Positions 1-64,000 of a stretch of DNA of 64,000 bases are shown here, in pieces. Positions within the stretch are counted from its first letter, which is position 1; each line of letters begins with the position of its first letter. Origin of the DNA: Bacteroidales bacterium. Its GTDB lineage: Bacteria > Bacteroidota > Bacteroidia > Bacteroidales > JBGRPZ01. The notes beneath the pieces are model-generated. The model was given only the letters and a program-made list of their open reading frames with translations. It made no database searches and was not told where the DNA came from. Where the stretch lies: the NCBI GenBank assembly GCA_041725955.1, contig JBGRQE010000006.1, positions 37,593 to 101,592 of the forward strand. The letters run 5' to 3'. The position numbers and the translations under genes are program-made.

Positions 1-480
<480 letters not shown>

Positions 481-567
481 TTAATCTTGATAAAAGCTTT
501 GTGTTTAAAGCTGATTCAATTGTATTGAACAGTATTATTTCTTGTTTGGAAAAATATTTGCTTGAAG

Positions 568-2742
568 TTATCTTTTTATAAATTTATAAATATTGAATTC
601 TAAACCATTGATGGTTCTTATTATATAAGTTCCTGCTTGTAAGTCTTTAATATATATATTCTTGCTGTTATTTCCTTCTACGATTTCTTTGTATATTATA
701 TTGCCATATAGGTCTAATATTTCAATATGGAATGAAGTGCTACTGGCGTTTTTTAAGGTTATATTGCTAGAGGCAGGGTTTGGATATATATTGAAGTTAT
801 TATTCTTTTCTGAATTGATTATCTCTTCAATTTCAACTTTTGCATTACTCAATAAGGCGAAAGCATCAAGCTTGCCGTAACCCCACTTATTATTAGGTTT
901 ATCAAGGGTTCCTGTAAAATTATCTTTTACAGCACTTTTATAGATTAGATCTTTGATTTGCTGATGAGTAAGATTAGGGTTTTTCTCCAATAGAAGGGCT
1001 ATAATTCCCGTTGCAACAGGAGCAGCCATTGATGTTCCACTTTGAATACAATGCTTTTTGTCTTGACTTATCTTTTCTGAGCCTACATCTTTAATAGACG
1101 AAGAAAGGGCAGACATAACATATTGTCCGGGTGCTGTAATTTCGGGTTTTATTCTTCCATCTATAGTTGGACCTTTAGAGGTAAAATCAGCATAATCGCT
1201 TGGAGTATATTCTGATTTATTTACTTTCCCATTTTTTGAATTCCATGAGTTTCTATTGATATAGGCACCTACGGCAAGAATGTTTTTTCCTGAAGCAGGA
1301 GCACCTACAACAATATCGTTATTAAATTTCATGAATGAGTTGTCAACAGTAATATCCATTTCTTCTGGATTGTTGAAGCTATTTCCCGAATTTAACCAAT
1401 AATGAACCAAGCCTTTTCCTTTGATATAAAACTTCATAAAAACAGGAGAAGGACTTTCTGCTTGTTTAGTTAATTTTACATTAAATTCATTTACTGTAGG
1501 ATTTAACTTACTTACGGTTATGTCAATTATTACTTCTTCCCCATCAAAAGATATGGTTTTTGGAGTTCCTTCTTCTATATCTGAGATATTGAAATATTCC
1601 GACATCTCTAAATCTTCACCTGGATAGATTATTGTTTCTTTTTCATTTGCTTCAGTTCTATTTAAACCAAATGCGAATTTTAGATTTTTAGCATCTTTAC
1701 TTTCGTAAGTTCCATAAATAAAGGTTATTTCAAGATAAATGTAATTATACATTTCTATTGTTTTTGAAAAAGTCCACGACCACATATTGTCATTATCTTC
1801 TTCTTTTTCCATATGGATTTGTTTATTTCCTTCATTTCCTGCGGCAGCAACAAAAAATTGACCTGGCCTTTGGGCAATTAATTCATCTATCATAACAGCA
1901 GATGCATCAGATCCATCATGAGGACAATTGTCGGTTCCATAACTTGCATTGATTACACATGGCTTTCCTAATTCTGCAGCTTTATCAAGAATGTATTTTA
2001 CTGCTTCAGGCGATTTTGTACTTGTGAAGTCATATTTTACAATGATAATATCAGATTCTGGAGCTATGCCTAAATTTCCTGCTGCAATGCCAGCAACATG
2101 AGTTCCATGGCCTCTGTTGTCAAATTGTTCTATTGTCGAATTGGGATTGTCTAAGTTTTCTTCGATTTGTTCTTTGGTCCATTCCGATCCATAAGAAAAG
2201 TTTTTAGGACATTTTCCATTGTCTGCAGTTTGATCCCATAAGTATAAAATTCTTGATTTGCTAGGGTCTTTAGGATCTCGGAAATCTTCATGCTGAAGAT
2301 CAATTCCAGTATCAATAATGCCCACAATAACACCCTTTCCTGTATAGGGTTGTTTTAGAGGCGATTCTCCATGAATAACTTTGTCTGTGTTTGTGTTTTC
2401 AATAGCTTTTTCGCTATAACATTTCATGGGTTTGCTTGAAATGATTTTTTCAGTAAACTTCTGGTTTGATAGTTCTTCCAGTTTATCTGAAGCAATTATT
2501 CCAGTCAGAAAGTTTGAAGAAACTGCATATACTTCACCACCTAGTCTTTTAATTTCTTCTTTCAATTGTTTAGTATCACCTTTTACAAAGATGTAAAGTT
2601 TTTCTGTTTTCCTTTCTTTCTTTAGAATATGAATCTTTTGCTTCAGTCCGCAATCATATTTAGAATAATCTTGACTGAATGCTGAGAAAAACGAGAGTAA
2701 AAGTGCCCCAATTAATAGATGTCTTTTCTTCATAATATTCAT
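568..2742 (-). CDS. Subtilisin-like serine protease (peptidase S8) with signal peptide, I9-like propeptide and T9SS C-terminal sorting domain
   Basis: The catalytic triad motifs are VGIIDTGID (Asp), HGTHVAGIAAG (His) and SGTSMAAPVATG (Ser). The C-terminus, NIYPNPASSNITL...GTYIIRT, resembles a Por secretion tail. Confidence 0.9.
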   Translation of the reverse strand: MNIMKKRHLLIGALLLSFFSAFSQDYSKYDCGLKQKIHILKKERKTEKLYIFVKGDTKQLKEEIKRLGGEVYAVSSNFLTGIIASDKLEELSNQKFTEKIISSKPMKCYSEKAIENTNTDKVIHGESPLKQPYTGKGVIVGIIDTGIDLQHEDFRDPKDPSKSRILYLWDQTADNGKCPKNFSYGSEWTKEQIEENLDNPNSTIEQFDNRGHGTHVAGIAAGNLGIAPESDIIIVKYDFTSTKSPEAVKYILDKAAELGKPCVINASYGTDNCPHDGSDASAVMIDELIAQRPGQFFVAAAGNEGNKQIHMEKEEDNDNMWSWTFSKTIEMYNYIYLEITFIYGTYESKDAKNLKFAFGLNRTEANEKETIIYPGEDLEMSEYFNISDIEEGTPKTISFDGEEVIIDITVSKLNPTVNEFNVKLTKQAESPSPVFMKFYIKGKGLVHYWLNSGNSFNNPEEMDITVDNSFMKFNNDIVVGAPASGKNILAVGAYINRNSWNSKNGKVNKSEYTPSDYADFTSKGPTIDGRIKPEITAPGQYVMSALSSSIKDVGSEKISQDKKHCIQSGTSMAAPVATGIIALLLEKNPNLTHQQIKDLIYKSAVKDNFTGTLDKPNNKWGYGKLDAFALLSNAKVEIEEIINSEKNNNFNIYPNPASSNITLKNASSTSFHIEILDLYGNIIYKEIVEGNNSKNIYIKDLQAGTYIIRTINGLEFNIYKFIKR

Positions 2743-2757
2743 TTTTTTATAAAAAAG

Positions 2758-2817
2758 AACATCTAAGCTTAAGCTACCACTATAGTTTGATTTGTTGGCA
2801 GTTTAAGCTTAGATGTT
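2758..2817 (-). terminator. Long hairpin downstream of the GH125 gene (putative terminator)
   Basis: A perfect 15-bp inverted repeat, AACATCTAAGCTTAA (2758-2772) and TTAAGCTTAGATGTT (2803-2817). A T-run follows on the minus strand. Confidence 0.45.
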
Positions 2818-2868
2818 ATCAAATTTATATTAAAATTTCTATAGAAATAAATATTCTCTACAGATATC

Positions 2869-4317
2869 TTATTTCTTTAAGATTTTTTTGCGGAGTAGTC
2901 GAGGGAATTTTTCATTTACATGAATAACCATTTCACCAAACAATCCATTTGCCCATGCAAACCATGCACGACTGTATTGAGAAGGGTCATTATTGTCGAA
3001 CGATTCGTGCATAAATCCTGTATTGTTGTGAGTGGTTAAAAGATAATGTAAGCAACGCATAATCTCATCTTCATCTTCCGAAGTCATTGCTTGCATGGAT
3101 AAACTCATAGGCCAAATTTGATCTCTTCCAGTATGAGGACTTCCAATTCCTTTTGCTGCTGTTCCTTCAGAGTACCAGCCATTTTTTTTGCTTAATAAGA
3201 ATTGTCGTGTATTATTATAGATTGGGTCGTTTCTGTCTACCAGCTCAAAATAAGGGAGAGAAAGTAAGCTGGGGCTATTGGCATCGTCCATAAGATTTTG
3301 ATTCCCTAAGCCATCAAATTCATAGCAATATATTTTTCCGAATGAGGGATGATTATAAATTGCATAGTTTAAAAGGGCTTGTCTCACTTCATTGGCAAGG
3401 GTTCTTGCTTCGTCTGCAGTGGCAGGACTTTTGTTTGTGGCTGTTAGCATTACAGCAAGATTTTCCAATTGCTTTACTGCAAAAAAGTTGGAAGGAACCA
3501 AAAAGTTCCAGAGTGTGCTATCATCAGAAGGTCTAAAGCTAGAGCAAATTGCACCGCAGGGATAAAATGGGCGACCTAATCCATTATCGAAAGAGGTGTC
3601 GGTGGTTCTTGAAGTTTTTCTAGCATAAGAGTATGGAGTTCCTCCGTTTTTTCTTTGTTCGGTTTTAAATGTAGAGACAATGGTATTCATAGCATTCAAC
3701 CAATCTTCATCCATAAATGAAGTGTCTTGAGTTTCTTGCCAGTATCTGTATGCAAGACGAATTACATAGCATAATGAATCTACTTCCCATTTACGTTCAA
3801 AAACTCCATTTTTAGCTCTGGGTTCATCATCAGGGAAGGAAGCGCAGAAATTATCTGTTGATTCGCAAAATGCATTTGCATAAGGATCAAGTAAAACACT
3901 AGCTGCATGGCGGTTGATTAATCCCTTAATCATAGCAGAAAGCTTATCGTCTTTATTTACAAAAGGCATAAAAGGCCAAACTTGTGCAGAGGAATCTCTA
4001 AGCCAACAGGCGTGTATATCGCCAGTAATCACAAAAGTGTCGGGTTTCCCTTTAAATGTACCTTGAAAAACTGTAGTGTCGAGAGTATTGGGGAAGCAAT
4101 TTCCAAACATCCACTTTAAGGTTTCGTCTTTGATTTGTGATTGGGTGTATTCGATATAATCGTCAATTACTCTACTTCTAAATTTACGTTCCTCTGGCTG
4201 TGGGCGATTTGAAGGAATATCTTTTTCTCTAGCCATAGCTTTGTAAGACAATGAGGGAGCAACAGCGGCAGTAGCAGCAGATACTCCTAACACTTTTAAA
4301 AAATCTTTTCTTTCCAT
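2869..4317 (-). CDS. Glycoside hydrolase family 125 protein (exo-alpha-1,6-mannosidase type), Tat/Sec-type signal
   Basis: GH125 hallmark stretches are present: NCFPNTLDTTV, VITGDIHACWLRDSSAQVWPF and LLDPYANAF. The N-terminus, RKDFLKVLGVSAATAAVAPS, is signal-like. Confidence 0.85.
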   Translation of the reverse strand: MERKDFLKVLGVSAATAAVAPSLSYKAMAREKDIPSNRPQPEERKFRSRVIDDYIEYTQSQIKDETLKWMFGNCFPNTLDTTVFQGTFKGKPDTFVITGDIHACWLRDSSAQVWPFMPFVNKDDKLSAMIKGLINRHAASVLLDPYANAFCESTDNFCASFPDDEPRAKNGVFERKWEVDSLCYVIRLAYRYWQETQDTSFMDEDWLNAMNTIVSTFKTEQRKNGGTPYSYARKTSRTTDTSFDNGLGRPFYPCGAICSSFRPSDDSTLWNFLVPSNFFAVKQLENLAVMLTATNKSPATADEARTLANEVRQALLNYAIYNHPSFGKIYCYEFDGLGNQNLMDDANSPSLLSLPYFELVDRNDPIYNNTRQFLLSKKNGWYSEGTAAKGIGSPHTGRDQIWPMSLSMQAMTSEDEDEIMRCLHYLLTTHNNTGFMHESFDNNDPSQYSRAWFAWANGLFGEMVIHVNEKFPRLLRKKILKK

Positions 4318-4456
4318 AGGGGGTAGTCCTTGTATGACAAAATTTTGATGTACTCTTCAAGAGCACATAAGTTTATAAGTGTTTTCCAATTTTATCTTAA
4401 AATTATAATTAATGATTGATATAAGACTGTTTTTAGTTGAGGTAGTTTTGTTTTTT

Positions 4457-4498
4457 AAATAAAAAAGCGACTTTGCCATTTTTTGGCAAAGTCGCTTT
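4457..4498 (-). terminator. Rho-independent terminator after rmlC
   Basis: A 15-bp stem, AAAGCGACTTTGCCA / TGGCAAAGTCGCTTT, with a 5-nt loop. A T-rich run follows on the minus strand. Confidence 0.7.
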
Positions 4499-4536
4499 TA
4501 TATGTTTTAAGCTACTTTAGCTATTCTAGAATAAAA

Positions 4537-5079
4537 TTACCATTTGATTTCAGAGAAATTATAGTTCTTTTTATCTTTTTCCGAAAGCTTTATGTCTTCA
4601 CTTGGAATACGCCAGTCGATAGCTAGTTCCGGATCATTATATTTAATACCCATTTCCTGATCGGGGTAGTAATAATTGTCACATTTATAGGAGAAAACGG
4701 CATAATCACTTAATACAACAAATCCATGAGCAAAGCCACGGGGAACATACATCTGATGTTTGTTTTTTTCGGAAAGTACAGCTGCAACATGTTGTTTAAA
4801 TGTTGGTGAATTGGGTCTAATATCTACAGCTACATCTAGCACTTCTCCAACAATAACTCTAACTAACTTTGCTTGAGCGTAGCCATCTTTCTGACTGTGT
4901 AATCCTCTAAGTACACCATATAATGAAGAAGATTCGTTGTCTTGAACGAAATTTATATTTCCAATTTCTTTTTTGAAAATGTCCTCTCTATAGGTTTCAG
5001 CAAAATAACCTCTGTGATCACCAAATATTTTGGGCTGAATAATCTTAACTTCTGGGATTTCAGTATCTATTATTTTCAT
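4537..5079 (-). CDS. rfbC: dTDP-4-dehydrorhamnose 3,5-epimerase
   Basis: The protein is 180 aa and carries the RmlC motifs [12 protein letters not shown] and VPRGFAHGF. It overlaps the rfbA stop by 4 nt. Confidence 0.9.
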
Positions 5080-5954
5080 TTGTCATCTAGAATTCGTTTC
5101 AGGTAGTTTCCGTACTGATTGTTTTTCTGTAGTTGAATATGCTCTGCGAGTTTGTTCTTATCGATAAAACCCTTTCTGTATGCTATTTCTTCAAGGCAAG
5201 CAACTTTTAAGCCTTGTCTTTTTTCAATAGTTTCGATAAATGAAGCCGCATGCAGAAGAGATTCGTGTGTTCCTGTGTCGAGCCAAGCAAACCCTCGACC
5301 CAAGATAGAACAGTGTAGTTTTTGTTCTTTTAAGTATTTTTCATTTACAGAAGTAATTTCTAGTTCTCCGCGTTTTGATGGTTTTACATTTTTTGCAATT
5401 TCAATTACAGAGTTCGGATAGAAATACAGTCCTACAATGGCGTAATTTGATTTTGGATTGGCCGGTTTCTCTTCGACAGATAAAACATTTCCTTTAGTGT
5501 CAAATTCAGCTACTCCATATCTGTTTGGATCATTGACGTAATAGCCAAAAACAACAGCTTTATCTTCTTTTGAAGTTATATTTGCACTTTTTTGCAGAAG
5601 TTCGCTAAATCCATATCCGTAAAAGATATTGTCTCCAAGAACCAAGCAAACATCATCATCTCCAATAAAGTCCTCTCCCAGAATAAAGGCTTGCGCCAGT
5701 CCGTCGGGCGATGGTTGTTCGATATATGAGAACTTCATACCCCATTGCGATCCGTCTTTCAGGAGTTTTTTATATAGCGGAAGGTCTTCGGGAGTTGAGA
5801 TAATCAAGATCTCTTTTATTCCTGCAAGCATAAGAGTTGACAGAGGATAAAAAATCATCGGTTTATCATAAATCGGAAGTAGTTGTTTTGATACCACCTG
5901 AGTAACCGGATATAGTCGAGATCCTGCCCCCCCGGCAAGAATAATTCCTTTCAT
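5076..5954 (-). CDS. rfbA: Glucose-1-phosphate thymidylyltransferase
   Basis: The N-terminus, [18 protein letters not shown], plus LGDNIFYG and a length of 292 aa are typical of RmlA. Confidence 0.92.
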
Positions 5955-5986
5955 ATATAGTTAATTTTAAGACTTGTTAATAATTG

Positions 5987-6421
5987 TCATCCAGCCCATT
6001 CGTCTCTGCTGTTCTTTGATTTACGGCGTTTTTGATATTTTGATTTATTTCGTCCGAATAACCAATCCCAGAAGGATCTATGGGGATTTGTTTTTCTTTT
6101 TCTATTTAAGTTCTTATTTCTTTTTTTATAACTTTTCATAGAGGCTTTTGTACTTTTATGTTGCATTTTATAATGCCTCTTTAAGCCTTTTTCATATTCC
6201 TTCCATTCCTTACTTTTCTTTTTCTCTCTATCTGCTTTTAATGCAGCTTTTGTGTTCTTTCTTTCTTCTTTTTTAAACGCTTTTCTTGCTTTGGTTTCAT
6301 CCTTTACCTGGCTTCTTCTCATTTGCCTATAGGGGCCCTCGGGAGCACAAGACAGTATGCAGTAAAAAAAGAAGAGGAACATTCCTAGCTTTAGGGTGTT
6401 CCTATAATTTAGTTGCTTCAT
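5987..6421 (-). CDS. Hypothetical, extremely Lys/Arg-rich predicted lipoprotein
   Basis: A lipobox-like signal (LFFFYCILSC) is followed by about 115 residues dominated by K and R. I recognise no family. Confidence 0.5.
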   Translation of the reverse strand: MKQLNYRNTLKLGMFLFFFYCILSCAPEGPYRQMRRSQVKDETKARKAFKKEERKNTKAALKADREKKKSKEWKEYEKGLKRHYKMQHKSTKASMKSYKKRNKNLNRKRKTNPHRSFWDWLFGRNKSKYQKRRKSKNSRDEWAG

Positions 6422-6477
6422 TTTGGATTTAATATTATTTATTATTGCAAGTAGTAAGTTATATTTTACAGAAGCAT

Positions 6478-6930
6478 TTAATTGTATATACGCAAGGAAT
6501 TTCCATCATAAAAAGTTTTGTATTGAACAAGAGGATACTTGCCCCCTCCACTAACAATTGAACCATCAAGAATTAGATATTTCCTGTTTGTACAAGTATC
6601 AACAACCATTGGGTATTCAATAGTAAGATGGGTGTAGATATCTCCATTATGACATTTATCGGGTTCATTTGGCGGAGTTCTGTCAAATGCAACAAAATTT
6701 TTCCCGTCTACATTGTATACAATTATTCCCCTGCTTGGCGGTTTTGAATTTAAAAAGGCATAACCTCCAGCTGTGTTTAGTGATATGTATCTGGTGTCGT
6801 TTGGATATATAACGAAATTGGTAGGAGGTAGCTTTACATCAGGAATGCCTTCTTTTTTGCATGATTGTGCAAAAGCAAAGCCTGTTAAAATAATTATAAT
6901 TATAACGAATGCCCCAATTTTTAACTTCAT
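6478..6930 (-). CDS. Hypothetical small lipoprotein
   Basis: A lipobox-like signal (GFAFAQSC) is present. A KCHNG ... DTCTN pair loosely recalls a degenerate Rieske-like motif, but I did not assign a family. Confidence 0.55.
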   Translation of the reverse strand: MKLKIGAFVIIIIILTGFAFAQSCKKEGIPDVKLPPTNFVIYPNDTRYISLNTAGGYAFLNSKPPSRGIIVYNVDGKNFVAFDRTPPNEPDKCHNGDIYTHLTIEYPMVVDTCTNRKYLILDGSIVSGGGKYPLVQYKTFYDGNSLRIYN

Positions 6931-7157
6931 ATCCTTTGTTTTTAGGAATATAACGTACCAATTCCTGCGAAGTTATAAAAAACATTCAATGAAGAAACTA
7001 ATAATCTTTTTTGTTTGATATAATCTTTTTTCTTTGTGCGTTAAATTTATTGTTTTGGGTTCTTTTCTAGTCCTTTCATTTTTTGTTGTTTAGCAATAAA
7101 AAGTTTGAATCTTATATTCTAAAGATAATAGATGAATTACTTTTGAAAAAAAATACT

Positions 7158-8537
7158 ATGAATACTGTTTGCTCTGCTCATATTTTGGTCATTGATGATA
7201 ATGAAGATATTTTAAAAAGTGCGCGTGTTATTTTACGTCGTCATTTTGATAAAATTACCCTGTTGAATCATCCTCAGTATATTGAAAAATATTTAAAGGA
7301 AGGGGTAGATTTGGTTTTGTTGGATATGAACTTTAGTCAGGGAGTGAGCAGTGGTGAAGAGGGGATGGAAATATTATCTTTTCTATCCAAAAAATATTCA
7401 AGTATACCTGTTGTATTGATGACCGCATATGCAGAAATTAATCTTGCTGTTAGGGCTATGAAAGAAGGTGCTGCTGACTTTATTGTTAAACCATGGAATA
7501 ATGAATATCTATTACAATCGGTAAAAAACAACTTATTATTAAGCGAACAGCGTAAAGTTTTAGCAGAGAAAAATCAATCTAAGTATAATGATTACATAGC
7601 TGAACCCAATTTAATTATAGGAGAAGAAAAGGGGTTAAAAGACATTTTTTCTATTGTTAATAAAGTAGCTAAAACCGATGCCAATATATTGATTCTTGGA
7701 GAAAATGGAACGGGTAAAGAAATTATTGCCAAAGCAATTCATAATCGTAGTTTAAGGGCAAAAGAAAAAATGCTTACTGTTGATCTGGGTGCACTGCCTG
7801 GAAGTTTGTTTGAAAGTGAGTTGTTTGGTTATGAAAAAGGGGCATTTACGGGAGCTCAAAAAGCTAGAGTAGGTCGAATGGAAGAGGCTTCAAGAGGAAC
7901 TTTGTTTCTGGATGAAATAGGAAATATACCTTTGGAGATGCAAGTAAAGCTTCTATCGGTATTGCAAAGTCGTCAACTGACACGTTTGGGATCAAATAAA
8001 GTGATTTCAATTTCTCCTCGTTTAATTTGTGCTACTAATAGCGAACTGCAAAAAAGTGTAGCTCAGGGAAGTTTTCGTCAAGATCTTTTTTATCGTGTAA
8101 ATACTGTGAGCATTTATTTACCTCCTTTGCGTGAGCGTTTGCAGGATATTGATGACTTGGTCAACTATTTTATAGATAAATATGTCCGAAAATATGATTT
8201 GGGAGAAAAATATATAGTCGACTCTAGTGCCTTTGATGCATTGCGAAATTATTCATGGCCTGGTAATGTTCGTGAATTAGAACATGTTGTAGAGCGTGCT
8301 TTAATTTTAACTGAGGGCAATACAATTAAGAGTTTTGATTTGCCAGCTCAAGAATCCAATTTTAATTTTGGTGTCAATGAAGATGAGAATGATTTTAGCT
8401 TGAATCTTGAAGAATTGGAGAAGAAAGCTATAAAAGAAGCTTTACGTAAACATCAGGGTAATTTATCTCAAGCGGCTCGTGAGCTAGGCTTGGGAAGAAC
8501 TACGCTTTACAGAAAGATTACCAGATATGGAATTTAA
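7158..8537 (+). CDS. Sigma-54-dependent response regulator (NtrC family)
   Basis: It has a receiver domain (HILVIDDNEDIL ... LLDMNF), an AAA+ domain with GENGTGKE and ESELFGYEKGAFTGA, and a C-terminal Fis-type HTH. I prefer the ATG at 7158 over the track's TTG at 7083. Confidence 0.9.
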   Translation: MNTVCSAHILVIDDNEDILKSARVILRRHFDKITLLNHPQYIEKYLKEGVDLVLLDMNFSQGVSSGEEGMEILSFLSKKYSSIPVVLMTAYAEINLAVRAMKEGAADFIVKPWNNEYLLQSVKNNLLLSEQRKVLAEKNQSKYNDYIAEPNLIIGEEKGLKDIFSIVNKVAKTDANILILGENGTGKEIIAKAIHNRSLRAKEKMLTVDLGALPGSLFESELFGYEKGAFTGAQKARVGRMEEASRGTLFLDEIGNIPLEMQVKLLSVLQSRQLTRLGSNKVISISPRLICATNSELQKSVAQGSFRQDLFYRVNTVSIYLPPLRERLQDIDDLVNYFIDKYVRKYDLGEKYIVDSSAFDALRNYSWPGNVRELEHVVERALILTEGNTIKSFDLPAQESNFNFGVNEDENDFSLNLEELEKKAIKEALRKHQGNLSQAARELGLGRTTLYRKITRYGI

Positions 8538-9900
8538 ATCCTACAGATATCGTGTTTTATTTAGATTATTATTACTGGTTGTTACAATATTTTTGATTGT
8601 TTATGCCTTTAGTCGTTTTCAATGGTATGTTACCCGAATTGGCTTGTTGGTGATTTTAATTTTTCAAATTGTGGATCTAATTCGATTCCACGAACGTTGG
8701 ATAAAGAAGTTTAGTCATTTATTGGATTTAATACGAATGAACGATTTTTCGTATCGTTTTTCCAATTCAAACGAAGATAGCGGAATAAAGAAGTTTGAGT
8801 CGTCTATGGATGCAATTCTTGAAGCATATCGGAATTTACGTATTAATAAAGAAGCTCATTACCAATATTTGCTCACTGTTTTAGAACATAGTAAAACAGC
8901 AACATTATGTTTTGATGAAGAAGGTAAAATACATCTAACAAATCGTGCTTGTAGAGATTTGTTTGCAGGTGTGAGCTTGAGTAATATTAATACGCTAAGT
9001 TCATTTTCTCCTTTATTGCTCGATCAACTTAAAGGTGATATTATTGAGGAAAAGCAGATTATACATCTTAAAAGGAATCGTATACAGGCTTCTTTTTCTT
9101 TGTCAGTGACTTCTTTTTTTCTTCAAGAGCAATCTTATCGATTGGTTTCTTTTAGTGATGTTACAGCAGAGCTTGAAAATCAAGAGCAAGAATCATATAA
9201 AAAACTAGTTAGGGTATTGATTCATGAAATAATGAATAGTATTACCCCAATTACTTCTTTAAGTGTTTTGTTAAAGGATGTTATGAATACATATGTTCCT
9301 GGGCAAATGGTTGATAAGGATGATTTGTTGGATCTTCAAGAGGGTTTATCAACAATAGTTGACCGCAGTAAGAGCTTAACTTCTTTTGTGAAACGATATA
9401 AAAAGATAAGCCAGTTGCCCAAACCTGTTTATTCTAATATTGATTTAATTCAACTAGTAAAGCATGTAAAAGTATTGATGCAGGCTGAATTAAATAAAAA
9501 AGGTGTGCAATTAGTTATAAAATCATTTAGTAATAATTCAAAATGGATTAGTGGCGATCATGATATGCTGATGCAGGTTTTGATAAATTTAGTAACCAAT
9601 GCCTGGCATTCTTGTATTCATAAAGAAAATCCCTGTATCGAGATAGGGTATAAAATCTTGAACCGGCAGTTTATGCTTTGGATTAGAGATAATGGATCGG
9701 GAATGAGTAAGGAGGTTCAGGAAAATATTTTTGTTCCTTTTTTTACTACTAAAAAGTCGGGTTCGGGTATTGGGTTAAGCTTGTCTAAAGAGATATTAAG
9801 ATTACATAATGCTTCTATTCATGTTGAATCAGAAATAAATAAAGGAAGTTGTTTTACCCTTGGATTTGAATTATTATCTGATGAAAATGTGAAGGAATAA
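8527..9900 (+). CDS. Sensor histidine kinase (membrane-anchored, PAS-like region)
   Basis: It has two N-terminal hydrophobic segments, the H-box LIHEIMNSITPI, the N-box LINLVTNAWHS and the G-box GSGIGLSLSKEI. It overlaps the response regulator stop by 11 nt. Confidence 0.88.
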   Translation: MEFKSYRYRVLFRLLLLVVTIFLIVYAFSRFQWYVTRIGLLVILIFQIVDLIRFHERWIKKFSHLLDLIRMNDFSYRFSNSNEDSGIKKFESSMDAILEAYRNLRINKEAHYQYLLTVLEHSKTATLCFDEEGKIHLTNRACRDLFAGVSLSNINTLSSFSPLLLDQLKGDIIEEKQIIHLKRNRIQASFSLSVTSFFLQEQSYRLVSFSDVTAELENQEQESYKKLVRVLIHEIMNSITPITSLSVLLKDVMNTYVPGQMVDKDDLLDLQEGLSTIVDRSKSLTSFVKRYKKISQLPKPVYSNIDLIQLVKHVKVLMQAELNKKGVQLVIKSFSNNSKWISGDHDMLMQVLINLVTNAWHSCIHKENPCIEIGYKILNRQFMLWIRDNGSGMSKEVQENIFVPFFTTKKSGSGIGLSLSKEILRLHNASIHVESEINKGSCFTLGFELLSDENVKE

Positions 9901-9964
9901 TATCCTTATGATTTTCGTTAATTAATTATTTAATTTTGGAGGGAATTTAGAAAAGATATTTGGG

Positions 9965-11821
9965 ATGGCCAAAAGGAATCTGTCAAACAGACGACATATT
10001 ATTTTTAGAATATTTCTTATTGTAGCAGCAATTCTGCTGGTGCGCTTATTCTTTTTGCAAGTACTGGACAATGAATATAAATTGTCGGCAGAAAACAATG
10101 CCATTAGACATGTTACTCTTTATCCTTTAAGAGGTATGATCTATGACCGTGATAATAAACTGATGGTTTATAACGAACCTGCCTATGATTTAATGATTAT
10201 TCCTCGAAAGGTAAAAATTGAAGATACTCTGGAGTTTTGTAATTTTTTAAGTATTGAGAAAGAGGATTTTATAAAGCGGATGAAACGATGCAAAGGCTAT
10301 TCGTATTCCATTCCTAGTATTTTCCTTGGGCAGCTATCAAGAGAAGATTATGGTTTTTTAGCTGAAAACTTATATAAATATCCGGGTTTTTATGTTCAGT
10401 CAAGAACCTTGCGAAAATATCCTTTTCCAATTGCAGCACATACCTTTGGATATATTGGAGAAGTAAATGATCGTGAAACAGAACGTGATTCGTATTATCG
10501 TTCTGGCGATTATATTGGGAAAAGCGGATTGGAAAAGTTTTATGAAAAAGATCTTCGGGGACGTAAGGGTAAAAAAATTATGCTTGTCGATGTTTTCCGT
10601 CGTGAAAAAGGAAGTTATAAAAACGGTAAATATGATACGATTCCTATTCATGGAAAAGATCTTACAATTTCATTAGATGCCGATTTGCAGTCTTATGCCG
10701 AGCAATTGATGCAAAATAAAAAAGGGAGTATAGTTGCTATTGAGCCTGGATCGGGTGAGATTCTGGCTTTTGTTACTAGTCCTACTTACGACCCTAATCT
10801 TTTGGTAGGTAGAGTGAGAGGGAAAAATTACGGACTTTTGCAGAACGACAGTTTGAACCCGCTGATGAATAGAGCTGTATTGGGTGCGTATTCTCCGGGA
10901 TCTACTTTTAAAATGATTACAGGGCTAATCGGTCTTCAGGAAGGAGTTGTAAATAGTTATACTAAATTTTATTGTGAAGGGCGAGAAGCAAGGCCAATCC
11001 GTTGTTCGCACTACCATGAATCACCAATTAATATAATGGGGGGTATTCAGCAAAGTTGCAATCCTTTTTTCTGGCAAACATTTAAAAGGTGTATGGAGGA
11101 TAAAAAATTTGGCAATATTAAGGATGCATATAAAAATTGGTATAATCATGTAAGGAGTTTTGGCCTGGGAGAAAAATTTAATACTGATATTCCTTTTGAG
11201 GTAAGCGGTAAAGTTCCTAAAATGGAATATTTTGATAAAATTTATCGAGGCCGCTGGAATGCTTTAACGGTTCGTTCTTTATCTATCGGACAGGGAGAAT
11301 TGTTAGTTACTCCACTTCAATTGGCTAATCTGGCAGCAATTTTTGGCAATAAAGGCTATTATTATGCTCCCCATTTTATTCGTGAAAAAGATCATAAATG
11401 GGATGACACATATGGTAAGAAAATTTATACAACCATAGATAGTGTTTACTATAATGTGGTTAGAGAGGGAATGCTGGAAGTGTTTGAAGGAGCTCATGGT
11501 ACTGCTCGTTTTTATAAGGTTCCGGGAGTTGTAGCAGCCGGAAAAACAGGAACTGTAGAGAATAATCATGGTAAAGACCATAGTGTATTCTTGTCTTTTG
11601 CTCCATATAATAAACCAAAGATTGCTATTTCTGTAATTGTTGAAAATGGTGGGTTCGGAACAAAATGGGCTGCTCCAATTGCTAGTTTGCTTACAGAAAA
11701 ATATATAAACGATACAATTAAGCGTCCTGCATTAGAGAAACGAATTATGGAGGGCGATTTAATTCATCCTAAGGAAAAAATTATTAAACAAATTAAGAAG
11801 AATAAACTTGAGACGAGATAG
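9965..11821 (+). CDS. mrdA: Penicillin-binding protein 2 (elongasome transpeptidase)
   Basis: The SxxK (SPGSTFK) and KTGT motifs are present, the N-terminus is a membrane anchor, and rodA follows directly. Confidence 0.9.
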   Translation: MAKRNLSNRRHIIFRIFLIVAAILLVRLFFLQVLDNEYKLSAENNAIRHVTLYPLRGMIYDRDNKLMVYNEPAYDLMIIPRKVKIEDTLEFCNFLSIEKEDFIKRMKRCKGYSYSIPSIFLGQLSREDYGFLAENLYKYPGFYVQSRTLRKYPFPIAAHTFGYIGEVNDRETERDSYYRSGDYIGKSGLEKFYEKDLRGRKGKKIMLVDVFRREKGSYKNGKYDTIPIHGKDLTISLDADLQSYAEQLMQNKKGSIVAIEPGSGEILAFVTSPTYDPNLLVGRVRGKNYGLLQNDSLNPLMNRAVLGAYSPGSTFKMITGLIGLQEGVVNSYTKFYCEGREARPIRCSHYHESPINIMGGIQQSCNPFFWQTFKRCMEDKKFGNIKDAYKNWYNHVRSFGLGEKFNTDIPFEVSGKVPKMEYFDKIYRGRWNALTVRSLSIGQGELLVTPLQLANLAAIFGNKGYYYAPHFIREKDHKWDDTYGKKIYTTIDSVYYNVVREGMLEVFEGAHGTARFYKVPGVVAAGKTGTVENNHGKDHSVFLSFAPYNKPKIAISVIVENGGFGTKWAAPIASLLTEKYINDTIKRPALEKRIMEGDLIHPKEKIIKQIKKNKLETR

Positions 11822-13064
11822 GCTAATTAGTAAACCAGATAGTATATGTTTGCTGCTGATTTTGATTCTAATGTTTTTAGGATGGTTAAATATTTATGCA
11901 GCAGTTTATGATGATGCTCATTCCAGCATTTTTGATATTTCACAACGTTATGGAAAACAATTACTATGGATTGGTGCTTCAATGGTGCTGGGTGTGGTGG
12001 TGATGATGCTTGAAGCCCGAATTATACCGGCTTTCTCTTTTGTGGTTTATATTTTTATGTTGGCTTTGCTTGTAGGTGTTTTGTTTTTTGGTTCGACAAT
12101 AGCTGGCGCTAAGTCTTGGTTTAAAATAGGTTCCTTTGCTATACAACCCGCTGAATTTGCAAAGTTTGCAACTTGCTTGGCTTTGGCGCGTTATTTGTCG
12201 CAGGTAAATATAGATTTGAGTAAATTTAAAGATCAAATTTCTGCAGCTGCTATTATCCTTCTTCCATCGATTTTAATTTTATTGCAGAATGATACTGGCT
12301 CGGCTTTGGTATATTTCTCATTGGTTTTTGTTTTATATCGTGAGGGATTGTCTGGTTATTTTTTGGTGTTAGGATTGCTTTGTGCTACATTATTTGTTTT
12401 AAGCTTGTTGTTCTATGAAGTTTATGTGATTTTGGGATTGGCCCTTGTCTCGGTTTTCCTTTACTATATTGTGCGTAACCATAAAAAAGCAATTCTCTCG
12501 GTAGTAGGGTTCTTTTTATTGTCTTCCTTGTTTGTGGGGAGTGTTGATTATGCTTTTAATAATGTATTAGAGCCTCATCAGAAGAAACGTATTAATGTTT
12601 TGTTGGGGATTGAAAAGGATAATCGAGGTGCTGGTTATAATGTTTTTCAGTCTAAAACAGCAATTGGTTCAGGAGGCTTTGCTGGAAAGGGGTTTTTGCA
12701 GGGAACACAAACTAAAGGTAATTTCGTTCCAGAACAAGATACCGATTTTATTTTCTGTACTGTAGGTGAAGAATGGGGCTTTGTAGGAACTTTTGTTGTT
12801 GTTATACTATTTGTTTTGCTTTTTGCACGACTATTATTCCTTGCAGAGCGTCAGCGATCGGTATTTAATAGAATGTATGGCTATGGAGTAGTCAGTATTT
12901 TATTTTTCCACTTTATGGTTAATATATCCATGACTATTGGTCTTGCACCAGTTATTGGAATCCCTCTACCTTTTTTTAGTTATGGAGGATCATCTTTATG
13001 GGGATTTAGTATTCTTATTTTTATTTTTCTTAAGCTTGATGCTACTCGCTTAGAATCTTTGTAA
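11808..13064 (+). CDS. rodA: Rod shape-determining protein RodA (SEDS family)
   Basis: It is a multi-pass membrane protein with the FtsW/RodA signature GLAPVIGIPLPFFSYGGSS. The start is a TTG at 11808, so the exact start is uncertain. Confidence 0.88.
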   Translation: MRRDRLISKPDSICLLLILILMFLGWLNIYAAVYDDAHSSIFDISQRYGKQLLWIGASMVLGVVVMMLEARIIPAFSFVVYIFMLALLVGVLFFGSTIAGAKSWFKIGSFAIQPAEFAKFATCLALARYLSQVNIDLSKFKDQISAAAIILLPSILILLQNDTGSALVYFSLVFVLYREGLSGYFLVLGLLCATLFVLSLLFYEVYVILGLALVSVFLYYIVRNHKKAILSVVGFFLLSSLFVGSVDYAFNNVLEPHQKKRINVLLGIEKDNRGAGYNVFQSKTAIGSGGFAGKGFLQGTQTKGNFVPEQDTDFIFCTVGEEWGFVGTFVVVILFVLLFARLLFLAERQRSVFNRMYGYGVVSILFFHFMVNISMTIGLAPVIGIPLPFFSYGGSSLWGFSILIFIFLKLDATRLESL

Positions 13065-13230
13065 GAATTCTTGAGAATATTAAGATGTAAAGATGGGATT
13101 AATCCGAAATTATTATAGAAATGTTTTCTTTCATTATATATCTGAGCTACTTTAAGCAAGAAAAAGTTTAGATCCCTTATTTTGAATTGGAATAAAAACG
13201 CGAAAAAAAACTAAAAAGAAAGTGCAGGAT

Positions 13231-13261
13231 AAAAAAAAAGCCTGACTTTTGTCAGGCTTTT
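13231..13261. terminator. Bidirectional hairpin terminator between rodA and tRNA-Phe
   Basis: The stem AGCCTGAC tttt GTCAGGCT is flanked by an A9 run on one side and a T-run on the other. Confidence 0.7.
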
Positions 13262-13262
13262 G

Positions 13263-13335
13263 TGGTGCCACCTGGAATCGAACCAGGGACACAAGGATTT
13301 TCAGTCCTTTGCTCTACCAACTGAGCTATGGCACC
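13263..13335 (-). tRNA. tRNA-Phe (anticodon GAA)
   Basis: The reverse complement reads GGTGCCATAGCTCAGTTGGTAGAGCAAAGGACTGAAAATCCTTGTGTCCCTGGTTCGATTCCAGGTGGCACCA. It forms a 7-bp acceptor stem, the anticodon loop CTGAAAA and a GTTCGATTC T-loop. CCA is not encoded. Confidence 0.93.
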
Positions 13336-13492
13336 GTTTTGTTTGTTTGCTTTTGAGTGTCTGTTTCCCCTCAACTGCGATGCAAATATACATCGAAAAA
13401 GATATACTATCCAAATATTTTTTTCTAAAAATGTCTATTTAAAAAGGTTTTAGATTAATTTTGATAGTGTTTTTCAATTTAAATATCTATAT

Positions 13493-14218
13493 ATGAGATT
13501 GGTAATTGACTGCGGAAATACCCTTAAAAAAGTATCAGTTTTTTATGAAAATGAAATAATTTTTGAAGAAAAGAGCGAAAATTTAGATGTGAGTATGTTG
13601 GAAAGGATAAAAAAAGATTATCCAAAACTCGAAAGTTCTATTATTTGCTCTGTAACTGACTATCCAAAGGAGGTAGATTCTTTCCTTGAAAGTAATTTTC
13701 GGCACTTTGTGATGAATAATAAATTACCTCTTCCTTTTGAGTGTGGTTATCTGCAACCCGAGAAATTGGGTATGGATCGTGCTGCTGCTGTAGCTGCGGT
13801 TCAATATTTGTATCCTGGCGAAAGTGCTTTGGCTATTGATGCAGGTACATGTATAACTATAGATTTAATTCAAGAAGGAAGGCTTTATTGTGGTGGATTA
13901 ATATCGCCAGGAATTAAAATGCGCTTAAAAGCTTTAAATCACTTTACCAATCGCTTGCCACTGTACGAAATTCAAGATAATGCAGAATTGCTTGGGAGAA
14001 CAACACAAGCTTCTGTACTTTCGGGCGTTCTTAATGGTACACTTGCCGAAATAGATGGTTTGATTGATAAATATCGTGACGAGTTTGGTGATCTGAAGGT
14101 GGTGGTAAGTGGTGGCGACTATAAATATTTTGATAAAAGGTTAAAAAATAACATCTTTGCAATCCCAAATATCGTTTTGTTGGGCTTAAATGTAATACTC
14201 GAATTTAATGACAATTAG
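13493..14218 (+). CDS. coaX: Type III pantothenate kinase
   Basis: The motifs MRLVIDCGNT and AIDAGTCITID are present, and the 241-aa length is typical of CoaX. Confidence 0.88.
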   Translation: MRLVIDCGNTLKKVSVFYENEIIFEEKSENLDVSMLERIKKDYPKLESSIICSVTDYPKEVDSFLESNFRHFVMNNKLPLPFECGYLQPEKLGMDRAAAVAAVQYLYPGESALAIDAGTCITIDLIQEGRLYCGGLISPGIKMRLKALNHFTNRLPLYEIQDNAELLGRTTQASVLSGVLNGTLAEIDGLIDKYRDEFGDLKVVVSGGDYKYFDKRLKNNIFAIPNIVLLGLNVILEFNDN

Positions 14219-15503
14219 GAAACTTTATCTTACAATTCTACTGTCAATTTGCATGCTGACTGGTTTGAAAGATCTTATTGGTCAGAGCAGTACTAACTCT
14301 CCTTATTCTCGCTTTGGAATAGGTATGTTAGATAATCAGAAATCAAACGTAATATCCAAAAGTATGGGTGGTATTGGTCAGGGGGTCTTTAGTAGAACCT
14401 TTATAAATCCAATGAACCCAGCGTCTTATGCGGCTTTTGATACTTTATCGTTTCATTTTGATGGAGCTGTTTCTGCTTCTATCCTAAGTTTAAAATCTGC
14501 AAATAACAGTGCCTCAGCCAATAGTGGTTCAGTAGATTATCTAACCTTTGGATTCCCTATTAATCGTTTCTGGAGGGCTAGTTTTGGATTATTGCCATTT
14601 AGTAATGTAACTTATGATGTATTAAAGGTACGTGATGGTGGTGATAATATTGGATCTATTAACCAGATATACAATGGTAGTGGAGGATTTAACCAAGTAT
14701 ATATAGGTAGTGGGTTTAAAGTTATGCCTAATTTATTTGTCGGTTTTAATGCTTACTACGTTTTTGGTAGTATTGCCAGAGCCAGAGAATTAGGTGTTCC
14801 TGAACAAAATAATGCCTATGAAACTCGTGTGACAGAAAAATTGCGGGCAAGTGATTATTACTTTGATTTTGGTGTGCAATATTTTCGCAATTTAAAAGAT
14901 GATTTAAAATTGGGAATGGGAGCAACCTTTTCGCCTCAAAACCAATTGTCTGCTAAACGAGATTATTTTGCTTATAACTTCCAGAAATCTGGAACAGGAC
15001 TTGAAAAAAATCAAGATACTATTATAAGCCGTCCTGAAGAAAAAGGAAATATGAAGTTCCCTCTAAACTTTGGCTTGGGATTCTCTATCGAAAAAGATAG
15101 AAATTGGATGATTGGTACCGATTTTACTTACGCGAATTGGAAAAACTATAGTTCTTTTGGTCAATCATTTTCAACAATAAAAGATTCCTGGAGTTTCAAG
15201 GTAGGAGGATATTGGTTACCTGATAATAGAAGTATTGCTAACTTCCTTAACCGTTCCATTTATCGCGTTGGATTTCATTATGGAGATTCCTATTATAAGA
15301 TTAATAATCAGTCGATTCCTGAGTATGGCATAAACTTTGGAGTTAGTTTTCCTTTCAGGAAAAATCAGTCAAGCATTAACCTAGGTATAGAATATGGAGG
15401 TTTAGGCAAAGCTGTAGATAATCTGGTCAAGGAGAGTTATTTCAAATTTAGTCTTGGAATAAGTATTCATGAAAAGTGGTTCGTAAAATATAAATATTAT
15501 TAG
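14208..15503 (+). CDS. Putative outer-membrane beta-barrel protein (family unassigned)
   Basis: It has a signal peptide, the SPYSRFGIGML motif, alternating aromatic/glycine-rich strands and an aromatic C-terminal end (KYKYY). Confidence 0.5.
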   Translation: MTIRKLYLTILLSICMLTGLKDLIGQSSTNSPYSRFGIGMLDNQKSNVISKSMGGIGQGVFSRTFINPMNPASYAAFDTLSFHFDGAVSASILSLKSANNSASANSGSVDYLTFGFPINRFWRASFGLLPFSNVTYDVLKVRDGGDNIGSINQIYNGSGGFNQVYIGSGFKVMPNLFVGFNAYYVFGSIARARELGVPEQNNAYETRVTEKLRASDYYFDFGVQYFRNLKDDLKLGMGATFSPQNQLSAKRDYFAYNFQKSGTGLEKNQDTIISRPEEKGNMKFPLNFGLGFSIEKDRNWMIGTDFTYANWKNYSSFGQSFSTIKDSWSFKVGGYWLPDNRSIANFLNRSIYRVGFHYGDSYYKINNQSIPEYGINFGVSFPFRKNQSSINLGIEYGGLGKAVDNLVKESYFKFSLGISIHEKWFVKYKYY

Positions 15504-15529
15504 TAGTAACATTTTTTAAAATCAGCGTG

Positions 15530-16933
15530 ATGAAAAAGAGTTTCTTGATCATTTTGTTGGGAATAATGGGTTGTGTTGCCACCGTTGGGGCAAAAACACA
15601 TTCTTCTCTTGAACTTATGAGTGTTCCCGATGGAAAAAAATATGGTGAGGACAGTGTGAATTGTGTAAAAAATCTTTCTTTATATAGAGAATCTTTCAAG
15701 CAATGGAAAGCCTCGAAATATAAGAATGAAGCTTATAAGGATGCTTTAAAACCATGGAGATGGGTTATGAAAAATTGCCCTTCTTCGTCTCAATATATAT
15801 ATATTGATGGTCCGAAAATGATTGATGCTTTAGCTAAGAAAGAAAAGGATCAAGCTGTAAAAGAAAAGTATTTAGATACTTTGGAAATGCTTTATGATTT
15901 AAGGATACAGTATTTTCCTTTAAATCGTAAAAAACAAAGTCAGAAAGGTGCTATTTTGGGACGTAAAGGAGTGGATATAATCACTTCTGCACCAAAGCGT
16001 TTTGAAAAAGCATATAATACATTAAAAGAATCTGTTGAAATAGAAGGAGATAAGTCAAGTGCTTCTGTTTTGGTATATTATATGTATTCTACTGTACGTA
16101 TGGTAAAGGCTGGTAAATTAGAAAAAGCAGCTGTTATTGATGTATACGATGTTTGTAGTACTTATTTGTCTGAAGATATTAGTCATTACAAAAAAGCAGG
16201 TAAGAAAAAGAATGCTGATGCTTATCAATCATACTTAAATAATGTTGAGAAGTATTTTGAGCCTTATGCAAATTGTGAAGACTTAATTAGCATATACCAA
16301 GAGAAATTTGCTAAAAATCCTAATGATTTAGATCTTCTTAAGCGTATTACCAATATCTTGACTAAAAAGAAATGTGAAGATTCAGAGCTTTTCTTCTCTG
16401 CATCTGAAAATCTATATAAATTAGAACCTTCTCCAAATGCTGCTTTCAATATTGGAATTATGCTTTTGAAAAAGAAGGAAAATACTAAAGGAATTGAATA
16501 CCTAAAAGAAGCTGAAAAAACTGAAGATTCTGCTCAGTTAGAAAAAGTGTATCTATTACTTGCTGATGCTTATAAAGCGGTTGGACAGTATTCTATAGGT
16601 AGAGATTATGCACGTAAACTTCTGAAGTTAGATCCTAATAATGGAAATGCTTATTTGATTATTGGTCAGATGTATGCAGCAAGTTCAAAATCTTGTGGTA
16701 GCGATGAATTAGGACAAGGAGCTGTTTTTTGTGCTGCTGTAGATCAGTTTGCTAGAGCTCGTCAGGTTTCTGATGATCCTAAAATTGATGCTGCTGCAAA
16801 CAAATTAATTGCTACTTATTCAAAGTATTTTCCAAATTCAGAGGTGATCTTCTTTAATAGTTTGAAAGAAGGTGATAGCTATGAGATTGGTTGTTGGATG
16901 AATGTTACTACCAAACTTCGTGCAGCAAAATAG
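15530..16933 (+). CDS. Tetratricopeptide-repeat protein with signal peptide
   Basis: It has a signal peptide and TPR-like helical repeats (for example AYKAVGQYSIGRDYARKLLKLDPNNGNAYLIIGQMY). The ATG at 15530 follows the track's GTG. Confidence 0.6.
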   Translation: MKKSFLIILLGIMGCVATVGAKTHSSLELMSVPDGKKYGEDSVNCVKNLSLYRESFKQWKASKYKNEAYKDALKPWRWVMKNCPSSSQYIYIDGPKMIDALAKKEKDQAVKEKYLDTLEMLYDLRIQYFPLNRKKQSQKGAILGRKGVDIITSAPKRFEKAYNTLKESVEIEGDKSSASVLVYYMYSTVRMVKAGKLEKAAVIDVYDVCSTYLSEDISHYKKAGKKKNADAYQSYLNNVEKYFEPYANCEDLISIYQEKFAKNPNDLDLLKRITNILTKKKCEDSELFFSASENLYKLEPSPNAAFNIGIMLLKKKENTKGIEYLKEAEKTEDSAQLEKVYLLLADAYKAVGQYSIGRDYARKLLKLDPNNGNAYLIIGQMYAASSKSCGSDELGQGAVFCAAVDQFARARQVSDDPKIDAAANKLIATYSKYFPNSEVIFFNSLKEGDSYEIGCWMNVTTKLRAAK

Positions 16934-16955
16934 TTTATTGATAAAAAAATATCAA

Positions 16956-17552
16956 ATGAGATATAGTAAGCAAAAATATTCTTTTGCATTGAAAAGCATT
17001 GTCATGGGCTTGGCCCTGACAATGCTTTTTGGTTGTAAAAATAAATTATCGGAAGTATATGGAGATGTTGAAGAATTATCTCTGCCCGATATTCAATATT
17101 ATGATGCCGTATTTCAACAAACCGATAGTGGCATCCTTCAGGCAAAAATTATTGCTCCTAAAGCCGATCGATATCTAGGCGATTCGGGTAAAATTGTATT
17201 GCCTCAGCGCTTTGATATATATTTCTACGAGAAAGATGGTCTTGCTAAAGGAAAGCTTTCTGCAGATTATGGCTTGCAAGAAGATGATAGTGATAAAACT
17301 GAAGCTCAGGGAAATGTGGTTTTGATTAGCTTTGAGGATAGTACAAAGCTTTATACTGAAAGACTGATTTGGGATAAAAAGAAGCGTAGGATTTTTTCTC
17401 CTGTAGATGTTAAGGTTGTTACTCCCGATCAAGTTGCTTATGGTGATTCACTGGAAGCGTCAGATGATCTGAAAGATCGTGAAATATTTGGGTTTAAATC
17501 TGAAATTGAGTTTGAAGAGCAAAAAAATGATAGCACTCAAGTTGCAGAGTAA
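16956..17552 (+). CDS. lptC: LPS export system periplasmic protein LptC-like
   Basis: It is about 199 aa with a lipoprotein-like anchor and OstA/LptC-like beta-jellyroll sequence. The coaX / TPR / CorC / PpiD context is typical of Bacteroidota. I prefer the ATG at 16956. Confidence 0.55.
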   Translation: MRYSKQKYSFALKSIVMGLALTMLFGCKNKLSEVYGDVEELSLPDIQYYDAVFQQTDSGILQAKIIAPKADRYLGDSGKIVLPQRFDIYFYEKDGLAKGKLSADYGLQEDDSDKTEAQGNVVLISFEDSTKLYTERLIWDKKKRRIFSPVDVKVVTPDQVAYGDSLEASDDLKDREIFGFKSEIEFEEQKNDSTQVAE

Positions 17553-17590
17553 ACACCAAAATAAAAAGATTTTATGTTGTATATTTGTAC

Positions 17591-17598
17591 TAAATTTG
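17591..17598 (+). promoter_or_regulatory. -7 promoter box TAAATTTG (a second box, TATATTTG, lies at 17580-17587)
   Basis: It matches TAnnTTTG and ends 19 nt upstream of the CorC/GldE-type gene start. Confidence 0.4.
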
Positions 17599-17617
17599 AA
17601 AACTTAATTCATTTGCT

Positions 17618-18880
17618 TTGAGCGATTGGACAATTATTATAATTACAGTAATTTTTTCGGCTTTCTTTTCAGGTATGGAGATTGCCTTTGTGAGTTCGAA
17701 TAAATTAAAAGTTGAACTAGATAGAAATAAAGGCCGTTTAAGTGGTTCCATCCTGTCTTCCTTTGTGCAAAATCCTTCTCGGTTTATTGGTGCTTTGTTG
17801 TTGGGGAATAATGTAGCTCTGGTGGTTTATGGTTTGGCTGCTACCCGGATTCTAAAGCCCTTTTTATTGGAATTGCTCCCTCTGAATTTACATTCCGAGA
17901 TCTTAATCTTGGTATTACAAACTGTAGTTTCAACCTTCTTTATTCTGCTTTTTGCTGAATTTACACCGAAAATATTGTTTCGCATGAATTCTAACGGGGT
18001 TTTAAGCTTTTTTGCCGTGCCAATAGCCCTACTTTACTATGTTACCTATCCAGTTATATTTTTATTCACCAGAGTGGCTGAAATCCTTGTGAAATGGTTT
18101 TTGAAAACTGATGTTACCGACCAGAAGTATGCTTTTGGTGTAATTGACTTAAGTGATTATGTAAATGAGTTGAGTCAAAATGAAGAAGAAGGAATAAATA
18201 AGGAAGAAATTCAAATGGTGCAAAATGCCATTGAGTTTAAAAGTACAAAAGTTCGTGAATGTCTAATTCCAAGAACAGAAATTGTTGCCCATGAAATTAA
18301 TGATGAAATTGAAGAGTTAAAACAAAGCTTTATGTCATCGGGGCATTCTAAAATTTTGATTTACGACGATACCATTGATAATATTATTGGCTACACTCAC
18401 TCATATGATATGTTTCGTATGCCTAAAAAGATTAGTGAGATATTACGAACCATAGATATCTTTTCTGAAACTACACTCGCTAACACTGCTATGAAGCATT
18501 TGCTTGCTCATCAGAAAAGTCTTGCTGTTGTGGTTGACGAATATGGAGGTACTTCCGGAATTGTAAGTGTGGAAGATCTTATGGAAGAAATTTTTGGAGA
18601 GATTCATGATGAATATGACAAGAATCATATTTTAGAAAAACAAATTTCTAAAAATGAATTTTTGTTTTCTGCTCGTATGGAAATCGATCGTATTAATGAG
18701 CAATACAAAATTGAGCTTCCTGTATCGGACGATTATGAAACTTTAGGAGGATTAGTCTTAACAGCTATGGGAGATATTCCTGAAGAAGGCGAAGTGCTTC
18801 AATTGGAAGGGTATAAGTTGATTATTACTAAAGCTTCCGATCGGAGAATTGAAGAGGTGAGGATAATTTGTAAGGAGTAA
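17618..18880 (+). CDS. CNNM/CorC-family membrane protein with CBS pair and CorC_HlyC domain (GldE-type)
   Basis: It has an N-terminal DUF21/CNNM transmembrane domain (FSAFFSGMEIAF), two CBS-like segments and a C-terminal transporter-associated domain. The start is a TTG. Confidence 0.8.
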   Translation: MSDWTIIIITVIFSAFFSGMEIAFVSSNKLKVELDRNKGRLSGSILSSFVQNPSRFIGALLLGNNVALVVYGLAATRILKPFLLELLPLNLHSEILILVLQTVVSTFFILLFAEFTPKILFRMNSNGVLSFFAVPIALLYYVTYPVIFLFTRVAEILVKWFLKTDVTDQKYAFGVIDLSDYVNELSQNEEEGINKEEIQMVQNAIEFKSTKVRECLIPRTEIVAHEINDEIEELKQSFMSSGHSKILIYDDTIDNIIGYTHSYDMFRMPKKISEILRTIDIFSETTLANTAMKHLLAHQKSLAVVVDEYGGTSGIVSVEDLMEEIFGEIHDEYDKNHILEKQISKNEFLFSARMEIDRINEQYKIELPVSDDYETLGGLVLTAMGDIPEEGEVLQLEGYKLIITKASDRRIEEVRIICKE

Positions 18881-19040
18881 ATTAACCCCCTCTATTTTCT
18901 ACCAAGTCTATATAAATTCAAGCCGTTTTATATCTTTTTTTATTGCTGTAAAAGCCTAATTTCTGTGAGACAGAGGGTTAGTGTATTGTGTGTTCGGCTA
19001 ATAAAATGCAAAATAATTTTTAATCTTTGCTTGCATTTGT

Positions 19041-19048
19041 TAAATTTG
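19041..19048 (+). promoter_or_regulatory. -7 promoter box TAAATTTG
   Basis: It matches TAnnTTTG and ends 38 nt upstream of the ATG at 19087. Confidence 0.4.
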
Positions 19049-19086
19049 TCCCCTAAAAAAAAATCGGGATTAATAAATAACAAGAT

Positions 19087-21201
19087 ATGGCTGTAATAGG
19101 AAGTATAAGAAAACGCTCCGGTTTATTGTTGACCATTATTGGATTGGCTCTAGTTGCCTTTATTGTTGGTGACTTTTTGAAGCGAAACAGAGGTCCAAAG
19201 AATGTCAATGTCGGAGAAGTTGCAGGTGAAGTAATTCCCTATAAAGAATTCAATCAGGCATTTGAACGAAATGCCGAATATGTAAAAAATCAACAAAGAA
19301 AAGGATCTCTTAACTCTCAAGAAAGAAGCCGTGTTCAGCAACAAACTTGGGATCAGTTGGTACGTCAAATTATTATGGACAAGGAATTTGCAGACCTTGG
19401 AATTAACGTAACTACTGATGAGTTGAAGGATATGATTAGTGGTCCAAACCCACATCCTGCCTTAGTTCAGTCTTTCAGTAACCCTCAAACCGGAGAATAC
19501 GATCCAAAACTTGTTTTAAACTATTTATCTCAACTACCTACTTTCCCTGTTCAACAGCAGCAGCAGTGGGCTAATTTTGAGAATAGCTTAAAAGAAGAAC
19601 GTAAAAACACTAAGTTTCAGAATCTTATTAGTAAGGCTTATTACACTCCAAAAGCATTGGCAAAAATGTTTTATAGTGATGAGAAAACTGAAGCTAAAGT
19701 AAGCTATGTAGCTGCTCGTTACTCTGATGTTTCTGATTCATTGGTTAATATTGCTGAAGCAGATTATCAAAAATATTACGATAAAAATAAAGCTTTATAC
19801 GAGCAAGAAGATAGTCGTGATTTACAGTACTTAGTTTTTAGAGTGTCTCCTTCTGCCGAAGATAAAGGAAAATTGGCAAAGGAAATGAATGCTATTTATG
19901 AAGATATGAAAACTGTTGATCCTTCAAGAGTTGCTTCTTTTGTAAATGCAAATTCTGATGTTAAGTACGATAGCACATGGTTGCGCAAAGCTCAGATTCC
20001 TGCTGAAGCAGATCAGATTATTACTGAAGGTAATATTGGAGCTATCGTAAAACCTTATTTTAAAAATAGTGCTTTTTATATTAATGAGTTGGTTGCAAAA
20101 GAAATGCGTTCTGATTCACTAAAGGCTAGTCATATTTTGATTGCTTATAAAGGTGGAATGAGAGCTAATCCTGATGTAACAAGAACTTCTGAAGAAGCAA
20201 AAAAACTTGCTGATAGTTTAGCAACTGTGATTAAAGCTAATCCAAAGAAATTTGATGAATTGGCAAAATCTGAATCCGATGGTCCTTCTGCTTCTAAAGC
20301 TGGCGACTTGGGTTGGTTTACAGATGGTGCAATGGTTCCTAAATTCAATAGCTATGTACAAAACAATACTGTAGGTAGTATTGGTGTTGTTGAAACTTCT
20401 TTTGGTTACCATATTATCAAAGTAACTGATAAAAAAGATCCTCAACCAACTTATCGTTTAGCTACTATTGAACGTAAATTATTGGCAAGTGATAAAACTT
20501 ACCAAGCTAGATATCAAGATGCGTCTTCTTTTGCTGTAAAAGCCAGAACTTATGATGGTTTTATTAGTACTATCGAAGAAGAAGGTTTGAATATGAGAGA
20601 TGCTAAGAAAGTAAAAACTACTTCTGCTTATATTCCTGGAATCAAAAGTCCACGTGAAATTATTCGTTGGGCATTTAATGAAAAAACTACTAAGGGTAGT
20701 GTTTCTAATGTATTCGAGGATGAAGATAAATATGTAGTTGTTGCTGTAGCTGATGCTTATGCTAAAGGTATTCCTGCTCTTGCAGAGATTAAAGATCGTA
20801 TTAAACCTTTTATCGTTAATGAGAAAAAAGGTGAATACCTTGCTGAAAAAATGAATTCTACCGACTTAAATACTGTTGCTTCTGCTGTTAGTAGTAAAGT
20901 TGATGAAGTGAATTCATTGAAATTTGCTGATAGAAACTTCCCTGGTTTTGGAATGGAATCTAAAGTAATTGGAGCTGTTTTTGCTCTTCCTGAAGGACAA
21001 GTTTCTAAGCCTGTTATTGGAAATGCTGCTTGTTTTGTAGTAAAAGCTGATAAGTTAACTCCTGCGCCAGCAACCGAAGATTATAAAACAGTTGTTGATC
21101 GTTTGAATAGTGATTTCCAAAGACGTGTAAGTGGCGGCTATGTGTTAAAAGCTCTTGAGCAAAATGCTGAGATTGTTGATAACAGAATTAAATTCTTCTA
21201 G
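19087..21201 (+). CDS. Periplasmic chaperone / peptidyl-prolyl isomerase, PpiD-like
   Basis: It has an N-terminal membrane anchor, SurA-like regions and a parvulin domain (ASHILIAY ... GDLGWFTDGAMVPKF ... FGYHIIKV). Confidence 0.8.
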   Translation: MAVIGSIRKRSGLLLTIIGLALVAFIVGDFLKRNRGPKNVNVGEVAGEVIPYKEFNQAFERNAEYVKNQQRKGSLNSQERSRVQQQTWDQLVRQIIMDKEFADLGINVTTDELKDMISGPNPHPALVQSFSNPQTGEYDPKLVLNYLSQLPTFPVQQQQQWANFENSLKEERKNTKFQNLISKAYYTPKALAKMFYSDEKTEAKVSYVAARYSDVSDSLVNIAEADYQKYYDKNKALYEQEDSRDLQYLVFRVSPSAEDKGKLAKEMNAIYEDMKTVDPSRVASFVNANSDVKYDSTWLRKAQIPAEADQIITEGNIGAIVKPYFKNSAFYINELVAKEMRSDSLKASHILIAYKGGMRANPDVTRTSEEAKKLADSLATVIKANPKKFDELAKSESDGPSASKAGDLGWFTDGAMVPKFNSYVQNNTVGSIGVVETSFGYHIIKVTDKKDPQPTYRLATIERKLLASDKTYQARYQDASSFAVKARTYDGFISTIEEEGLNMRDAKKVKTTSAYIPGIKSPREIIRWAFNEKTTKGSVSNVFEDEDKYVVVAVADAYAKGIPALAEIKDRIKPFIVNEKKGEYLAEKMNSTDLNTVASAVSSKVDEVNSLKFADRNFPGFGMESKVIGAVFALPEGQVSKPVIGNAACFVVKADKLTPAPATEDYKTVVDRLNSDFQRRVSGGYVLKALEQNAEIVDNRIKFF

Positions 21202-21246
21202 TAATATAGAAGTTAGCTATTCTGATAAATTGAAAATATTTCCTTT

Positions 21247-21278
21247 AAAAAAAGCCCTCCGTTTGGAGGGCTTTTTTT
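21247..21278 (+). terminator. Rho-independent terminator after the PpiD-like gene
   Basis: The stem AAAGCCCTCC gttt GGAGGGCTTT is followed by a T-run. Confidence 0.8.
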
Positions 21279-21459
21279 GTACTTACTATTTTATATTTAC
21301 TATTTAAGAAATATTATTTTTTCTCTCTGTTTATTGCCAGCTGTTTAGATTGTACCAATATCCTGTAGTTTTGAATTATTAAAAATAGATATAAGGGTTT
21401 TGTATTGTGGTATAGTTTTTGAATATTTGAAGGGAAATCAGTTTAAAAAAGTTTATTTT

Positions 21460-23676
21460 ATGAAGAAAGTTCTATTGTTGGTTTCTGCCTTGATGATGGT
21501 TTTTCAGACCTATGGTCAAGATAGAACAAAGTATGGTGTTCGTCTTATTCAAGCATCAGAAAATTTAGTACGTGCTGATAAAAGCAAAGATATTCAAGTT
21601 TTTATTTATGGAGATATTCCTGCTGTTGAGAACTTGGTGAAAGAAGTTGGGGGTGAAATTAATACTGTTTCAAAAGATATATTAACTGCTCAATTGAATT
21701 TTGAAGCGATTGAAAAAATCGCTGTGTCGGAATCTGTAAAATATATTCGTTTAGGTTCAGATCTAGAACTTGCCAGTGATAAAGCTTTAGGGCATGTTTT
21801 TGCCAATCAAGTGCATTCAGGTCTTGCTCCTCTTGAGCAGGCGTATACAGGTAAGAATGTAATTGTAGGAATTATTGACACTGGAATTGATTATAATCAT
21901 TCCGATTTTCGCAAAAAGGATGACGCTTCCAAGTCGCGTGTATTGTATATTTGGGATCAACTTAATTCTTATGGAGGAGAGAATCCAGAAGGTTTCAATT
22001 ATGGGTCTGAATGGAATCAAGAACAAATTGAGAACTCTATAGACCAAGAGAAACCTGACGTTAGCCACTTCGACACTGAAGGACACGGAACTCATGTAAC
22101 TGGAATTGCTGCAGGTAATAGGGGAATAGCTCCTGAGGCAGATATAATTATGGTTAAGGCTAGTTTAACCGGATCTACAGGTATTGTTGATGCTGCAAAA
22201 TATATTTATGCCAAAGCTGAAGAATTAGGAAGACCTTGTGTAATTAATGCGAGCTTGGGCGTTTTTATGGTCCCTCATGATGGTACCGACCCAAATGCAG
22301 TAATGGTTGATGAAATGGTTAAGGAAAAACCGGGAAGAGCATTTGTTTCCAGTGCAGGTAATTTTAAAGGAAATAATATGCACGCACATATTGTGGTAAA
22401 AAAAGATTCTCCTGTTTATACCTGGAATTGTCCTGTGCCAACTTATAGTGGAAATATAAGTATTTTTAATGGTGTGGTTAATAACTCTGATCTTGATAAT
22501 TTATCCATGTCTTTTGGCTTGGATACTATAAAATATGATGAAGCTCTTGATGCTCCAATACCTGTTAAACTTGTAGATAAATTAGATTATTTTAGTTTAA
22601 AAGATGTAAAAGAACAAGGAGGAACAAAACAATTAATTTTGAAATATACTGATGAATCTAATGCTGCTAGTGTATTATTTTTTCTTTCAGATTTGGATGA
22701 AAACAGATCTGCATTTCAAATACAAATAGTTCAAAAATTTAAACCAGAGCAATCGAACTTTGGAATGGGTTTTATTCGTACTTACTTTAAAGGTGAAGCC
22801 GAATTAAATACTTGGTGTTTGGCGGGTTTGAATTTTACGGATGAGGCAATTGAAGATTTAAAGGATAAGAATATTACTATTGAAGAGGGCTTTATTTCTG
22901 GGGATGAAAACTCGACAGTGACTTCTCCTGCAACAGGAAAAGAAATTATAGGTGTAGGTGCTTATATTAACCGTGATCAATGGGAAAATAGTTTAGGAGA
23001 GATAGCAAAGACAAAAAAAGAGGAAGTAGTGGGTGATATGGCTCCTTTTTCATGTCAGGGACCAACTATTGATAATAGAATTAAACCAGAGATTTGTGCG
23101 CCAGGAATGTATGTAATGTCTTCCCTTTCCAGCAAATTTAATACTGCTCCGTTTGCTAATGAGATGAATAAAGATAAAACCCGTATTGTTATGAGTGGAA
23201 CATCTATGTCGGGTCCTGTAGTAGCTGGTGCTGTTGCTTTAATGCTTGAGCAAAATCCAAATCTTACCAATAAAGAAATTAGAGATAAGCTATTTTCAAG
23301 TACATTAACTGATAATTTTACAGGTGAGTTAGCTGAGCCTAATAATACCTGGGGATATGGAAAATTAGATATCTTCAAAACTCTTTCTGGTATAAGAGTT
23401 GGTGTAAACGAGGTTGTTATTGATAACGCCAATTCTATTCTTGTAGAATCACTTTATCCAAACCCAGCAAAAGGTGAAGTTAATGTTGTTCTTAAAAAAG
23501 AATTTACTGGTAAATTGAGTGTGTATAATGCACAAGGAATTATTTTGTATCAAAAAGATATACAAAGTTTTTCTAATAACTGTAAAATAAAGACTGACGA
23601 TTTTGCTGCCGGAGTTTATATGCTCAACGTAAAAGGGGAAAATAACTCTGAGATATTGAAATTTATAAAAAAATAG
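21460..23676 (+). CDS. Subtilisin-like serine protease (peptidase S8) with T9SS C-terminal sorting domain; paralog of 568..2742
   Basis: The triad motifs are VGIIDTGIDYNH, HGTHVTGIAAGN and SGTSMSGPVVAG. The C-terminus reads SLYPNPAKGEVNVVL...GVYMLNV. I prefer the ATG at 21460 (MKKVLLL signal) over the track's TTG. Confidence 0.9.
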   Translation: MKKVLLLVSALMMVFQTYGQDRTKYGVRLIQASENLVRADKSKDIQVFIYGDIPAVENLVKEVGGEINTVSKDILTAQLNFEAIEKIAVSESVKYIRLGSDLELASDKALGHVFANQVHSGLAPLEQAYTGKNVIVGIIDTGIDYNHSDFRKKDDASKSRVLYIWDQLNSYGGENPEGFNYGSEWNQEQIENSIDQEKPDVSHFDTEGHGTHVTGIAAGNRGIAPEADIIMVKASLTGSTGIVDAAKYIYAKAEELGRPCVINASLGVFMVPHDGTDPNAVMVDEMVKEKPGRAFVSSAGNFKGNNMHAHIVVKKDSPVYTWNCPVPTYSGNISIFNGVVNNSDLDNLSMSFGLDTIKYDEALDAPIPVKLVDKLDYFSLKDVKEQGGTKQLILKYTDESNAASVLFFLSDLDENRSAFQIQIVQKFKPEQSNFGMGFIRTYFKGEAELNTWCLAGLNFTDEAIEDLKDKNITIEEGFISGDENSTVTSPATGKEIIGVGAYINRDQWENSLGEIAKTKKEEVVGDMAPFSCQGPTIDNRIKPEICAPGMYVMSSLSSKFNTAPFANEMNKDKTRIVMSGTSMSGPVVAGAVALMLEQNPNLTNKEIRDKLFSSTLTDNFTGELAEPNNTWGYGKLDIFKTLSGIRVGVNEVVIDNANSILVESLYPNPAKGEVNVVLKKEFTGKLSVYNAQGIILYQKDIQSFSNNCKIKTDDFAAGVYMLNVKGENNSEILKFIKK

Positions 23677-23724
23677 GTAATGCCCTTAAGTATTTAAGCG
23701 TATTATTCTGAGTTGTTTATAATT

Positions 23725-23778
23725 GGTGTTTATTCAAAAAAGAATTGATTTTTTACTTTTTGAATAAACACCTTTTTT
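23725..23778 (+). terminator. Hairpin terminator after the second S8 protease gene
   Basis: A perfect 16-bp inverted repeat, GGTGTTTATTCAAAAA / TTTTTGAATAAACACC, is followed by T6. Confidence 0.65.
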
Positions 23779-23944
23779 ATAATATACTGTTTGTTAGGTT
23801 GTTGGTGTTTTTTGTCTAAAAAGATGAAAAAATAATATGATTATATATATAGAATGCTTGCAGGATAACGTTTTAAACCTTTACCAAATAGCAATTCAGC
23901 AAGTCTGAATAAACAACAAAATAATCAAACTGATACCTTAAACT

Positions 23945-25384
23945 ATGAAAAGAAATCTATTTTCATTTTTATTAATTTCTTTGATCTTAATATCATTTAG
24001 CTTCCAAAGTCAAGCTCAGGCATCTTCTAAAACTATTAAACTTGACAGTACTTTTCGTGTAAAAACCAGTAAGAGTCTAGTCGGTTATGAAAAAACAATT
24101 TATAAGTATGATCAAAAGAAGCGTTTAGTTGAATCTAAATGGATTGATTATGTGGAGCTACCTAAATATCAGATTAATTTTGGCTATATCACTAATTTCA
24201 AATACGATAGTGATGGAATGCTTATAGAACAATCAGTTCAAGCATATGAACCCTATGAAAAGAAATGGTACTTATCTTTAAGAACTGAGAAAACTTATAA
24301 AAAAGGTGTTATCTCTACAATCATTCAATACAAAGATATTCAAGGTGAACTATTACCATCTAATAAAGATGAGTACACTTATTTGAACGATGGGCATCAA
24401 TTGGATCATTTCGTTTATAATGATGCGAAAAAAGAATGGAAAATAAAGAGTCGTGAGAAGTTTCTTTATGATATTAGTGGAAATTTAGTTAAAAGAACTG
24501 AATGGGAAGTGCTTTCTGATGGGTCATTAAATTTTGTAAAGCAAGATGCAATTGCATATAATAGTAAGGGTTTGCGTACTTTATATGAAAAGCAAATTTA
24601 TATGGCGTTAAGCCAAAAGTGGTTCACCACAGAAAAAGTTGATTATACTTATGATGATAAGAATCAAGAGACTTTAAGATCTTATTCTAAAGATATTGAT
24701 GGTAATATGACTCTTTATTCAAAAGTTCAAACTACTTATTCTGATGCAAACAATCGTGTTGTAGATTCAATGGCATATAAGTTTTATAATGGAACTCAAA
24801 AATGGGGCAATCTTAAAAGAGAAGAATTAAATTTCGATAATAATAATAACCTTATTTCTAATATCATTTCTATAGAAATGAATGCTATTGGAAGTTCTGA
24901 GAGTGAATTGGTAAAATATAGCAGAAATGTTCTTGATGTTGATGCCGACCAATCTATTAAGAATATTGCATTTCCAACTAAATCAATTCCTTTCTTCGAT
25001 GCTTTATTCCCTGTTTATCTAAAGAATAAAGTGAACACTATGCATTATGCAAAGTACGATAATAGAAACAAGGAATGGAAAGACGACAGCGATAAGGTTA
25101 CTTTCTTTTATTCTAAAATTGAAGGTGTTCCTACTGCTGTAAATGAAGTTCTTTCAGAAGAATTGTTATGCTATCCAAACCCGGTTGTAAAACAACTTAA
25201 TGTAGTTCTTCCAGATCAAAATCATTCAGGTGAAATTATGTTGTTTTCTGTTGATGGTAAATTAATTGTCAAACAGAATGTACAAAAGAATTTTACCATT
25301 GAAATGGGTAATTTGAAAAAAGGAACTTATATCTTACAAATCAATTGTGGTTCAAAAGTCTTGAAAAAGAAAATATTAAGATAG
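23945..25384 (+). CDS. Hypothetical secreted repeat protein with T9SS C-terminal sorting domain
   Basis: It has a signal peptide and about eight divergent modules resembling Y-x-Y-D-x-x-G-x-L (YKYDQKKRL, FKYDSDGML, FLYDISGNL, YTYDDKNQE ...). The C-terminus reads CYPNPVVKQLNVVL...GTYILQI. Confidence 0.65.
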   Translation: MKRNLFSFLLISLILISFSFQSQAQASSKTIKLDSTFRVKTSKSLVGYEKTIYKYDQKKRLVESKWIDYVELPKYQINFGYITNFKYDSDGMLIEQSVQAYEPYEKKWYLSLRTEKTYKKGVISTIIQYKDIQGELLPSNKDEYTYLNDGHQLDHFVYNDAKKEWKIKSREKFLYDISGNLVKRTEWEVLSDGSLNFVKQDAIAYNSKGLRTLYEKQIYMALSQKWFTTEKVDYTYDDKNQETLRSYSKDIDGNMTLYSKVQTTYSDANNRVVDSMAYKFYNGTQKWGNLKREELNFDNNNNLISNIISIEMNAIGSSESELVKYSRNVLDVDADQSIKNIAFPTKSIPFFDALFPVYLKNKVNTMHYAKYDNRNKEWKDDSDKVTFFYSKIEGVPTAVNEVLSEELLCYPNPVVKQLNVVLPDQNHSGEIMLFSVDGKLIVKQNVQKNFTIEMGNLKKGTYILQINCGSKVLKKKILR

Positions 25385-25585
25385 GTTTTGTGATTCGGTT
25401 TTTCTTACGAATAAAGCGCAATTCGTAATTTATATTCTGAATTTTTAATACATCATCAAAGAGATTGTCTAATCTTAATGGTGATGTTTTTTTATAGATT
25501 TCTAATCTGTAATACGAATTACCAAAACATAAGAATGTTTTTTTTCAGATATTTGAACTTTTAAATAAGTTCAAAATCATTGTAC

Positions 25586-27385
25586 ATGGAATTTAAAGGG
25601 ATTCAAGAAGAATACCAAAAAAGATACCAAGAGTCAAAAACAAAATTTGACCATTATTCTCGTTTGGGAAAACAGTTTTCGCTTTACAGAATACTTGTCT
25701 TTATTATCACTGTTATAGGTGTTTATTTTGGAACACGCCATGGGATGGATTATGTACTTGCTGTATTTATTCCGGGCTTGATCGTTTTTTTGTTGCTTGT
25801 GAAATATCATAGTTCTGTGCATCGAAAAAAGAAAATTTCTCAGACTCTTATGCAGATTAATGAGAAAGAATTGGATGTATTGGATATGAAATTTACCAAG
25901 TATGATGGAGGGTCGGATTTAAATGAAGTTGACCATCCATATACTCATGATTTAGATGTTTTTGGGAAAGGAAGTTTATTTCAATATATAAATCGGTGTG
26001 TTAGTTTTGCAGGACGAAAAGTGTTGTCTGATTATTTGAAATTCCCTGAATATAGTCGTAAAAAAATTATTGACAGACAGAAGGCTGTAAAAGAGATTGC
26101 TCCAAAGATAGATTGGCGTCAGAACTTTCAATTGCATGGCTTAATGGCCGAGGAGAAGAAGGAAGATTTAAAAAGATTAAAAGAATGGCTACACGTAGAG
26201 TCTTATTTTGATCGTCCTATATTCTGGATTTTTGTATATGTAATACCAGCTTTTATGTTGGCTTCGGTTTTGGCAGTTATTCTCAATCTTTGGGCTGTTC
26301 AGGCTTTGTTAATTCCAATATTTATAAGCCTTTCGGCTTCAGGCTCCTTTTATAAACGAATAAATTACATTCATTTTCTTTTAGATCAGCAAACAGGATT
26401 GCTAAAGAAGTATCAATCTGTTTTTGAATCTATTGAAAAAACTGAGTTTGAAGCTCCCTATCTTAAGCAGCTGCAACAGCAATTGAAAACTGCAGACAGT
26501 AGTGCCGTAAAAGAATGCTCTAAACTCTATGGAATAGCCAAGAAATTCGAATTTAGAAATAATATTATAGTTGCCATATTACTTAATATATTGTTCCTCT
26601 GGGATATTCGTCAATGTGTATTGATGGAAAAATGGAGAAGGCGTAATAAGAAGTATTTTGAAAAGTGGTTGGATACATTAAGTGAATTTGATGCTTTAAA
26701 TAGCTTGGCAACCCTAACTTATAATCGATCTGATTTACATTTCCCTACAGTATCTGATCATCAATTATGTTATCAGGCAAAAAATGCAGGACACCTTCTA
26801 ATTAATCCACAAAAGAGAGAAGATAATCCAATCTCTTTCAATTCATGGAAAGAATTCCAAATAATTACAGGGGCTAATATGGCCGGGAAGAGTACATACT
26901 TACGAACCGTAGGCAGTAATTTAATACTAGCTATGGCTGGGGCTCCTGTGTGTGCTGAAGAATTAACTTTTGCTCCTGTACAAATATTTACAAGTATAAA
27001 AACAGTTGACTCCTTGCTAGAGAATGAATCATACTTTTTTGCCGAACTTAAGCGATTAAAAGAGATTATTGTTCGTCTTGAAAAAGGGGAGCAGTTGTTT
27101 ATAATTTTGGATGAGATATTAAAAGGTACCAATTCTAAAGATAAACAAACAGGTTCTATGGCATTAGTAGAACAGTTAATTCGCCTAGGAGCCTCTGGTA
27201 TCATAGCTACGCATGATTTAGTTCTTGGATCTTTAGCAACACGGTTTCCCGAAAATGTAAAAAACTATTGTTTTGAGGTTGAATTTCAAGAAGATCATCT
27301 TATCTTTGATTATCAATTAAAGAAAGGAATTAGTCAGAATCTTAATGCAACCTTTCTGATGAAACAAATGGGCATTACTCTTTAA
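25586..27385 (+). CDS. MutS-family ATPase (domain V only) with N-terminal membrane segments
   Basis: It has the Walker A motif ITGANMAGKSTYLR and the Walker B-like motif FIILDEILKGTNS. Several hydrophobic helices lie in the N-terminal half. The first ATG is at 25586. Confidence 0.75.
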   Translation: MEFKGIQEEYQKRYQESKTKFDHYSRLGKQFSLYRILVFIITVIGVYFGTRHGMDYVLAVFIPGLIVFLLLVKYHSSVHRKKKISQTLMQINEKELDVLDMKFTKYDGGSDLNEVDHPYTHDLDVFGKGSLFQYINRCVSFAGRKVLSDYLKFPEYSRKKIIDRQKAVKEIAPKIDWRQNFQLHGLMAEEKKEDLKRLKEWLHVESYFDRPIFWIFVYVIPAFMLASVLAVILNLWAVQALLIPIFISLSASGSFYKRINYIHFLLDQQTGLLKKYQSVFESIEKTEFEAPYLKQLQQQLKTADSSAVKECSKLYGIAKKFEFRNNIIVAILLNILFLWDIRQCVLMEKWRRRNKKYFEKWLDTLSEFDALNSLATLTYNRSDLHFPTVSDHQLCYQAKNAGHLLINPQKREDNPISFNSWKEFQIITGANMAGKSTYLRTVGSNLILAMAGAPVCAEELTFAPVQIFTSIKTVDSLLENESYFFAELKRLKEIIVRLEKGEQLFIILDEILKGTNSKDKQTGSMALVEQLIRLGASGIIATHDLVLGSLATRFPENVKNYCFEVEFQEDHLIFDYQLKKGISQNLNATFLMKQMGITL

Positions 27386-27423
27386 CTAAGGTAGCTCTTC
27401 CTTTCTTTAGTATACACTCTTTT

Positions 27424-28299
27424 ATGGATAAACTAAAATCAATTCTAGATTCAATTAAGCAAGATCAGCTTTCCGGTTCAATTGTTTTGTTACAAAAGTT
27501 AATCGATGGTTTTAAAGATTTGTCAAGTGCTTGGGATGATATTAAAGATCTCAATACGTATCAAATTATATCGATTTTGTCGGAGTTTCAAAGTGATATG
27601 AGTGATTTTATAGTGATGAATCATTTCTTAAACGAAATTATTGATCGTATAAAAAGGAGTGGTGATATTGTGGATCTGGGTCGTTGGTGCTCGCATTATG
27701 AATATGAATGGAAAGATATTGCCGACCGTATGGCAGGGAATTTTCTGGAAACTGTTGAATTAAGTAAAAAGAATGTGCTGTTACATTCAAATAGTGGCAC
27801 TATACATTCAATTTTCAATCAGTTAAAAGATAAAGACCTTTCTATTAATCTTATTCAAACAGAATCGAGACCAAATAATGAAGGTGTTCTTCAGGCCGAA
27901 CAATTGGCTGCAATGGGATATCCAATACGCTTAACTATTGATGCTTCAACTCATCAGGTTATGGATGAAGTGGATTTAATTATCCTTGGTGCTGATAGTA
28001 TCTATCAGGATTATTTTATAAATAAAATTGGTAGCTATCCTATAGTATCTGCAGCAAGACAATTTCAGGTTCCTGTTTTTGTTATCGCCGACAGTCGTAA
28101 ATTTTGGACCAGTGTTCCTGCAACTAGTGTGCGTAAATGGAATGGACCTGTAAATTATAATCCTGAAGAAGTGTATTCTGGTAGTGTCAAAGGAATAGAA
28201 GTGATAAACCATTATTTTGAATCTATTCCAAATCGATATGTCACTGCTTTTATTACAGAAAATCAGGTCTTCCGACCTGGTGAATTATGGGAATTTTAA
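27424..28299 (+). CDS. eIF-2B alpha/beta/delta-like family protein (MtnA/ribose-bisphosphate isomerase superfamily), short form
   Basis: The motifs TESRPNNEG and LIILGADSI match family motifs as I recall them. At 291 aa it is shorter than typical MtnA. Confidence 0.5.
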   Translation: MDKLKSILDSIKQDQLSGSIVLLQKLIDGFKDLSSAWDDIKDLNTYQIISILSEFQSDMSDFIVMNHFLNEIIDRIKRSGDIVDLGRWCSHYEYEWKDIADRMAGNFLETVELSKKNVLLHSNSGTIHSIFNQLKDKDLSINLIQTESRPNNEGVLQAEQLAAMGYPIRLTIDASTHQVMDEVDLIILGADSIYQDYFINKIGSYPIVSAARQFQVPVFVIADSRKFWTSVPATSVRKWNGPVNYNPEEVYSGSVKGIEVINHYFESIPNRYVTAFITENQVFRPGELWEF

Positions 28300-28319
28300 G
28301 GAAACTTTATATGAGAAAA

Positions 28320-28359
28320 AAGAGGCTGCCAAAATGCTTTTGGGAAGCCTCTTTTTTTT
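28320..28359 (+). terminator. Hairpin terminator after the eIF-2B-like gene
   Basis: The imperfect stem AAGAGGCTGCC ... GGGAAGCCTCTT is followed by T8. Confidence 0.6.
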
Positions 28360-28470
28360 ATACCAAACCTATTAGATTTACAGCATACTACAAAAACTAA
28401 ATCTACAGCTTTCAATAACTAGAGCCCCTATTGATTACCCTTGAATTTACTGTGTTTTGACTAAATACCC

Positions 28471-28680
28471 AGGAGGTTTCCATCCAAAAGCTAGGAGGTT
28501 TCCATCCAAAAGCTAGGAGGTTTCCATCCAAAAGCTAGGAGGTTTTCATCCAAAAGCTAGGAGGTTTTCATTCAAAAGCTAGGAGGTTTTCATTCAAAAG
28601 CTAGGAGGTTTTCATTCAAAAGCTAGGAGGTTTTTATCCAAAAGCTAGGAGGTTTTTGTTTAATGGCTAGTAGTTTCTAT
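28471..28680. repeat. Tandem array of about 9.5 copies of a 22-bp unit (AGGAGGTTTCCATCCAAAAGCT)
   Basis: I counted the units by hand. Units 1-3 are identical. Unit 4 has one change (TTTTC). Units 5-7 share two changes. Unit 8 differs from units 1-3 at two positions (TTTTT), and units 9-10 decay. There are no spacers, and 22 is not a multiple of 3. Confidence 0.95.
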
Positions 28681-28732
28681 ACAATTAAGGGTAAGTGTTG
28701 TTGAATTTAAAGGTAGGGATGATAGTGATTCA

Positions 28733-28763
28733 ACAAAAAAGAAGCTGCCCTTTTAGGACAGCC
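28733..28763 (-). terminator. Hairpin terminator after the 28783..29811 gene
   Basis: The minus strand reads GCTGTCC taaaa GGGCAGC, followed by TTCTTTTTTG. Confidence 0.6.
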
Positions 28764-28782
28764 TACTCTTTTTTATTTAATT

Positions 28783-29811
28783 CTATTTTTTAGCAGCAGC
28801 TTTATTTTTAATCTTTACATTATATAAAATTGCATCCAGTTGTTTTACATAATCTCTTTTCTTTTTCTTTGGAGCATAAACAAAACCATCGACAGTAACG
28901 ATTCTATTGTTCTTTTCGTCGATAATAGAGTAAGATGTAAAAGGACCTCCATAAAAGTCGTTAAAAAGTTTCCATAAGCCACGAGTTCTTACGGTGTAGT
29001 GCTGATTTAAGTTAGGGATGGTGTCAAAAACCGGAGGACCTGCTTTTTTCCTTTGTTCAATAATCATATAAGTATTAGGGTTTTCTCCAGGTAAATATGC
29101 ACTCGTAAGGCTGTCTCTGTATGCTATAATATGTTCTGGTGATAATTGGTTGGAGCTATAGTAATTTTCGGTATATATTAATATTCCCTGACTAAAATCA
29201 GCCGTTTCTTTTCTTAACCATACAAAATTGGGTTTGTCTACAGCAATGAAAAATCCTTCTGGGATTACCATTTCAATATCAAATTTTTTCTGTATAGCAG
29301 CTTCTGTTTCTACGTCTTGAATTGATTTGTAAGTATTGACGATACGGTCTCTTTCACTCTTGTTGAAAAGTTCAACAATACCAATAGCATTTTGTCGGAA
29401 ATATTGTAATAACTCCTTTTGGTTTGGGGCCTTAATGGTAACAATTCTTTGCGGAATTACATATTTATCTTTCTCTGTAGTTAATAATGGTTCTTTTATA
29501 TTATTATCAATGTCTAGGATTAAGATATTGCGGCTTTTACGAAATAATTCGTTAAAGTTGTTTTTTCCTACATTCATAAGTTTAAAATGAGGCTCAGATT
29601 GCGGAAGACCAACCATTGGAGCAGCTAATATGCTTTTTGTGCTGTCGCCTATTGTTGACTCCCATTGATCGCGATTGTCAGTAACAACCATAATCTCGGA
29701 TGTATTACCATAAGAAGATTCTTTTTGTCCTTTAAGTCTTCTTTTACAGCTTGACAAAATCAAAATGCTAAGTACCAATAGAATTGAAATACGACTAATC
29801 TTTTGTATCAT
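28783..29811 (-). CDS. Hypothetical lipoprotein (DUF4837-like by recall)
   Basis: It has a lipobox (LILSSC), is 342 aa long, and sits in the same orientation downstream of the LysM lytic transglycosylase and gatA. The family assignment is from memory only. Confidence 0.45.
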   Translation of the reverse strand: MIQKISRISILLVLSILILSSCKRRLKGQKESSYGNTSEIMVVTDNRDQWESTIGDSTKSILAAPMVGLPQSEPHFKLMNVGKNNFNELFRKSRNILILDIDNNIKEPLLTTEKDKYVIPQRIVTIKAPNQKELLQYFRQNAIGIVELFNKSERDRIVNTYKSIQDVETEAAIQKKFDIEMVIPEGFFIAVDKPNFVWLRKETADFSQGILIYTENYYSSNQLSPEHIIAYRDSLTSAYLPGENPNTYMIIEQRKKAGPPVFDTIPNLNQHYTVRTRGLWKLFNDFYGGPFTSYSIIDEKNNRIVTVDGFVYAPKKKKRDYVKQLDAILYNVKIKNKAAAKK

Positions 29812-29839
29812 CTATCTTGTATTTTTTGTTATTTCGATG

Positions 29840-29880
29840 TTCGGGTTTCGTATTCCAATAATTGAAATACGAAACCCGAA
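29840..29880 (-). other. Perfect 15-bp inverted repeat between the transglycosylase stop and the next gene start
   Basis: The arms are TTCGGGTTTCGTATT and AATACGAAACCCGAA with an 11-nt loop. No U-tract follows on the minus strand, so it is not a classic terminator. Confidence 0.5.
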
Positions 29881-29894
29881 TACTAACTTCAAAG

Positions 29895-31751
29895 TTAAAT
29901 AATATCAACCACAATTACAGTACCTGGTTTTAGGTTTTGTGTATTCTTAATGTTATTTAACTGTTTGATTTTTTGCACAGAACTACCTTTATATTTTTTT
30001 GCAATAGTCCAGAGGTTTTCTCCAGACTTAATTGTATGTTTTACCTTTTTTCCATTTTTAGGAAAAGAATATGTCTTATTTGAAGCTGTGCTTGTAGAAG
30101 CTTTTACTCTTAGCTTTTGATTTATACGAATTGTATTTCCGCGAAGGCTATTAAGTCTTTTTATTTGATCGACACTAGTATTATATTTTCTTGCTATACT
30201 ACCCAAGTTTTCCCCTCTTCTTACTGTATGGTATTGGGAAGAAGAAGAGCCTTTACTTGAAGAAGAATAGGAATAAGAAGGAGCTCCCTTTCCATAAACC
30301 ACAAGTTTTTGCCCAGGTTTTATCATAGTTCCTCTTATGCGATTCCATTTCTTTAAACTATTTACTGAGCATCTGTATTTGCGTGCAATAAGACCTAATG
30401 ATTCTCCACTACGAACAATATGTATATTTCTATTCTTAATGGTACTTATTTGCTTAAGAATTTTCTGTTTTTCAATGCCTTTTTTGGTTACATAATTATA
30501 TAAAGAATCCTCATTGTTCATATAGTCTGGCACATATTCTCTGGGAATACAAAGTGTGTATTGTTTTCCTTTTGTTGCAGGAATAATTCCTTTTTTAAAT
30601 TGAGGATTTAAGAATTTTAAATCAGAGATTGGAACTTTTAAGAACTCATTAATCTGATCAAAAGCAAGCACATCTTTAACAGTAACAGTATCAACTCTAT
30701 TATAATCAAAATTGATTTTTGTAGGTCGAATATTATGAAATTCAGGGAAGTTCATTGCATATGTAACGGCTATAAATGCAGGTACGTAGTTTCTGGTTTC
30801 TCTAGGAAGAAATGGCCATACTGCCCAATAGTTTTTTACTCCTCCAGCGCGACGAATGGCTTTATTCACATTACCAGGACCAGAGTTGTAAGCAGCTAAA
30901 GCCAATGACCAATCTTTATAAATATTGTATAAATCGCGAAGGTAGCGACATGCTGCATCTGTAGATTTTGTTGGGTCAAAACGATCATCAATCAATGTGG
31001 TAGCATTAAGCCCATACTTTTTTCCTGTATAGTACATAAACTGCCATAGCCCTTTGGCTCCTGCATGTGAACCTGCAGTTGGATTTAATGCCGACTCAAC
31101 AATAGCTAAATATTTAAGTTCTAAAGGAAGGTCGTATTTAGCTAGCTTTTCTTCCATTCTAGGAAAGTAATATGCTCCCAAACCCAACATTCTGGAAGTA
31201 ATCCCTCTTTTTGTTCTGGAATATATGGTTATAAATTTCTTTACTTCCTGATTAAAGGTAAGTTCGATTGTTGTTTGCTTGTTTAAGCTATCTAAGCGTT
31301 TTTTTATCTGAGTATCCGAAACAACAGGAATAAATCCAGGCTTAAAGTTTCCATATTTTGATTTATCAACCAATTCCAATTCCTCATCATAGAAATGATC
31401 GAGCGTACTTTGTTCGAGAAGCTCAAGCATTGGAGGATCTTGTAAAATTCCAGTATTTCTAAGAAAAGCCTCTTTGTTTTCATTCTTTCCCGAATAAATA
31501 GAAGTGCTATCATCCAAGAAAGCAAGGCTATCGTTATTATAATTCAAACTGTCTAATTCAAGAGTTAGAGGATTGTTCTCTAGAGTATTTACAATACTAT
31601 CTTCTTGTTTATTGACAGCTGCAGTTTTTTTTATTTCAGTTTTTTTGTCATTATTTCTTTTCCCAAAAATCTTTAATGACTTACACGATGGACTGATTAA
31701 AATTGCTGTAGCCCCCAGTAGGCTAAATATCTTTGTTTTTAATTTTATCAT
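29895..31751 (-). CDS. Membrane-bound lytic murein transglycosylase D-like protein with three LysM domains
   Basis: It has the SLT catalytic region AIVESALNPTAGSHAGAKGLWQFM and three C-terminal LysM repeats (HIVRSGESLGLIARKY, HTVRRGENLGSIARKY, HTIKSGENLWTIAKKY). I prefer the ATG at 31751. Confidence 0.85.
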   Translation of the reverse strand: MIKLKTKIFSLLGATAILISPSCKSLKIFGKRNNDKKTEIKKTAAVNKQEDSIVNTLENNPLTLELDSLNYNNDSLAFLDDSTSIYSGKNENKEAFLRNTGILQDPPMLELLEQSTLDHFYDEELELVDKSKYGNFKPGFIPVVSDTQIKKRLDSLNKQTTIELTFNQEVKKFITIYSRTKRGITSRMLGLGAYYFPRMEEKLAKYDLPLELKYLAIVESALNPTAGSHAGAKGLWQFMYYTGKKYGLNATTLIDDRFDPTKSTDAACRYLRDLYNIYKDWSLALAAYNSGPGNVNKAIRRAGGVKNYWAVWPFLPRETRNYVPAFIAVTYAMNFPEFHNIRPTKINFDYNRVDTVTVKDVLAFDQINEFLKVPISDLKFLNPQFKKGIIPATKGKQYTLCIPREYVPDYMNNEDSLYNYVTKKGIEKQKILKQISTIKNRNIHIVRSGESLGLIARKYRCSVNSLKKWNRIRGTMIKPGQKLVVYGKGAPSYSYSSSSKGSSSSQYHTVRRGENLGSIARKYNTSVDQIKRLNSLRGNTIRINQKLRVKASTSTASNKTYSFPKNGKKVKHTIKSGENLWTIAKKYKGSSVQKIKQLNNIKNTQNLKPGTVIVVDII

Positions 31752-31773
31752 TTTTTTTTGTTTCCTTAGATAA

Positions 31774-33222
31774 TTACAGTTGAGCATAAACGAGTTGTGC
31801 TATAAGCTTCGAAACATTAAAAAGGCCTGCCTCATTAAATAATGGCGCGATAAGTTGAATTCCTAGAGGAAGATTATTGTCCCCCTTTCCTGTCGGAATA
31901 TTTATTGCTGGTAGCCCTGTTAAATTGGCCAGTACAGTAAAAATATCCATTCGGTATTGATCCTGAAAAGAGAGTTGTTCCTCTTTTTTGCAAGCAGTTA
32001 AAGGACATGTAGGTGAAATAATAAATGAATTGCCCTTAAGAATTGAATGGATTTCGTTGGATAAAGATTTTCTAAATACTTGTGCTTTTTGGTAATAATT
32101 ATTTCGCTGCGCTTTATGTAGCGCATATGATCCAAATACAATTTTTCTCTTGACTTCATTTCCCAAAAAAGTCGTTCGGTTTTTTGTAATTAAATCTTTT
32201 GCAGAAGATTGTTCTTCTAAACTTTGACCATATCTGATTCCATCAAATCGCCCCATATTTGAACATGCTTCGGCACAAGCAATCATTTGAAAAGCCTTGA
32301 CTTGTTCTTTTATGGAAGGAATTGATTTCTCTTTTATGGAATATCCTTTTTCCGAAATAGACTTTACTATGCCAATGTAGTTGTTATATACATCAGATTG
32401 TAAAGGAATTATTTCTTCTAGTTCTTTGATTCGGATAAAACTTGGTTTATCTCTTTGTTTGTCATCCAACGGCAAATATGCTTCTGTTCCACAACTAGGA
32501 ATAGATAAATCTCTGCCATCAGCACCAGAGACAATCGATAAAGTTTTTTCAATATTGCCCAAATCATTACTCATAATACCTAAGTGATCCAAGCTATTGG
32601 CATATGCGATTAAACCAAAGCGTGAAATTCTACCATATGTTGGTTTTAAGCCATAAATACCACACCATGAAGCCGGGAGTCTTACGGAACCTCCAGTGTC
32701 TGAGCCTATAGCTATGTGACAAAGATTAAGTGCCACTGCAGCAGCAGAACCTGAAGAGGAGCCTCCAGAGACATATGCTTTGTTGTGAGGATTTAGTGTG
32801 GTGCCATATGATGAGAATTGCCCTGTACTGCCCATCGCAAATTCATCACAATTTGTACGCCCAACAATTATAGCTCCATTTGCGATTAGTTTATTTACAA
32901 TAGTGGCAGAATATGGAGCTATAAAACCCTTTAGAATCTTTGAAGATGCTGTACAATGGTGACTTTTATAAAGAATATTGTCTTTTATGGCAACGAGCAT
33001 ACCTTCAAGAGGTTTTTCTTTTTTCAATCTAAAGTTTTGATCTGCAATTTTTGCTTTATTAAGTATTTCTTCAGTAAATACCTCAATAAAAGCATTATGC
33101 TTTTTTTGTTTGTCCGCCTCCTCAAGAAAATGTTCCACTATAGAAACTACCGAAATACTATTTTCCTGAAATAGTGTTCGCAGTTTTTCGTAATTATGGA
33201 TGTTCTCTCGTATTTTCTTCAT
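31774..33222 (-). CDS. gatA: Glutamyl-tRNA(Gln) amidotransferase subunit A
   Basis: It has the amidase signature GGSSSGSAAAVA ... GSDTGGSVRLPASWCG and is about 482 aa. I prefer the ATG at 33222. Confidence 0.88.
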   Translation of the reverse strand: MKKIRENIHNYEKLRTLFQENSISVVSIVEHFLEEADKQKKHNAFIEVFTEEILNKAKIADQNFRLKKEKPLEGMLVAIKDNILYKSHHCTASSKILKGFIAPYSATIVNKLIANGAIIVGRTNCDEFAMGSTGQFSSYGTTLNPHNKAYVSGGSSSGSAAAVALNLCHIAIGSDTGGSVRLPASWCGIYGLKPTYGRISRFGLIAYANSLDHLGIMSNDLGNIEKTLSIVSGADGRDLSIPSCGTEAYLPLDDKQRDKPSFIRIKELEEIIPLQSDVYNNYIGIVKSISEKGYSIKEKSIPSIKEQVKAFQMIACAEACSNMGRFDGIRYGQSLEEQSSAKDLITKNRTTFLGNEVKRKIVFGSYALHKAQRNNYYQKAQVFRKSLSNEIHSILKGNSFIISPTCPLTACKKEEQLSFQDQYRMDIFTVLANLTGLPAINIPTGKGDNNLPLGIQLIAPLFNEAGLFNVSKLIAQLVYAQL

Positions 33223-33527
33223 AGACAAAAAAAACAATGCAGATTGCAGGCCCAAGCGCAACCTTAGTTTTGTGTGTGTTTTTAATTCTTTTACTTGATT
33301 CTTGTTCGATGCTATGGGAGTATATTACTCCATAAACCCGTGTCTGATTGCAAAGATATTAAAGTTTTATGGCTTTTTCCTTTGATTACTGTCATAATAA
33401 AACTTAAAGAATAGAAATTAAGGAATTTGGGGGTTGTATTTAGTATTTCTGACTTAAAATTACATAGATATAAGGTGTCGAAATTTCAGACACTAAATAA
33501 AACTTAAAAACTTAAATTTTGAAATAT

Positions 33528-33535
33528 TATCTTTG
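33528..33535 (+). promoter_or_regulatory. -7 promoter box TATCTTTG
   Basis: It matches TAnnTTTG and ends 41 nt upstream of the ATG at 33577. Confidence 0.35.
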
Positions 33536-33576
33536 CGCCTTATTTCGGATTTTGGATATGATATATTTGAAGATAT

Positions 33577-34515
33577 ATGGCAAAGAATGTAAAGGAGTTA
33601 GAGTTTCAAAAGATTTTAGAAATCTTGCACGAGCACGATTCTGAGTCGGTATATGAGCGCATTAATAAGATTCCAAAAAGTAAAGAATTGTATGATACTA
33701 TTGATGAGTATGTAGATATCAAACATCTTACACGCAGATCGGTATTGGGAATCGATATTTATCGCTATGGTTTATTTAAGCATTTGGAGCAGACTTTAAT
33801 CCCTCCATTATTTAAAATTCTGATGGAAAAGGCTATTCGTCTTAGTCTTGAAAATAACCAATTTGTATTTCAAAAATATACAAGAGAGCGTATTCTAAAA
33901 TCATTTATTAGTACCGGCGATGGTGGATTTATGATTTTTGAAACTCCATTACATTCGTTGTTTTTTGCCATTAATTTCGAGATGGTAGTCCGTGCTTATA
34001 ACTCTTATCATTTATATCCGAAATTACGAAATATTATTGGAAGTATTTCTTTACGTTATGCCATTACTAATGATACTATTTTTCAATTTGATGATAATCA
34101 TTACGGATCTGCAATCATCAATAATTCCAGGATTTTAGAGAGAGATAGCCTGAATAGGTGTTTGGTAGATCAAAATACTCACGATTGGTTTTTAATAAAT
34201 ATTGATGGAATAGAAAATTTGCAAGTCTATACAATTTATGACCTAGCAAATATTTATGAATTTCAATCGTATGATACATCATTGATTGATCATGGAGAGA
34301 ATTTGGTTTTGAATAAAGATCATACCCGATTAACAGGAGTTTTAAATTCTGATATATCAAGAATCGGACAAATACGTTCTAAGGAAAGATTATTAGATAT
34401 TTATAATTTACATTTGCAGGTAAGTATGTTTATTTCTGCAGATAATCGGAAGGATAGTAAAAGACGAATTACTATCAGTTTGGGGAACTTAAATACAGCT
34501 GGAATAGACCATTAG
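33577..34515 (+). CDS. Hypothetical protein with class III nucleotidyl-cyclase-like (palm-fold) motifs and no sensor or effector domain
   Basis: Three stretches line up with recalled cyclase homology domain motifs. SVLGIDIYRYG resembles FxDIxGFT, the first metal-binding Asp. ISTGDGGFMIFE resembles the GD motif with the second Asp. LRYAITNDTIFQF..HYGSAIINNSRILE resembles RiGihtG...fG..vNxAxRle, although the N-to-R spacing is one residue shorter than canonical. Confidence 0.4.
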   Translation: MAKNVKELEFQKILEILHEHDSESVYERINKIPKSKELYDTIDEYVDIKHLTRRSVLGIDIYRYGLFKHLEQTLIPPLFKILMEKAIRLSLENNQFVFQKYTRERILKSFISTGDGGFMIFETPLHSLFFAINFEMVVRAYNSYHLYPKLRNIIGSISLRYAITNDTIFQFDDNHYGSAIINNSRILERDSLNRCLVDQNTHDWFLINIDGIENLQVYTIYDLANIYEFQSYDTSLIDHGENLVLNKDHTRLTGVLNSDISRIGQIRSKERLLDIYNLHLQVSMFISADNRKDSKRRITISLGNLNTAGIDH

Positions 34516-34527
34516 AATCATTAAATT

Positions 34528-35745
34528 ATGCATGAGAAGATAGAAATAAAAACAGATAATTTTCCGAAAGTAGTTCTAAAGAGAGGAAAAGAACTTCCTA
34601 TAAAGAAATATCATCCATGGGTGTTTTCTGGAGCAATTAAGTATATTGAAGGTAATCCGGAAGAGGGTGATGTTGTTGAGGTATATTCTTCTTTTGATGA
34701 TTTTTTAGGTCTAGGTCATTTTCAAGAGAATAATACGATAAGTGTTCAGGTATTTTCTTTTGAACCTTATGTTCCAGATATTGATTTCTGGAAAGAACGC
34801 TTGCGCAGAGCTTTTTTGCATAGAGAGCAATTGAGTTTTGTAAGTGGTATTGAAACCAATGCTTATCGTTTGGTGCATGGAGAGGCAGATATGCTTCCCG
34901 GTTTGATTATTGATTATTATAATGGAACTATTGTTTTTCAAATTACTTCTATGGGAATGTATAAACTTCGTTATCTCTTTGCGCAGTTTTTACAGGAACT
35001 TTATGGTGAACGACTAATTTCTGTTTATGATAAAAGTGCTGAAAGCTTATATAAAAATACAGGAGTACCTTGTCGTGATAGCTTCTTATTAGGTGAAGCA
35101 GGTCAGGAAACCATAAAGGAAGCTAATTTATTTTATCGTGTAGATTGGAGGTTTGGAAATAGAACAGGCTTCTTTTTAGATCATCGTGAGGGAAGAGCAT
35201 TATTGTCGAGATATGCTAAAGATAAAAAAGTATTAGACTTATTCTGCTATTCAGGAAGCTACACGATTAATGCCTTGCGAGCAGGTGCTAAGATGGTTCA
35301 TTCTGTAGACACCTCTCAGATGGCTATTGACAATCTTCGTGAGAATATTGTATTGAACGATCTTCAGGGAGCACATCAAGAGAGTTTTGTTGCAGATGCC
35401 AAGAAGTTTATGAGTGCAATGCCTGAATCTACTTATGATGTAATAGTAATTGATCCTCCAACTTTAGCAAAAACTTCCTCTATGGAATCTATTGCAATAA
35501 AGGGATATAAGAAGCTTAATGCTCAGGCTATGTCAAAGATAAAATCTGGAGGACTAATATTTTCTTTCTGTAGTTCCAAGATTATTGGAGTGGAGCAATA
35601 TCGTTCAATAATATATTCTGCAGCCCTAGATACAGGAAAGAAAGTGAGCATTTTAAGGCAAATACACCAACCTGAAGATCACCCGATAAGCATATATGTT
35701 CCAGAGCGAGAGTATCTAAAGGGATTTGTTATTCGCATCGATTAA
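34528..35745 (+). CDS. rlmI: Class I SAM-dependent 23S rRNA (cytosine-C5) methyltransferase, RlmI-type (PUA + MTase)
   Basis: It has an N-terminal PUA-like region (LKRGKELPIKKYHPWVFSGAI), RLVHGEADMLPGLIIDYY, and the methyltransferase motifs VLDLFCYSG and VIVIDPP. Confidence 0.8.
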   Translation: MHEKIEIKTDNFPKVVLKRGKELPIKKYHPWVFSGAIKYIEGNPEEGDVVEVYSSFDDFLGLGHFQENNTISVQVFSFEPYVPDIDFWKERLRRAFLHREQLSFVSGIETNAYRLVHGEADMLPGLIIDYYNGTIVFQITSMGMYKLRYLFAQFLQELYGERLISVYDKSAESLYKNTGVPCRDSFLLGEAGQETIKEANLFYRVDWRFGNRTGFFLDHREGRALLSRYAKDKKVLDLFCYSGSYTINALRAGAKMVHSVDTSQMAIDNLRENIVLNDLQGAHQESFVADAKKFMSAMPESTYDVIVIDPPTLAKTSSMESIAIKGYKKLNAQAMSKIKSGGLIFSFCSSKIIGVEQYRSIIYSAALDTGKKVSILRQIHQPEDHPISIYVPEREYLKGFVIRID

Positions 35746-35900
35746 GTAAGAATTGATATAAATTATTATATAGAGTTATCTTTGAAATAAATTCATATTT
35801 TAAAGCTAACTCTTGTTGTTTCTGTAATACAGTTATTTATGATTGTATGTTGATATTCTTTTCTATAAGTTAATGTTTTTGTTTTTTTTAAGAAAAAAAG

Positions 35901-35908
35901 TAAATTTG
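35901..35908 (+). promoter_or_regulatory. -7 promoter box TAAATTTG
   Basis: It matches TAnnTTTG and ends 22 nt upstream of the ATG at 35931. Confidence 0.45.
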
Positions 35909-35930
35909 GGGTCTATACCTAAACTTTACT

Positions 35931-37151
35931 ATGAAAAAAACTAATATTTATGGCTGGATGATGTGGTTCATCGCAGCACTCTTTTATGCTTTAGACTATT
36001 TTCAGCATACAGCACCGAGTGTGCTTATAAAACCTATAGCGAATAGTGCGGGGATTTCGTTTATAGATGTGGCTGACATTATGAGTTTGTATTTTCCTGT
36101 TTATGCGATTTCACAAATTCCAGCGGGTTATATTTTAGACAAATATGGGGTAAGAAGAATTTTGGCTATTGCTTGTGTTGTTGTTAGTGCGGGGCTTGGA
36201 CTAATGACTTTACCAGAAGTGGGTTCATTGGTTGTTGGAAGAATATTAATTGCAATAGGGTCGGCATTTGCTTTTTTAGGGGCATTAAAAACAGCATCAG
36301 CATCATTGTCTGCAAGAGCTTTTCCTGTAGCTGTTGGTTTAACAAATACAATTGGAGTGTTGGGAGGAATACTAGGACAGCCTTTTCTGAACTTTCTTAT
36401 TATGAAATTTGACTGGATTAAGGCCTCTCTATATATTGTGTTTTTTGGATTAATCTTGGCTGTATTTATATTTATGTTTTTACGTATTAAAAAGGTCAAA
36501 CACGTGGAGGCAGTGAAACTCGACTACCGATCTATATACCGGGATAAAAAGATTTGGTTTTTGGCTATTTATGCTGGTATTATGGTGGGAACTATTGTAA
36601 ATGCATTTGGCGAACTCTATGGAGTAAGTTTTTTGGAAGATGCTTTTCGTTTAACATCAGAAAAAGCGTCTTTGATTAGTTCTACTGTATTTATTGGAAT
36701 TGCTGTTGGAGGGCCTTTACATGGTTTTATAGCCAAAAAGTTTAAGGGTAATCATACATGGATGATTATTGCAAATATAGGGAGTATAGTTTCCTTTAGT
36801 TTAATTGTATTAAGTGCATTGGTTGCTATTCCTTACTTTGTCCTTTTTGCATTGTATTTTCTTACTGGTTTTTTTGTGTCTTCTATGCTATTGGCTTTTT
36901 CTGTGGCCAGAAGCGACTATCCAAAACAGATTCATGGAGCTATTTTTGCATTGGTAAATATGGTTATTGGAGTAAGTGGGTTTGTTTTTCAGTTTATGTT
37001 GGGAAAAATGTTAAAGTTGTTCCTTGGCGATTATGGAGCACATCTTAAGAATATAGCTTATGTTAAAGGATTACTTATTCTTTTGATTCCTTTGTTAATT
37101 AGCATGTTCTTGTGCATAAACATTGCGCGTAAGCATAAAACTGTACAATAG
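35931..37151 (+). CDS. MFS transporter
   Basis: It is 406 aa with about 12 hydrophobic helices and an MFS-like loop (LDKYGVRR) after TM2. Confidence 0.8.
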   Translation: MKKTNIYGWMMWFIAALFYALDYFQHTAPSVLIKPIANSAGISFIDVADIMSLYFPVYAISQIPAGYILDKYGVRRILAIACVVVSAGLGLMTLPEVGSLVVGRILIAIGSAFAFLGALKTASASLSARAFPVAVGLTNTIGVLGGILGQPFLNFLIMKFDWIKASLYIVFFGLILAVFIFMFLRIKKVKHVEAVKLDYRSIYRDKKIWFLAIYAGIMVGTIVNAFGELYGVSFLEDAFRLTSEKASLISSTVFIGIAVGGPLHGFIAKKFKGNHTWMIIANIGSIVSFSLIVLSALVAIPYFVLFALYFLTGFFVSSMLLAFSVARSDYPKQIHGAIFALVNMVIGVSGFVFQFMLGKMLKLFLGDYGAHLKNIAYVKGLLILLIPLLISMFLCINIARKHKTVQ

Positions 37152-37206
37152 TTATTATCAACTGAGACTCAGGAGTGTGAGGAATGAGTATTAAATCTAT
37201 AGAAAA

Positions 37207-38160
37207 TTATTGCAAGTATTCTTGGGGTTCAAATCCAAAGGTTTGTTTAAATAATTTCGAGAATTCTTCTATAGATTTATACCCCAAAAGCTTTGCTGTT
37301 TCTTCTATAGATTTTTTCTTGTTGAAATAGCTTAAAGCTTTGTCCATTCTAGTTTTTATAACAAACTGACTAATTGTATTTCCATAGAGTTCGAAGATTA
37401 GAAGTTTTAGCCTATCTAAAAAAATGCCTGTTTTTTCAGCAACATATTCATCTGTATAGTAAATCTTAGGATTATGTTTGATTTCGTTTTGCATATTAAG
37501 TAGTGCTTTTGCTTCTTCTTCTTTAAGGTAGATTTCAGTGTTTTTTTCTAATGAATTAAAGAAAAGAGAGCATAACTCAATTGCTTTACCATATGCATAT
37601 TGCTTTCTAAAGTCTCCTTCCTCAAAAGAAATCATAACATCTGTCAAAATCTTTATTATCTCTTTTGAAGGCTCTTGATGAAAAAGAAATGAATCTAATG
37701 CCATTAAAGAATACAAGTACTGCTTTTCTTTAAATTCAAAAAATTTTTTTGCAAAGGTTTTTGTAAACAAAAGGCAAAATTGAAAGTAAATTTCGTTGGG
37801 AGGGATAATCACAGTTCTCTTATAATTTGCAGTTCCAAAGTATCCTCCACATTTTAATTTTGAAGTAAACGTAGCCTTGCCTCTTTGTTCGGATAGAGTA
37901 ACATTTCTGGGCAGATAAAAATCCAGAGATAAGAGATCGTCATTATCAGTTCCTATTCTAACCAATAATGATTCATAGTTTGTATTTGAACATAAAAAAG
38001 AAAGGCTAAAGTTTTCGGGATAGTCATAAACTTCAATATGTAATTTTCCCAGCGATTCAGGCATGTCGAAAGTATGCCCCAGCCATGGTGCTCCAACCAT
38101 TCTGGCAAATTCGGAAGCTACTTCGATGTAGTTGTTTAGTTTATATCTGTATACAATCAT
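37207..38160 (-). CDS. AraC-family transcriptional regulator (paralog A)
   Basis: It has a C-terminal AraC HTH (LLGYKSIEEFSKLFKQTFGFEPQEY) and an uncharacterised N-terminal domain of about 200 aa. Confidence 0.8.
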   Translation of the reverse strand: MIVYRYKLNNYIEVASEFARMVGAPWLGHTFDMPESLGKLHIEVYDYPENFSLSFLCSNTNYESLLVRIGTDNDDLLSLDFYLPRNVTLSEQRGKATFTSKLKCGGYFGTANYKRTVIIPPNEIYFQFCLLFTKTFAKKFFEFKEKQYLYSLMALDSFLFHQEPSKEIIKILTDVMISFEEGDFRKQYAYGKAIELCSLFFNSLEKNTEIYLKEEEAKALLNMQNEIKHNPKIYYTDEYVAEKTGIFLDRLKLLIFELYGNTISQFVIKTRMDKALSYFNKKKSIEETAKLLGYKSIEEFSKLFKQTFGFEPQEYLQ

Positions 38161-38361
38161 GTTTTTTGCAATTATTTTTTACGCAAAGCGTACCATTTAA
38201 TACTTGACACTTGCAACGAATCACAAAAAGTTAAATAAGATGTTATGAGTTTTGTTCTTACAAAAAATGTTATCCAATAACCTCTATATATAAAATGAAA
38301 AAATAAAAAACTTTATTGTAAAGACGTGATTAATAGTGTTCTAAATGTGTGGTTCTTATGC

Positions 38362-39333
38362 TTAGGCAGATAAATTACCTTTTTGATATTCACTAGGTAA
38401 AAAACCAAATGTTTGTTTAAAAGCTTTGGAAAAGTGACTTAAGTTAGAGTATCCAATAAGGTATCCGGTTTCACTTACCGTTTTTCCTTCGCTAAGGAAA
38501 GACATGGCTTTATCCATTTTTAACTTCTTTACGAATTGCCCAATGCTGCTTCCATAGAGTTCGTTTAGGAGTATTTTTAAGCGGTAATGTGATAAACCTG
38601 TTTTCGCTAAAATATATGGGATTGTAAATTCTTTTGCAGGATTATGAAGAATTTCTTTTTGGAGTTCATAAAGTAATGCAGCTTCATAATCGCTAAGATG
38701 AATTTCGGGGCATTGTTCTAATGAGTCAAAAAACAAAGTAGCAAGTTCAAGGGCTTTTGCATAAGCAAATTGTTTTCTGTAATGATTCTCGTCAAATGAT
38801 AGCATAATGTTGGTTAAAACATTAATAAGCTCGCGTGAAGGAGGTTGATAAATAAAAAAACGATCTAAATTCATTAAAGACTGAAGGGTTTTACTTTTAT
38901 TTGGTGAAAGTTCAAAAAACCTCTTTAAGAATGTTCTGCTTAATATAATATTAAATTGAAAAAAGTTTTCTTTGGCAGGTATCTTAATTGTCGATTTATA
39001 ATTCGAAGTGCCAAAGTAGCCCCCATACTTTAATTTGCTAAAGCCTTCTTCTCCTTCTTCAATAGATAGTTTTACATCTTTGGGAATATAAAAATCTAAG
39101 GTAAGTAAGTCTTCATTGTCAGTACCTGTACGAACAAGGTTTGATTCATAGTTCATAAATGAACTAAGGAAGGAAACACTAAAGTTATCTTCATAATTAT
39201 ACACTTCTATATGTAGCTTTCCTAGTGTCTCTGGCATTTCAAAATAATGTCCATGCCAGGGAACATTAATCATTTTTGCAAAGCCCGAGGCACAACTTAT
39301 GTAGTCATTTACTATGTAACGATAGACAATCAT
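38362..39333 (-). CDS. AraC-family transcriptional regulator (paralog B)
   Basis: It has the same architecture as 37207..38160 and shares MIVYRY, GKLHIEVY, LVRxGTDNxDLLxLDFY and FKQTFGF. Confidence 0.8.
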   Translation of the reverse strand: MIVYRYIVNDYISCASGFAKMINVPWHGHYFEMPETLGKLHIEVYNYEDNFSVSFLSSFMNYESNLVRTGTDNEDLLTLDFYIPKDVKLSIEEGEEGFSKLKYGGYFGTSNYKSTIKIPAKENFFQFNIILSRTFLKRFFELSPNKSKTLQSLMNLDRFFIYQPPSRELINVLTNIMLSFDENHYRKQFAYAKALELATLFFDSLEQCPEIHLSDYEAALLYELQKEILHNPAKEFTIPYILAKTGLSHYRLKILLNELYGSSIGQFVKKLKMDKAMSFLSEGKTVSETGYLIGYSNLSHFSKAFKQTFGFLPSEYQKGNLSA

Positions 39334-39574
39334 TTTATGAAGATGGTTTTTTTAACAATACTTGAGTCTTGGTTTAACAGCCGATTGTTGCTGAGTTTAT
39401 TGGGAGGTTTCAGCAATAGTAAAATGCAATTCTTTGTTGTTTTATTGTAGAAGAGCTGCTATAAATTAATAAGATTGCCTTTTGTGAAATTAAAGGGTTA
39501 ATATTCAGTTAAAAAAGAGAAAAGACTGTTACTATTAAACAAGAATTTTATTAATTTTAGTAAAATTCTAATTT

Positions 39575-40381
39575 ATGAATAAGAAAGGATATCTTCTAGT
39601 ACTAATATTGCTAATAATCTTACCTTTTACAATCATTTCTCAGAAAGACAGAAATGATGATGTATATGACTATGCCTGGACTATTGGAGAAGAGCTTACT
39701 TATAGGGTTTATTACCAATCTTTAATTACAGGACAAGTAACTGCAGGAGAAGCAGTGCTTAGTGTAACTGAAAAAAACAAACTTTTTGAAGGACGCTCTA
39801 CTTATAATATTGTTGGTACAGGAAAATCAAAAGGTGCATTTAATTTCTTTTATAAAGTAAGAGATCGTTTTGAGTCGTATGTTGACAGAGAAACTTTGGT
39901 GCCATATCTTTTTATTCGACGTACACGTGAGGGGAGCTATAGGAAAGATGATGATGTATACTTCAATCAAAAAAAGAATACTGCAAAAAGTAGAGATACT
40001 TTGATGAAGGTTCCTGAAAATATTCACGATTTTGTTTCTGCACTTTATTATGCCAGAACTGTTGATTTAGACTCTGTAATAAAAAATCAGGGATTTAAAA
40101 TTGATTTCTTTCTTGACGATAGCACTTATTATTCATGGGTTAAATATGAGGGGCGAGAAACAATCCGAACAAAACTGGGTACTTTTAAGTGTCTTAAACT
40201 TGCTCCAATGGCTGCTACAGGTAAGGTGTTTTCTGAAAAATATCCTATGCATATCTGGGTGACGGATGATGAAAATAGAGTTCCTGTTCTTGCCGCATCA
40301 GCAGTAATAGTGGGCAGTGTTAGAATGGAACTTAAAGATTATAAAGGCTTAAAATATCCTATGAGTGCGAAACTAGAATGA
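39575..40381 (+). CDS. Hypothetical secreted protein (DUF3108-like by recall)
   Basis: It has a signal peptide, is 268 aa and appears beta-rich. The family assignment is from memory only. Confidence 0.45.
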   Translation: MNKKGYLLVLILLIILPFTIISQKDRNDDVYDYAWTIGEELTYRVYYQSLITGQVTAGEAVLSVTEKNKLFEGRSTYNIVGTGKSKGAFNFFYKVRDRFESYVDRETLVPYLFIRRTREGSYRKDDDVYFNQKKNTAKSRDTLMKVPENIHDFVSALYYARTVDLDSVIKNQGFKIDFFLDDSTYYSWVKYEGRETIRTKLGTFKCLKLAPMAATGKVFSEKYPMHIWVTDDENRVPVLAASAVIVGSVRMELKDYKGLKYPMSAKLE

Positions 40382-40474
40382 CCAATATTGTGTTTTGGGC
40401 TTTTTCCTGAATATAGAGAATGTATGTAAGGTGATTTTTTTACTCTTTAAGATTACTATTATCAGAGGATATGA

Positions 40475-40508
40475 AAAATGCTGTAAGAACTTTATCCTAC
40501 AGCATTTT
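40475..40508. terminator. Bidirectional hairpin between the DUF3108-like gene and the first peptide gene
   Basis: An 11-bp stem, AAAATGCTGTA / TACAGCATTTT, with a 12-nt loop. T-rich sequence follows on both strands. Confidence 0.6.
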
Positions 40509-40554
40509 ATAATCTTTTAAAATCCTTTTTGGGACTAAACAAAATAACTTTACG

Positions 40555-40731
40555 TTATTTGGAACAACCAGGAATCAATGTAGCTAAACATGTAATCCCT
40601 ACTCCAAGTAGACTAATTTCTATCCAACAAGGATGTCCGCTACGTTCATTACCATTCATATTGTTAAACTTTAAAGAAGATATATTTTCTTTTCTTAAGC
40701 AAAGTTTGTTTTTTAGGTCTTTAGTTTTCAT
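40555..40731 (-). CDS. Unannotated 58-aa peptide: leader-like N-terminus plus hydrophobic Cys-containing C-terminal half (copy 1)
   Basis: Hand translation gives MKTKDLKNKLCLRKENISSLKFNNMNGNERSGHPCWIEISLLGVGITCLATLIPGCSK. It is exactly 59 codons from ATG to TAA, and copy 2 is a paralog. Thirteen synonymous differences fall at conserved residues, which argues that this frame is under selection. Confidence 0.7.
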   Translation of the reverse strand: MKTKDLKNKLCLRKENISSLKFNNMNGNERSGHPCWIEISLLGVGITCLATLIPGCSK

Positions 40732-40839
40732 AGTTTTAGTTTTTTAAACGAGTTTGTTTTTTTAGGTCCGAAAAGTTTTTACTATTCTCAATTACAATTA
40801 TTATAACTAATTGATTACATATCAAATTATCGCATAATG

Positions 40840-41016
40840 TTATTCGGTGCAATGAGGTAATAATGAGGCTAAACATGTAACTCCTACTCCAAGGAGACTC
40901 ATTTCTACCCAACAATCTTCACCAGTACGTCCTATACAATTCTTATTATTTCTATTAAGAGAAGATACATTCTCTTTTCTTAGACAAAGCTTGTCTGAGA
41001 GGTTTTTAGTTTTCAT
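40840..41016 (-). CDS. Unannotated 58-aa peptide, paralog of 40555..40731 (copy 2)
   Basis: Hand translation gives MKTKNLSDKLCLRKENVSSLNRNNKNCIGRTGEDCWVEMSLLGVGVTCLASLLPHCTE. It is 37/58 identical to copy 1. The roughly 45-nt 5' leader region is also conserved (CGRACCTAAAAAA..AAACTCGTTTAAAAAACTAAAACTATG). Confidence 0.7.
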   Translation of the reverse strand: MKTKNLSDKLCLRKENVSSLNRNNKNCIGRTGEDCWVEMSLLGVGVTCLASLLPHCTE

Positions 41017-41418
41017 AGTTTTAGTTTTTTAAACGAGTTTAGTTTTTTAGGTTCGGAAGGCTATTGTTATTTTTAAGCATAAGTATTTCGACTAAATGCA
41101 TTAAAGCATATTCCTTACCAATAAAGGAAAATGGCGCAATGCATTAAGTGTAATAATATCTTTAAATTACTACCAGCCTAGTGTAATTCTAAGTTTATTA
41201 TTCTTTCCTTTTACGTTAAAGATTAGATAATTAATAACGTATTTCTAGTTAGGTTTTATTGTGTACGTATTTTATCCTGCACTGTTGTACAGGATTAACT
41301 TATTTAACCCTACGGGCATTTTTATACTATAGGTTTTATGTGAGTTATTCATTTTGCAGTGGTATAATGCATTAGCTTTTGCTAAAATTCAATCGGAGCT
41401 TATCGTATTTTATAGTAC

Positions 41419-41447
41419 AAAAAAAAGCTGCCTTTTTTTGACAGCTC
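41419..41447 (-). terminator. Rho-independent terminator after the lipoprotein operon
   Basis: The minus strand reads GAGCTGTC aaaaaaa GGCAGCTT, followed by T6, starting 15 nt after the stop at 41462. Confidence 0.65.
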
Positions 41448-41461
41448 ATTATCTTTTTTAA

Positions 41462-41989
41462 TCAAATTCCACAAAAGATTCCATCTTTGTTAAACTTAAC
41501 ACTCCCTTCTTTTTCAAGCTTTTCTTTGTAGTTTATATACTTATCTAATAAGTCTGATTTGAAGCAAGATTCTAGAGAGTCCTTACTGAAAACTTTTACA
41601 TTCTTTACAATTCCATTTTTTAATTCAAAAAAGTTAACAGCTCCAAAATCATAGTCATAGCTTTCGAATACCCCATTTTTGTCTAAAATTGTTTGAATAT
41701 GTTGCTTAAGGTTTGATGGAATATTTAATGGTTTCCCATGAATCAAGCATAGCTTTTTGTCTTCTTGTATATAATGGTCTAAAGCGTTTGTAAACGACTG
41801 GACACAACCCAAGCAAGTCAATGTCGGAATAACAATTAATAGTTTTTGAGGTTCTTTAATTTGCTCTTCTCCAATTTCTTCAAGATAAAGTTTTACCAGC
41901 TTGGTTTCATAAGAGTATGGATTTTCTTCTTTGCATGAAATACAAAAGGCAAAAGCCATTATTATGCTGTAAATTATCTTTCTATTCAT
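41462..41989 (-). CDS. Predicted lipoprotein with a CxxC motif (thioredoxin-fold-like)
   Basis: It has a lipobox (AFAFCISC). The CxxC motif sits in a beta-strand-then-helix context (LLIVIPTLTCLGCVQSF) like that of redoxins. It is 175 aa and overlaps the upstream gene by 8 nt. Confidence 0.55.
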   Translation of the reverse strand: MNRKIIYSIIMAFAFCISCKEENPYSYETKLVKLYLEEIGEEQIKEPQKLLIVIPTLTCLGCVQSFTNALDHYIQEDKKLCLIHGKPLNIPSNLKQHIQTILDKNGVFESYDYDFGAVNFFELKNGIVKNVKVFSKDSLESCFKSDLLDKYINYKEKLEKEGSVKFNKDGIFCGI

Positions 41990-43163
41990 TATTGTTTATT
42001 GAATATAAGGTAAAAAGAAATGAGCTATTTTCTATACGTTCTCCAATCCAAATTCCTTTCTTTTCAGGAAGGACATAATGGTATCTCGCTTTTACAAAGG
42101 GATCATATTTATTTTCAAAAATTAAATTAAAATTATTATCATAAACTAGAAAATACTGATTTTTAGAATATTCATCTTTTAATGTTTTAGAGTTTTTTGT
42201 GACTTTGGTTTCTCCTCTAAATGTCCGAAAATATATATTACGATGTTTATCATAGATAAATGATTCATATTTTCTTTCTTTTTTTAAATATGGTATCATG
42301 GTAAATATTTCAGAAGTATTAAATTCATCTGATATTCCAATGAAATCTTTTTTCGGATTTTGAATTCCACAGTAATGCTGAGTTTTAAGCTTTCCTTCTT
42401 TATATATAAAAATGCTATCGTTCTTTTCAAAGCTTACACAAAGTTCATTATCATTATTTATACAAAGTTCAAAAGTTGTTTTGTAAAATCTTTTTTGTTT
42501 GTATATTTCAGGATAATAGATGTTTAACATTTCTATGGGGCATACCTTATCACAATTGACTTTAATGCCAAAACCATTTTGAAAATATTTTTCTCTTATT
42601 TTTTTGGAATTGAAAGTACTTATCATATTAGTATGGAAGAAAGAATACCCATTTTTTTCTGTAACAGGTTGTTCAGAAAATTTAATCCAATGCATTGGTT
42701 CAATATTGGAAAGGGTGTTTAAACTTTTTTGTAGTTTGCCATTGTCTGAGTAAAATTGTAGAATCCTCGGGTTATCTTTGTAGAAAGGCTGTAAATTAAT
42801 GACATACCCTTTGTTTTCTAACCAAGAAAAGTATGCTCGATATTCTTGAATATTTAATGAATCTGGGAAAATTGTAGGATAGGATATTTCTGTTGTATTT
42901 TTACTTATTAAGTCAATTTTTTTAATGTACACAATTTTTTTTTCCTCATCGAATGCCGCAAAGCGAAGGGTGTCATTGTGAATGACAGATTTTAAAAATG
43001 ATGTGTATCTCGATTTAAGTTCAGTAAAATTTTTAAAATCTAGATTGATTTTGAATGATTCAATTGGATCAAAAAAATCTGAATAACGATTTCTCTTTTT
43101 AGAACAAGAATTTAATATTACTAACGATAACAATATTATTAAATAATATTTTTTATTCATCAT
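41982..43163 (-). CDS. Hypothetical AT-rich lipoprotein of about 393 aa (possibly a DUF4221 / 6-bladed beta-propeller-type Bacteroidota lipoprotein)
   Basis: It has a lipobox (LVILNSC) and a composition rich in F, Y, N and K. I prefer the ATG at 43163 or 43160 over the track's TTG at 43205. The family guess is from memory only. Confidence 0.55.
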   Translation of the reverse strand: MMNKKYYLIILLSLVILNSCSKKRNRYSDFFDPIESFKINLDFKNFTELKSRYTSFLKSVIHNDTLRFAAFDEEKKIVYIKKIDLISKNTTEISYPTIFPDSLNIQEYRAYFSWLENKGYVINLQPFYKDNPRILQFYSDNGKLQKSLNTLSNIEPMHWIKFSEQPVTEKNGYSFFHTNMISTFNSKKIREKYFQNGFGIKVNCDKVCPIEMLNIYYPEIYKQKRFYKTTFELCINNDNELCVSFEKNDSIFIYKEGKLKTQHYCGIQNPKKDFIGISDEFNTSEIFTMIPYLKKERKYESFIYDKHRNIYFRTFRGETKVTKNSKTLKDEYSKNQYFLVYDNNFNLIFENKYDPFVKARYHYVLPEKKGIWIGERIENSSFLFTLYSINNNE

Positions 43164-43242
43164 CAATTTTTTTAGTTGATGTATTATTGCATGAGAATGC
43201 AACAAACATTGCGAAAAACGAAAATAAGAATAGCTTTTTCAT
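43153..43242 (-). CDS. Possible 29-codon mini-ORF encoding only a lipoprotein signal peptide (or a remnant of one)
   Basis: Hand translation gives MKKLFLFSFFAMFVAFSCNNTSTKKIDDE, followed by a stop. It is out of frame with the start of the next gene and overlaps it. Confidence 0.25.
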   Translation of the reverse strand: MKKLFLFSFFAMFVAFSCNNTSTKKIDDE

Positions 43243-43572
43243 ACGAATTAAAATTTTGAATCTCTAATGTTGTTTGTTTTAAAGACTTTTGGTTATTTAT
43301 TATTTAGCATTACTGTAAATGCAACTTAATCTACTTTTTACTGTAGTTTTTACTTTTCTGCATATTACAATTAAGAATTTTAAAACTTTTTTGTCTTATT
43401 TCTTTGGCAAAAAAAATATAGGTTTGGTTTATGGTTATAATGTTGACCCTATTAATTAGTTGTAATTATAATAAAAAAAAACAATACGATAGTAAGATAT
43501 TGAAAAAAATTAACAGCATAGTTGTTTTGGTAATCCGCACAAGTATATAATAGAGAGGAAAGATAAGTAAAA

Positions 43573-43663
43573 CCTACAACATACCCCTGTCCTACACTGC
43601 AACATACCCTTGTCCCACGCTACGCATACCCCTGTCGTACACTACGACACACCCCCTGTCGTA
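43573..43663. repeat. Four tandem copies of a 22-24-bp unit (core ATACCCCTGTC)
   Basis: The core motif occurs at 43581, 43604 and 43626, with a variant at 43648. The array lies just beyond the leuS terminator hairpin. Confidence 0.85.
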
Positions 43664-43665
43664 AT

Positions 43666-43700
43666 AAATAAAAAAGGACTGCGAATAGATCACAGTCCTT
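43666..43700 (-). terminator. Rho-independent terminator of leuS
   Basis: The stem AAGGACTG / CAGTCCTT has an 11-nt loop, and TTTTTTATTTATT follows on the minus strand. It lies about 134 nt after the leuS stop. Confidence 0.6.
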
Positions 43701-43833
43701 TGTTACTTGTTTTGCAGGATTTGATTTTAGCTGACAGTAAATTCGTTTTCACAAACTCCTATACGAAGCTTTCTGCCATTTCGAGGAGTCAGTTATTAGC
43801 TCCTCTTCAATATTTTAGGATTATTCAGAAAAC

Positions 43834-46602
43834 TTAAATCACAACATTGATAATTCGTTTCGGAACAATAATTATTTTCTTTGGAGTTTTACCATCCAGA
43901 TATTTCTGAGCTCCTTCGGCAGACAGAACCGCTTTTTCCATTTCATCCTTAGCCATATCTAAAGGAAATTCAATTTTGAAACGCATCTTTCCGTTGAAGG
44001 AAACAGGATATTCAAATGAATTTTCTTTGGTATAGTCTTCAATATATTCAGGGAAAGAAGCTTCTACAATACTATCTTTATGTCCGAGAGCATTCCATAG
44101 TTCTTCACATAAGTGAGGAGCAAAGGCACTTAACATTACGGTAATTGGCTCAAGAATTTCTCTTTTGTTACACTTAAGGTCTGATAGTTCGTTTACACAA
44201 ATCATAAATCCACTAACAGCAGTGTTGAAAGAAAATCTTTCGTTATCGTCTTGAATCTTCTTGATGGTTTTATGAAGAACCTTTAGTTCATCTTTGCTTG
44301 CTGCTGCATCAGAAACTTCAAATTCGCCTTCTGCATTTTGGAATAATCTCCAGAACTTACGGATAAAGCGGAATACTCCTTCAATACCTTTGGTGTCCCA
44401 AGGCTTACTTTGCTCTAGCGGACCTAAGAACATTTCGTAAAGACGAAGGGTGTCGGCTCCATATTTTTCGATCAAATCGTCTGGATTTTGAACGTTGTAA
44501 TAGGATTTCGACATCTTCTCTACTTCCCAACCACAAAAGTACTTGCCATCTTCAAGAATAAATTCAGCATCCTTAAAATCGGGTCTCCATTGCCTAAAAC
44601 CTTCCTGATCTAGAATATCGTTATTAACCAATGCAATATCTACTCTGATTTCCTGAACGTCGTAGTCTTTTCTAAGGTTGTAAGAAACAAACTGATTGCT
44701 GCCTTTTATGCGGTATACAAAGCTTGTGCGACCTTGAATCATTCCTTGGTTAATTAACTTCTTGAATGGTTCGTCTTCGCAACAAACTCCCAAATCAAAT
44801 AGGAATTTATTCCAGAAGCGAGAGTAAATTAAATGACCAGTTGCGTGTTCTGCTCCTCCTATATAAAGGTCAACATTTCTCCAGTATCCGTTTGCTTCCT
44901 TAGAGAAATATTCATTCTGATTGCGAGGGTCCATATAGCGCAAGTAGTATCCACTCGATCCGGCAAAACCAGGCATGGTATTGGTTTCTATACGATATCC
45001 GTCTTCAGTAACCCAATTATTTGCACGAGCCAAAGGAGGTTCGCCAGTTTCGGTAGGAAGATATTTATCTACTTCAGGAAGCTCAAGCGGAAGCTTGCTT
45101 TCGTCCATCATATATGGGATATCATCTTTATAATATACAGGGAATGGTTCTCCCCAATATCTTTGACGACTGAAAATAGCATCGCGCAAACGATAGTTGA
45201 TTTTTCCTGATCCGATATCCTCTTTTTCGATACGCTCGATAACTGCTTCCTGACCTTCTTTGACTTTCATGCCTGTGATAAAGTCGGAATTTACAAGCAC
45301 ACCGTCTTTGGCTTCAAAAGCCTCTTCAGAGATGTCGCCACCAGAAACTACTTCTACAATAGGAATGTCGAAATGTTTAGCAAAGGCATAGTCTCTTGAA
45401 TCGTGTGCAGGAACAGCCATGATAGCACCAGTACCATATCCGGCAAGCACATACTCGGCAATCCAGATTGGAACTTTTGCACCATTTAGGGGATTGATAC
45501 CGTAGGATCCGGTGAATACGCCACTAATCTTTTTTACTTCAGTTTGACGTTCTCTTTCAGAACGATTCTTTGCCCATGCAACATACTCTTCCACTTGCTT
45601 ACGGTTTTCGTCGGTGGTAAGTTCGTTTACAAGGTCGTGCTCAGGGCAGATAACCATAAAGGTTGCACCAAAGATGGTGTCGGGACGGGTAGTAAAGATC
45701 TCTATTTTCTGCTCTTCATTGTCTTCAATAGGGAACCACATAGAAGCCCCTTTAGACTTTCCAATCCAGTTTTTCTGAATTTCCTTTAATGAGTCGGTCC
45801 ACTCTAGCTTGTCTAATCCAGAAAGTAAACGCTCAGCATAGGCAGTGATTCTTAGCGACCACTGGCGCATGGTTTTTCTTTCAACAGGATGACCTCCACG
45901 AACAGACAAGCCTTCTTTTACCTCATCGTTTGCAAGAACAGTTCCTAACTCAGGACACCAGTTTACCATAGTGTCGGAAAGGAATGCCAAGCGGTAATGC
46001 ATTAGATATTCTTGTTGTTCCTTTTCGTTTAGTGCTTTCCATTCTTCGGCACTAATTTCTGGAGTCTTGTCGTCTTTAGCAGCATTGATATTTGCAGAAC
46101 CTTCTTTTGCCAAGGTTTCTATAAGGGTTTCTATAGATTCTGCTTTTTGGGTTTCATTATTAAACCAATGGTTGAATAGTTTTATAAAAGTCCACTGAGT
46201 CCATTTATAGTATTCAGGGTCGCATGTTCTAACTTCACGATCCCAGTCATAAGAGAAACCAATATTATCTAGCTGCTGTCTGTAGCGTGTAATATTTTTA
46301 TTTGTAGTAACTTCAGGGTGAGTACCTGTTTGAATAGCATATTGCTCGGCAGGTAATCCGTATGCATCGTAGCCCATTGGATGCAGAACATTAAATCCCT
46401 TTGTACGTTTAAATCTTGAATAAATATCAGAAGCAATATAACCTAGCGGATGACCAACATGAAGACCTGCACCGGAAGGATAAGGGAACATGTCTAATAC
46501 ATAAAACTTTGGCTTATCAGAGTCTACTTCAACCTTATAGGTTTTGTTCTTTTGCCAATACTCCTGCCATTTTTTCTCGATTTCTTTGAAATTATACTCC
46601 AT
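43834..46602 (-). CDS. leuS: Leucine--tRNA ligase
   Basis: It is 922 aa with the HIGH-type motif ([14 protein letters not shown]), KMSKS ([10 protein letters not shown]) and a CP1 editing domain. Confidence 0.95.
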
Positions 46603-46840
46603 TAGTAAACCCTTTTATTTTTGTAAGAAATAATTCTTCTTTATGCCTATGCTTTAAATAAAATATCAAATGTATGATAATGATGTTAGGCTCTTCTTAT
46701 ATTTTGATATTCTGCTTATTTACAAAAAAGGAAATAAAATATCATATATATAAAATAGCTACGAAATAACAATATTGTAATGAGAAAAAAAAATTTGTTC
46801 TATTTTGCGAAGCTTTTGCAAGAATAAAAAATTGTCTTTT

Positions 46841-49276
46841 ATGCAGCACAAAACTACCACTGTATTTAATGTAATTGCTTTTTTACTAATACTCACTTTC
46901 TTATCTCATAACTCTTTTTCCCAAAGACATTTCATTTATAAAAAGAAACGAAAGAATATATATTTTGAAGATTATATAGACTTAAATAAGAATGGAAAGA
47001 AGGATTTTTATGAAGATCCTGAAATTGATGTTGAGGTTCGTATTGCCGATCTTTTAAAGCAAATGACCTTAGAAGAAAAAACTTGTCAGTTGGCAACCCT
47101 GTATGGCTATGGACGTGTTCTGAAAGATCCTTTGCCTGCCAAAGGATGGGAAAATGAAATATGGAAAGATGGTATAGGAAATATCGACGAACATCTAAAC
47201 TCTGTTGCCTACCATCCCGAAGCTGAAACCAAGTTCTCGGAACCTCCGGCACTACATGCTAAAGCCATTAACGAAACTCAGCGTTTTTTTGTTGAAGAAA
47301 CGCGTTTGGGTATTCCTGCCGACTTTACTACTGAGGGAATACGAGGTTTATGCCATAAAGGTGCTACTTCTTTTCCTTCGCAAATTGGGCAGGGAAGTAC
47401 CTGGAATACCGATTTGATTTATGAGATTGGATGTATTACGGCTCTTGAGGCTAAGAGCCTTGGATATACTAATGTTTATAGTCCTGTTTTAGATCTGGCA
47501 CGCGATCCAAGATGGGGAAGAGTGCTGAGTTGTTATGGAGAAGATCCTTTCCTTGTTTCCCGAATGGGAATGGAAATGGTTGAAGGCCTCCAAGATCATG
47601 GTGTTGCATCAACATTAAAGCATTTTGCGGTTTACTCTATACCTAAGGGAGGACGCGATGGTGCAGCAAAAACTGATCCCCAATGTGGTATGCGTGATTT
47701 GCACTCCATACATCTTTACCCCTTCAAGAAAGCTGTTACTACAGCACATGCCTTGGGTGTAATGAGTTCGTATAACGATTTTGATGGAGTTCCGGTAAGT
47801 AGCAGCTCTTTTCTTTTAGATAGTCTATTGCGCAAACAATGGGGGTTTCAAGGGTATGTGGTTTCCGACAGTTGGGCTGTAGGGGGCCTACATGGCAGAC
47901 ATTTTATTGCTGATGATTTTAAAGATTGTGTTGAAAAATCGATAAAAGCAGGATTGAATGTGCGAACCAATTTTAGTCCTCCGGAAGATTTTATATTTCC
48001 ACTTCGAGAATTGATTGATGAAGGAAAAATATCAGAGCAAACGCTTAATGATCGTGTTCGTGATGTGTTACGAGTTAAGTTTTTGCTGGGTCTTTTTGAT
48101 AAGCCTTATGTTGAGGAATTTAAAAAGGCAAATCATTATGTTCATAGAGATGAACATGCTTCTATAGCAAAACTAGCAACACTCGAATCTATAGTATTGC
48201 TCAAGAATGATGGTTTTCTTCCCTTGGATAGAAAGAAGAAACAGAAGATTCTGGTTTGTGGCCCAAATGCTAAATATATAAATAATAGTATCGGGAGATA
48301 TGGACCCAGCGGAAATGAAGTGATTTCGGTTTGGGAGGGCCTGGAAGAAATAGATAAAGGAAAAGTTAAAATTGACTATTGCAAAGGATGTGATCATTAT
48401 GATGAAAACTGGCCTGCGAATGAGATTTATGATATTCCTCCTTCCAATACTCAACAGGCATTGATTGATGAAGCTATAGAAAAGGCAAAGGAAAACGATG
48501 TTATAATTCTTGTTTTGGGAGATAATCAGGAAACTGTAGGGGAGAATAAAAGCCGTACATCTTTGAATTTGCCCGGCAATCAGAAAGACTTGGTTAAGGC
48601 GATGATCAAAACAGGAAAAACCATTATAGCTATATTAATCAATGGCCGTCCGCTTACAATAAATACACTGGATTTAAAAGCAAATGCAATTATCGAAGCA
48701 TGGCTTCCCGGTGAATACGGAGGAGAAGCTATCGCTGAAGTGTTGTTTGGAGATTATAATCCCGGAGGAAAACTCTCTCTAACTTTTCCTCGTACGGTAG
48801 GACAACTGCCTTTTAACTTTCCTTGCAAGCCCAAATCACAGGCCGGTCAAAGCCAGAAGCCAATAGGTGTAACTCGGGTGAGTGGGGCATTGTATCCTTT
48901 TGGACATGGTTTAAGTTATTCCGATTTTGAGTATTCTGGTTTGCAAATTTCGGAACCTCATGATCAGGATCATGATAATTATATTATCGTTTCATTTAAT
49001 GTGAAGAATGTAAGTAATTGCAGCGGAGAGGAGGTTCCCCAGCTTTATATAAATGATAAAATTTCAAGTTTAGTGACCTTTGAAAAGGTGTTGCGTGGAT
49101 TTAAACGTATTCGTTTGGACAAAGGAGAAACTTCGAAGCTTACATTTATTCTTAGTCAGGAAGATTTTATGTTTATAGATGCCAGTGGTAAGATGATATT
49201 TGAACCAGGTGAATTTGAAATTATGGTTGGTTCTTCTTCGGAGGATACCCGCTTAAGCCGGGTAATAAAATTATAG
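46841..49276 (+). CDS. Glycoside hydrolase family 3 (beta-glucosidase-type) protein
   Basis: The motifs are LARDPRWGRV, KHFAVYS, the nucleophile region GYVVSDSWAV, and a C-terminal Fn3-like domain. I prefer the ATG at 46841. Confidence 0.85.
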   Translation: MQHKTTTVFNVIAFLLILTFLSHNSFSQRHFIYKKKRKNIYFEDYIDLNKNGKKDFYEDPEIDVEVRIADLLKQMTLEEKTCQLATLYGYGRVLKDPLPAKGWENEIWKDGIGNIDEHLNSVAYHPEAETKFSEPPALHAKAINETQRFFVEETRLGIPADFTTEGIRGLCHKGATSFPSQIGQGSTWNTDLIYEIGCITALEAKSLGYTNVYSPVLDLARDPRWGRVLSCYGEDPFLVSRMGMEMVEGLQDHGVASTLKHFAVYSIPKGGRDGAAKTDPQCGMRDLHSIHLYPFKKAVTTAHALGVMSSYNDFDGVPVSSSSFLLDSLLRKQWGFQGYVVSDSWAVGGLHGRHFIADDFKDCVEKSIKAGLNVRTNFSPPEDFIFPLRELIDEGKISEQTLNDRVRDVLRVKFLLGLFDKPYVEEFKKANHYVHRDEHASIAKLATLESIVLLKNDGFLPLDRKKKQKILVCGPNAKYINNSIGRYGPSGNEVISVWEGLEEIDKGKVKIDYCKGCDHYDENWPANEIYDIPPSNTQQALIDEAIEKAKENDVIILVLGDNQETVGENKSRTSLNLPGNQKDLVKAMIKTGKTIIAILINGRPLTINTLDLKANAIIEAWLPGEYGGEAIAEVLFGDYNPGGKLSLTFPRTVGQLPFNFPCKPKSQAGQSQKPIGVTRVSGALYPFGHGLSYSDFEYSGLQISEPHDQDHDNYIIVSFNVKNVSNCSGEEVPQLYINDKISSLVTFEKVLRGFKRIRLDKGETSKLTFILSQEDFMFIDASGKMIFEPGEFEIMVGSSSEDTRLSRVIKL

Positions 49277-49394
49277 TTTTTATATGTTTCTAATCAGAGA
49301 TTCGGAATAATAGCTTTAAGTGCAACTATTTAAGAACTTGATTTGTCTTTAGTCTTTATAGTTAAAGAAAATTAAAAACAAATTAATTGTTCTT

Positions 49395-50582
49395 ATGAAA
49401 AAGTTTTTATTCGTTTTTATTACACTATTCCTGTTTTCAGGAAATGGTTTTTCTCAGAATATAGAAGGAGAAGGTATCACTATTAAAACAGAGAAATCTG
49501 TGGATTGTATTATTGAAGAAATCATTAAGCCTTTTGTTGCCCCTTTAAAAAATAAAGGTAAGGTTGAAAGCCTTAGAGCTTTTGGGGATTTTGCACAAAT
49601 AGGTTGGTTTTCGAATGGATCTGCAATGGGGATTAAGGAAGGATTAGTAATATCATCAGGTTATGTAGATTCTTTACAGTATCCCAACAATAATGGGAAT
49701 TTAACAGGCCAACTGAATGGTGGGGGAGATACTGATTTAAACGGGCTTGGAAATCTTTATTCAACTAACAGTTATTCCTTTGATGCAAGTGGTGTTTGTT
49801 TTTATTTTACTCCCAAAGAAGGGGTGAGTGAGATAAAGTTTGAATTGATTTTTGGATCTGAGAATTATAATGAATTTGTGCCTGAGAAAAGTGATGAAGC
49901 CGCTATGGAAAACAGATTCATTGATCGCTTTGGAATTTTTATCAGTGGAAAGGGAATAGAAGGTCCTTTTTCGCAAAATTCAGAGAATATTGCTACAGTT
50001 CCATTTCAGTCAGATAAATATATATCATTGAATACCATTAATTGTGGTAAAGAATCATCTTTTGGTGTTACTCCTCCTGGTTATTCTGATCCTAGTCAAG
50101 GCTGTAATTGTAATATGTTGGTGTTTAATGATTTTAAAGATAATAAACATTCTGCTTTAGATGCCTATACCAAACCTATAATGGTAAAAGCCAATTTGAT
50201 TTCTGGAGAAAAGTATTTGGTGAAAATTGTTTTGGGAGATTTGAGTGATGGTAATTGGGATTCTGGATTATTTATACGTGTAAATTATGATGCCAATAAT
50301 GATGAATTTATACCCAATAAAGTTGAAGATTATGTTTCACAGAAATTATTGGAAGTATACCCCAATCCAGCAAAAGATAATGCAATAGTGATTGTGCCCT
50401 CTGATATTAAGCAGGCACAACTTAAAGTATATGATATTCATGGGAGAGTGATGGTTGAGAAGTGTGTTCATGGAGGAGAGAAAGCAAATTTATCATTGAA
50501 TCATATTCCGTCAGGAATATATTGTGTGATTATTGAGGATGGAGATGAAAATATATACAGAGAAAAGCTACAAGTAAGATAG
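49395..50582 (+). CDS. T9SS-sorted secreted protein, choice-of-anchor-L-like domain (paralog 1 of 3)
   Basis: It has a signal peptide, the core FGSENYNEFV ... DRFGIFISG ... NIATVPF ... DAYTKPIMVKANL ... KIVLGDLSDGNWDSGLFI, and the C-terminus VYPNPAKDNAIVIV...GIYCVII. Confidence 0.6.
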   Translation: MKKFLFVFITLFLFSGNGFSQNIEGEGITIKTEKSVDCIIEEIIKPFVAPLKNKGKVESLRAFGDFAQIGWFSNGSAMGIKEGLVISSGYVDSLQYPNNNGNLTGQLNGGGDTDLNGLGNLYSTNSYSFDASGVCFYFTPKEGVSEIKFELIFGSENYNEFVPEKSDEAAMENRFIDRFGIFISGKGIEGPFSQNSENIATVPFQSDKYISLNTINCGKESSFGVTPPGYSDPSQGCNCNMLVFNDFKDNKHSALDAYTKPIMVKANLISGEKYLVKIVLGDLSDGNWDSGLFIRVNYDANNDEFIPNKVEDYVSQKLLEVYPNPAKDNAIVIVPSDIKQAQLKVYDIHGRVMVEKCVHGGEKANLSLNHIPSGIYCVIIEDGDENIYREKLQVR

Positions 50583-50754
50583 AGTGATATCAAAAATCAA
50601 CCAAAATCATTTTATGTTTAAGACCACCAGTGGTAAGATAATATTGAATACAGAAGCAACCTTTTCGTATGGGTTTGTGTCTGAAGAGAATAACTTAAAC
50701 TTGATCTTAATTAAACTTATTTATTGAAATAATTGTTTTTTTAAAGCGATTAAG

Positions 50755-50785
50755 ACCCAGTTAGTTACTGGGTTGATTTTTGTTT
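50755..50785 (+). terminator. Hairpin terminator after paralog 1
   Basis: The stem ACCCAGT tagtt ACTGGGT is followed by TGATTTTTGTTT. Confidence 0.55.
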
Positions 50786-50807
50786 CTTTCTCTAAAAATA
50801 AAAAACC

Positions 50808-51983
50808 ATGAAAAAAAACTTTACTCTTTATTTAGCTCTGGTAGCAGGGCTTGTCCTTTCGTTTCAGTCTTTTGCCCAAAATAGTGGTGTTGTAGTTAAC
50901 CTTGTTGAAAACAACGAAGATGCTGTTGAAATAATCGAAAACACTCTTCTTGCACCTATTACAGATCTGGGAACAATTTCTAATATTACATATGTAGGTA
51001 GTTCTATGGCGATTGCCAGTTTTTCTAATGCTCAGGAAATTGGAATTCCATCAGGAATGATTTTAAGCACTGGAAAAGCTAAAGATGTTTTTTCTATTAA
51101 CAATAGTCCATCAAAAGGATCATCACTCAATTCTCCTGGAGATGCAATTCTAGCTGACTTAGTAGGTAATAATATAACACATGATGCTAGTTGTATTGAA
51201 TTTGATTTTATTCCTAATGATGGAGTAACAGAAATCCGTTTTGAAATGATATTTGGTTCTGAGGAATATCATGAGTATGTTTCAAAAATGGCTCAAAGAG
51301 ACGATCCTCAGGTGAATTTGTATAATGATGCTTTTGGCTTTTTTGTGACTGGATCAGATATTAATGGTGATTTTCAAAATGGAGCACTTAATATTGCCAC
51401 AGTTCCCTTTCAAGCAGATTATATAAGTGTGGGATCAGTGAATTGTGGGTATGAATCTAAGTTTAAAGTAACTCCTCCTGGTAAAATAAATCCTGTATTT
51501 GGTAGTAATTGTAGTATGCTTATTCATAATGATAATTTAGATATTGAATATTCCACATTTGATGCTTATACAAAGCCGCTAATGATTCATGCCAATTTAA
51601 CTCCAGGTTTGCAATATCATTTTAAGATTGTAATTGCAGATGCAAGAGATGGTGCTTATGATTCAGGATTGCTTTTTAGAATAAACAATGCTGCAACCAA
51701 TGATGCTTTTAAACCTACAGGATTAGGTGAGGTAAATATGGAAAATCAGATTCAGCTATCTCCAAATCCAGCAGTTGATTTTACATCCATTCAACTTCCC
51801 AATACTTTTAAGCAAGCAAGTTTAAAAGTATATGATATGCAGGGAAAAATTGTTTCGGAAAGAAGTGTTGTTGGAGGAGAGAAAGTGAAGTTACAGATTA
51901 ATGATATTCCTTCTGGTATGTATACTGTTATTGTTGAAGGAAAATCAGATCAAGTATATACTGCAAAGCTTCAAATTAGATAG
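50808..51983 (+). CDS. T9SS-sorted secreted protein, choice-of-anchor-L-like domain (paralog 2 of 3)
   Basis: The core is FGSEEYHEYV ... NDAFGFFVTG ... NIATVPF ... DAYTKPLMIHANL ... KIVIADARDGAYDSGLLF. The C-terminus reads LSPNPAVDFTSIQL...GMYTVIV. Confidence 0.6.
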   Translation: MKKNFTLYLALVAGLVLSFQSFAQNSGVVVNLVENNEDAVEIIENTLLAPITDLGTISNITYVGSSMAIASFSNAQEIGIPSGMILSTGKAKDVFSINNSPSKGSSLNSPGDAILADLVGNNITHDASCIEFDFIPNDGVTEIRFEMIFGSEEYHEYVSKMAQRDDPQVNLYNDAFGFFVTGSDINGDFQNGALNIATVPFQADYISVGSVNCGYESKFKVTPPGKINPVFGSNCSMLIHNDNLDIEYSTFDAYTKPLMIHANLTPGLQYHFKIVIADARDGAYDSGLLFRINNAATNDAFKPTGLGEVNMENQIQLSPNPAVDFTSIQLPNTFKQASLKVYDMQGKIVSERSVVGGEKVKLQINDIPSGMYTVIVEGKSDQVYTAKLQIR

Positions 51984-52119
51984 TGCAATTTTTTGAAATA
52001 AATGGGGGTATTTCTACTTAGCGAAATTTACCCTGTGCAAAAAGGGTATACAAGCTGTTTTTCTGTATGGTTTTCCCCCATATCTTTGCAATATCAATTT
52101 AAGAGGAGATCTTCCTCGT

Positions 52120-52340
52120 AGTTCATAGTTTAAATGTTTCGGTTTCATAGCCCGGAACAGAGTTTAGAGTTCATAGTTTAAATGTTTCGGTTTCATAGTC
52201 CGGAACAGAGTTTTAGTTCATAGTTTAGTCGGAATATTAGTTTCATAGCCTAGTAATTCCGCTTTGAGTTTTAGTTTTCGAGCCGGTTTCATAGCCCGGT
52301 TTAGAGTAAGTTTAGCGAAGTTTCAGTTTCATAGTCTGAG
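52120..52340. repeat. Intergenic tandem array: two near-identical 47-48-bp units followed by decaying copies, with the recurring motif GTT(T)CATAG
   Basis: Unit 1 spans 52120-52167 and unit 2 spans 52168-52214, and they are almost identical. GTTTCATAG[CT]C starts at 52142, 52190, 52240, 52286 and 52326. Stops occur in all frames. Confidence 0.9.
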
Positions 52341-52382
52341 GCTTCAATTTATTGAGAGCGCATTATATAAGCGCAAGATACA

Positions 52383-52417
52383 AAAGACTGTAATCGTAGA
52401 AGATGCAGTCTTTTTTT
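52383..52417 (+). terminator. Hairpin terminator closing the repeat-containing intergenic region
   Basis: The stem AAGACTG ... CAGTCTT has a 15-nt loop and is followed by T7. Confidence 0.55.
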
Positions 52418-52580
52418 GTTTTTACCTTTTCTTATGCAACTTTTCTATTGTTTACTGTGTCTGTAAGGTGTTATTGATCTAAAAACCTATTAATGTTATT
52501 TTTATTTAGTTGACATTCTTCTATTTCTTAAACTAAGTTGATTACTTACTCGAAGAATTGTCAAATATAAGACTAAGCAT

Positions 52581-53741
52581 ATGAAAAAGAATTATATACT
52601 ATTGATTACAGCTTTATTTTGCTTAAACAATTTCTTGTTTTCTCAGGCTCCTGATGAGAAATATTATACAGTTACTCCCGCTCAAACTGAAAATGAAGCA
52701 AAAAAGATTATTGAAGATCGTTTTCTGAAACAATTTGAAATGCAGGGAACTGTGTCGAATTTAAAAATAATTGGCGTACCTGAAGCTATCGGTTATTATG
52801 TTCATGGAGAAACTTTGGGATTAAAGAGTACTGTTGGGATTGTTTTGTCCACTGGTCGTGCAAAAAGTACTGAAGGGCCGAATGACCATTCTGGTAAGTC
52901 GGAATCTAATGGTGTAGGAGGTGATGTAGATGCTGAAATCCTTGCTCAAAATAAAACTTACGATGCTAGTGGATTTGAATTTGACTTCCACTATAATAGT
53001 GGCGAGAAGAACTTTGTTATGAGTTATGTATTCGGATCAGAGGAGTATCATGAATATAGTCCTAAGAATGATGATGATAAGGTAAATCCGTATTCTGATG
53101 TAATGGGTGTTTTTGCAACAGGCAAAAACTATAAAGGAGAATTTAGCAATCATTCCCAAAACTTTGCTTTAGTTCCTATTACAAATCAAAGTGTGAATTT
53201 AAATAATGTTCATTGTGGATATGAAAGTGAACATAGAATATTACCTCCCGGTAAGAAAGCAGGCGGAGAAAATAAAGGGCAAAATTGTAATTTTCTTGTG
53301 CATAATGATCATGTCAGTCGAAAGTATATTCAAATGGATGCTTATATAGTTCCTTTTCTTGCTTCGATTCCACTTTATTCAGATGAAAAGATGGTTCATA
53401 TAAAAGTGGTTATTGCTGATTCTAGAGATGGTGCTTATAATTCTGCAATTTTTTTGGAAGGGCCTAAATTATCCGAAGGGATTGATGACATTGATCAAGA
53501 AGACGAAATAAAAATTTATCCGAATCCTACCTCTGGTGAAGTGACTATTACAGCAGAAGAAGATATGGAACATCCTGTAATTTATGTTTATGACCTAAGA
53601 GGAAGCCTTGTTGTTTGTGAAAATCTTTCTGATGCCAAAGAAAATACGATTAATCTTTCTTTCCTTCCATCAGGAATCTATCAAGCAGTTATAAGCGATT
53701 CTGGAGTGAAATTATATTCAAAAAAGATACAAGTAAAATAA
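52581..53741 (+). CDS. T9SS-sorted secreted protein, choice-of-anchor-L-like domain (paralog 3 of 3)
   Basis: The core is FGSEEYHEYS ... SDVMGVFATG ... NFALVPI ... DAYIVPFLASIPL ... KVVIADSRDGAYNSAIFL. The C-terminus reads IYPNPTSGEVTIT...GIYQAVI. Confidence 0.6.
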   Translation: MKKNYILLITALFCLNNFLFSQAPDEKYYTVTPAQTENEAKKIIEDRFLKQFEMQGTVSNLKIIGVPEAIGYYVHGETLGLKSTVGIVLSTGRAKSTEGPNDHSGKSESNGVGGDVDAEILAQNKTYDASGFEFDFHYNSGEKNFVMSYVFGSEEYHEYSPKNDDDKVNPYSDVMGVFATGKNYKGEFSNHSQNFALVPITNQSVNLNNVHCGYESEHRILPPGKKAGGENKGQNCNFLVHNDHVSRKYIQMDAYIVPFLASIPLYSDEKMVHIKVVIADSRDGAYNSAIFLEGPKLSEGIDDIDQEDEIKIYPNPTSGEVTITAEEDMEHPVIYVYDLRGSLVVCENLSDAKENTINLSFLPSGIYQAVISDSGVKLYSKKIQVK

Positions 53742-53824
53742 GTATAGAGAAAAGGTAAAGGTTGTTTTATTGGGCAATTTAATGCTAAGTAATATTAATT
53801 ATGTTTTTGTAATTGGGTTAAGTA

Positions 53825-53856
53825 ATGCCGAGAATGTTTTTTCTCGGCATTTTTTA
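53825..53856. terminator. Bidirectional hairpin terminator between convergent genes
   Basis: A 10-bp stem, ATGCCGAGAA / TTCTCGGCAT, followed by T5. Confidence 0.75.
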
Positions 53857-53858
53857 TT

Positions 53859-55397
53859 TTATTTCTTTAAGATGATTCTGAAAGTTGTTCCAGCATCAAT
53901 TACAGAGTTTTTTACAAATATTTTTCCTTTGTGGTAGTTCTTTATAATTCTTCGGGTTAAGCTAAGTCCCAGACCCCAGCCTCTTTTCTTAGTTGTATAT
54001 CCAGGATAGAATACCCGTTTAAATTTTCCTTTTGGAATTCCCTTACCTGTATCTTTTACATCTATAAATACAAATTTGGAATCTTCTTTTAGGTTTATAG
54101 TAATTTGCCCCTTGGCACCACTCATTGCATCGATTGCATTTTTGCATAAGTTCTCAATAACCCATCCAAAGAGATGAGCATTTAAAGGAATAATTATTGT
54201 TTGTTTTGGATCGATATTCAATACATAATTAACTTTTCTGCTGGTTCGTGGTCTTAAATAATCAACGACTTCATAAATTACTTCAACAACATTCATAGGA
54301 AGTAATTCTGATGGCGAACCTACTTTTGAGAAGCGTTCGGTTATTTTCTGTAATCGTACCAGATCTTTATCGATTTCACTCAGTATATCTTCACTTACAT
54401 TATCAAGACGCAGTAGTTCTGTCCACCCTATCAATGATGAAAGTGGAGTTCCTAGCTGATGAGCTGTTTCTTTTGACATCCCCACCCATACTTGATTTTG
54501 CTCACTTTTACGGCTGGTAGAAAAGATAAGGTATGCAGTAAAGACAAATACTGCGATTATAAACATTTGAGTAATAGGGAAATATTTGAATTCGGTAACT
54601 ACAGGCCTGTCTTTATAGAATATATAACTCTTTCCCTGGTCGATAAAGTCAATATGAATAGGCTCATTTTCCGATTTCATTATATTTAATGTCTTCCTAG
54701 CAAAATAAGGATCCTTCATTTGTGAGATAGGAATATTACCATATCGAATTACATTGATTTGCGTGCTATCGGTAATAATTACAGGAACAGAATTTGAATT
54801 GGAAGCCACTTCATCAAAGAAGTTATTTTCCAGGTTATTCATCTGTTCATGTAATTCTGTATAAATTTTTGATCGCCGGTAGTGCAACTTAATATCTTGC
54901 CCCTCCATTGGAATGGAAATCGGTTTAAACTCGGAGAACATTTCTTTAATCTTGCCCTCAAACTTCATTCCTTCCTTTACCATTCCGTCAGTGTTTTTTT
55001 CTTGGTCGATAATATCGCCGTTGGTAACTACAATCGGAATATTTTCATTAGATTTTATAATCTCTAAGACCAGAGTAAGCGATTCGGAGTTGTTTGGGGC
55101 GTGCAATAAGTGATAGGCATTTGCAAGAAGCTCAACTTTTGTATCTTCTTCCTCGCTCAGTTGTTTGAATAATTTTTCGTCATAAAGCACAAATTCCCTC
55201 TTCTTTTTGATTGACTGCGCCCAAGTTTTAACGTTTTTGCGGTCGTCGGCTCTTAATTTGGATACCATTCTATCAGTATACCATAGAGAAATAGCTATAA
55301 TAACAATAGCTATTACCAAAAATATCCATTTCCATCTATCTTTCTGGGAATAGATACTTCTTGTTAATGATTTAAAATTCAAAATATTCCAGTGCAT
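53859..55397 (-). CDS. Sensor histidine kinase (two transmembrane segments, orphan)
   Basis: It has the H-box ETAHQLGTPLSSLIGW, the N-box ENLCKNAIDA and the G-boxes DTGKGI / GWGLGLSLTRRI. No response regulator is adjacent. Confidence 0.85.
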   Translation of the reverse strand: MHWNILNFKSLTRSIYSQKDRWKWIFLVIAIVIIAISLWYTDRMVSKLRADDRKNVKTWAQSIKKKREFVLYDEKLFKQLSEEEDTKVELLANAYHLLHAPNNSESLTLVLEIIKSNENIPIVVTNGDIIDQEKNTDGMVKEGMKFEGKIKEMFSEFKPISIPMEGQDIKLHYRRSKIYTELHEQMNNLENNFFDEVASNSNSVPVIITDSTQINVIRYGNIPISQMKDPYFARKTLNIMKSENEPIHIDFIDQGKSYIFYKDRPVVTEFKYFPITQMFIIAVFVFTAYLIFSTSRKSEQNQVWVGMSKETAHQLGTPLSSLIGWTELLRLDNVSEDILSEIDKDLVRLQKITERFSKVGSPSELLPMNVVEVIYEVVDYLRPRTSRKVNYVLNIDPKQTIIIPLNAHLFGWVIENLCKNAIDAMSGAKGQITINLKEDSKFVFIDVKDTGKGIPKGKFKRVFYPGYTTKKRGWGLGLSLTRRIIKNYHKGKIFVKNSVIDAGTTFRIILKK

Positions 55398-55516
55398 AAC
55401 CTCAAAAACTTATAAATAATATTCTAACGTTTAAAAGTACAAATCCTTTTGCAAATGAGTATTAATCAATTCATTTGATAAGCATATCTTGAAAGAAAAT
55501 ACTTCAATTATTTTTT

Positions 55517-55524
55517 TAAATTTG
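55517..55524 (+). promoter_or_regulatory. -7 promoter box TAAATTTG
   Basis: It matches TAnnTTTG and lies upstream of the ATG at 55608. Confidence 0.35.
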
Positions 55525-55607
55525 CTAACCATCAGAAAAGGGACTGATATACAACAAATACAAGAAAATTGAAACGACACTAATAATTAATAATACAACA
55601 ATAAAAA

Positions 55608-57302
55608 ATGAGAAAAGGAATATTCGCTATTGCTTGTGCATTACTTATCTCTTTTGGATTTGCTTCAAAGGTAAGTGCTTGTACAAATTATATAATTACT
55701 AAGGGGGCAAGTGCAGATGGGTCTGTTCTTTTGAGCTATGCAGCAGATGCACATGTAATTTATGGAGAATTGTATCACTGGCCAGCTGCCGATCATAAGG
55801 TAGGTAGTATGGTTGATGTTTATGAATGGGATACTGGTGATTATTTAGGGAAAATTGAACAAGTACCTCATACCTATAATGTAATAGGTAATATGAACGA
55901 ATTTCAGCTTTCTATTGCTGAAACTACCTATGGTGGTCTTCCAGAATTAGGCAAGAAAAATGGTATCGTTGATTATGGTAGCTTGATATATTTAGCTTTA
56001 CAGCGTTCAAAAACTGCTCGTGAAGCAATTAAAACCATGACTGATCTTGTTGCAAAATATGGTTATGCGTCTTCTGGAGAGTCTTTTTCTATTATAGATA
56101 CCAAAGAAGCATGGATCATGGATCTTATTGGTAAAGGTGAAGGTAAAAAAGGTGCTGTATGGGTTGCTCGTCGTGTTCCTGATGGATATGTTTCTGGTCA
56201 TGCTAATCATGCACGTATTACAACTTTCCCTTTAAACGATCCTGAAAACTGTGTTTATGCTCCTGATGTAATTAGCTTTGCAAGAGAAAAAGGATATTAT
56301 AAAGGAGAAGATAAAGACTTTAGTTTTTCTGATGTTTACAATCCAGTAGATTTTGGTGGTGCACGTTTTTGTGAGATTCGTGTTTGGACCATGTTCAATA
56401 AAGTTAGCGATAACATGGACCAATATTGGGATTATGTTAAAGGTAATATCGAATATAAGAAGACTTTCATGAAAGATGGTAAAGCAAATCCTAATAAATT
56501 TGCTTCTAACCGCATGCCTCTATGGATTAAGCCAAACAGAAAAGTTAGCTTAGACGATATGATGGAATTTATGAGAGATCATCTTGAAGGAACTGAATTA
56601 GATATGTCTAAAGACGCTGGCGCAGGTCCATTTGGATGTCCTTACCGTTGGAGACCATTAACTTGGGAACATAAGGGTAAAAAATATTGTAATGAGCGCG
56701 CTACCGCTACTCAGCAAACTGGATTCTCTTTTGTTGCACAATCTCGTGCAGAACTTCCAAATGAAATTGGTGGAGTTATATGGTTTGGTGTAGATGATGC
56801 TGCAAGTACTGTTTATACTCCTATGTATTCTTCAATGACCAGAGTTCCTGAAACTTGGGCTGTTGGTAATGGTGGTATTATGGATTGGTCAGATAATTCA
56901 GCTTTCTGGATTTTCTCTCAAGTTACCAATTTAGCTTATACTCGTTATAATGTTATTCATCCTGAAATTAGAAAAGCTCAAAGAGAGCTTGAAAACAAAT
57001 TTATGACTTATGCTCCTGCTGTTGAAGCTGGTGCTATGATGTTGTATAAAAAAGATCCTAAATTGGCAGTAAAATATCTTACCGATTATTCTTGTAATAC
57101 AGGAGATCAGGTTGTTGCCGATTGGAAACATCTTTATGAAGAACTATTTATGAAGTATCATGATGGAAACGTTAGAACCCGTCGCCCAGGTCATAAAACT
57201 CCAAAAGTTGAACAGCCAGGATACGATGAGCGTTGGAAAGAAAATGTTGTGAAAGATCATGGTAAACTTCTTGAAATGCCAAAAAGTAAAAAAGGTCACT
57301 AG
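55608..57302 (+). CDS. C69-family dipeptidase (secreted)
   Basis: A signal peptide is followed directly by the nucleophile Cys in SACTNYIITKGASADGS. The protein is 564 aa. Confidence 0.85.
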   Translation: MRKGIFAIACALLISFGFASKVSACTNYIITKGASADGSVLLSYAADAHVIYGELYHWPAADHKVGSMVDVYEWDTGDYLGKIEQVPHTYNVIGNMNEFQLSIAETTYGGLPELGKKNGIVDYGSLIYLALQRSKTAREAIKTMTDLVAKYGYASSGESFSIIDTKEAWIMDLIGKGEGKKGAVWVARRVPDGYVSGHANHARITTFPLNDPENCVYAPDVISFAREKGYYKGEDKDFSFSDVYNPVDFGGARFCEIRVWTMFNKVSDNMDQYWDYVKGNIEYKKTFMKDGKANPNKFASNRMPLWIKPNRKVSLDDMMEFMRDHLEGTELDMSKDAGAGPFGCPYRWRPLTWEHKGKKYCNERATATQQTGFSFVAQSRAELPNEIGGVIWFGVDDAASTVYTPMYSSMTRVPETWAVGNGGIMDWSDNSAFWIFSQVTNLAYTRYNVIHPEIRKAQRELENKFMTYAPAVEAGAMMLYKKDPKLAVKYLTDYSCNTGDQVVADWKHLYEELFMKYHDGNVRTRRPGHKTPKVEQPGYDERWKENVVKDHGKLLEMPKSKKGH

Positions 57303-57358
57303 ATAATAAATGAATTGTGATGCGTATTTAAATCGCAGTTTGTAAAAGACTTTTATAT

Positions 57359-57399
57359 AAGAGGATGTCCATAGTTTTTGGATATCCTCTTGTTTTTTT
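57359..57399 (+). terminator. Rho-independent terminator after the first C69 dipeptidase
   Basis: A 12-bp stem, AAGAGGATGTCC / GGATATCCTCTT, with one G-U pair, followed by TGTTTTTTT. Confidence 0.7.
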
Positions 57400-57652
57400 A
57401 TAAACCTCAAGCACTATAGAAGTGTTATCTTTATAGCATCTTGGTATGTTAAAAACACGCTGGCTTAACAAAAACAATATCCCTTTACTATAGATGCGCT
57501 ATTTACAACTATTTACTCTTCTAAATTAATTCAATCTAAAGATGAATCAAAATAGGCGTTTTTTTGTATATTCGCATGTACTACGAAAACTTTTCGGGGG
57601 AAAAAGAAATTCTTCATGTTTCCCATGTGTTAAATTCAGAAGGATATACGTT

Positions 57653-58564
57653 ATGATAAATAAAATGATCGCCTCTATGTTGCCGCTTATGCCTAAAGGA
57701 TTAGTTTGGCAATTTTCAAAAAGATATATAGCAGGAAAATCTATTCAGGATGCAATCAAAGCATCTCAAGACCTAAATAAGGATAATATAAAAGTTACTA
57801 TTGATCTACTGGGAGAGTTTATTACCAAGTTAGAAGAAGCAGAGGCCAATAAAAAGACCTATATCGAAATTATTGAAACTATTGAAGCTGCAAAGATAGA
57901 TGGTAATTATTCTCTGAAACCAACTATGTTTGGCCTACTTATAGATGAAGAAGAGTGTTATAAGCATGTCCGTGAAATTGTAGCTAAGGCTGCACAGTAC
58001 AATAACTTTGTACGAATAGATATGGAAGACTCACAATGTGTAGATATTGAAATTGATATCTATAATAGAGTAAAAAAGGAATTTCCAAATCATGTAGGTC
58101 TGGTTTTACAGGCATATTTGCATAGAACGTTAGATGATATCAAAGACTTTAATGGTAAGTATAAATCGAATGTTCGTCATAATTTCCGCCTGTGTAAAGG
58201 TATTTATGTAGAACCTAAAGAGATTGCTTACAAAAAGTATGAAAAAATTAATCAGTGCTTTTTGGAAGATTTAGAGTATATGTTCCAGAAAGGAATGTAT
58301 CCTGCAATAGCTACTCACGACCGACCATTGGTGGAGGGAGCGATGAAACTTATTGAAAAATATAATGTTCCAAAGGATAAATATGAGTTTCAGATGCTAT
58401 ATGGAGTAACTCCGGATTTAAGAAAAAAAGTTACTTCTGCAGGACATACAATGCGAATTTATGTTCCTTACGGTATGCAATGGTTTGCATATTCAACCAG
58501 AAGACTAAAGGAAAATCCAGGAATGGCTAGTCATATTATTAAGGCTCTCTTTATCAGAGGGTAG
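57653..58564 (+). CDS. Proline dehydrogenase family protein
   Basis: It has the C-terminal signature YVPYGMQWFAYSTRRLKENP and FQMLYG. I placed the start at the internal Met (MINKMIAS...), with coordinates derived from the ORF-track frame. Confidence 0.8.
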   Translation: MINKMIASMLPLMPKGLVWQFSKRYIAGKSIQDAIKASQDLNKDNIKVTIDLLGEFITKLEEAEANKKTYIEIIETIEAAKIDGNYSLKPTMFGLLIDEEECYKHVREIVAKAAQYNNFVRIDMEDSQCVDIEIDIYNRVKKEFPNHVGLVLQAYLHRTLDDIKDFNGKYKSNVRHNFRLCKGIYVEPKEIAYKKYEKINQCFLEDLEYMFQKGMYPAIATHDRPLVEGAMKLIEKYNVPKDKYEFQMLYGVTPDLRKKVTSAGHTMRIYVPYGMQWFAYSTRRLKENPGMASHIIKALFIRG

Positions 58565-58592
58565 GGTTCGGTAGTAGTGAAAAGATATTTAG

Positions 58593-58622
58593 AGAGGAAG
58601 CCGTGTTGTTTCCTCTTTTTTT
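58593..58622 (+). terminator. Hairpin terminator after the proline dehydrogenase gene
   Basis: The stem AGAGGAA ... TTCCTCT is followed by a T-run. Confidence 0.6.
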
Positions 58623-58671
58623 GTTTATTTTTCTTGCATTAATCAATTTCCTTATCTTTCTTTGCAGGAAG

Positions 58672-58679
58672 TATATTTG
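58672..58679 (+). promoter_or_regulatory. -7 promoter box TATATTTG
   Basis: It matches TAnnTTTG and lies upstream of the ATG at 58752. Confidence 0.35.
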
Positions 58680-58751
58680 TTTCTCAAAAACTAAAAATCT
58701 GGCACATTATTTGAGATACCATTCTAAAAACAACTATCAAATTTTTGCTTT

Positions 58752-59345
58752 ATGAAGAATTTTATTCCCCGCATCTTAATGCTCGTTTTATTAATTGCTG
58801 CTGTTTCAACTTGTACAACCAGAAAAGTTCAAAGAGTTTCAGCCAATACTCAAATTGATTTAAGTGGTAGATGGAATAGTACCGATGCTCAACAAACTGC
58901 TGATGCAATGATTGGACAGGCTTTAGGCGAGAGATGGCTTCCTGAGTTTACACAACAAAGTCAAGGAAAACGTCCTGTCGTAATTGTTGGTTTTGTAAAG
59001 AATAATACCTCAGAACATATAGATTCTGAAGTTTTTCTTAAAGATCTTGAAAAGTCTTTTATTAATAGTGGTCGTGTTCGCCTTGTTCAGGGAGGACAGC
59101 AACGTGAAGAAATTAGAGCAGAAAGAGCCGATCAACAAAATTTTTCTTCTCAAGTTACTATGAAGAAATGGGGAAGAGAAGTTGGTGCAGACTTTATGCT
59201 TCAGGGAACCATGAGTTCAATTACTGATGCTTACAAAAAAGAAAAAGTAATTTATTATCAAATTGATCTTACCTTAACCAATTTGGAAACCAATGAAGTG
59301 GTTTGGATTGGTGATAAGAAGATTAAGAAATATATAACAAACTAA
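58752..59345 (+). CDS. LpoB-like lipoprotein (penicillin-binding protein activator family)
   Basis: It has a lipobox (AAVSTC), the LpoB-type core DLSGRWNSTDAQQTADAMIGQ ... PVVIVGFVKNNTSEHIDSEVF ... GADFMLQGTM, and is 197 aa. Confidence 0.65.
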   Translation: MKNFIPRILMLVLLIAAVSTCTTRKVQRVSANTQIDLSGRWNSTDAQQTADAMIGQALGERWLPEFTQQSQGKRPVVIVGFVKNNTSEHIDSEVFLKDLEKSFINSGRVRLVQGGQQREEIRAERADQQNFSSQVTMKKWGREVGADFMLQGTMSSITDAYKKEKVIYYQIDLTLTNLETNEVVWIGDKKIKKYITN

Positions 59346-59450
59346 TTTTTTGTAAAGAATAGGCTTTTGTAAAAGAGGTTTCAATATTAGGATTCCTACT
59401 TCTGCAAAAGCCTCTTTTTAATTTTCTATCCCATTTCAAATTCATCTAAA

Positions 59451-60845
59451 ATGCTTAAGACTATACGATTTCTTTCTCTTTTTGGGATATTGATCTTTTT
59501 CACCTCTTGTGCCACCTATTATCAAAAGAATGCGAAATTCCAATCGGAAATTGGTAAAGGGCAGTTCGAAAAAGCTCAGGTTATTCTTAATAAAAATAAA
59601 AAAGGCCCTACAGGTAAAAATAAGGTTCTGTATTATATGAATGATGGCTGGGTAAAGTATATGCTCAGAAATTATAAAGGAAGTATACAAAGTTTTGAAA
59701 CTGCAAATAACCTGATTGCTGATCAACAGAAAAATTATGCAATGAGTGCATTGACTCTTCTTACCAATCCCATGATTCTTCCTTATGAGGCTAGTGATGT
59801 AGAAGATGTAATGATCAATTATTATAAATCATTGAGCTTTTTATTCCAAAATGATAGACAAGGAGCTCTGATCGAGGCACGCCAGATTACCAATAAGTTG
59901 TATGCTATTAACGATAAGTATAAAAAATATAAGAATCATTATTCAGATGATGCTTTTGCTCACGTATTGATTGGTTTAATATACGAAGCTTCTCGAAATT
60001 ATAATGATGCATTTATTGCTTATCGAAATGCTCTTAAGGTTTATGAAGATGTGTATGAAAATAATTTTGGTTTTGGAGCTCCTGAGCAACTAAAAAAAGA
60101 TATTCTTCGTACTGCTTCTTTTACCGGTTTTCATTCTGAAAAAGAGTTCTATGAGAAGAAGTTTGGGATGACTTATAAAAAAGATAATCATGATGGAGGC
60201 TATGTAGTCTTTTTATGGGAAAATGGATTTGGACCTGTGAAGGATGAATGGAGTATCAATTTTACGGTAGTAAAAGGTGTTGGTGGAGCAGTAGTTTTTG
60301 AAAATGAGGAACTAGGCTTAAGCTTTCCTTTTGTTGCACCTCCAGGAAGTGGTTCTGGCAGTTTTGGAGATTTAAATATTGTAAGAGTAGCTTTTCCAAA
60401 GTATCTTGAAAGAAAACCAATATTTACTTCTGCGTATTGCCAAATCAATGATAAGAAATATAACCTAGAGCTTGCAGAGGATTTAAATGCTATTGAATTC
60501 AAAACTCTTAATGATAAAATGTTACGTACTCTGGCAAGTAGTTTACTACGATTGGCAACAAAGAAAGCTGTTGAATATGTAGCTCGTAAAGAGAACGAAA
60601 ATGTAGGTGCGGCTTTAGGTCTGATTAATGCTATTACCGAAAAGGCCGATACCCGAAATTGGCAAACCTTGCCTCATGGCATTTCTTATGTTCGTATTCC
60701 TGTTCCTGCCGGAGAATCAAATTTGCATTTTGTTACTTCCGGTCCTGAAGGTCAGCAAGAACATGATATTCCAATTTCAGTAAGTAAAGGAAATACTATA
60801 TTCTATGATTTTAGGTCGTTAGAAAGTTATCCGGCTTCTAATTAG
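59451..60845 (+). CDS. Hypothetical lipoprotein with TPR-like N-terminal half (COG3014-like by recall)
   Basis: It has a lipobox (IFFTSC), is 464 aa, and sits immediately downstream of the LpoB-like gene. Confidence 0.5.
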   Translation: MLKTIRFLSLFGILIFFTSCATYYQKNAKFQSEIGKGQFEKAQVILNKNKKGPTGKNKVLYYMNDGWVKYMLRNYKGSIQSFETANNLIADQQKNYAMSALTLLTNPMILPYEASDVEDVMINYYKSLSFLFQNDRQGALIEARQITNKLYAINDKYKKYKNHYSDDAFAHVLIGLIYEASRNYNDAFIAYRNALKVYEDVYENNFGFGAPEQLKKDILRTASFTGFHSEKEFYEKKFGMTYKKDNHDGGYVVFLWENGFGPVKDEWSINFTVVKGVGGAVVFENEELGLSFPFVAPPGSGSGSFGDLNIVRVAFPKYLERKPIFTSAYCQINDKKYNLELAEDLNAIEFKTLNDKMLRTLASSLLRLATKKAVEYVARKENENVGAALGLINAITEKADTRNWQTLPHGISYVRIPVPAGESNLHFVTSGPEGQQEHDIPISVSKGNTIFYDFRSLESYPASN

Positions 60846-60879
60846 TAAAAGATCTGGAACTTATACACTTATTTATATG

Positions 60880-60916
60880 GCAGGCAGGGATTTTATTCCT
60901 GCCTGCTTTGTTGTTT
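60880..60916 (+). terminator. Hairpin terminator
   Basis: A 9-bp stem, GCAGGCAGG / CCTGCCTGC, followed by TTTGTTGTTT. Confidence 0.6.
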
Positions 60917-60979
60917 AAACATCTTAAAAATCATTATATTAGTGCCCTTAATTTCTTTTTAAAACTAAGATTATCAAAA

Positions 60980-62578
60980 ATGAAAATTCGATTTGTTTTC
61001 CTTGCCTGGATTTGTAGTCTCGGTATTCAGGGAGTAAAAGCTCAGGTAGATAAAAGTGATTGGCAAAGTGGAGTTCCCGAAGCTTGTACCAGTATAACTG
61101 TAGGTAAAAATGCTAGCTTTGATGGTTCAGTAATGACTTCTCATACCGACGATAGTCATAGAACCAGGTCGTGGATGGATATTATTCCTGCACAAGATCA
61201 TAAAAAAGGTGAAACAGTTCAAATGTATAAACGTGTTGCAAGTGATAGCTTGGCAATGCCTACATATAAGCATATTCCAATAGGAAGTATTCCTCAGGTA
61301 AAACATACCTATTCCTATATTAATACTGCCTACCCATGTATGAATGAATATCAGTTGGGAATTGGTGAATCTACTTTTGGTGGTCGCGAAGAATTACAAT
61401 CAGATAATGGTTTGATCGATTGTCAGCGTCTATGTAAATTGATGCTTGAAAGATGCAAAACTGCTCGTGAGGCTATAAAAATGGCTGATTCATTGATGAT
61501 GATTTATGGTTGGAACGATGCCGGAGAGGCTCTTACTATTGCTGACACCAAAGAAGTTTGGCATTTGGAAATTGTTGGTCCTGGCAAAGGAAAAAAAGGT
61601 GCAGTTTGGGTTGCTCAACGTGTTCCGGATAATCACGTTGCTGTAAATGCAAATGCAAGTACTATTCAAGAGATTGATTTAAATAATCCAGACTATTTTA
61701 TGGCATCAAAGAACATCTTTGATGTGGCTAAAGAAAATGGTTTCTGGAATCCAGATAAAGAAACTTTTCGTTTTTGTTATGTCTATAATCCAGAAGGAAG
61801 AAGAACATTTGCCTCTCGTCGCCGCGAATGGAGAGTATTAAGTTTAATGGCTCCTTCATTGAATTTAGATCCAAATGGTGAGGTTTTCCCTTTCTCTGTT
61901 ATGCCTGATAAAAAGGTAACTCTAGAGAAAATGCATTCGATCTTTGCCGATTATTACGAGAATACCGAGTATGATATGACTAAAACTCTGCTTGTTCCAG
62001 ATAAAGATGGAAAAATGGTTAAATCGCCATTGGCAAATCCTTTTATGCCTTACGATATGAATAAACTTCTTCGTATTAATGGTGGATGGAACGAATTGGG
62101 AGAAAGAACTATTGCCAGATGGTATACCATGTATGCTACAATCATTCAGTGTAGAGAATGGTTGCCTAATGCCATTGGAGGTATTGTTTGGATTGCTCAA
62201 GATAATGTAGCTTCTTCAATCTATGTGCCTGTTTATTGTCAAGATACTGATGTTGCAGCAGCTTATAAAGTGCCAGGAAGACCAAATGGATATACTCGTG
62301 AATCGGCATGGTGGGCTTTTAACAGATTAGGAAGCTTGGCGGCTCAAAGATGGGGTGATATGCGTCATGATTTGGATAGAGTTTGGGGACCAATGCAGAA
62401 AGAAGTTTTTGATAATCAAAAAGAAATTGATAAAAAAGCATTGGAGTTATATAAAAAGAAACCTGCTAAGGCAATTAAGTTTTTAAGTGACTATAGTATT
62501 CAATGGGGTGATAAGGTTGTTGAGAGAGCATGGAAGCTTGGTGATGAGCTTTGGACTAAGTATGATGAAAAATTTTAA
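60980..62578 (+). CDS. C69-family dipeptidase (secreted), paralog of 55608..57302
   Basis: It has a signal peptide and then the nucleophile in EACTSITVGKNASFDGS. It shares the blocks KTAREAIK, GKGKKGAVWVAQRVPD and GGIVWIAQDN with the paralog. I prefer the ATG at 60980. Confidence 0.85.
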   Translation: MKIRFVFLAWICSLGIQGVKAQVDKSDWQSGVPEACTSITVGKNASFDGSVMTSHTDDSHRTRSWMDIIPAQDHKKGETVQMYKRVASDSLAMPTYKHIPIGSIPQVKHTYSYINTAYPCMNEYQLGIGESTFGGREELQSDNGLIDCQRLCKLMLERCKTAREAIKMADSLMMIYGWNDAGEALTIADTKEVWHLEIVGPGKGKKGAVWVAQRVPDNHVAVNANASTIQEIDLNNPDYFMASKNIFDVAKENGFWNPDKETFRFCYVYNPEGRRTFASRRREWRVLSLMAPSLNLDPNGEVFPFSVMPDKKVTLEKMHSIFADYYENTEYDMTKTLLVPDKDGKMVKSPLANPFMPYDMNKLLRINGGWNELGERTIARWYTMYATIIQCREWLPNAIGGIVWIAQDNVASSIYVPVYCQDTDVAAAYKVPGRPNGYTRESAWWAFNRLGSLAAQRWGDMRHDLDRVWGPMQKEVFDNQKEIDKKALELYKKKPAKAIKFLSDYSIQWGDKVVERAWKLGDELWTKYDEKF

Positions 62579-62682
62579 ATTTTTTTTTATTCAAATACAA
62601 CCATTCTAAAAATATAGTTCCCTTTAAAGTGGAACCAAATGCCAAGATATTGAACTTGGCCCAATATTTATCTGAAGACTAT

Positions 62683-62724
62683 ACAATCAGTCAGGTTAAC
62701 CCTCTTGGCTGATTGTTTTTTTTT
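62683..62724 (+). terminator. Rho-independent terminator after the second C69 dipeptidase
   Basis: A 10-bp stem, ACAATCAGTC / GGCTGATTGT, followed by T9. Confidence 0.7.
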
Positions 62725-62832
62725 ACATATTGATATGTATCCGTATTTATAGAATTCCTTAAGTGATACATTAATCTATTATTTTTGCCTTATATCTATA
62801 TACTCATTTTTTACGATTACGTTTATCATATT

Positions 62833-63645
62833 ATGGAAGAAAAAAACAAGAAAGATAACCTTCGTATTAGTTTGGTTCAAGCCCATTTAGTGTGGGAAAA
62901 TCCGGAAAAGAATTTTGACAATTTTGATAAAGAGCTTTCTCCTTTACAAGGAAAAACCGATCTTATTATTCTTCCCGAGATGTTTAATACTGGTTTTTCT
63001 GTGCATCCAAGTGATATTGCAGAATCTATGGATGGTCCATCGGTTAACTATCTAAAGAAAAAATCTGTTGAACTAAATGCTGCTATTATAGCAAGTATTA
63101 TTATAGAAGAAGAGGCAAAGTATTATAATCGCCTGATTTATGCTACTCCTGATGGTGTTATTGAATATTATGATAAAAAACATCTCTTTAGAATGGGTGG
63201 CGAACATCATCGTTTTGAAGCAGGAACAGATACCCTTGTTGTAAAGTGTAAAGGATGGAAAATAATGCCTTTAATATGTTATGATTTGCGCTTTCCGGTG
63301 TGGGCAAGAAACTATTATAAAGAAGAACAGTATAAGTACGATTTGTTGGTTTATATAGCCAATTGGCCTGCGCCACGATCTACGCCATGGAAAACACTAT
63401 TGCAAGCCCGCGCTATAGAAAATCAATGTTTCGTTGCAGGAGTAAATCGTGTTGGTGAAGATGGTAATAATTTGCAATATTCAGGCGATTCTGCTTTAAT
63501 TGATGCAAAAGGAAATGTTATTTCTTCCATAAAGCCTCACGAAGTAAAAATAGAAACTATAGTTGTTCGACTTGAAGAATTAACTGATTTTAGAAAAAAG
63601 TTTCATCTGGGATTAGATTGGGATTCTTTTACCATTGAAAATTAA
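62833..63645 (+). CDS. Carbon-nitrogen hydrolase family amidohydrolase (omega-amidase YafV-like)
   Basis: The catalytic triad context is LPEMFNTGF (Glu), KKHLF (Lys) and PLICYDLRFP (Cys). I prefer the ATG at 62833. Confidence 0.8.
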   Translation: MEEKNKKDNLRISLVQAHLVWENPEKNFDNFDKELSPLQGKTDLIILPEMFNTGFSVHPSDIAESMDGPSVNYLKKKSVELNAAIIASIIIEEEAKYYNRLIYATPDGVIEYYDKKHLFRMGGEHHRFEAGTDTLVVKCKGWKIMPLICYDLRFPVWARNYYKEEQYKYDLLVYIANWPAPRSTPWKTLLQARAIENQCFVAGVNRVGEDGNNLQYSGDSALIDAKGNVISSIKPHEVKIETIVVRLEELTDFRKKFHLGLDWDSFTIEN

Positions 63646-63887
63646 AGTTCTTTTCTTCAAAGAATATTATAACTTTATAAGTGAGTCGAAAAGTTTTACT
63701 ATAACTTTAACCGACTAAGCTAAAATTGCTGCAAAAGCAAAGAAATGTTTGTCTTACACCTTTATATACCATACTATTATTTTAAAATAAGACCATAAAA
63801 AAATCAATTTAAGAGAATAATTGTCGGGTGTAAATTGTTTTAAATTCTTTGCTATTATTAATTTTTTGGCATCTAGTACTTTAATTT

Positions 63888-63895
63888 TAAATTTG
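63888..63895 (+). promoter_or_regulatory. -7 promoter box TAAATTTG
   Basis: It matches TAnnTTTG and ends 23 nt upstream of the ATG at 63919. Confidence 0.45.
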
Positions 63896-63918
63896 CGGTT
63901 TCCCAAAAATTAGGTAAA

Positions 63919-64000
63919 ATGGATATTATTATTGCAGGAGATGGAGAAGTGGGTTTGCATCTTGCTAAATCATTAGCAAATGAGAATCACAATATCACCA
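63919..64000 (+). CDS. trkA: Trk potassium uptake protein TrkA, first 27 codons (runs off the right edge)
   Basis: Hand translation gives MDIIIAGDGEVGLHLAKSLANENHNIT, a Rossmann GxGxxG N-terminus typical of TrkA. Confidence 0.6.
   Translation, partial: MDIIIAGDGEVGLHLAKSLANENHNIT

What the first reader, a model, noticed from the sequence alone, without database searches (positions are those of the whole stretch)
33577..34515. Stand-alone minimal class III cyclase-like protein only 12 nt upstream of rlmI
Seen in sequence: a 312-aa protein with no transmembrane, sensor or effector domain carries, in the correct order, stretches resembling the cyclase homology domain. These are VLGIDIYRYG (first metal Asp), STGDGGFMIFE (second metal Asp) and LRYAITND....HYGSAIINNSRILE (purine/transition-state Asn-Arg region, with spacing one residue shorter than canonical). 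Its stop lies 12 nt before the start of the rRNA methyltransferase gene rlmI, and I saw no terminator between them.

Established knowledge: the class III cyclase and GGDEF palm folds make cNMP or cyclic-oligonucleotide signals. Minimal cyclases of this type act in Pycsar-type antiphage systems, but there they sit next to an effector gene.

Inference: no effector is adjacent here, so this is either an orphan signalling cyclase with a remote receptor, a degenerate non-catalytic palm domain, or something functionally tied to ribosome modification.
Basis: partly seen in the sequence, partly recalled or inferred. Interest (0 to 1): 0.6.

Follow-up and report, generated by a model that had tools for sequence, protein, structure and literature searches.

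The report
Unannotated stand-alone cyclase-fold enzyme family
This gene encodes a soluble 312-residue protein with the fold and metal/phosphate-binding residues of adenylyl/guanylyl cyclases; it belongs to a strongly conserved, unannotated family in some Bacteroidales, and its position next to rlmI is a local accident.

Summary
The ORF (33577-34515, +) and all quoted motifs are real. No Pfam, NCBIfam, PADLOC, PHROG or PDB sequence model recognises the protein. An AlphaFold2 model (pLDDT 95.5) matches class III cyclase catalytic domains with two independent aligners (Foldseek prob 1.0; VIA Z up to 14.9, 158 of 164 residues of Ma1120). GGDEF domains score Z 8.4 or less.

Across 84 diverse homologs, both metal Asp (D60, D115), the beta4 Arg (R160), the transition-state Arg (R185) and the hairpin Lys (K269) are invariant. 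The canonical transition-state Asn position is Ile (82/84). The base-specifying Lys/Asp positions are Ile/Asn.

The family has 277 clusters at 50% identity. It is always about 300 aa, never fused and single-copy. It was found in 26 of 151 family-level lineages of the order and not on phages, plasmids or viral contigs.

The rlmI adjacency occurs only within the genus. Other neighbours are unrelated housekeeping genes, and no effector is conserved. The protein evolves slowly.

Best reading: a physiological, sensor-less, divergent class III-type NTP-converting enzyme, probably a cyclase, with an unknown product. This scan met the same family before on other genomes, with concordant conclusions.

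The parts
33577..34515 (+). Gene for the 312-aa stand-alone cyclase-homology-domain (CHD) fold protein
   Evidence: ORF. Homologs align from residue 3-4 to the end. AF2 pLDDT 95.5. Class III cyclase structural matches.
33577..33717 (+). N-terminal helical extension (residues 1-47; helices 10-20 and 36-46), weakly conserved in sequence
   Evidence: Secondary structure of the model. Consensus is mostly 'x' here. Alignments to PycC structures (8jsz, 7r65) span the model from residue 1.
33718..34170 (+). CHD core, first part (residues 48-198): beta1 with D60, beta2-beta3 turn with D115, beta4 with R160, alpha4 with I181/R185
   Evidence: hhalign register against 31 canonical CHDs. Conservation counts. 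Structural alignments cover about 48-282.
33754..33756 (+). Codon GAT = D60, first metal-binding Asp (84/84 conserved)
33919..33921 (+). Codon GAT = D115, second metal-binding Asp in TGDGGF (84/84)
34054..34056 (+). Codon CGT = R160, equivalent of the 'RIGIH' beta4 phosphate-binding Arg (84/84)
34117..34119 (+). Codon ATC = I181, at the position of the canonical transition-state Asn (Ile in 82/84)
34129..34131 (+). Codon AGG = R185, equivalent of the canonical transition-state Arg (84/84)
34171..34335 (+). Helical insertion (residues 199-253) where canonical CHDs have a single helix; contains conserved W204, F205, E213
   Evidence: Model secondary structure. Conservation. Structural alignments skip most of this stretch, with about 160 residues aligned over the range 48-282.
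34336..34512 (+). Long beta7-beta8 hairpin with K269 in the turn (codon 34381-34383, 84/84), an extra strand and the conserved C-terminal LGNLNxxGI motif (G303, N304, N306, G309)
   Evidence: Placing K269 as the equivalent of the canonical 'VKGK' Lys is inferred from its position in the hairpin turn.
33528..33535 (+). TATCTTTG, a match to the Bacteroidetes -7 promoter consensus TAnnTTTG, 42 nt upstream of the ATG (others at 33265 and 33562)
   Evidence: Sequence. Three matches lie in the 315-nt intergenic region against a background of one per 1.1 kb. The consensus is taken from established knowledge; function was not tested.
34516..34527 (+). 12-nt spacer between the CHD gene stop and the rlmI start; no terminator
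34528..35745 (+). rlmI-type 23S rRNA m5C methyltransferase gene (PUA + SAM methyltransferase). It is a neighbour, not a partner.
   Evidence: Pfam and NCBIfam hits. The adjacency is confined to the genus. A TAnnTTTG motif at 34409 could give rlmI its own promoter.

Best explanation
The gene encodes a soluble, sensor-less, single-domain enzyme of the class III nucleotidyl-cyclase fold. It belongs to a previously unannotated, slowly evolving chromosomal family found in a minority of Bacteroidales lineages.

Proposed mechanism, by analogy with class III cyclases (inferred). The protein forms a head-to-tail homodimer. D60 and D115 hold two divalent metal ions. The DIYxYS loop, R160, R185 and K269 bind the triphosphate of an NTP. 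A hydroxyl then attacks the alpha-phosphate and pyrophosphate is released.

The residues that read the base (Lys to I111, Asp to N174) and position the ribose (Asn to I181) are replaced by other conserved residues. The substrate and/or product therefore probably differ from canonical cAMP/cGMP synthesis and are unknown. The most likely product is still a cyclic mononucleotide, read by receptors encoded elsewhere in the genome.

It is a physiological gene, not a defence gene. Its 12-nt spacing to rlmI reflects local gene order in one genus only.
For: Shown:
- Fold: AF2 pLDDT 95.5 / pTM 0.92. The Foldseek top ~50 hits are all class III AC/GC domains, best E 1.4e-7, prob 1.0, TM 0.73.
- VIA against 48,161 chains: the top 25 hits are all CHDs, Z 14.3-10.2, with GGDEF at 8.4 or less. 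The second look gave Z 14.9 and 158/164 residues of Ma1120 at 2.4 A.
- Register and residues: hhalign against 31 canonical CHDs, P 0.0036, above all shuffled controls. D60, D115, R160, G177, R185 and K269 are 84/84 conserved.
- Family: 860 hits and 277 clusters, all about 300 aa. No genuine fused forms: one longer hit, a transposase read-through. Single copy in every carrier.
- Not mobile or defence-linked: no PADLOC or PHROG hit. None on phages, plasmids or viral contigs. Neighbours are housekeeping genes that differ by subclade.
- Slow evolution: within the genus, 78% identity against 62% (HAMP-cyclase), 57% (RlmI) and 48% (amidase).
- cNMP signalling context: one canonical PF00211 cyclase and six cNMP-binding proteins in this genome. 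25 of 26 carriers also have PF00211, against 70 of 125 non-carriers.
Against: - The canonical transition-state Asn is Ile in 82/84 members, and neither adjacent Asn is invariant. In canonical enzymes, loss of this Asn strongly lowers turnover (established knowledge).
- The base-specifying Lys/Asp pair is absent.
- Sequence-level homology to PF00211 is weak: no HMM hit and hhalign probability only 9%.
- Dimerisation, substrate, product and activity are all untested.
- No receptor or phosphodiesterase is genomically linked.
- A shared fold does not prove a shared reaction; GTP cyclohydrolase III and polymerases share the palm fold.
Confidence: 0.55

Rival explanations
1. Same fold and two-metal chemistry, but not a mononucleotide cyclase. 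The enzyme would transfer NMP to an external hydroxyl, as a nucleotidyltransferase or oligonucleotide synthase in the manner of GGDEF/Cas10 palms, or would hydrolyse NTP.
For: The ribose-positioning Asn is replaced by a conserved hydrophobic Ile. The base-contact Lys/Asp positions are Ile/Asn. The GDGG turn leaves unusual space next to the second metal Asp. Family-specific invariant residues D190, R194, D198 and the C-terminal GNLN motif have no canonical counterpart.
Against: Structural similarity is clearly highest to true cyclases (Z 14-15) and much lower to GGDEF/Cas10/polymerase palms (Z 8.4 or less). No acceptor-related partner gene is conserved.
Confidence: 0.17
2. Catalytically dead pseudo-cyclase that only binds a nucleotide or metal and acts as a regulator or scaffold.
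For: Loss of the canonical Asn and of the Lys/Asp specificity pair. No HMM-level similarity to active cyclases.
Against: Both metal Asp, both Arg and the hairpin Lys are 100% conserved over 84 sequences at about 30% identity. That pattern is hard to explain without catalysis or at least full triphosphate-metal binding.
Confidence: 0.13
3. C1-like partner of the co-occurring membrane HAMP-cyclase. A heterodimer would combine the orphan's metal Asp pair and R160 with the HAMP-cyclase's Lys/Thr/Asn/Arg, giving one canonical site and one degenerate site, as in mammalian C1/C2.
For: Full-length orthologs of the 720-aa HAMP-cyclase are in 22 of 26 carriers but only 4 of 125 non-carriers. In all 21 HAMP-cyclase orthologs the beta4 Arg is Gly (SGIGIHTG) while Asn, Arg, Lys and Thr are kept. 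This is the reciprocal of the orphan's deficit.
Against: The co-occurrence may be plain shared ancestry, and no tree-aware test was possible. There are eight discordant genomes. These include a closed genome with the HAMP-cyclase but no orphan (G450), and an orphan carrier with no PF00211 at all (G424, 93% complete). HAMP proteins are themselves homodimers. The two genes are never adjacent.
Confidence: 0.05
4. Pycsar-like antiphage cyclase whose effector is encoded elsewhere.
For: It is stand-alone and has N-terminal helices like PycC. PycC structures are among the structural hits, with the longest aligned lengths (8jsz Z 12.3, 197 residues).
Against: No PADLOC hit even at E 10. No TIR/TM effector in any of 82 neighbourhoods. 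Core housekeeping context. Absent from phages, plasmids and viral contigs. Slow evolution, whereas immune cyclases evolve fast (preprint 10.64898/2026.08.12.744502). Canonical AC/GC domains are structurally closer than PycC.
Confidence: 0.04
5. Functionally coupled to RlmI or ribosome modification.
For: 12-nt spacing with no terminator. In another subclade the downstream gene is TrpRS, which is also translation-related.
Against: rlmI is adjacent only in the same-genus genome, and in none of the other 87 loci (79 + 8). Downstream genes elsewhere are an aminotransferase, ZnuA and GH31. A promoter-like motif lies upstream of rlmI inside the CHD gene.
Confidence: 0.02

Closest known systems
Class III adenylyl/guanylyl cyclase catalytic domain (CHD, Pfam PF00211), e.g. 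minimal Ma1120 (4WP9/5D0E), Rv1264 (1Y10/1Y11), sGC beta1 (8HBF), AC C2 (1AZS)
   Same: Same fold over essentially the whole minimal domain (Z 14-15, rmsd 2.3-2.8 A, about 160 residues). Same order and register of motifs. Invariant two metal Asp, beta4 Arg, alpha4 Arg and hairpin Lys.
   Different: Below every HMM threshold. The transition-state Asn is Ile. The Lys/Asp (or Glu/Cys) specificity pair is Ile/Asn. The turn reads GDGGF instead of GDxYM. It has an extra N-terminal helical extension, a roughly 55-residue helical insertion, a longer beta7-beta8 hairpin and a conserved C-terminal GNLN motif. No sensor or transducer domain is ever attached.
Pycsar pyrimidine cyclases PycC (7R65, 8JSZ, 8JSF, 6YII; PMC11224242)
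   Same: Stand-alone proteins of about 250-300 aa with a CHD core plus N-terminal helices. Non-canonical base-reading residues. Only the metal Asp pair is universally shared.
   Different: No adjacent PycTIR/PycTM effector, no PADLOC match, housekeeping chromosomal context and slow evolution. Structurally less similar (Z 10.2-12.3) than canonical AC/GC domains.
DUF2652 (PF10851) 'nucleotide cyclase-like proteins' of Actinobacteria, Bacteroidetes and Proteobacteria (PMC4886424)
   Same: Unfused cytosolic cyclase-like proteins, also found in Bacteroidota. Language-model neighbours.
   Different: No Pfam hit in any of 84 members. hhalign score 18.2 is at noise level, whereas DUF2652 against PF00211 scores 46.3. 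DUF2652 keeps a Glu-Lys/Arg specificity pair.
Class VI adenylate cyclase / DUF3095 (PF11294), R. etli CyaC type
   Same: Stand-alone protein of about 390 aa said to have a class III-like core (from memory). Present in Bacteroidota (26/151 genomes).
   Different: No Pfam hit. hhalign gives only an out-of-register local match. Absent from the window genome.
Class V adenylate cyclase of Prevotella ruminicola D31d (AAC12946.1; Cotta et al. 1998, cited in PMC10427991)
   Same: An unclassified cyclase from a Bacteroidales organism.
   Different: Unknown. None of the named family members is called adenylate cyclase.

Membership tests
Class III nucleotidyl cyclase CHD (PF00211) | [quoted passage not shown] | tested here: met
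   Foldseek prob 1.0, E 1.4e-7. VIA Z 14.3-14.9, about 160 residues at 2.3-2.8 A.
Class III nucleotidyl cyclase CHD (PF00211) | Match to the Pfam model above the gathering score | tested here: not met
   No PF00211 hit at E up to 1 for the protein or any of 84 homologs. hhalign P 0.0036, probability 9%.
Class III nucleotidyl cyclase CHD (PF00211) | Two metal-binding Asp (beta1 and beta2-beta3 turn) | tested here: met
   D60 and D115 are 84/84 conserved and in register.
Class III nucleotidyl cyclase CHD (PF00211) | Transition-state Asn on alpha4 | tested here: not met
   The position is I181 (82/84). N182 is 45/84 and N183 is 64/84.
Class III nucleotidyl cyclase CHD (PF00211) | Transition-state Arg on alpha4, plus phosphate-binding beta4 Arg and beta7-beta8 Lys | tested here: met
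   R185, R160 and K269 are all 84/84 conserved. R160 and R185 are in hhalign register. K269 is placed from its position in the hairpin turn.
Class III nucleotidyl cyclase CHD (PF00211) | Purine-specifying pair (Lys/Asp-Thr or Glu/Cys) | tested here: not met
   I111 (73/84) and N174 (70/84) occupy these positions.
Class III nucleotidyl cyclase CHD (PF00211) | Head-to-tail dimer with interface active sites; NTP to cNMP + PPi activity | not testable with these tools
   No multimer prediction, model coordinates or assay were available.
Pycsar (PycC cyclase + effector) | Adjacent cNMP-activated effector (PycTIR or PycTM) | tested here: not met
   No such gene in 82 neighbourhoods; the frequent neighbours are all housekeeping genes.
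Pycsar (PycC cyclase + effector) | Match to PADLOC PycC models | tested here: not met
   No hit at E up to 10.
Pycsar (PycC cyclase + effector) | N-terminal helix extension that is the hallmark of PycC | tested here: inconclusive
   The model has N-terminal helices, and alignments to 8jsz/7r65 start at residue 1. Equivalence of the helices was not checked residue by residue.
GGDEF diguanylate cyclase (PF00990) | GG[DE]EF signature and Pfam match | tested here: not met
   No Pfam hit. The motif here is TGDGGF. The best GGDEF structure scores Z 8.4 against 14.9 for CHDs.
DUF2652 (PF10851) | Pfam match or profile similarity | tested here: not met
   No hit. hhalign score 18.2, within the shuffled-control range.
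DUF3095 / class VI AC (PF11294) | Pfam match or in-register profile similarity | tested here: not met
   No Pfam hit. The hhalign match is out of register.
Class V AC (P. ruminicola AAC12946.1) | Sequence similarity to the single founding member | not testable with these tools
   The sequence and the paper are not held.

The most novel reading that the evidence does not exclude
A housekeeping-context, sensor-less cyclase-fold enzyme whose ribose- and base-reading residues have been replaced (I181, I111, N174) makes a product other than cAMP/cGMP. Candidates are a pyrimidine or otherwise non-canonical cyclic nucleotide, or an NMP adduct. That product would serve as a physiological rather than antiphage signal in anaerobic environmental Bacteroidales. 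The enzyme might work together with the co-occurring HAMP-cyclase that lacks the reciprocal Arg.
Probability: 0.2. Interest if true: 0.7.

Novelty: new variant of a known kind. Interest (0 to 1): 0.4.

Why it matters
Cyclic-nucleotide signalling in Bacteroidales is poorly charted. This family is invisible to Pfam, NCBIfam and PADLOC annotation, yet it is strongly conserved (65-70% identity across many family-level lineages) and keeps a full metal/triphosphate site.

If active, it adds an unregulated or differently regulated nucleotide-signal source to these genomes. Its altered base and ribose pocket could mean a new product. At the least, it deserves a curated family model, so that hundreds of 'hypothetical proteins' get a fold-level name.

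It also shows that tight spacing to a neighbour (12 nt to rlmI) is not evidence of a functional link.

Tried and rejected
- **Sequence libraries.** Pfam, NCBIfam, PADLOC and PHROGs gave nothing. PDB sequence searches with the single protein and with the profile also gave nothing.
- **Context tool.** Context came from the search for related loci and the genome search instead.
- **Fused forms.** Only one hit, a transposase read-through artefact.
- **Regulatory RNA.** No riboswitch or Rfam family and no stable fold upstream in the window. No Rfam family either in the dnaG-CHD gaps of other loci.
- **DUF2652 paper (PMC4886424).** It concerns a different family.
- **DUF3095 / class VI.** Not related in register.
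- **Class V AC.** Could not be obtained.
- **Controls for the HAMP-cyclase co-occurrence.** Both failed. The MFS transporter is unique to this genome, and the 'GatA-like' amidase is itself rare in the order. Phylogenetic confounding therefore remains unresolved.
- **LigT-like phosphoesterase (divergent, 10 loci) and inorganic pyrophosphatase (+2, 8 loci).** Considered as partners and rejected, because each is confined to one closely related subclade.
- **Active-site geometry.** Model coordinates are not exposed to scripts, so the geometry and the dimer could not be examined.

Full report
**Observation.** The window holds a 312-codon ORF at 33577-34515 (+). A 12-nt spacer follows, then a 405-codon gene at 34528-35745 whose product carries PUA and SAM-methyltransferase domains and best matches RlmI models. 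No terminator-like hairpin lies between the two genes. Peak hydropathy is 1.22, so no membrane segment is indicated. The flanking genes are an amidase and an MltD-like LysM/SLT protein (divergent, upstream), and an MFS transporter and two AraC regulators (downstream). This is not a defence island.

**Family.** No Pfam, NCBIfam, PADLOC or PHROG model matches, even at permissive thresholds. PDB sequences do not match either, with the single sequence or with a profile.
- The protein has 860 relatives in the 5.8-billion-protein set. The best hits are 65-79% identical proteins of about 310 aa, named only 'hypothetical protein', from Bacteroidales or Bacteroidota MAGs and Lentimicrobium.
- An exhaustive phmmer search finds 277 clusters at 50% identity, nearly all about 300 aa and aligned end to end.
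- A search for longer proteins found only a transposase read-through, so the family is consistently unfused.

**Fold.** An 84-sequence alignment (A1, 28-64% identity to the query) gave an AlphaFold2 model with mean pLDDT 95.5 and pTM 0.92.
- Foldseek against the PDB returned class III adenylyl/guanylyl cyclase domains for all of the roughly 50 best rows. The best was Ma1120 (4wp9_A): E 1.4e-7, probability 1.00, TM 0.73 normalised to the target.
- An independent all-against-all aligner over 48,161 representative chains placed 25 cyclase-homology domains on top (Z 14.3 to 10.2). These included the Pycsar cyclases 8jsz, 7r65, 8jsf and 6yii. GGDEF domains followed at Z 8.4 or less.
- A second look at Foldseek's hits gave Z up to 14.9, with 158 of the 164 residues of Ma1120 aligned at 2.4 A.
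- The alignments run from about residue 48 to 282. The whole protein is therefore one expanded CHD: an N-terminal helical extension (1-47), a helical insertion (199-253), a long beta7-beta8 hairpin and a short tail. It is not a cyclase domain plus a separate C-terminal domain.

**Residues.** I collected 31 canonical PF00211 domains from this genome and phylum and ran hhalign against A1.
- The score was 28.2 (pairwise P 0.0036). That is above a reversed control (12.6) and all 20 column-shuffled controls (17.5 or less).
- The register is unambiguous. D60 matches the beta1 metal Asp, and D115 the 'IGD' metal Asp. R160 matches the 'RIGIH' Arg, and N174 the specificity Asp. G177 matches the conserved Gly, I181 the transition-state Asn, and R185 the transition-state Arg.
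- Across the 84 sequences D60, D115, R160, G177, R185 and K269 (in the beta7-beta8 turn, where canonical enzymes have the 'VKGK' Lys) are invariant. I181 is Ile in 82. N182 and N183 are Asn in only 45 and 64. The Lys-specificity position is Ile or Val (I111, 73/84 Ile).
- So the metal and triphosphate machinery is intact, while the ribose- and base-reading residues are replaced by other conserved residues.

**Relation to other cyclase-like families.**
- The Biol Direct paper on 'uncharacterized nucleotide cyclase-like proteins' deals with DUF2652. Our family has no DUF2652 hit, and its hhalign score against 15 DUF2652 members is at noise level (18.2). DUF2652 against PF00211 scores 46.3.
- DUF3095 (class VI type) gives only an out-of-register local match.
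- Language-model neighbours are all PF00211 or DUF2652 clusters.
- PF00211 is thus the nearest known family, and this is a more remote branch than DUF2652.
- The class V cyclase of Prevotella ruminicola could not be compared.

**Context and distribution.** Of 82 loci with DNA around a homolog, only the 78%-identical ortholog (L004) has rlmI downstream. The same holds for the 'same genus' genome L126, and for none of eight further order-level loci.
- De novo clustering of all flanking ORFs found no universal neighbour.
- The recurrent neighbours are subclade-specific housekeeping genes: TrpRS immediately downstream (14 loci), DnaG upstream (25), an aminotransferase followed by inorganic pyrophosphatase, and ZnuA. 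The rest are GH31, a divergent LigT-like phosphoesterase, nitroreductase and DUF3857/3858 proteins.
- No TIR, transmembrane effector, CARF/SAVED or phosphodiesterase partner is conserved.
- The family is absent from 50,697 phage records, 72,556 plasmids and the viral contig collection.
- It occurs in 3 of 301 genomes sampled across the class. It occurs in 26 of 151 genomes sampled at roughly one per family across the order, always as a single copy.
- Within the genus pair it is 78% identical. The HAMP-cyclase is 62%, RlmI 57% and the neighbouring amidase 48%.
- Slow evolution contrasts with the fast evolution reported for immune cyclases (preprint 10.64898/2026.08.12.744502).

**Signalling context.** The genome has one canonical cyclase, a 720-aa HAMP-CHD protein. 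It also has six cNMP-binding-domain proteins: fusions to a fumarase/aspartase-type lyase, a histidine kinase and an NTE/patatin phospholipase, plus three Crp-type regulators. Remote receptors therefore exist. Of the 26 carriers, 25 have a PF00211 protein, against 70 of 125 non-carriers.

**A lead on the HAMP-cyclase.**
- Full-length orthologs of the HAMP-cyclase are present in 22 of 26 carriers and in 4 of 125 non-carriers.
- All 21 orthologs examined have Gly at the beta4 Arg position while keeping Lys, Thr, Asn, Arg and the hairpin Lys. That is the reciprocal of the orphan's pattern.
- This could hint at a C1/C2-like heterodimer, but shared ancestry explains the co-occurrence equally well.
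- Two attempted controls were uninformative.
- Eight discordant genomes argue against an obligate pair. They include a closed genome with only the HAMP-cyclase (G450) and a carrier with no PF00211 at all (G424).

**Expression signals.** Three matches to the Bacteroidetes -7 consensus TAnnTTTG lie in the 315-nt region upstream of the gene (33265, 33528, 33562). The background is one per 1.1 kb. One more lies at 34409, 112 nt before the rlmI start. Co-transcription with rlmI is possible but not required. No Rfam family or stable structure lies upstream.

**Verdict.** The rlmI link and the Pycsar analogy are not supported.
- The most likely function is a homodimeric two-metal NTP-converting enzyme of the class III type, with an altered substrate/ribose pocket, acting in normal physiology. 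The product is unknown.
- It is a new, unannotated variant of a known enzyme kind.
- The same family was met by this scan on at least three other genomes (notes e1-3611991, e1-5072936, e1-3616113). Its fold, distribution and non-defence character were independently re-derived here.
- New in this report: the residue-level mapping (Asn to Ile), the controls on profile similarity, the exclusion of DUF2652 and DUF3095, the evolutionary-rate comparison and the HAMP-cyclase co-occurrence.

Noticed in passing
L084:115-2274:+ (G000 contig C5), with orthologs L130-L149: The genome's only canonical class III cyclase is a 720-aa HAMP-CHD protein. In it and in all 20 orthologs examined, the beta4 'RIGIH' Arg is Gly (SGIGIHTG). 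Orthologs co-occur with the orphan CHD family: 22 of 26 carriers against 4 of 125 non-carriers.
   Followed up: partly
L085:1402-3240:+ (G000 contig C7): [quoted passage not shown] This is an unusual candidate for a cNMP-regulated metabolic enzyme.
   Followed up: no
L086:637-1866:- and L087:1357-3195:+: Further cNMP-binding fusions in the same genome: CNB + HisKA/HATPase histidine kinase, and CNB + NTE P-loop + patatin phospholipase.
   Followed up: no
L004 (JBGRPZ010000017.1) and L126 (G468): The contig with the closest ortholog (78%) and the same CHD-rlmI arrangement is labelled 'Hyphomicrobiales bacterium' in its record. The genome search places an equivalent genome in the same genus as the window, and every other relative is a Bacteroidales/Bacteroidota genome. 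The record label is probably wrong.
   Followed up: partly
window 31774-33261 (-): The GatA-like amidase next to the finding is not a universal gene in this order (8 of 151 genomes at E 1e-90). It is only 48% identical within the genus, so it is probably an accessory amidase rather than the tRNA amidotransferase subunit.
   Followed up: partly
window 37207-38160 (-) and 38362-39333 (-): Two tandem paralogous AraC-type regulator genes (317 and 323 aa) have very similar N-terminal halves.
   Followed up: no
L005, L006, L007, L008, L009, L010, L012, L014, L017 (about 100 nt upstream, divergent): In one subclade a LigT-like 2H phosphoesterase gene is divergently adjacent to the CHD gene. This is suggestive for cyclic-phosphate metabolism, but it is confined to closely related genomes.
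   Followed up: partly

Follow-up and report, generated by a model that had tools for sequence, protein, structure and literature searches.

Tandem short genes in a Bacteroidales genome encode candidate RiPP precursors with a lanthipeptide-type leader and a rare three-cysteine core

Two short reading frames lie in tandem on one strand of a Bacteroidales contig, and the question that they raise is whether they are genes and, if so, what kind of peptide they specify. The stretch of DNA that was analysed as a whole, here called the window, is 64 kb long; the positions of the two frames, A and B, and of the features around them are collected in Table 1. In its description of the pair the original prediction was accurate: the two minus-strand ORFs, their start-to-start spacing of 285 bp and their translations are exact, and the count of 37 identical residues among 58, together with the 13 codons that differ only synonymously (L6, K9, C11, L12, E15, L20, N23, G32, L41, G45, A50, L52, and C56), is exactly reproduced. 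Another 21 codons differ non-synonymously. The claim that most of these replacements are conservative holds in the hydrophobic stretch 36-54, where six of six are, but not overall, where the figure is 10 of 21, about half.

Table 1. Positions of the two peptide genes, their putative parts, and the surrounding candidate signals
Feature	Position	Strand	Product	Sequence	Basis
Precursor gene B	40840..41016	minus	58 aa + stop	MKTKNLSDKLCLRKENVSSLNRNNKNCIGRTGEDCWVEMSLLGVGVTCLASLLPHCTE	ORF list
Precursor gene A	40555..40731	minus	58 aa + stop	MKTKDLKNKLCLRKENISSLKFNNMNGNERSGHPCWIEISLLGVGITCLATLIPGCSK	ORF list
Putative leader of B (L10-x-L12-x-K14-x5-L20)	40927..41016	minus	residues 1-30		leader HMM extent, PMC7268733 motif
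Putative core of B (pairs T31/C35, S40/C48, S51/C56)	40843..40926	minus	residues 31-58		family alignment, core composition
Putative leader of A	40642..40731	minus	residues 1-30		as for B: leader HMM, family alignment
Putative core of A (pairs S31/C35, S40/C48, T51/C56)	40558..40641	minus	residues 31-58		family alignment, core composition
Unstructured, A-rich conserved stretch preceding B, with a palindrome	41017..41061	minus		TAAACTCGTTTA	DNA alignment, RNA fold
Matching conserved block upstream of A	40732..40776	minus			DNA alignment, RNA fold
Intrinsic-terminator-like hairpin and U-run, 52 nt past the stop of A	40473..40503	minus			RNA fold
Palindromes (three), candidate operators	41095-41103, 41138-41146, 41365-41374	.		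(T)AATGCATT	445-bp spacer upstream of B

A and B are genuine genes that lie in tandem as duplicates and evolve under purifying selection. The duplicated unit is ~260 nt long, and the two coding sequences are 75% identical in nucleotides. By the Nei-Gojobori method dN is 0.245 and dS is 0.61 (omega ~0.40), which agrees with the selection on this frame that had been proposed; dN is 0.19 in the leader and 0.30 in the core, making the leader the better conserved part. When 44 random substitutions were placed on copy A in 20,000 simulated runs, 0.025% of the simulated copies had an open frame and at least 37 identical residues (p ~2.5e-4). All frames other than the coding frame contain stops in at least one of the copies. 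Both peptides are already present as predicted proteins (P0001 and P0002) in a large protein collection, so ordinary gene callers pick up both ORFs. The plus-strand ORF at 40529..40747, which does mask one copy (A) as had been noted, was rejected as a gene, since two stops interrupt the corresponding frame in copy B.

That A and B are no genes at all, but a duplicated non-coding or regulatory segment with accidental open frames, is very unlikely. The ORFs are indeed short, the genome is AT-rich, and the canonical Bacteroidota -7 box (TAnnTTTG) is found upstream of neither copy. Moreover, the non-coding block of ~45 nt that had been reported as conserved 5' of each copy is conserved even above the coding sequence, with 87% identity over the 45 nt before the ATG and complete identity over the final 24 nt. 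However, the substitution pattern is specific to the coding frame, full-length protein homologs of the same size (33-52% identity) occur in another genome, and the N-terminus matches a leader HMM.

This match is to NF038153, the model of the class I lanthipeptide leader, which is the sole NCBIfam match for either peptide. B scores 21.6 bits (E 1.8e-4, residues 1-24) and A scores 18.9 bits (E 1.2e-3, residues 1-26); with a curated cut-off of 22 bits, both fall below it, a marginal miss. The matches cover profile positions 1-25/27 of 32, and because the alignment stops there, the Gly-Gly end of the profile is absent from them. Both copies contain L10-C-L12-R-K14-ENVSS-L20, which is exactly the LxLxKx5L motif published for leaders of Bacteroidota class I lanthipeptides (Walker et al. 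2020, PMC7268733). Net charge across residues 1-30 is +4 to +6. The model match and the motif support the leader-like N-terminus of the original prediction, and residues 1-30 are assigned as a Bacteroidota RiPP-type leader, hydrophilic and basic, with an LxLxKx5L motif. No Gly-Gly motif is present in A, in B, or in any of five relatives from a metagenome-assembled genome (MAG) in the family alignment. The boundary between leader and core conserves the junction [RKG]|[ST]-G-x-x-C, in which either Gly or a basic residue precedes the [ST], and this makes the proposed cleavage near G32 plausible.

The leader assignment gains from the relatives of the pair. A profile built from the two window peptides alone retrieved few relatives from 1.84 billion proteins, with P0003 to P0007 at E values of 2.5e-11 to 2e-4. 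The closest five (P0003 to P0006 and P0010) all come from one Bacteroidales MAG, with locus tags ACEPOW_; the tags ACEPOW_10780-10790 are consecutive and so indicate a tandem of three, and ACEPOW_03775 is likewise near _03790. Against NF038153 these MAG relatives score 15-18 bits. More distant relatives end their leader in Gly-Gly and pass the model: P0007, P0008, P0009, and P0011, when scanned, scored 36-47 bits, and a precomputed table assigns PF28317 (Lant_leader_dom) to P0007 to P0009 and to P0011 to P0012. Thus a profile that knew only A and B leads to peptides that pass NF038153 or carry PF28317, as the proposed link to RiPP leaders would have it.

The core is rare. Its motif, [ST]-G-x-x-C-x4-S-[ILV]-x-G-x4-C, is invariant across the seven sequences of the family alignment, yet it has no match in 185,579 species-representative genomes and, among ~15 billion predicted proteins, it is found only in the source genome and the one MAG. 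A degenerate DNA pattern spanning leader and core has two matches in the window and none in the genome_contigs or viral_contigs collections. A word-indexed protein search with copy B returned the self match only; no match was obtained by scanning the genome collection with the two-copy alignment or the metagenomes with a four-sequence alignment. A metagenome scan with the Gly-Gly relatives gave generic leader homologs only, and these were taken as a comparison set.

Within the seven sequences G32, C35, S40, G43, C48, and C56 are listed as invariant, and [ST]51 is conserved together with C56. Thus, of the four cysteines that had been described as conserved, C35, C48, and C56 are kept in the relatives, but position 11 holds S, N, or I elsewhere, and C11 was rejected as a functional cysteine. 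Each conserved core Cys has a conserved Ser/Thr upstream ([ST]31/C35, S40/C48, and [ST]51/C56). The core of B contains three Cys and five Ser plus Thr; across the family the cores have 3-6 Cys and 5-11 Ser plus Thr, and in all seven members the latter are at least as numerous as the former. This placement is compatible with (methyl)lanthionine rings, and a conserved Ser/Thr before each Cys favours lanthionine-like thioether rings over disulfides.

Bacteroidetocins, which come from Bacteroidales and thus the same phylum, had been named as disulfide-containing and offered as a precedent. They are described as unmodified class II bacteriocins with a Gly-Gly leader and a PCAT transporter (PMC10352776). 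A and B resemble them in being small and Cys-containing, and one could picture the pair as unmodified secreted peptides, either class II bacteriocins or signals, stabilised by disulfides; the hydrophobic, duplicated products with a leader-like N-terminus and the absence of modifying enzymes nearby would fit. Such a product is nonetheless improbable. A and B have no Gly-Gly site, the window encodes no C39 or PCAT transporter, the leader of the pair fits a RiPP leader model and no bacteriocin model, and three core Cys, an odd count, are present in five of the seven sequences of the family. The odd count and the Ser/Thr partners weaken the disulfide analogy, which is a poor fit. In addition, AlphaFold with the family alignment predicted no confident autonomous fold (pLDDT 48), and so no confident fold that would pair the cysteines; this is what is expected of a precursor peptide.

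The hydrophobicity of the core also allows a membrane-segment reading, in which A and B would be small tail-anchored or membrane-inserted proteins with a basic cytoplasmic N-terminus and a hydrophobic C-terminal segment, and in which the likeness to a RiPP leader would be convergent. The maximal Kyte-Doolittle mean over 19 residues is 1.4-2.2, with five of the seven members in the usual transmembrane range; the strong positive charge of the first 30 residues and the lack of a maturase or exporter gene in the window are in keeping with such proteins. But the hydrophobic stretch is short (~17 residues), rich in Gly, Ser, Thr, and Cys, and broken by E38, the leader HMM match is specific, and the distant relatives P0007 to P0009, which share the leader and have alignable Cys/Trp/Pro positions, have polar cores. 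We therefore assign a low probability to membrane proteins of this kind.

A Pfam scan of the non-nested ORFs that are 100 aa or longer, with NCBIfam added for the neighbours, detected no gene for LanB, LanC, LanM, a radical SAM/SPASM protein, a C39 protein, or an ABC exporter in the 64-kb window (a leucyl-tRNA synthetase ORF in the window was identified by tblastn, not by the family scan), and LanB, LanC, and C39 are absent within 23-40 kb of the pair. The earlier statement that the window has no Gly-Gly motif, LanB/C/M, radical SAM enzyme, or C39 transporter is supported. The further statement that the peptides fit no described cluster type goes too far, as precursors that pass NF038153 lie among housekeeping genes in five metagenome loci (L006, L008, L012, L014, and L015). 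Because such stand-alone precursors are common, the missing cluster around A and B is not exceptional.

The main competitor to lanthionine formation would keep the same leader-plus-core precursor but have it cross-linked by a radical SAM/SPASM maturase rather than by LanB/LanC, through the Cys-to-carbon thioethers of sactipeptides and ranthipeptides or by other radical SAM chemistry. Relatives with the same leader type also score on TIGR04149 (distant relatives reach 18-27 bits, with a cut-off of 25), as do stand-alone homologs, some past the cut-off, and the leader alone therefore leaves the chemistry open to either pathway. Genomic neighbours point the same way. P0007 (locus L004), the only relative with an enzyme-like neighbour, adjoins a 121-aa remnant with weak matches to PapB/GrrM-type radical SAM/SPASM maturases (E ~1e-3), not a LanB; and in locus L007 a precursor with an NF038153-type leader lies beside a TIGR03975 RiPP radical SAM C-methyltransferase. 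(The contig of P0008 has two precursors and then an incomplete gene, at least 398 aa long, which the contig end truncates.) Furthermore, radical SAM enzymes are the dominant RiPP enzymes in Bacteroidales, and the surveyed Bacteroidales genomes are reported to have no LanB (PMC10352776); the nearest relatives of the source contig are labelled Bacteroidales. Against this, TIGR04149 gives no match to A or B even at E up to 10, the window has no radical SAM gene, and the Ser/Thr upstream of every conserved Cys, which lanthionine formation explains, is not required by radical SAM thioethers. On balance we regard maturation by a radical SAM enzyme as unlikely.

It appears moderately probable, then, that A and B are RiPP precursors with an LxLxKx5L leader and a three-Cys core that is thioether-linked and matured in trans. 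Residues 1-30 would serve as the leader and residues 31-58 as the core. An LxLxKx5L leader is the recognition handle of class I lanthipeptide enzymes, a handle that has a near-identical form in the TIGR04149-type radical SAM pathways. C35, C48, and C56 would each form a thioether with a partner, most likely the conserved upstream Ser/Thr 31, 40, and 51 after dehydration, to give three lanthionine or methyllanthionine rings with spacings of i+4, i+8, and i+5. Leader cleavage might then follow R30, the conserved basic residue, instead of a Gly-Gly site, which would imply a protease other than a C39 transporter. Since enzymes, protease, and exporter are absent from the window, they must on this model be encoded elsewhere in the genome and work in trans. 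The mature product may be secreted and may act as an antimicrobial or a signal. The sub-cut-off leader scores, the lack of enzymes in the window, and the reported absence of LanB from Bacteroidales count against the lanthipeptide form of this model.

Comparison with known systems indicates how much of this is familiar. Pinensins and the Pedobacter PedA peptides are studied examples of Bacteroidota class I lanthipeptides with an LxLxKx5L leader, and many, though not all, precursors of the class have a Gly-Gly leader end and a C39 protease in the cluster. Like these lanthipeptides (NF038153 lant_leader_L1a/PF28317), A and B start with MKTK..., followed by K-L-x-L-x-K-E-x-[VI]-S-x-L; they have a leader of ~30 residues and a core of ~28 with Cys and an excess of Ser/Thr, and their genes are tandem, multi-copy, and in a Bacteroidota host. 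They differ in that the leader scores under the cut-off, the final 5-7 profile positions, including Gly-Gly, are missing, the biosynthetic genes are not nearby, and the core motif has so narrow a distribution. The TIGR04149 (GG-Bacteroidales) precursors of radical SAM RiPPs have a leader architecture near-identical to that of the relatives of A and B, and short Cys-rich cores that are often multi-copy; A and B lack the TIGR04149 match, the Gly-Gly, and a radical SAM/SPASM maturase in the window. A precedent for processing in trans is provided by prochlorosin-type (Nif11-leader) precursors, which are scattered far from a single LanM (PMC7268733) and combine a conserved leader with divergent cores. 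A and B differ from these in phylum, leader family, and enzyme class, and trans processing in their case is a proposal. Thus, the leader is one already known from Bacteroidota, whereas the core is rare and new, with no Gly-Gly and no enzymes nearby.

Should this interpretation be correct, the pair would contribute a core scaffold of great rarity to the many, and for the most part uncharacterised, RiPP precursors of Bacteroidota, together with a leader variant in which the Gly-Gly site has been lost; the loss implies that another protease removes the leader and that export takes another route. It would also be a further case in which precursor-centred mining catches peptides that are missed by the cluster-centred tools antiSMASH, BAGEL, and RODEO (+/-7-gene windows). 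The value lies in a candidate new thioether peptide and in a test case of trans-acting maturation in Bacteroidota, a modest addition that opens no long-standing question.

Partners for the peptides might instead be sought next door. The adjacent operon encodes a 175-aa CxxC lipoprotein (41462-41989) and a DUF4221 beta-propeller lipoprotein (41982-43205), and together with A and B it could form one acquired module in which, for example, an exported peptide is oxidised or processed in the periplasm. The four genes are co-directional, have a GC content of 24-30%, below that of the flanks, and sit between LeuRS and DUF3108 genes that are direct neighbours in three relatives; a lipoprotein signal is present in the 175-aa protein, whose CLGC is modelled, at low confidence, where a strand meets a helix, in the manner of thioredoxin folds (single-sequence AlphaFold, pLDDT 41). 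Yet a terminator (41447-41425) and the 445-bp spacer separate the operon from the peptide genes, the 175-aa protein has no homolog in a word-indexed search and no PDB sequence match, and DUF4221/CxxC homologs are absent from all examined loci with related peptides, so that the suggested co-occurrence with homologs of 41462..43163 was seen in none of them. The syntenic loci of relatives found via DUF3108 (L001 to L003) contain no peptide homologs. Synteny around LeuRS-DUF3108 is otherwise poor, and the co-location may therefore be coincidence; a literature search found no paper on DUF4221. The chance that the peptides and the operon form one module is accordingly slim. A bolder version, to which we give an equally small chance, would make the peptides not substrates of a distant LanBC or radical SAM enzyme but part of a self-contained, undescribed module acquired between LeuRS and DUF3108: the non-Gly-Gly peptide would be exported to the periplasm, where the orphan thioredoxin-like CxxC and six-bladed DUF4221 propeller lipoproteins would mature or bind it, and control would be exerted through the AATGCATT palindromes and possibly the two neighbouring AraC paralogs at 37207-39333.

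These palindromes, with three copies in the spacer upstream of B, have one other site in the 64-kb window, where ~2 would be expected, and they may be regulatory as candidate operator sites. The region 40300-43900 has no Rfam match, and the blocks upstream of A and B have no stable RNA fold. No hairpin comparable to that past the stop of A lies between B and A. The hairpin past A is stable (-17.9 kcal/mol, z = -7.3) and is followed by AUUUUUC; B and A probably form one transcription unit that is closed by it.

Copies A and B are real, selected, duplicated genes. Their minus-strand tandem ORFs start 285 bp apart, and the products, as quoted in the original prediction, are identical at 37 of 58 residues. 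The coding DNA differs at 44 positions (17/8/19 at codon positions 1/2/3), with a dN of 0.245 and a dS of 0.61 (Nei-Gojobori). Thirteen codons differ only synonymously, exactly those first listed, and 21 by replacement; conservative changes make up about half of the replacements, rather than most of them as had been claimed. That the locus is not a gene at all retains a small share of the probability: in 20,000 simulated runs, each placing 44 random substitutions on copy A, a mean of 29 residues stayed identical and an open frame with at least 37 identities was seen in only 0.025%, and no frame other than that of the peptides is open in both copies. (A plus-strand 72-aa ORF at 40529..40747, which overlaps copy A, was rejected; the matching frame of copy B has two stops.) The duplicated unit is about 260 nt long, similarity vanishing immediately past the stop codons, and a family HMM found no third copy among the window's small ATG-initiated ORFs (25-110 aa).

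Features of the peptide locus and other window features discussed in the text
Feature	Position	Strand	Remarks
Copy A	40555..40731	-	ATG-initiated ORF, 58 codons + stop
Copy B	40840..41016	-	ATG-initiated ORF, 58 codons + stop
Conserved block upstream of A	40732-40776		45 nt, A-rich, unstructured
Conserved block upstream of B	41017-41061		45 nt, A-rich, unstructured
8-bp palindrome AATGCATT, as TAATGCATT / (T)AATGCATT	41095-41103, 41138-41146, 41365-41374		spacer upstream of B
Terminator-like hairpin	41447-41425		with a 445-bp spacer, between lipoprotein operon and copy B
175-aa lipoprotein gene	41462-41989	-	CLGC at residues 59-62
DUF4221 lipoprotein gene	41982-43205	-	Pfam E 2.4e-10; upstream of peptide genes
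AraC-family paralogs	37207-38160, 38362-39333	-	tandem, 55% identical
GC-rich tandem repeat	43580-43660		unit 22-23 nt (GACAGGGGTATG...), 3-4 copies
S8 subtilases	568-2742, 21400-23676		T9SS C-terminal sorting domains

In both gene products the first 30 residues form a basic leader that belongs to a known family of RiPP leaders. In NCBIfam each peptide matches NF038153 (lant_leader_L1a, 'class I lanthipeptide') and nothing else; the model aligns with residues 1-24 of copy B at 21.6 bits and residues 1-26 of copy A at 18.9 bits, narrowly missing the curated cut-off of 22 bits and leaving the final 5-7 profile positions unmatched; a Pfam scan of the two copies returned nothing. In many Bacteroidetes class I LanAs the leader motif LxLxKx5L replaces FxLD, and such leaders frequently terminate in Gly-Gly, their clusters including a C39 protease (Walker et al., PMC7268733). 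The motif is matched exactly in both window peptides (L10, L12, K14, L20), which, with the NF038153 match just under cut-off, upholds the RiPP-type leader first proposed. A HMMER search of 1.84 billion representative proteins, using a profile built from the two peptides alone, retrieved five other proteins (E 2.5e-11 to 2e-4); another five came from a word-indexed search that used a wider alignment. The close group, all from a single 'Bacteroidales bacterium' MAG, comprises five full-length proteins of 58-65 aa with 33-52% identity: P0003, P0005 and P0006 (ACEPOW_10785, ACEPOW_10780 and ACEPOW_10790), whose tags run consecutively, a sign of three tandem genes, plus P0004 and P0010 (ACEPOW_03775 and ACEPOW_03790). 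The distant group (P0007-P0009, P0011 and P0012) carries PF28317 (Lant_leader_dom) in a precomputed table; the four members scanned score 36-47 bits on NF038153, and Gly-Gly closes the leader in all five. Since the two-peptide profile retrieves such proteins, the window peptides connect to accepted members of the leader family without circular reasoning.

Downstream of the leader lies a 28-residue hydrophobic core with three conserved [ST]...C pairs. M1, K9, L12, K14, E15, S18, G32, C35, S40, G43, C48 and C56 are invariant across the seven-member close family; only Ser or Thr occurs at positions 31 and 51, and R, K or G at position 30, and the alignment yields the core motif [ST]-G-x-x-C-x4-S-[ILV]-x-G-x4-C-x2-[ST]-x4-6-C. 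Three of the four Cys originally called conserved remain so, and the fourth, Cys11, becomes S, N or I once relatives are added. A conserved hydroxyl residue precedes each of the three (i+4, i+8, i+5 to i+7), the core holds exactly three Cys in five of seven members, and Ser plus Thr at least equal Cys in every member. Thioether (lanthionine) chemistry would predict such an odd Cys count and a Ser/Thr partner for each Cys, as the disulfides suggested earlier would not, and the pattern suggests such bridges; an unmodified bacteriocin is improbable. A small membrane protein, for which one might point to the hydrophobic core, is likewise given little weight beside the leader match. AlphaFold with the family alignment gave no confident fold (pLDDT 48). 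A degenerate DNA pattern combining the leader start and core motif has exactly two matches in the window (0 expected by chance) and none in 185,579 species-representative genomes or in IMG/VR. The family defined by this core is a new and extremely rare one.

The overall reading, which is held with somewhat more confidence than doubt, is that A and B encode leader-plus-core RiPP precursors that are thioether-bridged and matured in trans. The leader would recruit a maturase encoded elsewhere, and each Cys would enter a thioether bridge, most likely a lanthionine after Ser/Thr dehydration, alternatively one of the rSAM type. The leader would then be cut off C-terminal to the conserved basic residue 30 and not at a Gly-Gly site, which makes a C39 transporter improbable as the protease, and the exported product would act as an antimicrobial or signal. 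Subtilisin-like LanP enzymes cut class I lanthipeptide leaders off after basic residues. (The window has two T9SS-tailed S8 subtilases; nothing ties them to the peptide genes.) The window peptides would function as Bacteroidota class I lanthipeptide or TIGR04149-type (rSAM-modified) precursors do, but with the cut-off narrowly missed, no Gly-Gly end and no LanB/LanC or rSAM nearby they differ from both and are assignable to neither. RiPP mining gains a useful lead in the pair, if one that will not surprise a specialist.

Non-nested window ORFs of at least 100 aa were scanned against Pfam, and the immediate neighbours also against NCBIfam (the leucyl-tRNA synthetase ORF, left out of the family scan, was identified by tblastn). 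As first noted, no maturation enzyme or C39 transporter was found: LanB, LanC, LanM, radical SAM/SPASM, YcaO, C39 peptidase and ABC exporter are all missing from the scanned ORFs. The claim that the peptides fit no described cluster type rests on this enzyme absence, which is common among NF038153-leader precursors. A metagenome scan queried with the Gly-Gly relatives gave 12 loci whose precursors share this leader type, and all eight scanned pass NF038153 (37-46 bits). In five of these loci (L006, 20 kb of a 223-kb contig, L008, L012, L014 and L015) the flanks are housekeeping or unrelated (FAD oxidoreductases, deoxynucleoside kinase, ketopantoate hydroxymethyltransferase, HPPK, TrkH, a VWA protein, a sigma-54 two-component pair), and no maturase lies within the fetched context of these five or L016. 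In this leader class it is ordinary for a precursor to stand alone. A RiPP enzyme is next door only in L007, a TIGR03975 radical SAM C-methyltransferase; the P0007 locus has a 121-aa remnant weakly resembling rSAM/SPASM maturases. Several of these leaders also score on TIGR04149, some above cut-off, so the leader alone cannot tell LanBC from a radical SAM enzyme. LanB is reported absent from the Bacteroidales genomes of one survey, in which rSAM loci were those identified most frequently (PMC10352776); this tempers the lanthipeptide reading, the organism's nearest relatives being labelled Bacteroidales. The same precursors with rSAM-type bridges are a distinctly weaker candidate and take most of the remaining probability. 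(The JGI loci L006, L008, L012, L014, L015 and L016 hold many Cys-rich, NF038153-passing Gly-Gly precursors, arranged in tandem arrays that reach four copies in L014.)

The window's gene content is otherwise that of ordinary Bacteroidota (T9SS-tailed proteins, S8 subtilases, PBP2/RodA, leucyl-tRNA synthetase, GH3, C69 peptidases, two AraC paralogs, an MFS transporter, DUF3108). Three relatives have LeuRS directly next to DUF3108 in the same orientation (DUF3108 52-71% and LeuRS 67-80% identical to the window's). In the window, within 39575-46602, they are separated by DUF4221, the CxxC protein, copy B and copy A, a 3.4-kb block of lower GC (24-30%), and DUF3108 is inverted. The three relatives have no homologs of the peptides, DUF4221 or the CxxC protein, which makes the block accessory; joint acquisition of its genes is only suggested, synteny being poor beyond the LeuRS-DUF3108 pair. 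(One relative, L001, is labelled Hyphomicrobiales yet has a Bacteroidota-like LeuRS 80% identical, which suggests a mislabelled or contaminated MAG.) An 8-nt overlap joins the DUF4221 and 175-aa genes in a two-gene operon with translational coupling. The CLGC of the 175-aa lipoprotein is flanked by a predicted strand and a predicted helix, an arrangement like that of thioredoxins, though its single-sequence AlphaFold model is unreliable (pLDDT 41), and a word search of 5.8 billion clusters found no homolog. That the peptides form a module with these lipoproteins, their neighbours in the block, has a slight probability; a terminator-like hairpin and the spacer intervene. (The GC-rich repeat, without an Rfam match, lies in otherwise AT-rich intergenic DNA separating the LeuRS terminator from the DUF4221 gene.)

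Past copy A there is a strong hairpin with a U-run (-17.9 kcal/mol, z = -7.3) and between B and A none comparable, so B and A probably form their own transcription unit. The conserved 5' leader block noted earlier holds up: the two upstream blocks are 87% identical, the last 24 nt completely, against 75% for the coding sequence. They contain the palindrome TAAACTCGTTTA and a CG(A/G)ACC-N15-CGTT arrangement resembling ECF-sigma -35/-10 elements. The Bacteroidota -7 box (TAnnTTTG), present at many other window genes, is missing upstream of both copies, which may point to regulated or alternative-sigma transcription. Of the four (T)AATGCATT sites in the window, three fall in the 445-bp spacer, two of them 43 bp apart (the fourth is at 45995; about 2 are expected per window), and the palindromes in the spacer may be operator sites. 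The two AraC paralogs, which have a common non-canonical N-terminal domain and lie 1.2 kb off the peptide locus, beyond DUF3108, are possible regulators of it.

Follow-up and report, generated by a model that had tools for sequence, protein, structure and literature searches.

A DUF4221 propeller and CxxC lipoprotein cassette of Bacteroidota and its association with small cysteine-rich peptides

Proteins of the TlpA/ResA group are small single-domain proteins devoted to particular envelope clients. In methylamine dehydrogenase, a disulfide-rich small subunit (MauA) is joined to a beta-propeller large subunit (MauB), and the small-subunit disulfides require a TlpA-like accessory protein (MauD). 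NVEALA (PF14055) loci of gut Bacteroidales, found in our sample at L023, L024, L030, L033, L034 and L056, place the gene of a small peptide ahead of that of a six-bladed propeller lipoprotein. Bacteroidetocin loci (class IIf; Coyne et al. 2019) encode a thiol oxidoreductase of their own, the deletion of which lowers toxin activity (PMC6671954), and the same authors describe Bacteroides as having no general disulfide-forming machinery (PMC6671954).

We analysed a 64-kb stretch of DNA from a Bacteroidales bacterium (the whole stretch is referred to here as the window) that contains a two-gene lipoprotein unit and, beyond it on the same strand, two genes for small Cys-containing peptides. Homologs of this unit elsewhere in Bacteroidota resemble the bacteroidetocin loci in that a putative secreted Cys peptide is encoded beside a candidate thiol oxidoreductase, a parallel drawn from gene arrangement. 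However, bacteroidetocin loci combine a peptide of GG-leader type with a 5-TM protein and an exporter of the C39-ABC class, with no propeller, and none of these three was found in the scanned ORFs of the window. The features of the locus are as follows.

43153-43242, minus strand: 29-aa mini-ORF, MKKLFLFSFFAMFVAFSCNNTSTKKIDDE, with a signal-like N-terminus of lipoprotein type; overlaps the start of gene 1
41982-43163, minus strand: gene 1, DUF4221-family lipoprotein of 393 aa, predicted six-bladed beta-propeller; ATG at 43163
41982-41989, minus strand: 8-nt overlap of the gene 1 stop and the gene 2 start, ATGAATAG
41462-41989, minus strand: gene 2, predicted 175-aa lipoprotein of a thioredoxin-like family without a curated model
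41804-41815, minus strand: CxxC motif CLGC (C59-L-G-C62), from the translation
41415-41447, minus strand: hairpin resembling an intrinsic terminator, with T run, closing the two-gene unit
40840-41016, minus strand: peptide A (58 aa), with a leader close to the class I lanthipeptide type and three Cys in a hydrophobic core
40555-40731, minus strand: peptide B, 58 aa, paralog of peptide A
40475-40508: terminator-like hairpin (inverted repeat I2) after peptide B

An earlier reading made from the sequence only (hereafter the sequence-only reading) had described two minus-strand lipoprotein genes that overlap by 8 nt and end in a terminator, and the sequence bears this arrangement out. The junction is likewise overlapping or abutting in homologous pairs elsewhere. 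Both products are classed as bacterial lipoproteins by signal peptide and lipobox: read from the sequence, gene 1 encodes the signal peptide MMNKKYYLIILLSLVILNSC (ending ...VILNSC), in which residue 20 is the lipobox Cys, and gene 2 encodes MNRKIIYSIIMAFAFCISC (ending ...FCISC), in which it is residue 19. This Cys is kept in 98% of the members of the gene 2 family. The terminator stem (41447-41425) has 8 bp with 4 GC pairs and is followed by a T-rich tail; a terminator scan of the region observed 4 such sites against 1.2 expected. Gene 1 had also been called AT-rich, correctly so, with a GC content of 25.7% compared to 34.4 +/- 2.1% in the other ORFs of the window. An Rfam search of 40000-44000 returned no match. 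The 29-aa ORF that overlaps the gene 1 start was absent from the sequence-only reading.

The product of gene 1 is assigned by profile match to the DUF4221 family, one of the possibilities that the sequence-only reading had raised in guessing at a propeller. It matches Pfam PF13970 with an E-value of 2.1e-10 and 41.2 bits, well past the gathering cut-off of 23.4, and its residues 131-352 align with positions 94-311 of the 311 in the model. When seven partner-type proteins, that of the window among them, were combined in a profile, it matched PDB 3s9j_A ('Member of DUF4221 family') over nearly the full length (E 2e-24), with profile positions 58-377 aligned to residues 30-364. We looked for a conserved cysteine pair in the propeller partners and found none; the propeller was rejected as a thiol client on this ground.

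Gene 2 belongs to a family that neither Pfam nor NCBIfam models. The 175-aa protein itself had no match in either collection, thioredoxin-clan models included, and ten further members had no thioredoxin-clan match; Pfam Redoxin touched only 2 of 26 members, at E 0.016. Word-indexed protein searches with either window protein returned the query alone, and the family alignment used in the same way returned four proteins. The family was recovered by exhaustive HMMER searching alone, which gave 26 remote homologs of the 175-aa protein, all of them lipoproteins. A metagenome scan with a three-sequence CxxC alignment yielded no confirmed relative. C59, C62 and D103 are invariant in the 26 homologs, and across 60 members their conservation is 98%, D103 being the only invariant polar residue beyond the two Cys. 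Pro55, which precedes the CxxC in IPTLTCLGC (encoded at 41804-41830), is kept in 78% of the 60 members and G61 in 73%, with each Cys at 98%. The sequence-only reading had made its argument depend on conservation of the CxxC among orthologs, and the motif is retained in 59 of the 60 members. That reading also spoke of a single CxxC; CLGC is indeed the sole one in the mature protein, although C16-I-S-C19 of the signal peptide formally fits the pattern too.

Single-sequence AlphaFold modelling of the 175-aa protein gave a pLDDT of 41 and was not usable, and our description is drawn from an AF2 model with a pLDDT of 82.5 and a pTM of 0.72. In this model a strand (residues 50-54) precedes C59/C62 and a helix (60-73), placing the CxxC at the helix N-terminus after a beta-strand; the C-terminal tail, from about residue 145 to 175, is unique and poorly predicted. 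The top 15 Foldseek matches included ResA, a Thermus thiol-disulfide isomerase, pneumococcal Etrx-type lipoprotein thioredoxins, AhpC, DsbE and StoA, with probabilities of at most 0.97, and TlpA-like proteins and CcmG were also among the best. All coherent matches have a thioredoxin fold, and the TlpA/ResA group provides the only coherent neighbours. The similarity is weak, with a best E-value of 7.5e-3 (none at or below 1e-3), TM scores of 0.29-0.48 and an rmsd of 5-7 Å.

What the window protein shares with TlpA, ResA, CcmG, StoA and Etrx (Redoxin / AhpC-TSA clan) is the lipoprotein anchor and the placing of the CxxC, which opens the first helix that follows a beta-strand. The family differs from this group in having no significant sequence or profile match to it, no Trp before the CxxC and no cis-proline: before strand 118-124 there is no conserved Pro, and Ser, Asn or Ala stands there instead (LxLxxxxI consensus). 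It further differs in an invariant Asp after strand 3 and in a Pro at -4 and a Gly at +2 (IPxxxCxGC), which resemble the PxxxTxxC of peroxiredoxins. A comparison by hhalign with one peroxiredoxin was not significant, yet it paired these two motifs. When the CxxC family was compared with PDB entries by sequence and by profile, only noise came back, such as haemagglutinin HA2 and signal peptides. The thioredoxin fold anticipated by the sequence-only reading is thus matched in the order of strand, CxxC and helix and in having thioredoxin-fold neighbours only, but the match is faint and the cis-proline is lacking. We propose that the 175-aa protein has a divergent TlpA/peroxiredoxin-like thioredoxin fold, and we infer redox activity for it.

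We examined gene neighbourhoods in two ways. In contexts selected for the CxxC gene, a DUF4221 gene lay directly upstream in 10 of 10. In a propeller-selected sample of roughly 74 DUF4221 genes or clusters across Bacteroidota, a CxxC gene followed directly downstream on the same strand in 35 of 74 clusters. Judged by sequence and gene order, the window pair represents in full a cassette conserved in Bacteroidota, composed of a propeller and a CxxC lipoprotein of about 150 aa, that is widespread but unstudied. Neighbouring genes of such cassettes include ones of S26 peptidase, Wzy_C-like, MG2-like, DUF1573 and transglutaminase-like type. No paper was found on DUF4221, nor on NVEALA function, and no description was found of DUF4221 paired either with Cys-rich peptides or with a lipoprotein of CxxC type, in agreement with the earlier statement that no such system had been described.

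Many of these cassettes contain a third gene. Immediately upstream of 21 of 34 CxxC-partnered pairs lies a gene of 58-95 aa whose product has a Sec-type hydrophobic N-terminus and a tail with 2-7 cysteines and is related to NVEALA, and such trios can stand in tandem (three in L044, two in L025). A canonical example is the trio at 5773-7789 of the Chitinophaga locus L036. As a control, an ORF of this kind was sought at 77 DUF4221 ORFs and at 371 other large ORFs, and was present at 40 and 48, respectively (Fisher p 9e-13); most of the 48 control positives were other propeller-type lipoproteins of about 350 aa. The enrichment is seen in Bacteroides, Chitinophaga, Olivibacter, Algoriphagus, Thermoflexibacter and metagenomes. 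The upstream peptides of Chitinophaga, Bacteroides, Olivibacter and metagenomes align with one another and with NVEALA peptides, all having 3-4 conserved Cys beyond a common AxA site, and the peptide of L024 matches NVEALA (PF14055) at E 1.6e-13. That these small ORFs arise by chance was rejected on the control and on their conservation across genera. Having a CxxC gene makes no strong difference to their presence: they accompany 21 of 34 propeller genes that have one and 15 of 32 that do not. The sequence-only reading had suggested asking whether homologous cassettes adjoin small Cys-rich peptides, which they regularly do. It had expected these to be leader-type peptides, whereas the usual ones are Sec-type, NVEALA-related and directly upstream of the propeller gene. 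The upstream peptides are hypervariable and the cassettes occur in paralogous arrays, neither of which fits a conserved enzyme such as methylamine dehydrogenase; its likeness to the cassette is an analogy of parts and not homology, MauB being seven-bladed and part of a quinone-cofactor enzyme.

The window departs from this arrangement. Its upstream site has no small Cys-rich peptide gene and holds the 29-aa ORF alone, which lacks a Cys-rich tail and resembles only a signal; the peptides upstream in non-Bacteroidales, by comparison, align with NVEALA. Pfam recognised no family, and hence no PF14055 match, in peptide A, peptide B or the mini-ORF. In other cassettes the same site is occupied by a Cys-rich peptide gene or by a lipoprotein gene of about 165 aa, the latter represented in L003, L007 and L008 by genes encoding 136-166 aa. 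The small upstream peptide is never present in the ten contexts of the clade to which the window belongs. The canonical upstream gene is missing from the window or reduced to a 29-aa stub, and the mini-ORF is possibly a remnant of it.

The sequence-only reading placed the peptide genes on the same strand after a non-coding stretch, which is correct: 445 nt without a convincing ORF separate the two-gene unit from peptide A. The two peptide genes constitute a tandem duplication of 285 nt, and their products are 64% identical and have Cys 11, 35, 48 and 56 in common. A comparison was made with class I lanthipeptide precursors of Bacteroidota: the leaders, which carry KLCLRKEN, score 21.6 bits (A) and 18.9 bits (B) against NCBIfam NF038153, both below the cut-off of 22, and a conserved Ser/Thr precedes each of the three conserved core Cys. 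This comparison concerns the peptides and not the lipoproteins. Neither LanB, LanC, LanM, a radical SAM protein nor a C39-ABC exporter was found among the 34 window ORFs scanned with Pfam; these take in every ORF of at least 286 aa apart from two, one of 922 aa (43834-46602) and one of 286 aa (62785-63645).

Four things are established directly: the family to which the propeller belongs, the constancy of the CxxC, the conserved order of the genes, and the excess of Cys-rich peptide genes beside propeller genes. The explanation that we favor for the cassette as a whole, at roughly even confidence, is a dedicated disulfide-handling system for Cys-rich secreted peptides. In its commonest form the cassette would comprise three genes, the first encoding a small Sec-exported relative of NVEALA. 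This peptide would be exported and its long N-terminal leader cut at the Ala-x-Ala site; the propeller lipoprotein would bind it as a chaperone, a partner subunit or an immunity or receptor protein; and the CxxC lipoprotein would make or reshuffle its disulfides. What we infer here is that the peptide is the client and that the propeller acts in one of these ways. A need for a private oxidoreductase would be explained by the reported lack of a general Dsb system in Bacteroides. In the window, peptides A and B may have replaced the usual client or may be mere neighbours, and a functional link between them and the pair seems to us rather doubtful.

The sequence-only reading suggested just such a link: the pair would mature, bind or give immunity to peptides A and B, with the CxxC protein performing its disulfide work after export. 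The proximity and shared strand of the peptide genes speak for it, as does the lack of any other candidate for processing or exporting A and B, no exporter having been found in the Pfam-scanned ORFs of the 64 kb. Another cassette of the same clade, L004, is followed by purT and then by seven leader-type Cys-rich peptide genes; the cassette of L086 adjoins a truncated gene for a C39-peptidase ABC exporter; and the family-wide link between cassette and Cys peptides makes a switch of client conceivable. Against this, the peptides form their own transcription unit beyond the terminator, and L004 is the only other cassette, among about 75 examined, with leader-type peptides nearby; they are absent from the other 8 contexts of the window clade and from all of some 65 further DUF4221 loci. 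A scan of 185,579 species genomes (pattern and tblastn) gave 142 pattern matches and no relative of A or B, although the source genome did not surface in it either. The Ser/Thr before each Cys and the near-threshold NF038153 score fit cytoplasmic formation of thioether rings, with the enzymes encoded at some other place, and not disulfides. The leaders are of cytoplasmic type, and because A and B have no Sec signal and no nearby exporter, they would have no evident route to an extracytoplasmic lipoprotein. We consider this model improbable in its specific tie to A and B, while the broader notion that Cys peptides are served by a redox lipoprotein is supported.

Peptides might also have no part in the matter. 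A TlpA-like CxxC lipoprotein, acting as reductase or oxidase, could keep the propeller, as a putative enzyme or binding protein, or the propeller's substrate in the right redox state, and the adjacency of peptides would then reflect shared islands of fast-evolving envelope genes. The structural neighbours of the window protein, ResA, CcmG, StoA and Etrx, each reduce particular proteins of the envelope. The CxxC gene is bound to the propeller gene (10/10 contexts) far more tightly than to peptides, one third of the pairs have no adjacent peptide, and many pairs of the window clade lie amid housekeeping genes. But the propeller partners offer no conserved cysteines, and the enrichment of Cys-rich signal peptides is strong across genera and metagenomes, so that we give this account a small chance. 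Still smaller is the chance that the CxxC is a metal-binding or structural site, like that of a copper chaperone or zinc ribbon, and that the lipoprotein is a metallochaperone or an adaptor of the propeller. A CxGC after a beta-strand does recall the MxCxxC of heavy-metal-associated domains, the cis-proline of catalytic thioredoxins is missing, and the profile of the CxxC family faintly matched metal-binding domains of Atx1 and ATP7A. However, these matches (E 0.3-1.2) are not significant, the Foldseek neighbours have thioredoxin folds rather than the ferredoxin-like fold of HMA domains, and just two Cys are conserved, with Asp the sole other invariant polar residue.

A bolder form of the disulfide-handling proposal, which we regard as unlikely, is that the cassette constitutes an unrecognised three-component system for producing small disulfide-rich secreted peptides, in which an NVEALA-like precursor with a long leader cut at an AxA site, a six-bladed propeller lipoprotein that holds or recognises the peptide and a private oxidising lipoprotein of a new thioredoxin-like family act together; the paralogous arrays would be bacteriocin or signal cassettes, and the window pair would have been recruited to peptides with lanthipeptide-like leaders. 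If this were true, the window would represent a new RiPP-like route that combines a cytoplasmic-type leader with extracytoplasmic thiol chemistry.

The window pair is a bona fide member of the cassette family, and its tie to the lanthipeptide-like neighbours should not be assumed. For the family at large, the dedicated disulfide-handling reading offers a testable hypothesis: that a phylum reported to be without DsbA/DsbB has private disulfide machinery for Cys-rich peptides. Bacteroidota, among them the major gut genera Bacteroides, Parabacteroides and Phocaeicola, carry many genes for DUF4221 or related propeller lipoproteins and for NVEALA-type peptides with no assigned function, and these would point to a large pool of short disulfide-rich peptides that may be bacteriocins or signals.

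The window genes were checked for order, overlap, lipoboxes, terminator, duplication and base composition, and all of these could be verified. The sequence-only reading of two lipobox genes, one of them AT-rich, that overlap, end in a terminator and are followed by peptide genes on the same strand was therefore confirmed.

Features of the window around the lipoprotein pair
43834-46602, minus strand: 922-aa ORF, which from its sequence alone we take to be leucyl-tRNA synthetase, with its own terminator-like hairpin
43153-43242, minus strand: 29-aa ORF, MKKLFLFSFFAMFVAFSCNNTSTKKIDDE, with a lipoprotein-type signal, overlapping the DUF4221 gene start
41982-43163, minus strand: 393-aa ORF, DUF4221 lipoprotein, signal peptide ending at the lipobox Cys
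41462-41989, minus strand: 175-aa ORF, CxxC lipoprotein, signal peptide ending at the lipobox Cys, 8-nt overlap with the 393-aa ORF
41447-41425, minus strand: terminator-like hairpin and T run downstream of the 175-aa ORF
40840-41016 and 40555-40731, minus strand: genes for peptides A and B, 58 aa each, after a 445-nt gap
40475-40508: 14-nt inverted repeat, then a T run, after the second peptide gene

The 445 nt ahead of the peptide genes contain no convincing ORF. The peptide genes lie in a tandem duplication of 285 nt (260 nt at 76% identity; 40554-41098), whose unit takes in ~80 nt 5' of each peptide start, and the inverted repeat beyond them looks like their own terminator. GC content was 25.7% in the DUF4221 gene, ~4 SD lower than in other window ORFs (34.4 +/- 2.1%), and 30.3% in the CxxC gene; the genes may have been acquired recently, or their evolution may be relaxed or diversifying. 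Two adjacent AraC-family regulator genes, also on the minus strand (37207-39333), come shortly after the peptide genes and are followed by an MFS transporter gene (35931-37151, plus strand); an AraC-family gene is likewise found near the cassette of L087 (L-numbers denote genome or metagenome loci carrying homologous genes, with locus-internal coordinates). A C-terminal sorting domain for type IX secretion is found in several window proteins (49395-53741, 21400-23676 and 23945-25384, plus strand; 568-2742, minus strand), namely three consecutive, similar-sized ~390-aa proteins and two S8 subtilases. These domains and the fact that every named relative of the cassette comes from Bacteroidota indicate a source in that phylum. 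Two Peptidase_C69 genes are present at 55608-57302 and 60908-62578.

The 393-aa protein exceeded the Pfam threshold for DUF4221, and a profile of it and six partner-type homologs matched 3s9j, a structural-genomics entry titled 'Member of DUF4221 family', at E 2e-24. The 175-aa protein belonged to no family in Pfam or NCBIfam, nor did ten more members (Bacteroides, Chitinophaga, Olivibacter, Thermoflexibacter and others) fall into a curated family. A word-indexed protein search returned the query itself and no relative; exhaustive HMMER comparison with 1.84 billion representatives yielded 26 relatives at 21-31% identity, all of them ~150-aa lipoproteins in which C59, C62 and D103 (residues of the 175-aa protein) are invariant. 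These relatives and the members from genomic loci formed a set of 60 distinct sequences. As the sequence-only reading had expected of orthologs, the CxxC is conserved, being retained in 59 of the 60 (family consensus IPxxxCxGC), and conservation reached 98% for both the lipobox Cys and D103, 78% for Pro55 and 73% for Gly61. An additional paralog at L010 (958-1524) has lost both cysteines.

A thioredoxin fold had been predicted around the CxxC. The alignment-based AlphaFold model was confident (pLDDT 82.5, pTM 0.72) and placed strand 50-54, the CxxC, helix 60-73 and then beta-alpha-beta-beta-alpha elements in that order. Its best Foldseek matches in the PDB were all of the predicted type (ResA, a Thermus thiol-disulfide isomerase, pneumococcal lipoprotein thioredoxins, DsbE/CcmG, StoA and AhpC), but the scores were weak (best E 7.5e-3, probability at most 0.97, TM 0.3-0.48) and the cis-proline of classical thioredoxin-fold enzymes was not found in the family. 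Sequence-profile comparison with the PDB and with a peroxiredoxin gave nothing significant. We conclude that the CxxC lipoproteins are a new family, probably a divergent one in the thioredoxin-like superfamily, between the TlpA-like and peroxiredoxin-like groups.

The association of the two genes extends well beyond the window. In all ten independent contexts to which the CxxC protein led (the window, L001, L003, L004, L005, L007, L008, L010, L086 and L087), a DUF4221-family lipoprotein gene lies directly upstream, overlapping or abutting. A search from the propeller side with the motif YDP[YW][RQ][KNQ][VF]Y[IFY] yielded 38 genome and 39 metagenome loci, spanning Algoriphagus, Chitinophaga, Bacteroides, Parabacteroides, Phocaeicola, Olivibacter, Thermoflexibacter, Mongoliitalea, Cytophagales and Flavobacteriales, and when the DUF4221 genes were clustered at 90% identity, 35 of the 74 clusters had a CxxC-family gene immediately 3'. 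Signs of decay, like the cysteine-less L010 paralog, are also seen at L005 (6861-8025) and L087 (6939-7987), where one ORF encodes the signal peptide of the DUF4221 partner and another its body. At L011 (66-7411), each of two more propellers, at least one of them TolB_like, has a small CxxC lipoprotein behind it that escapes the CxxC-family HMM, so that partner proteins probably extend beyond the family as defined here.

A third component precedes the pair at many loci. Very often an ORF of 58-95 aa lies 5' of the propeller gene on the same strand, at a gap of 7-130 nt; its product starts with MKK, continues as a hydrophobic helix and has 2-7 cysteines in its tail. By manual tally, 21 of 34 assessable cassettes with a CxxC partner had this upstream peptide; without the partner, an adjacent peptide was present in 15 of 32, in seven cases on the 3' side of the DUF4221 gene. 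Detailed mapping of four loci placed each such downstream peptide just 5' of another propeller-type lipoprotein gene; at L017 a CxxC lipoprotein gene follows the latter in turn. An automated control found such upstream ORFs at 40/77 DUF4221 ORFs versus 48/371 other ORFs of >=250 aa (odds ratio 7.3, Fisher p 9e-13), and most of the 48 were other ~350-aa propeller-type lipoproteins. Small Cys peptides are thus regular neighbours of the homologs, as had been anticipated. Tandem arrays of peptide-propeller-CxxC units occur, three in L044 (4562-12775, Thermoflexibacter ruber) and two in L025 (2558-7955, Algoriphagus marinus).

Upstream peptides of gut Bacteroidales match Pfam NVEALA; those outside this group match no family and can be aligned with NVEALA examples. 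They share the motif D[VI]xLSSL...AN-A|EC followed by conserved cysteines, a pattern from which cleavage of a long leader at an Ala-x-Ala site would be predicted to release a ~33-aa four-Cys peptide. Precursors of ~77-81 aa with MKKK, the helix, both motif parts and a ~33-aa tail with four conserved Cys form an uncatalogued conserved family common to Chitinophaga, Bacteroides, Olivibacter and metagenomes.

Features at loci elsewhere
L036 5773-6006, L037, L045, L033 5799-6038, L027 1908-2147, L076, L082: ~77-81-aa precursors
L033 4436-13791, L036 2650-11734, L027, L029: recurrent neighbour genes
L004 3528-7505: seven consecutive leader-type Cys-rich peptide genes, downstream of a window-clade cassette and purT

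The recurrent neighbours, in Bacteroides, Chitinophaga and Olivibacter, encode an S26 signal peptidase, a Wzy_C-like membrane protein, an MG2-like ~780-aa protein, a DUF1573 lipoprotein that has a CxxC in its N-terminal region, a transglutaminase-like protein and TolB-like propellers with their own NVEALA peptide. At L086 (1378-8761), a truncated C39-peptidase ABC exporter gene is just 5' of the cassette. This cassette sits between two direct-repeat copies starting at 1378 and 8660, and its other neighbours are a Y1 transposase gene and a further lipoprotein with Cys (3391-3975). Each repeat copy encodes the beginning of a small protein, 76 aa long in the first, ahead of a PemK-toxin gene. The region is possibly an island that is mobile or has been rearranged.

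MauA/MauB/MauD offers a useful structural parallel to the peptide-propeller-CxxC cassette. The hypervariability of the peptides and the paralogous arrays of cassettes suggest a bacteriocin-like or signalling function more than that of an enzyme subunit. The bacteroidetocin loci serve as model for the proposed mechanism: the CxxC lipoprotein, if redox-active as its motif and modelled fold suggest, would be a disulfide oxidase or isomerase dedicated to the exported peptide encoded with it, and the propeller lipoprotein would bind that peptide. Full toxin activity at those loci needs a dedicated thiol oxidoreductase, and the authors argued that general disulfide-forming machinery is missing in Bacteroides (PMC6671954). 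Less probably, the CxxC lipoprotein would be a redox partner of the propeller only, to which it is joined in 10/10 contexts, the upstream peptide accompanying 21 of 34 cassettes; less probably still, its CxxC would bind metal, for which the missing cis-proline speaks and against which the thioredoxin-type Foldseek matches do.

A further alternative is that the pair acts on peptides A and B, as the sequence-only reading proposed. A comparable arrangement is seen at L004, where seven lanthipeptide-type leader peptides (two, of 62-64 aa, have 4 Cys; five, of 81-84 aa, have 8-10 Cys and a GG leader) lie 1.8-5.8 kb downstream of the cassette; none were found at the remaining loci examined. The usual companion, however, is an upstream peptide of another kind. 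The window's clade of the CxxC family has no small upstream peptide: L003, L007 and L008 carry a 136-166-aa Cys-containing lipoprotein gene in that position, and in the window nothing but the 29-aa signal-like ORF, possibly a remnant or else a tiny lipoprotein, lies where other cassettes carry a Cys-rich peptide or ~165-aa lipoprotein gene. Against the class I lanthipeptide leader model, the leaders of A and B score slightly below threshold, and each of the three conserved core cysteines has a conserved Ser or Thr upstream, an arrangement compatible with thioether rings. The scanned large ORFs of the window include no maturase or exporter, and a pattern-plus-tblastn scan of 185,579 species genomes found no relatives of the peptides. 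On these grounds a functional link of the pair with peptides A and B is possible, though we consider it rather doubtful.

Our literature search found no paper on DUF4221 or NVEALA, in agreement with the earlier statement that no system of such composition had been described, and the papers that mention related family accessions were apparently unrelated. The principle of a private thiol oxidoreductase beside a secreted Cys peptide is already known; of its combination with a propeller lipoprotein and this CxxC family we found no description, and for the family no curated model. The main value of the window pair is as a pointer to a widespread, unstudied cassette.
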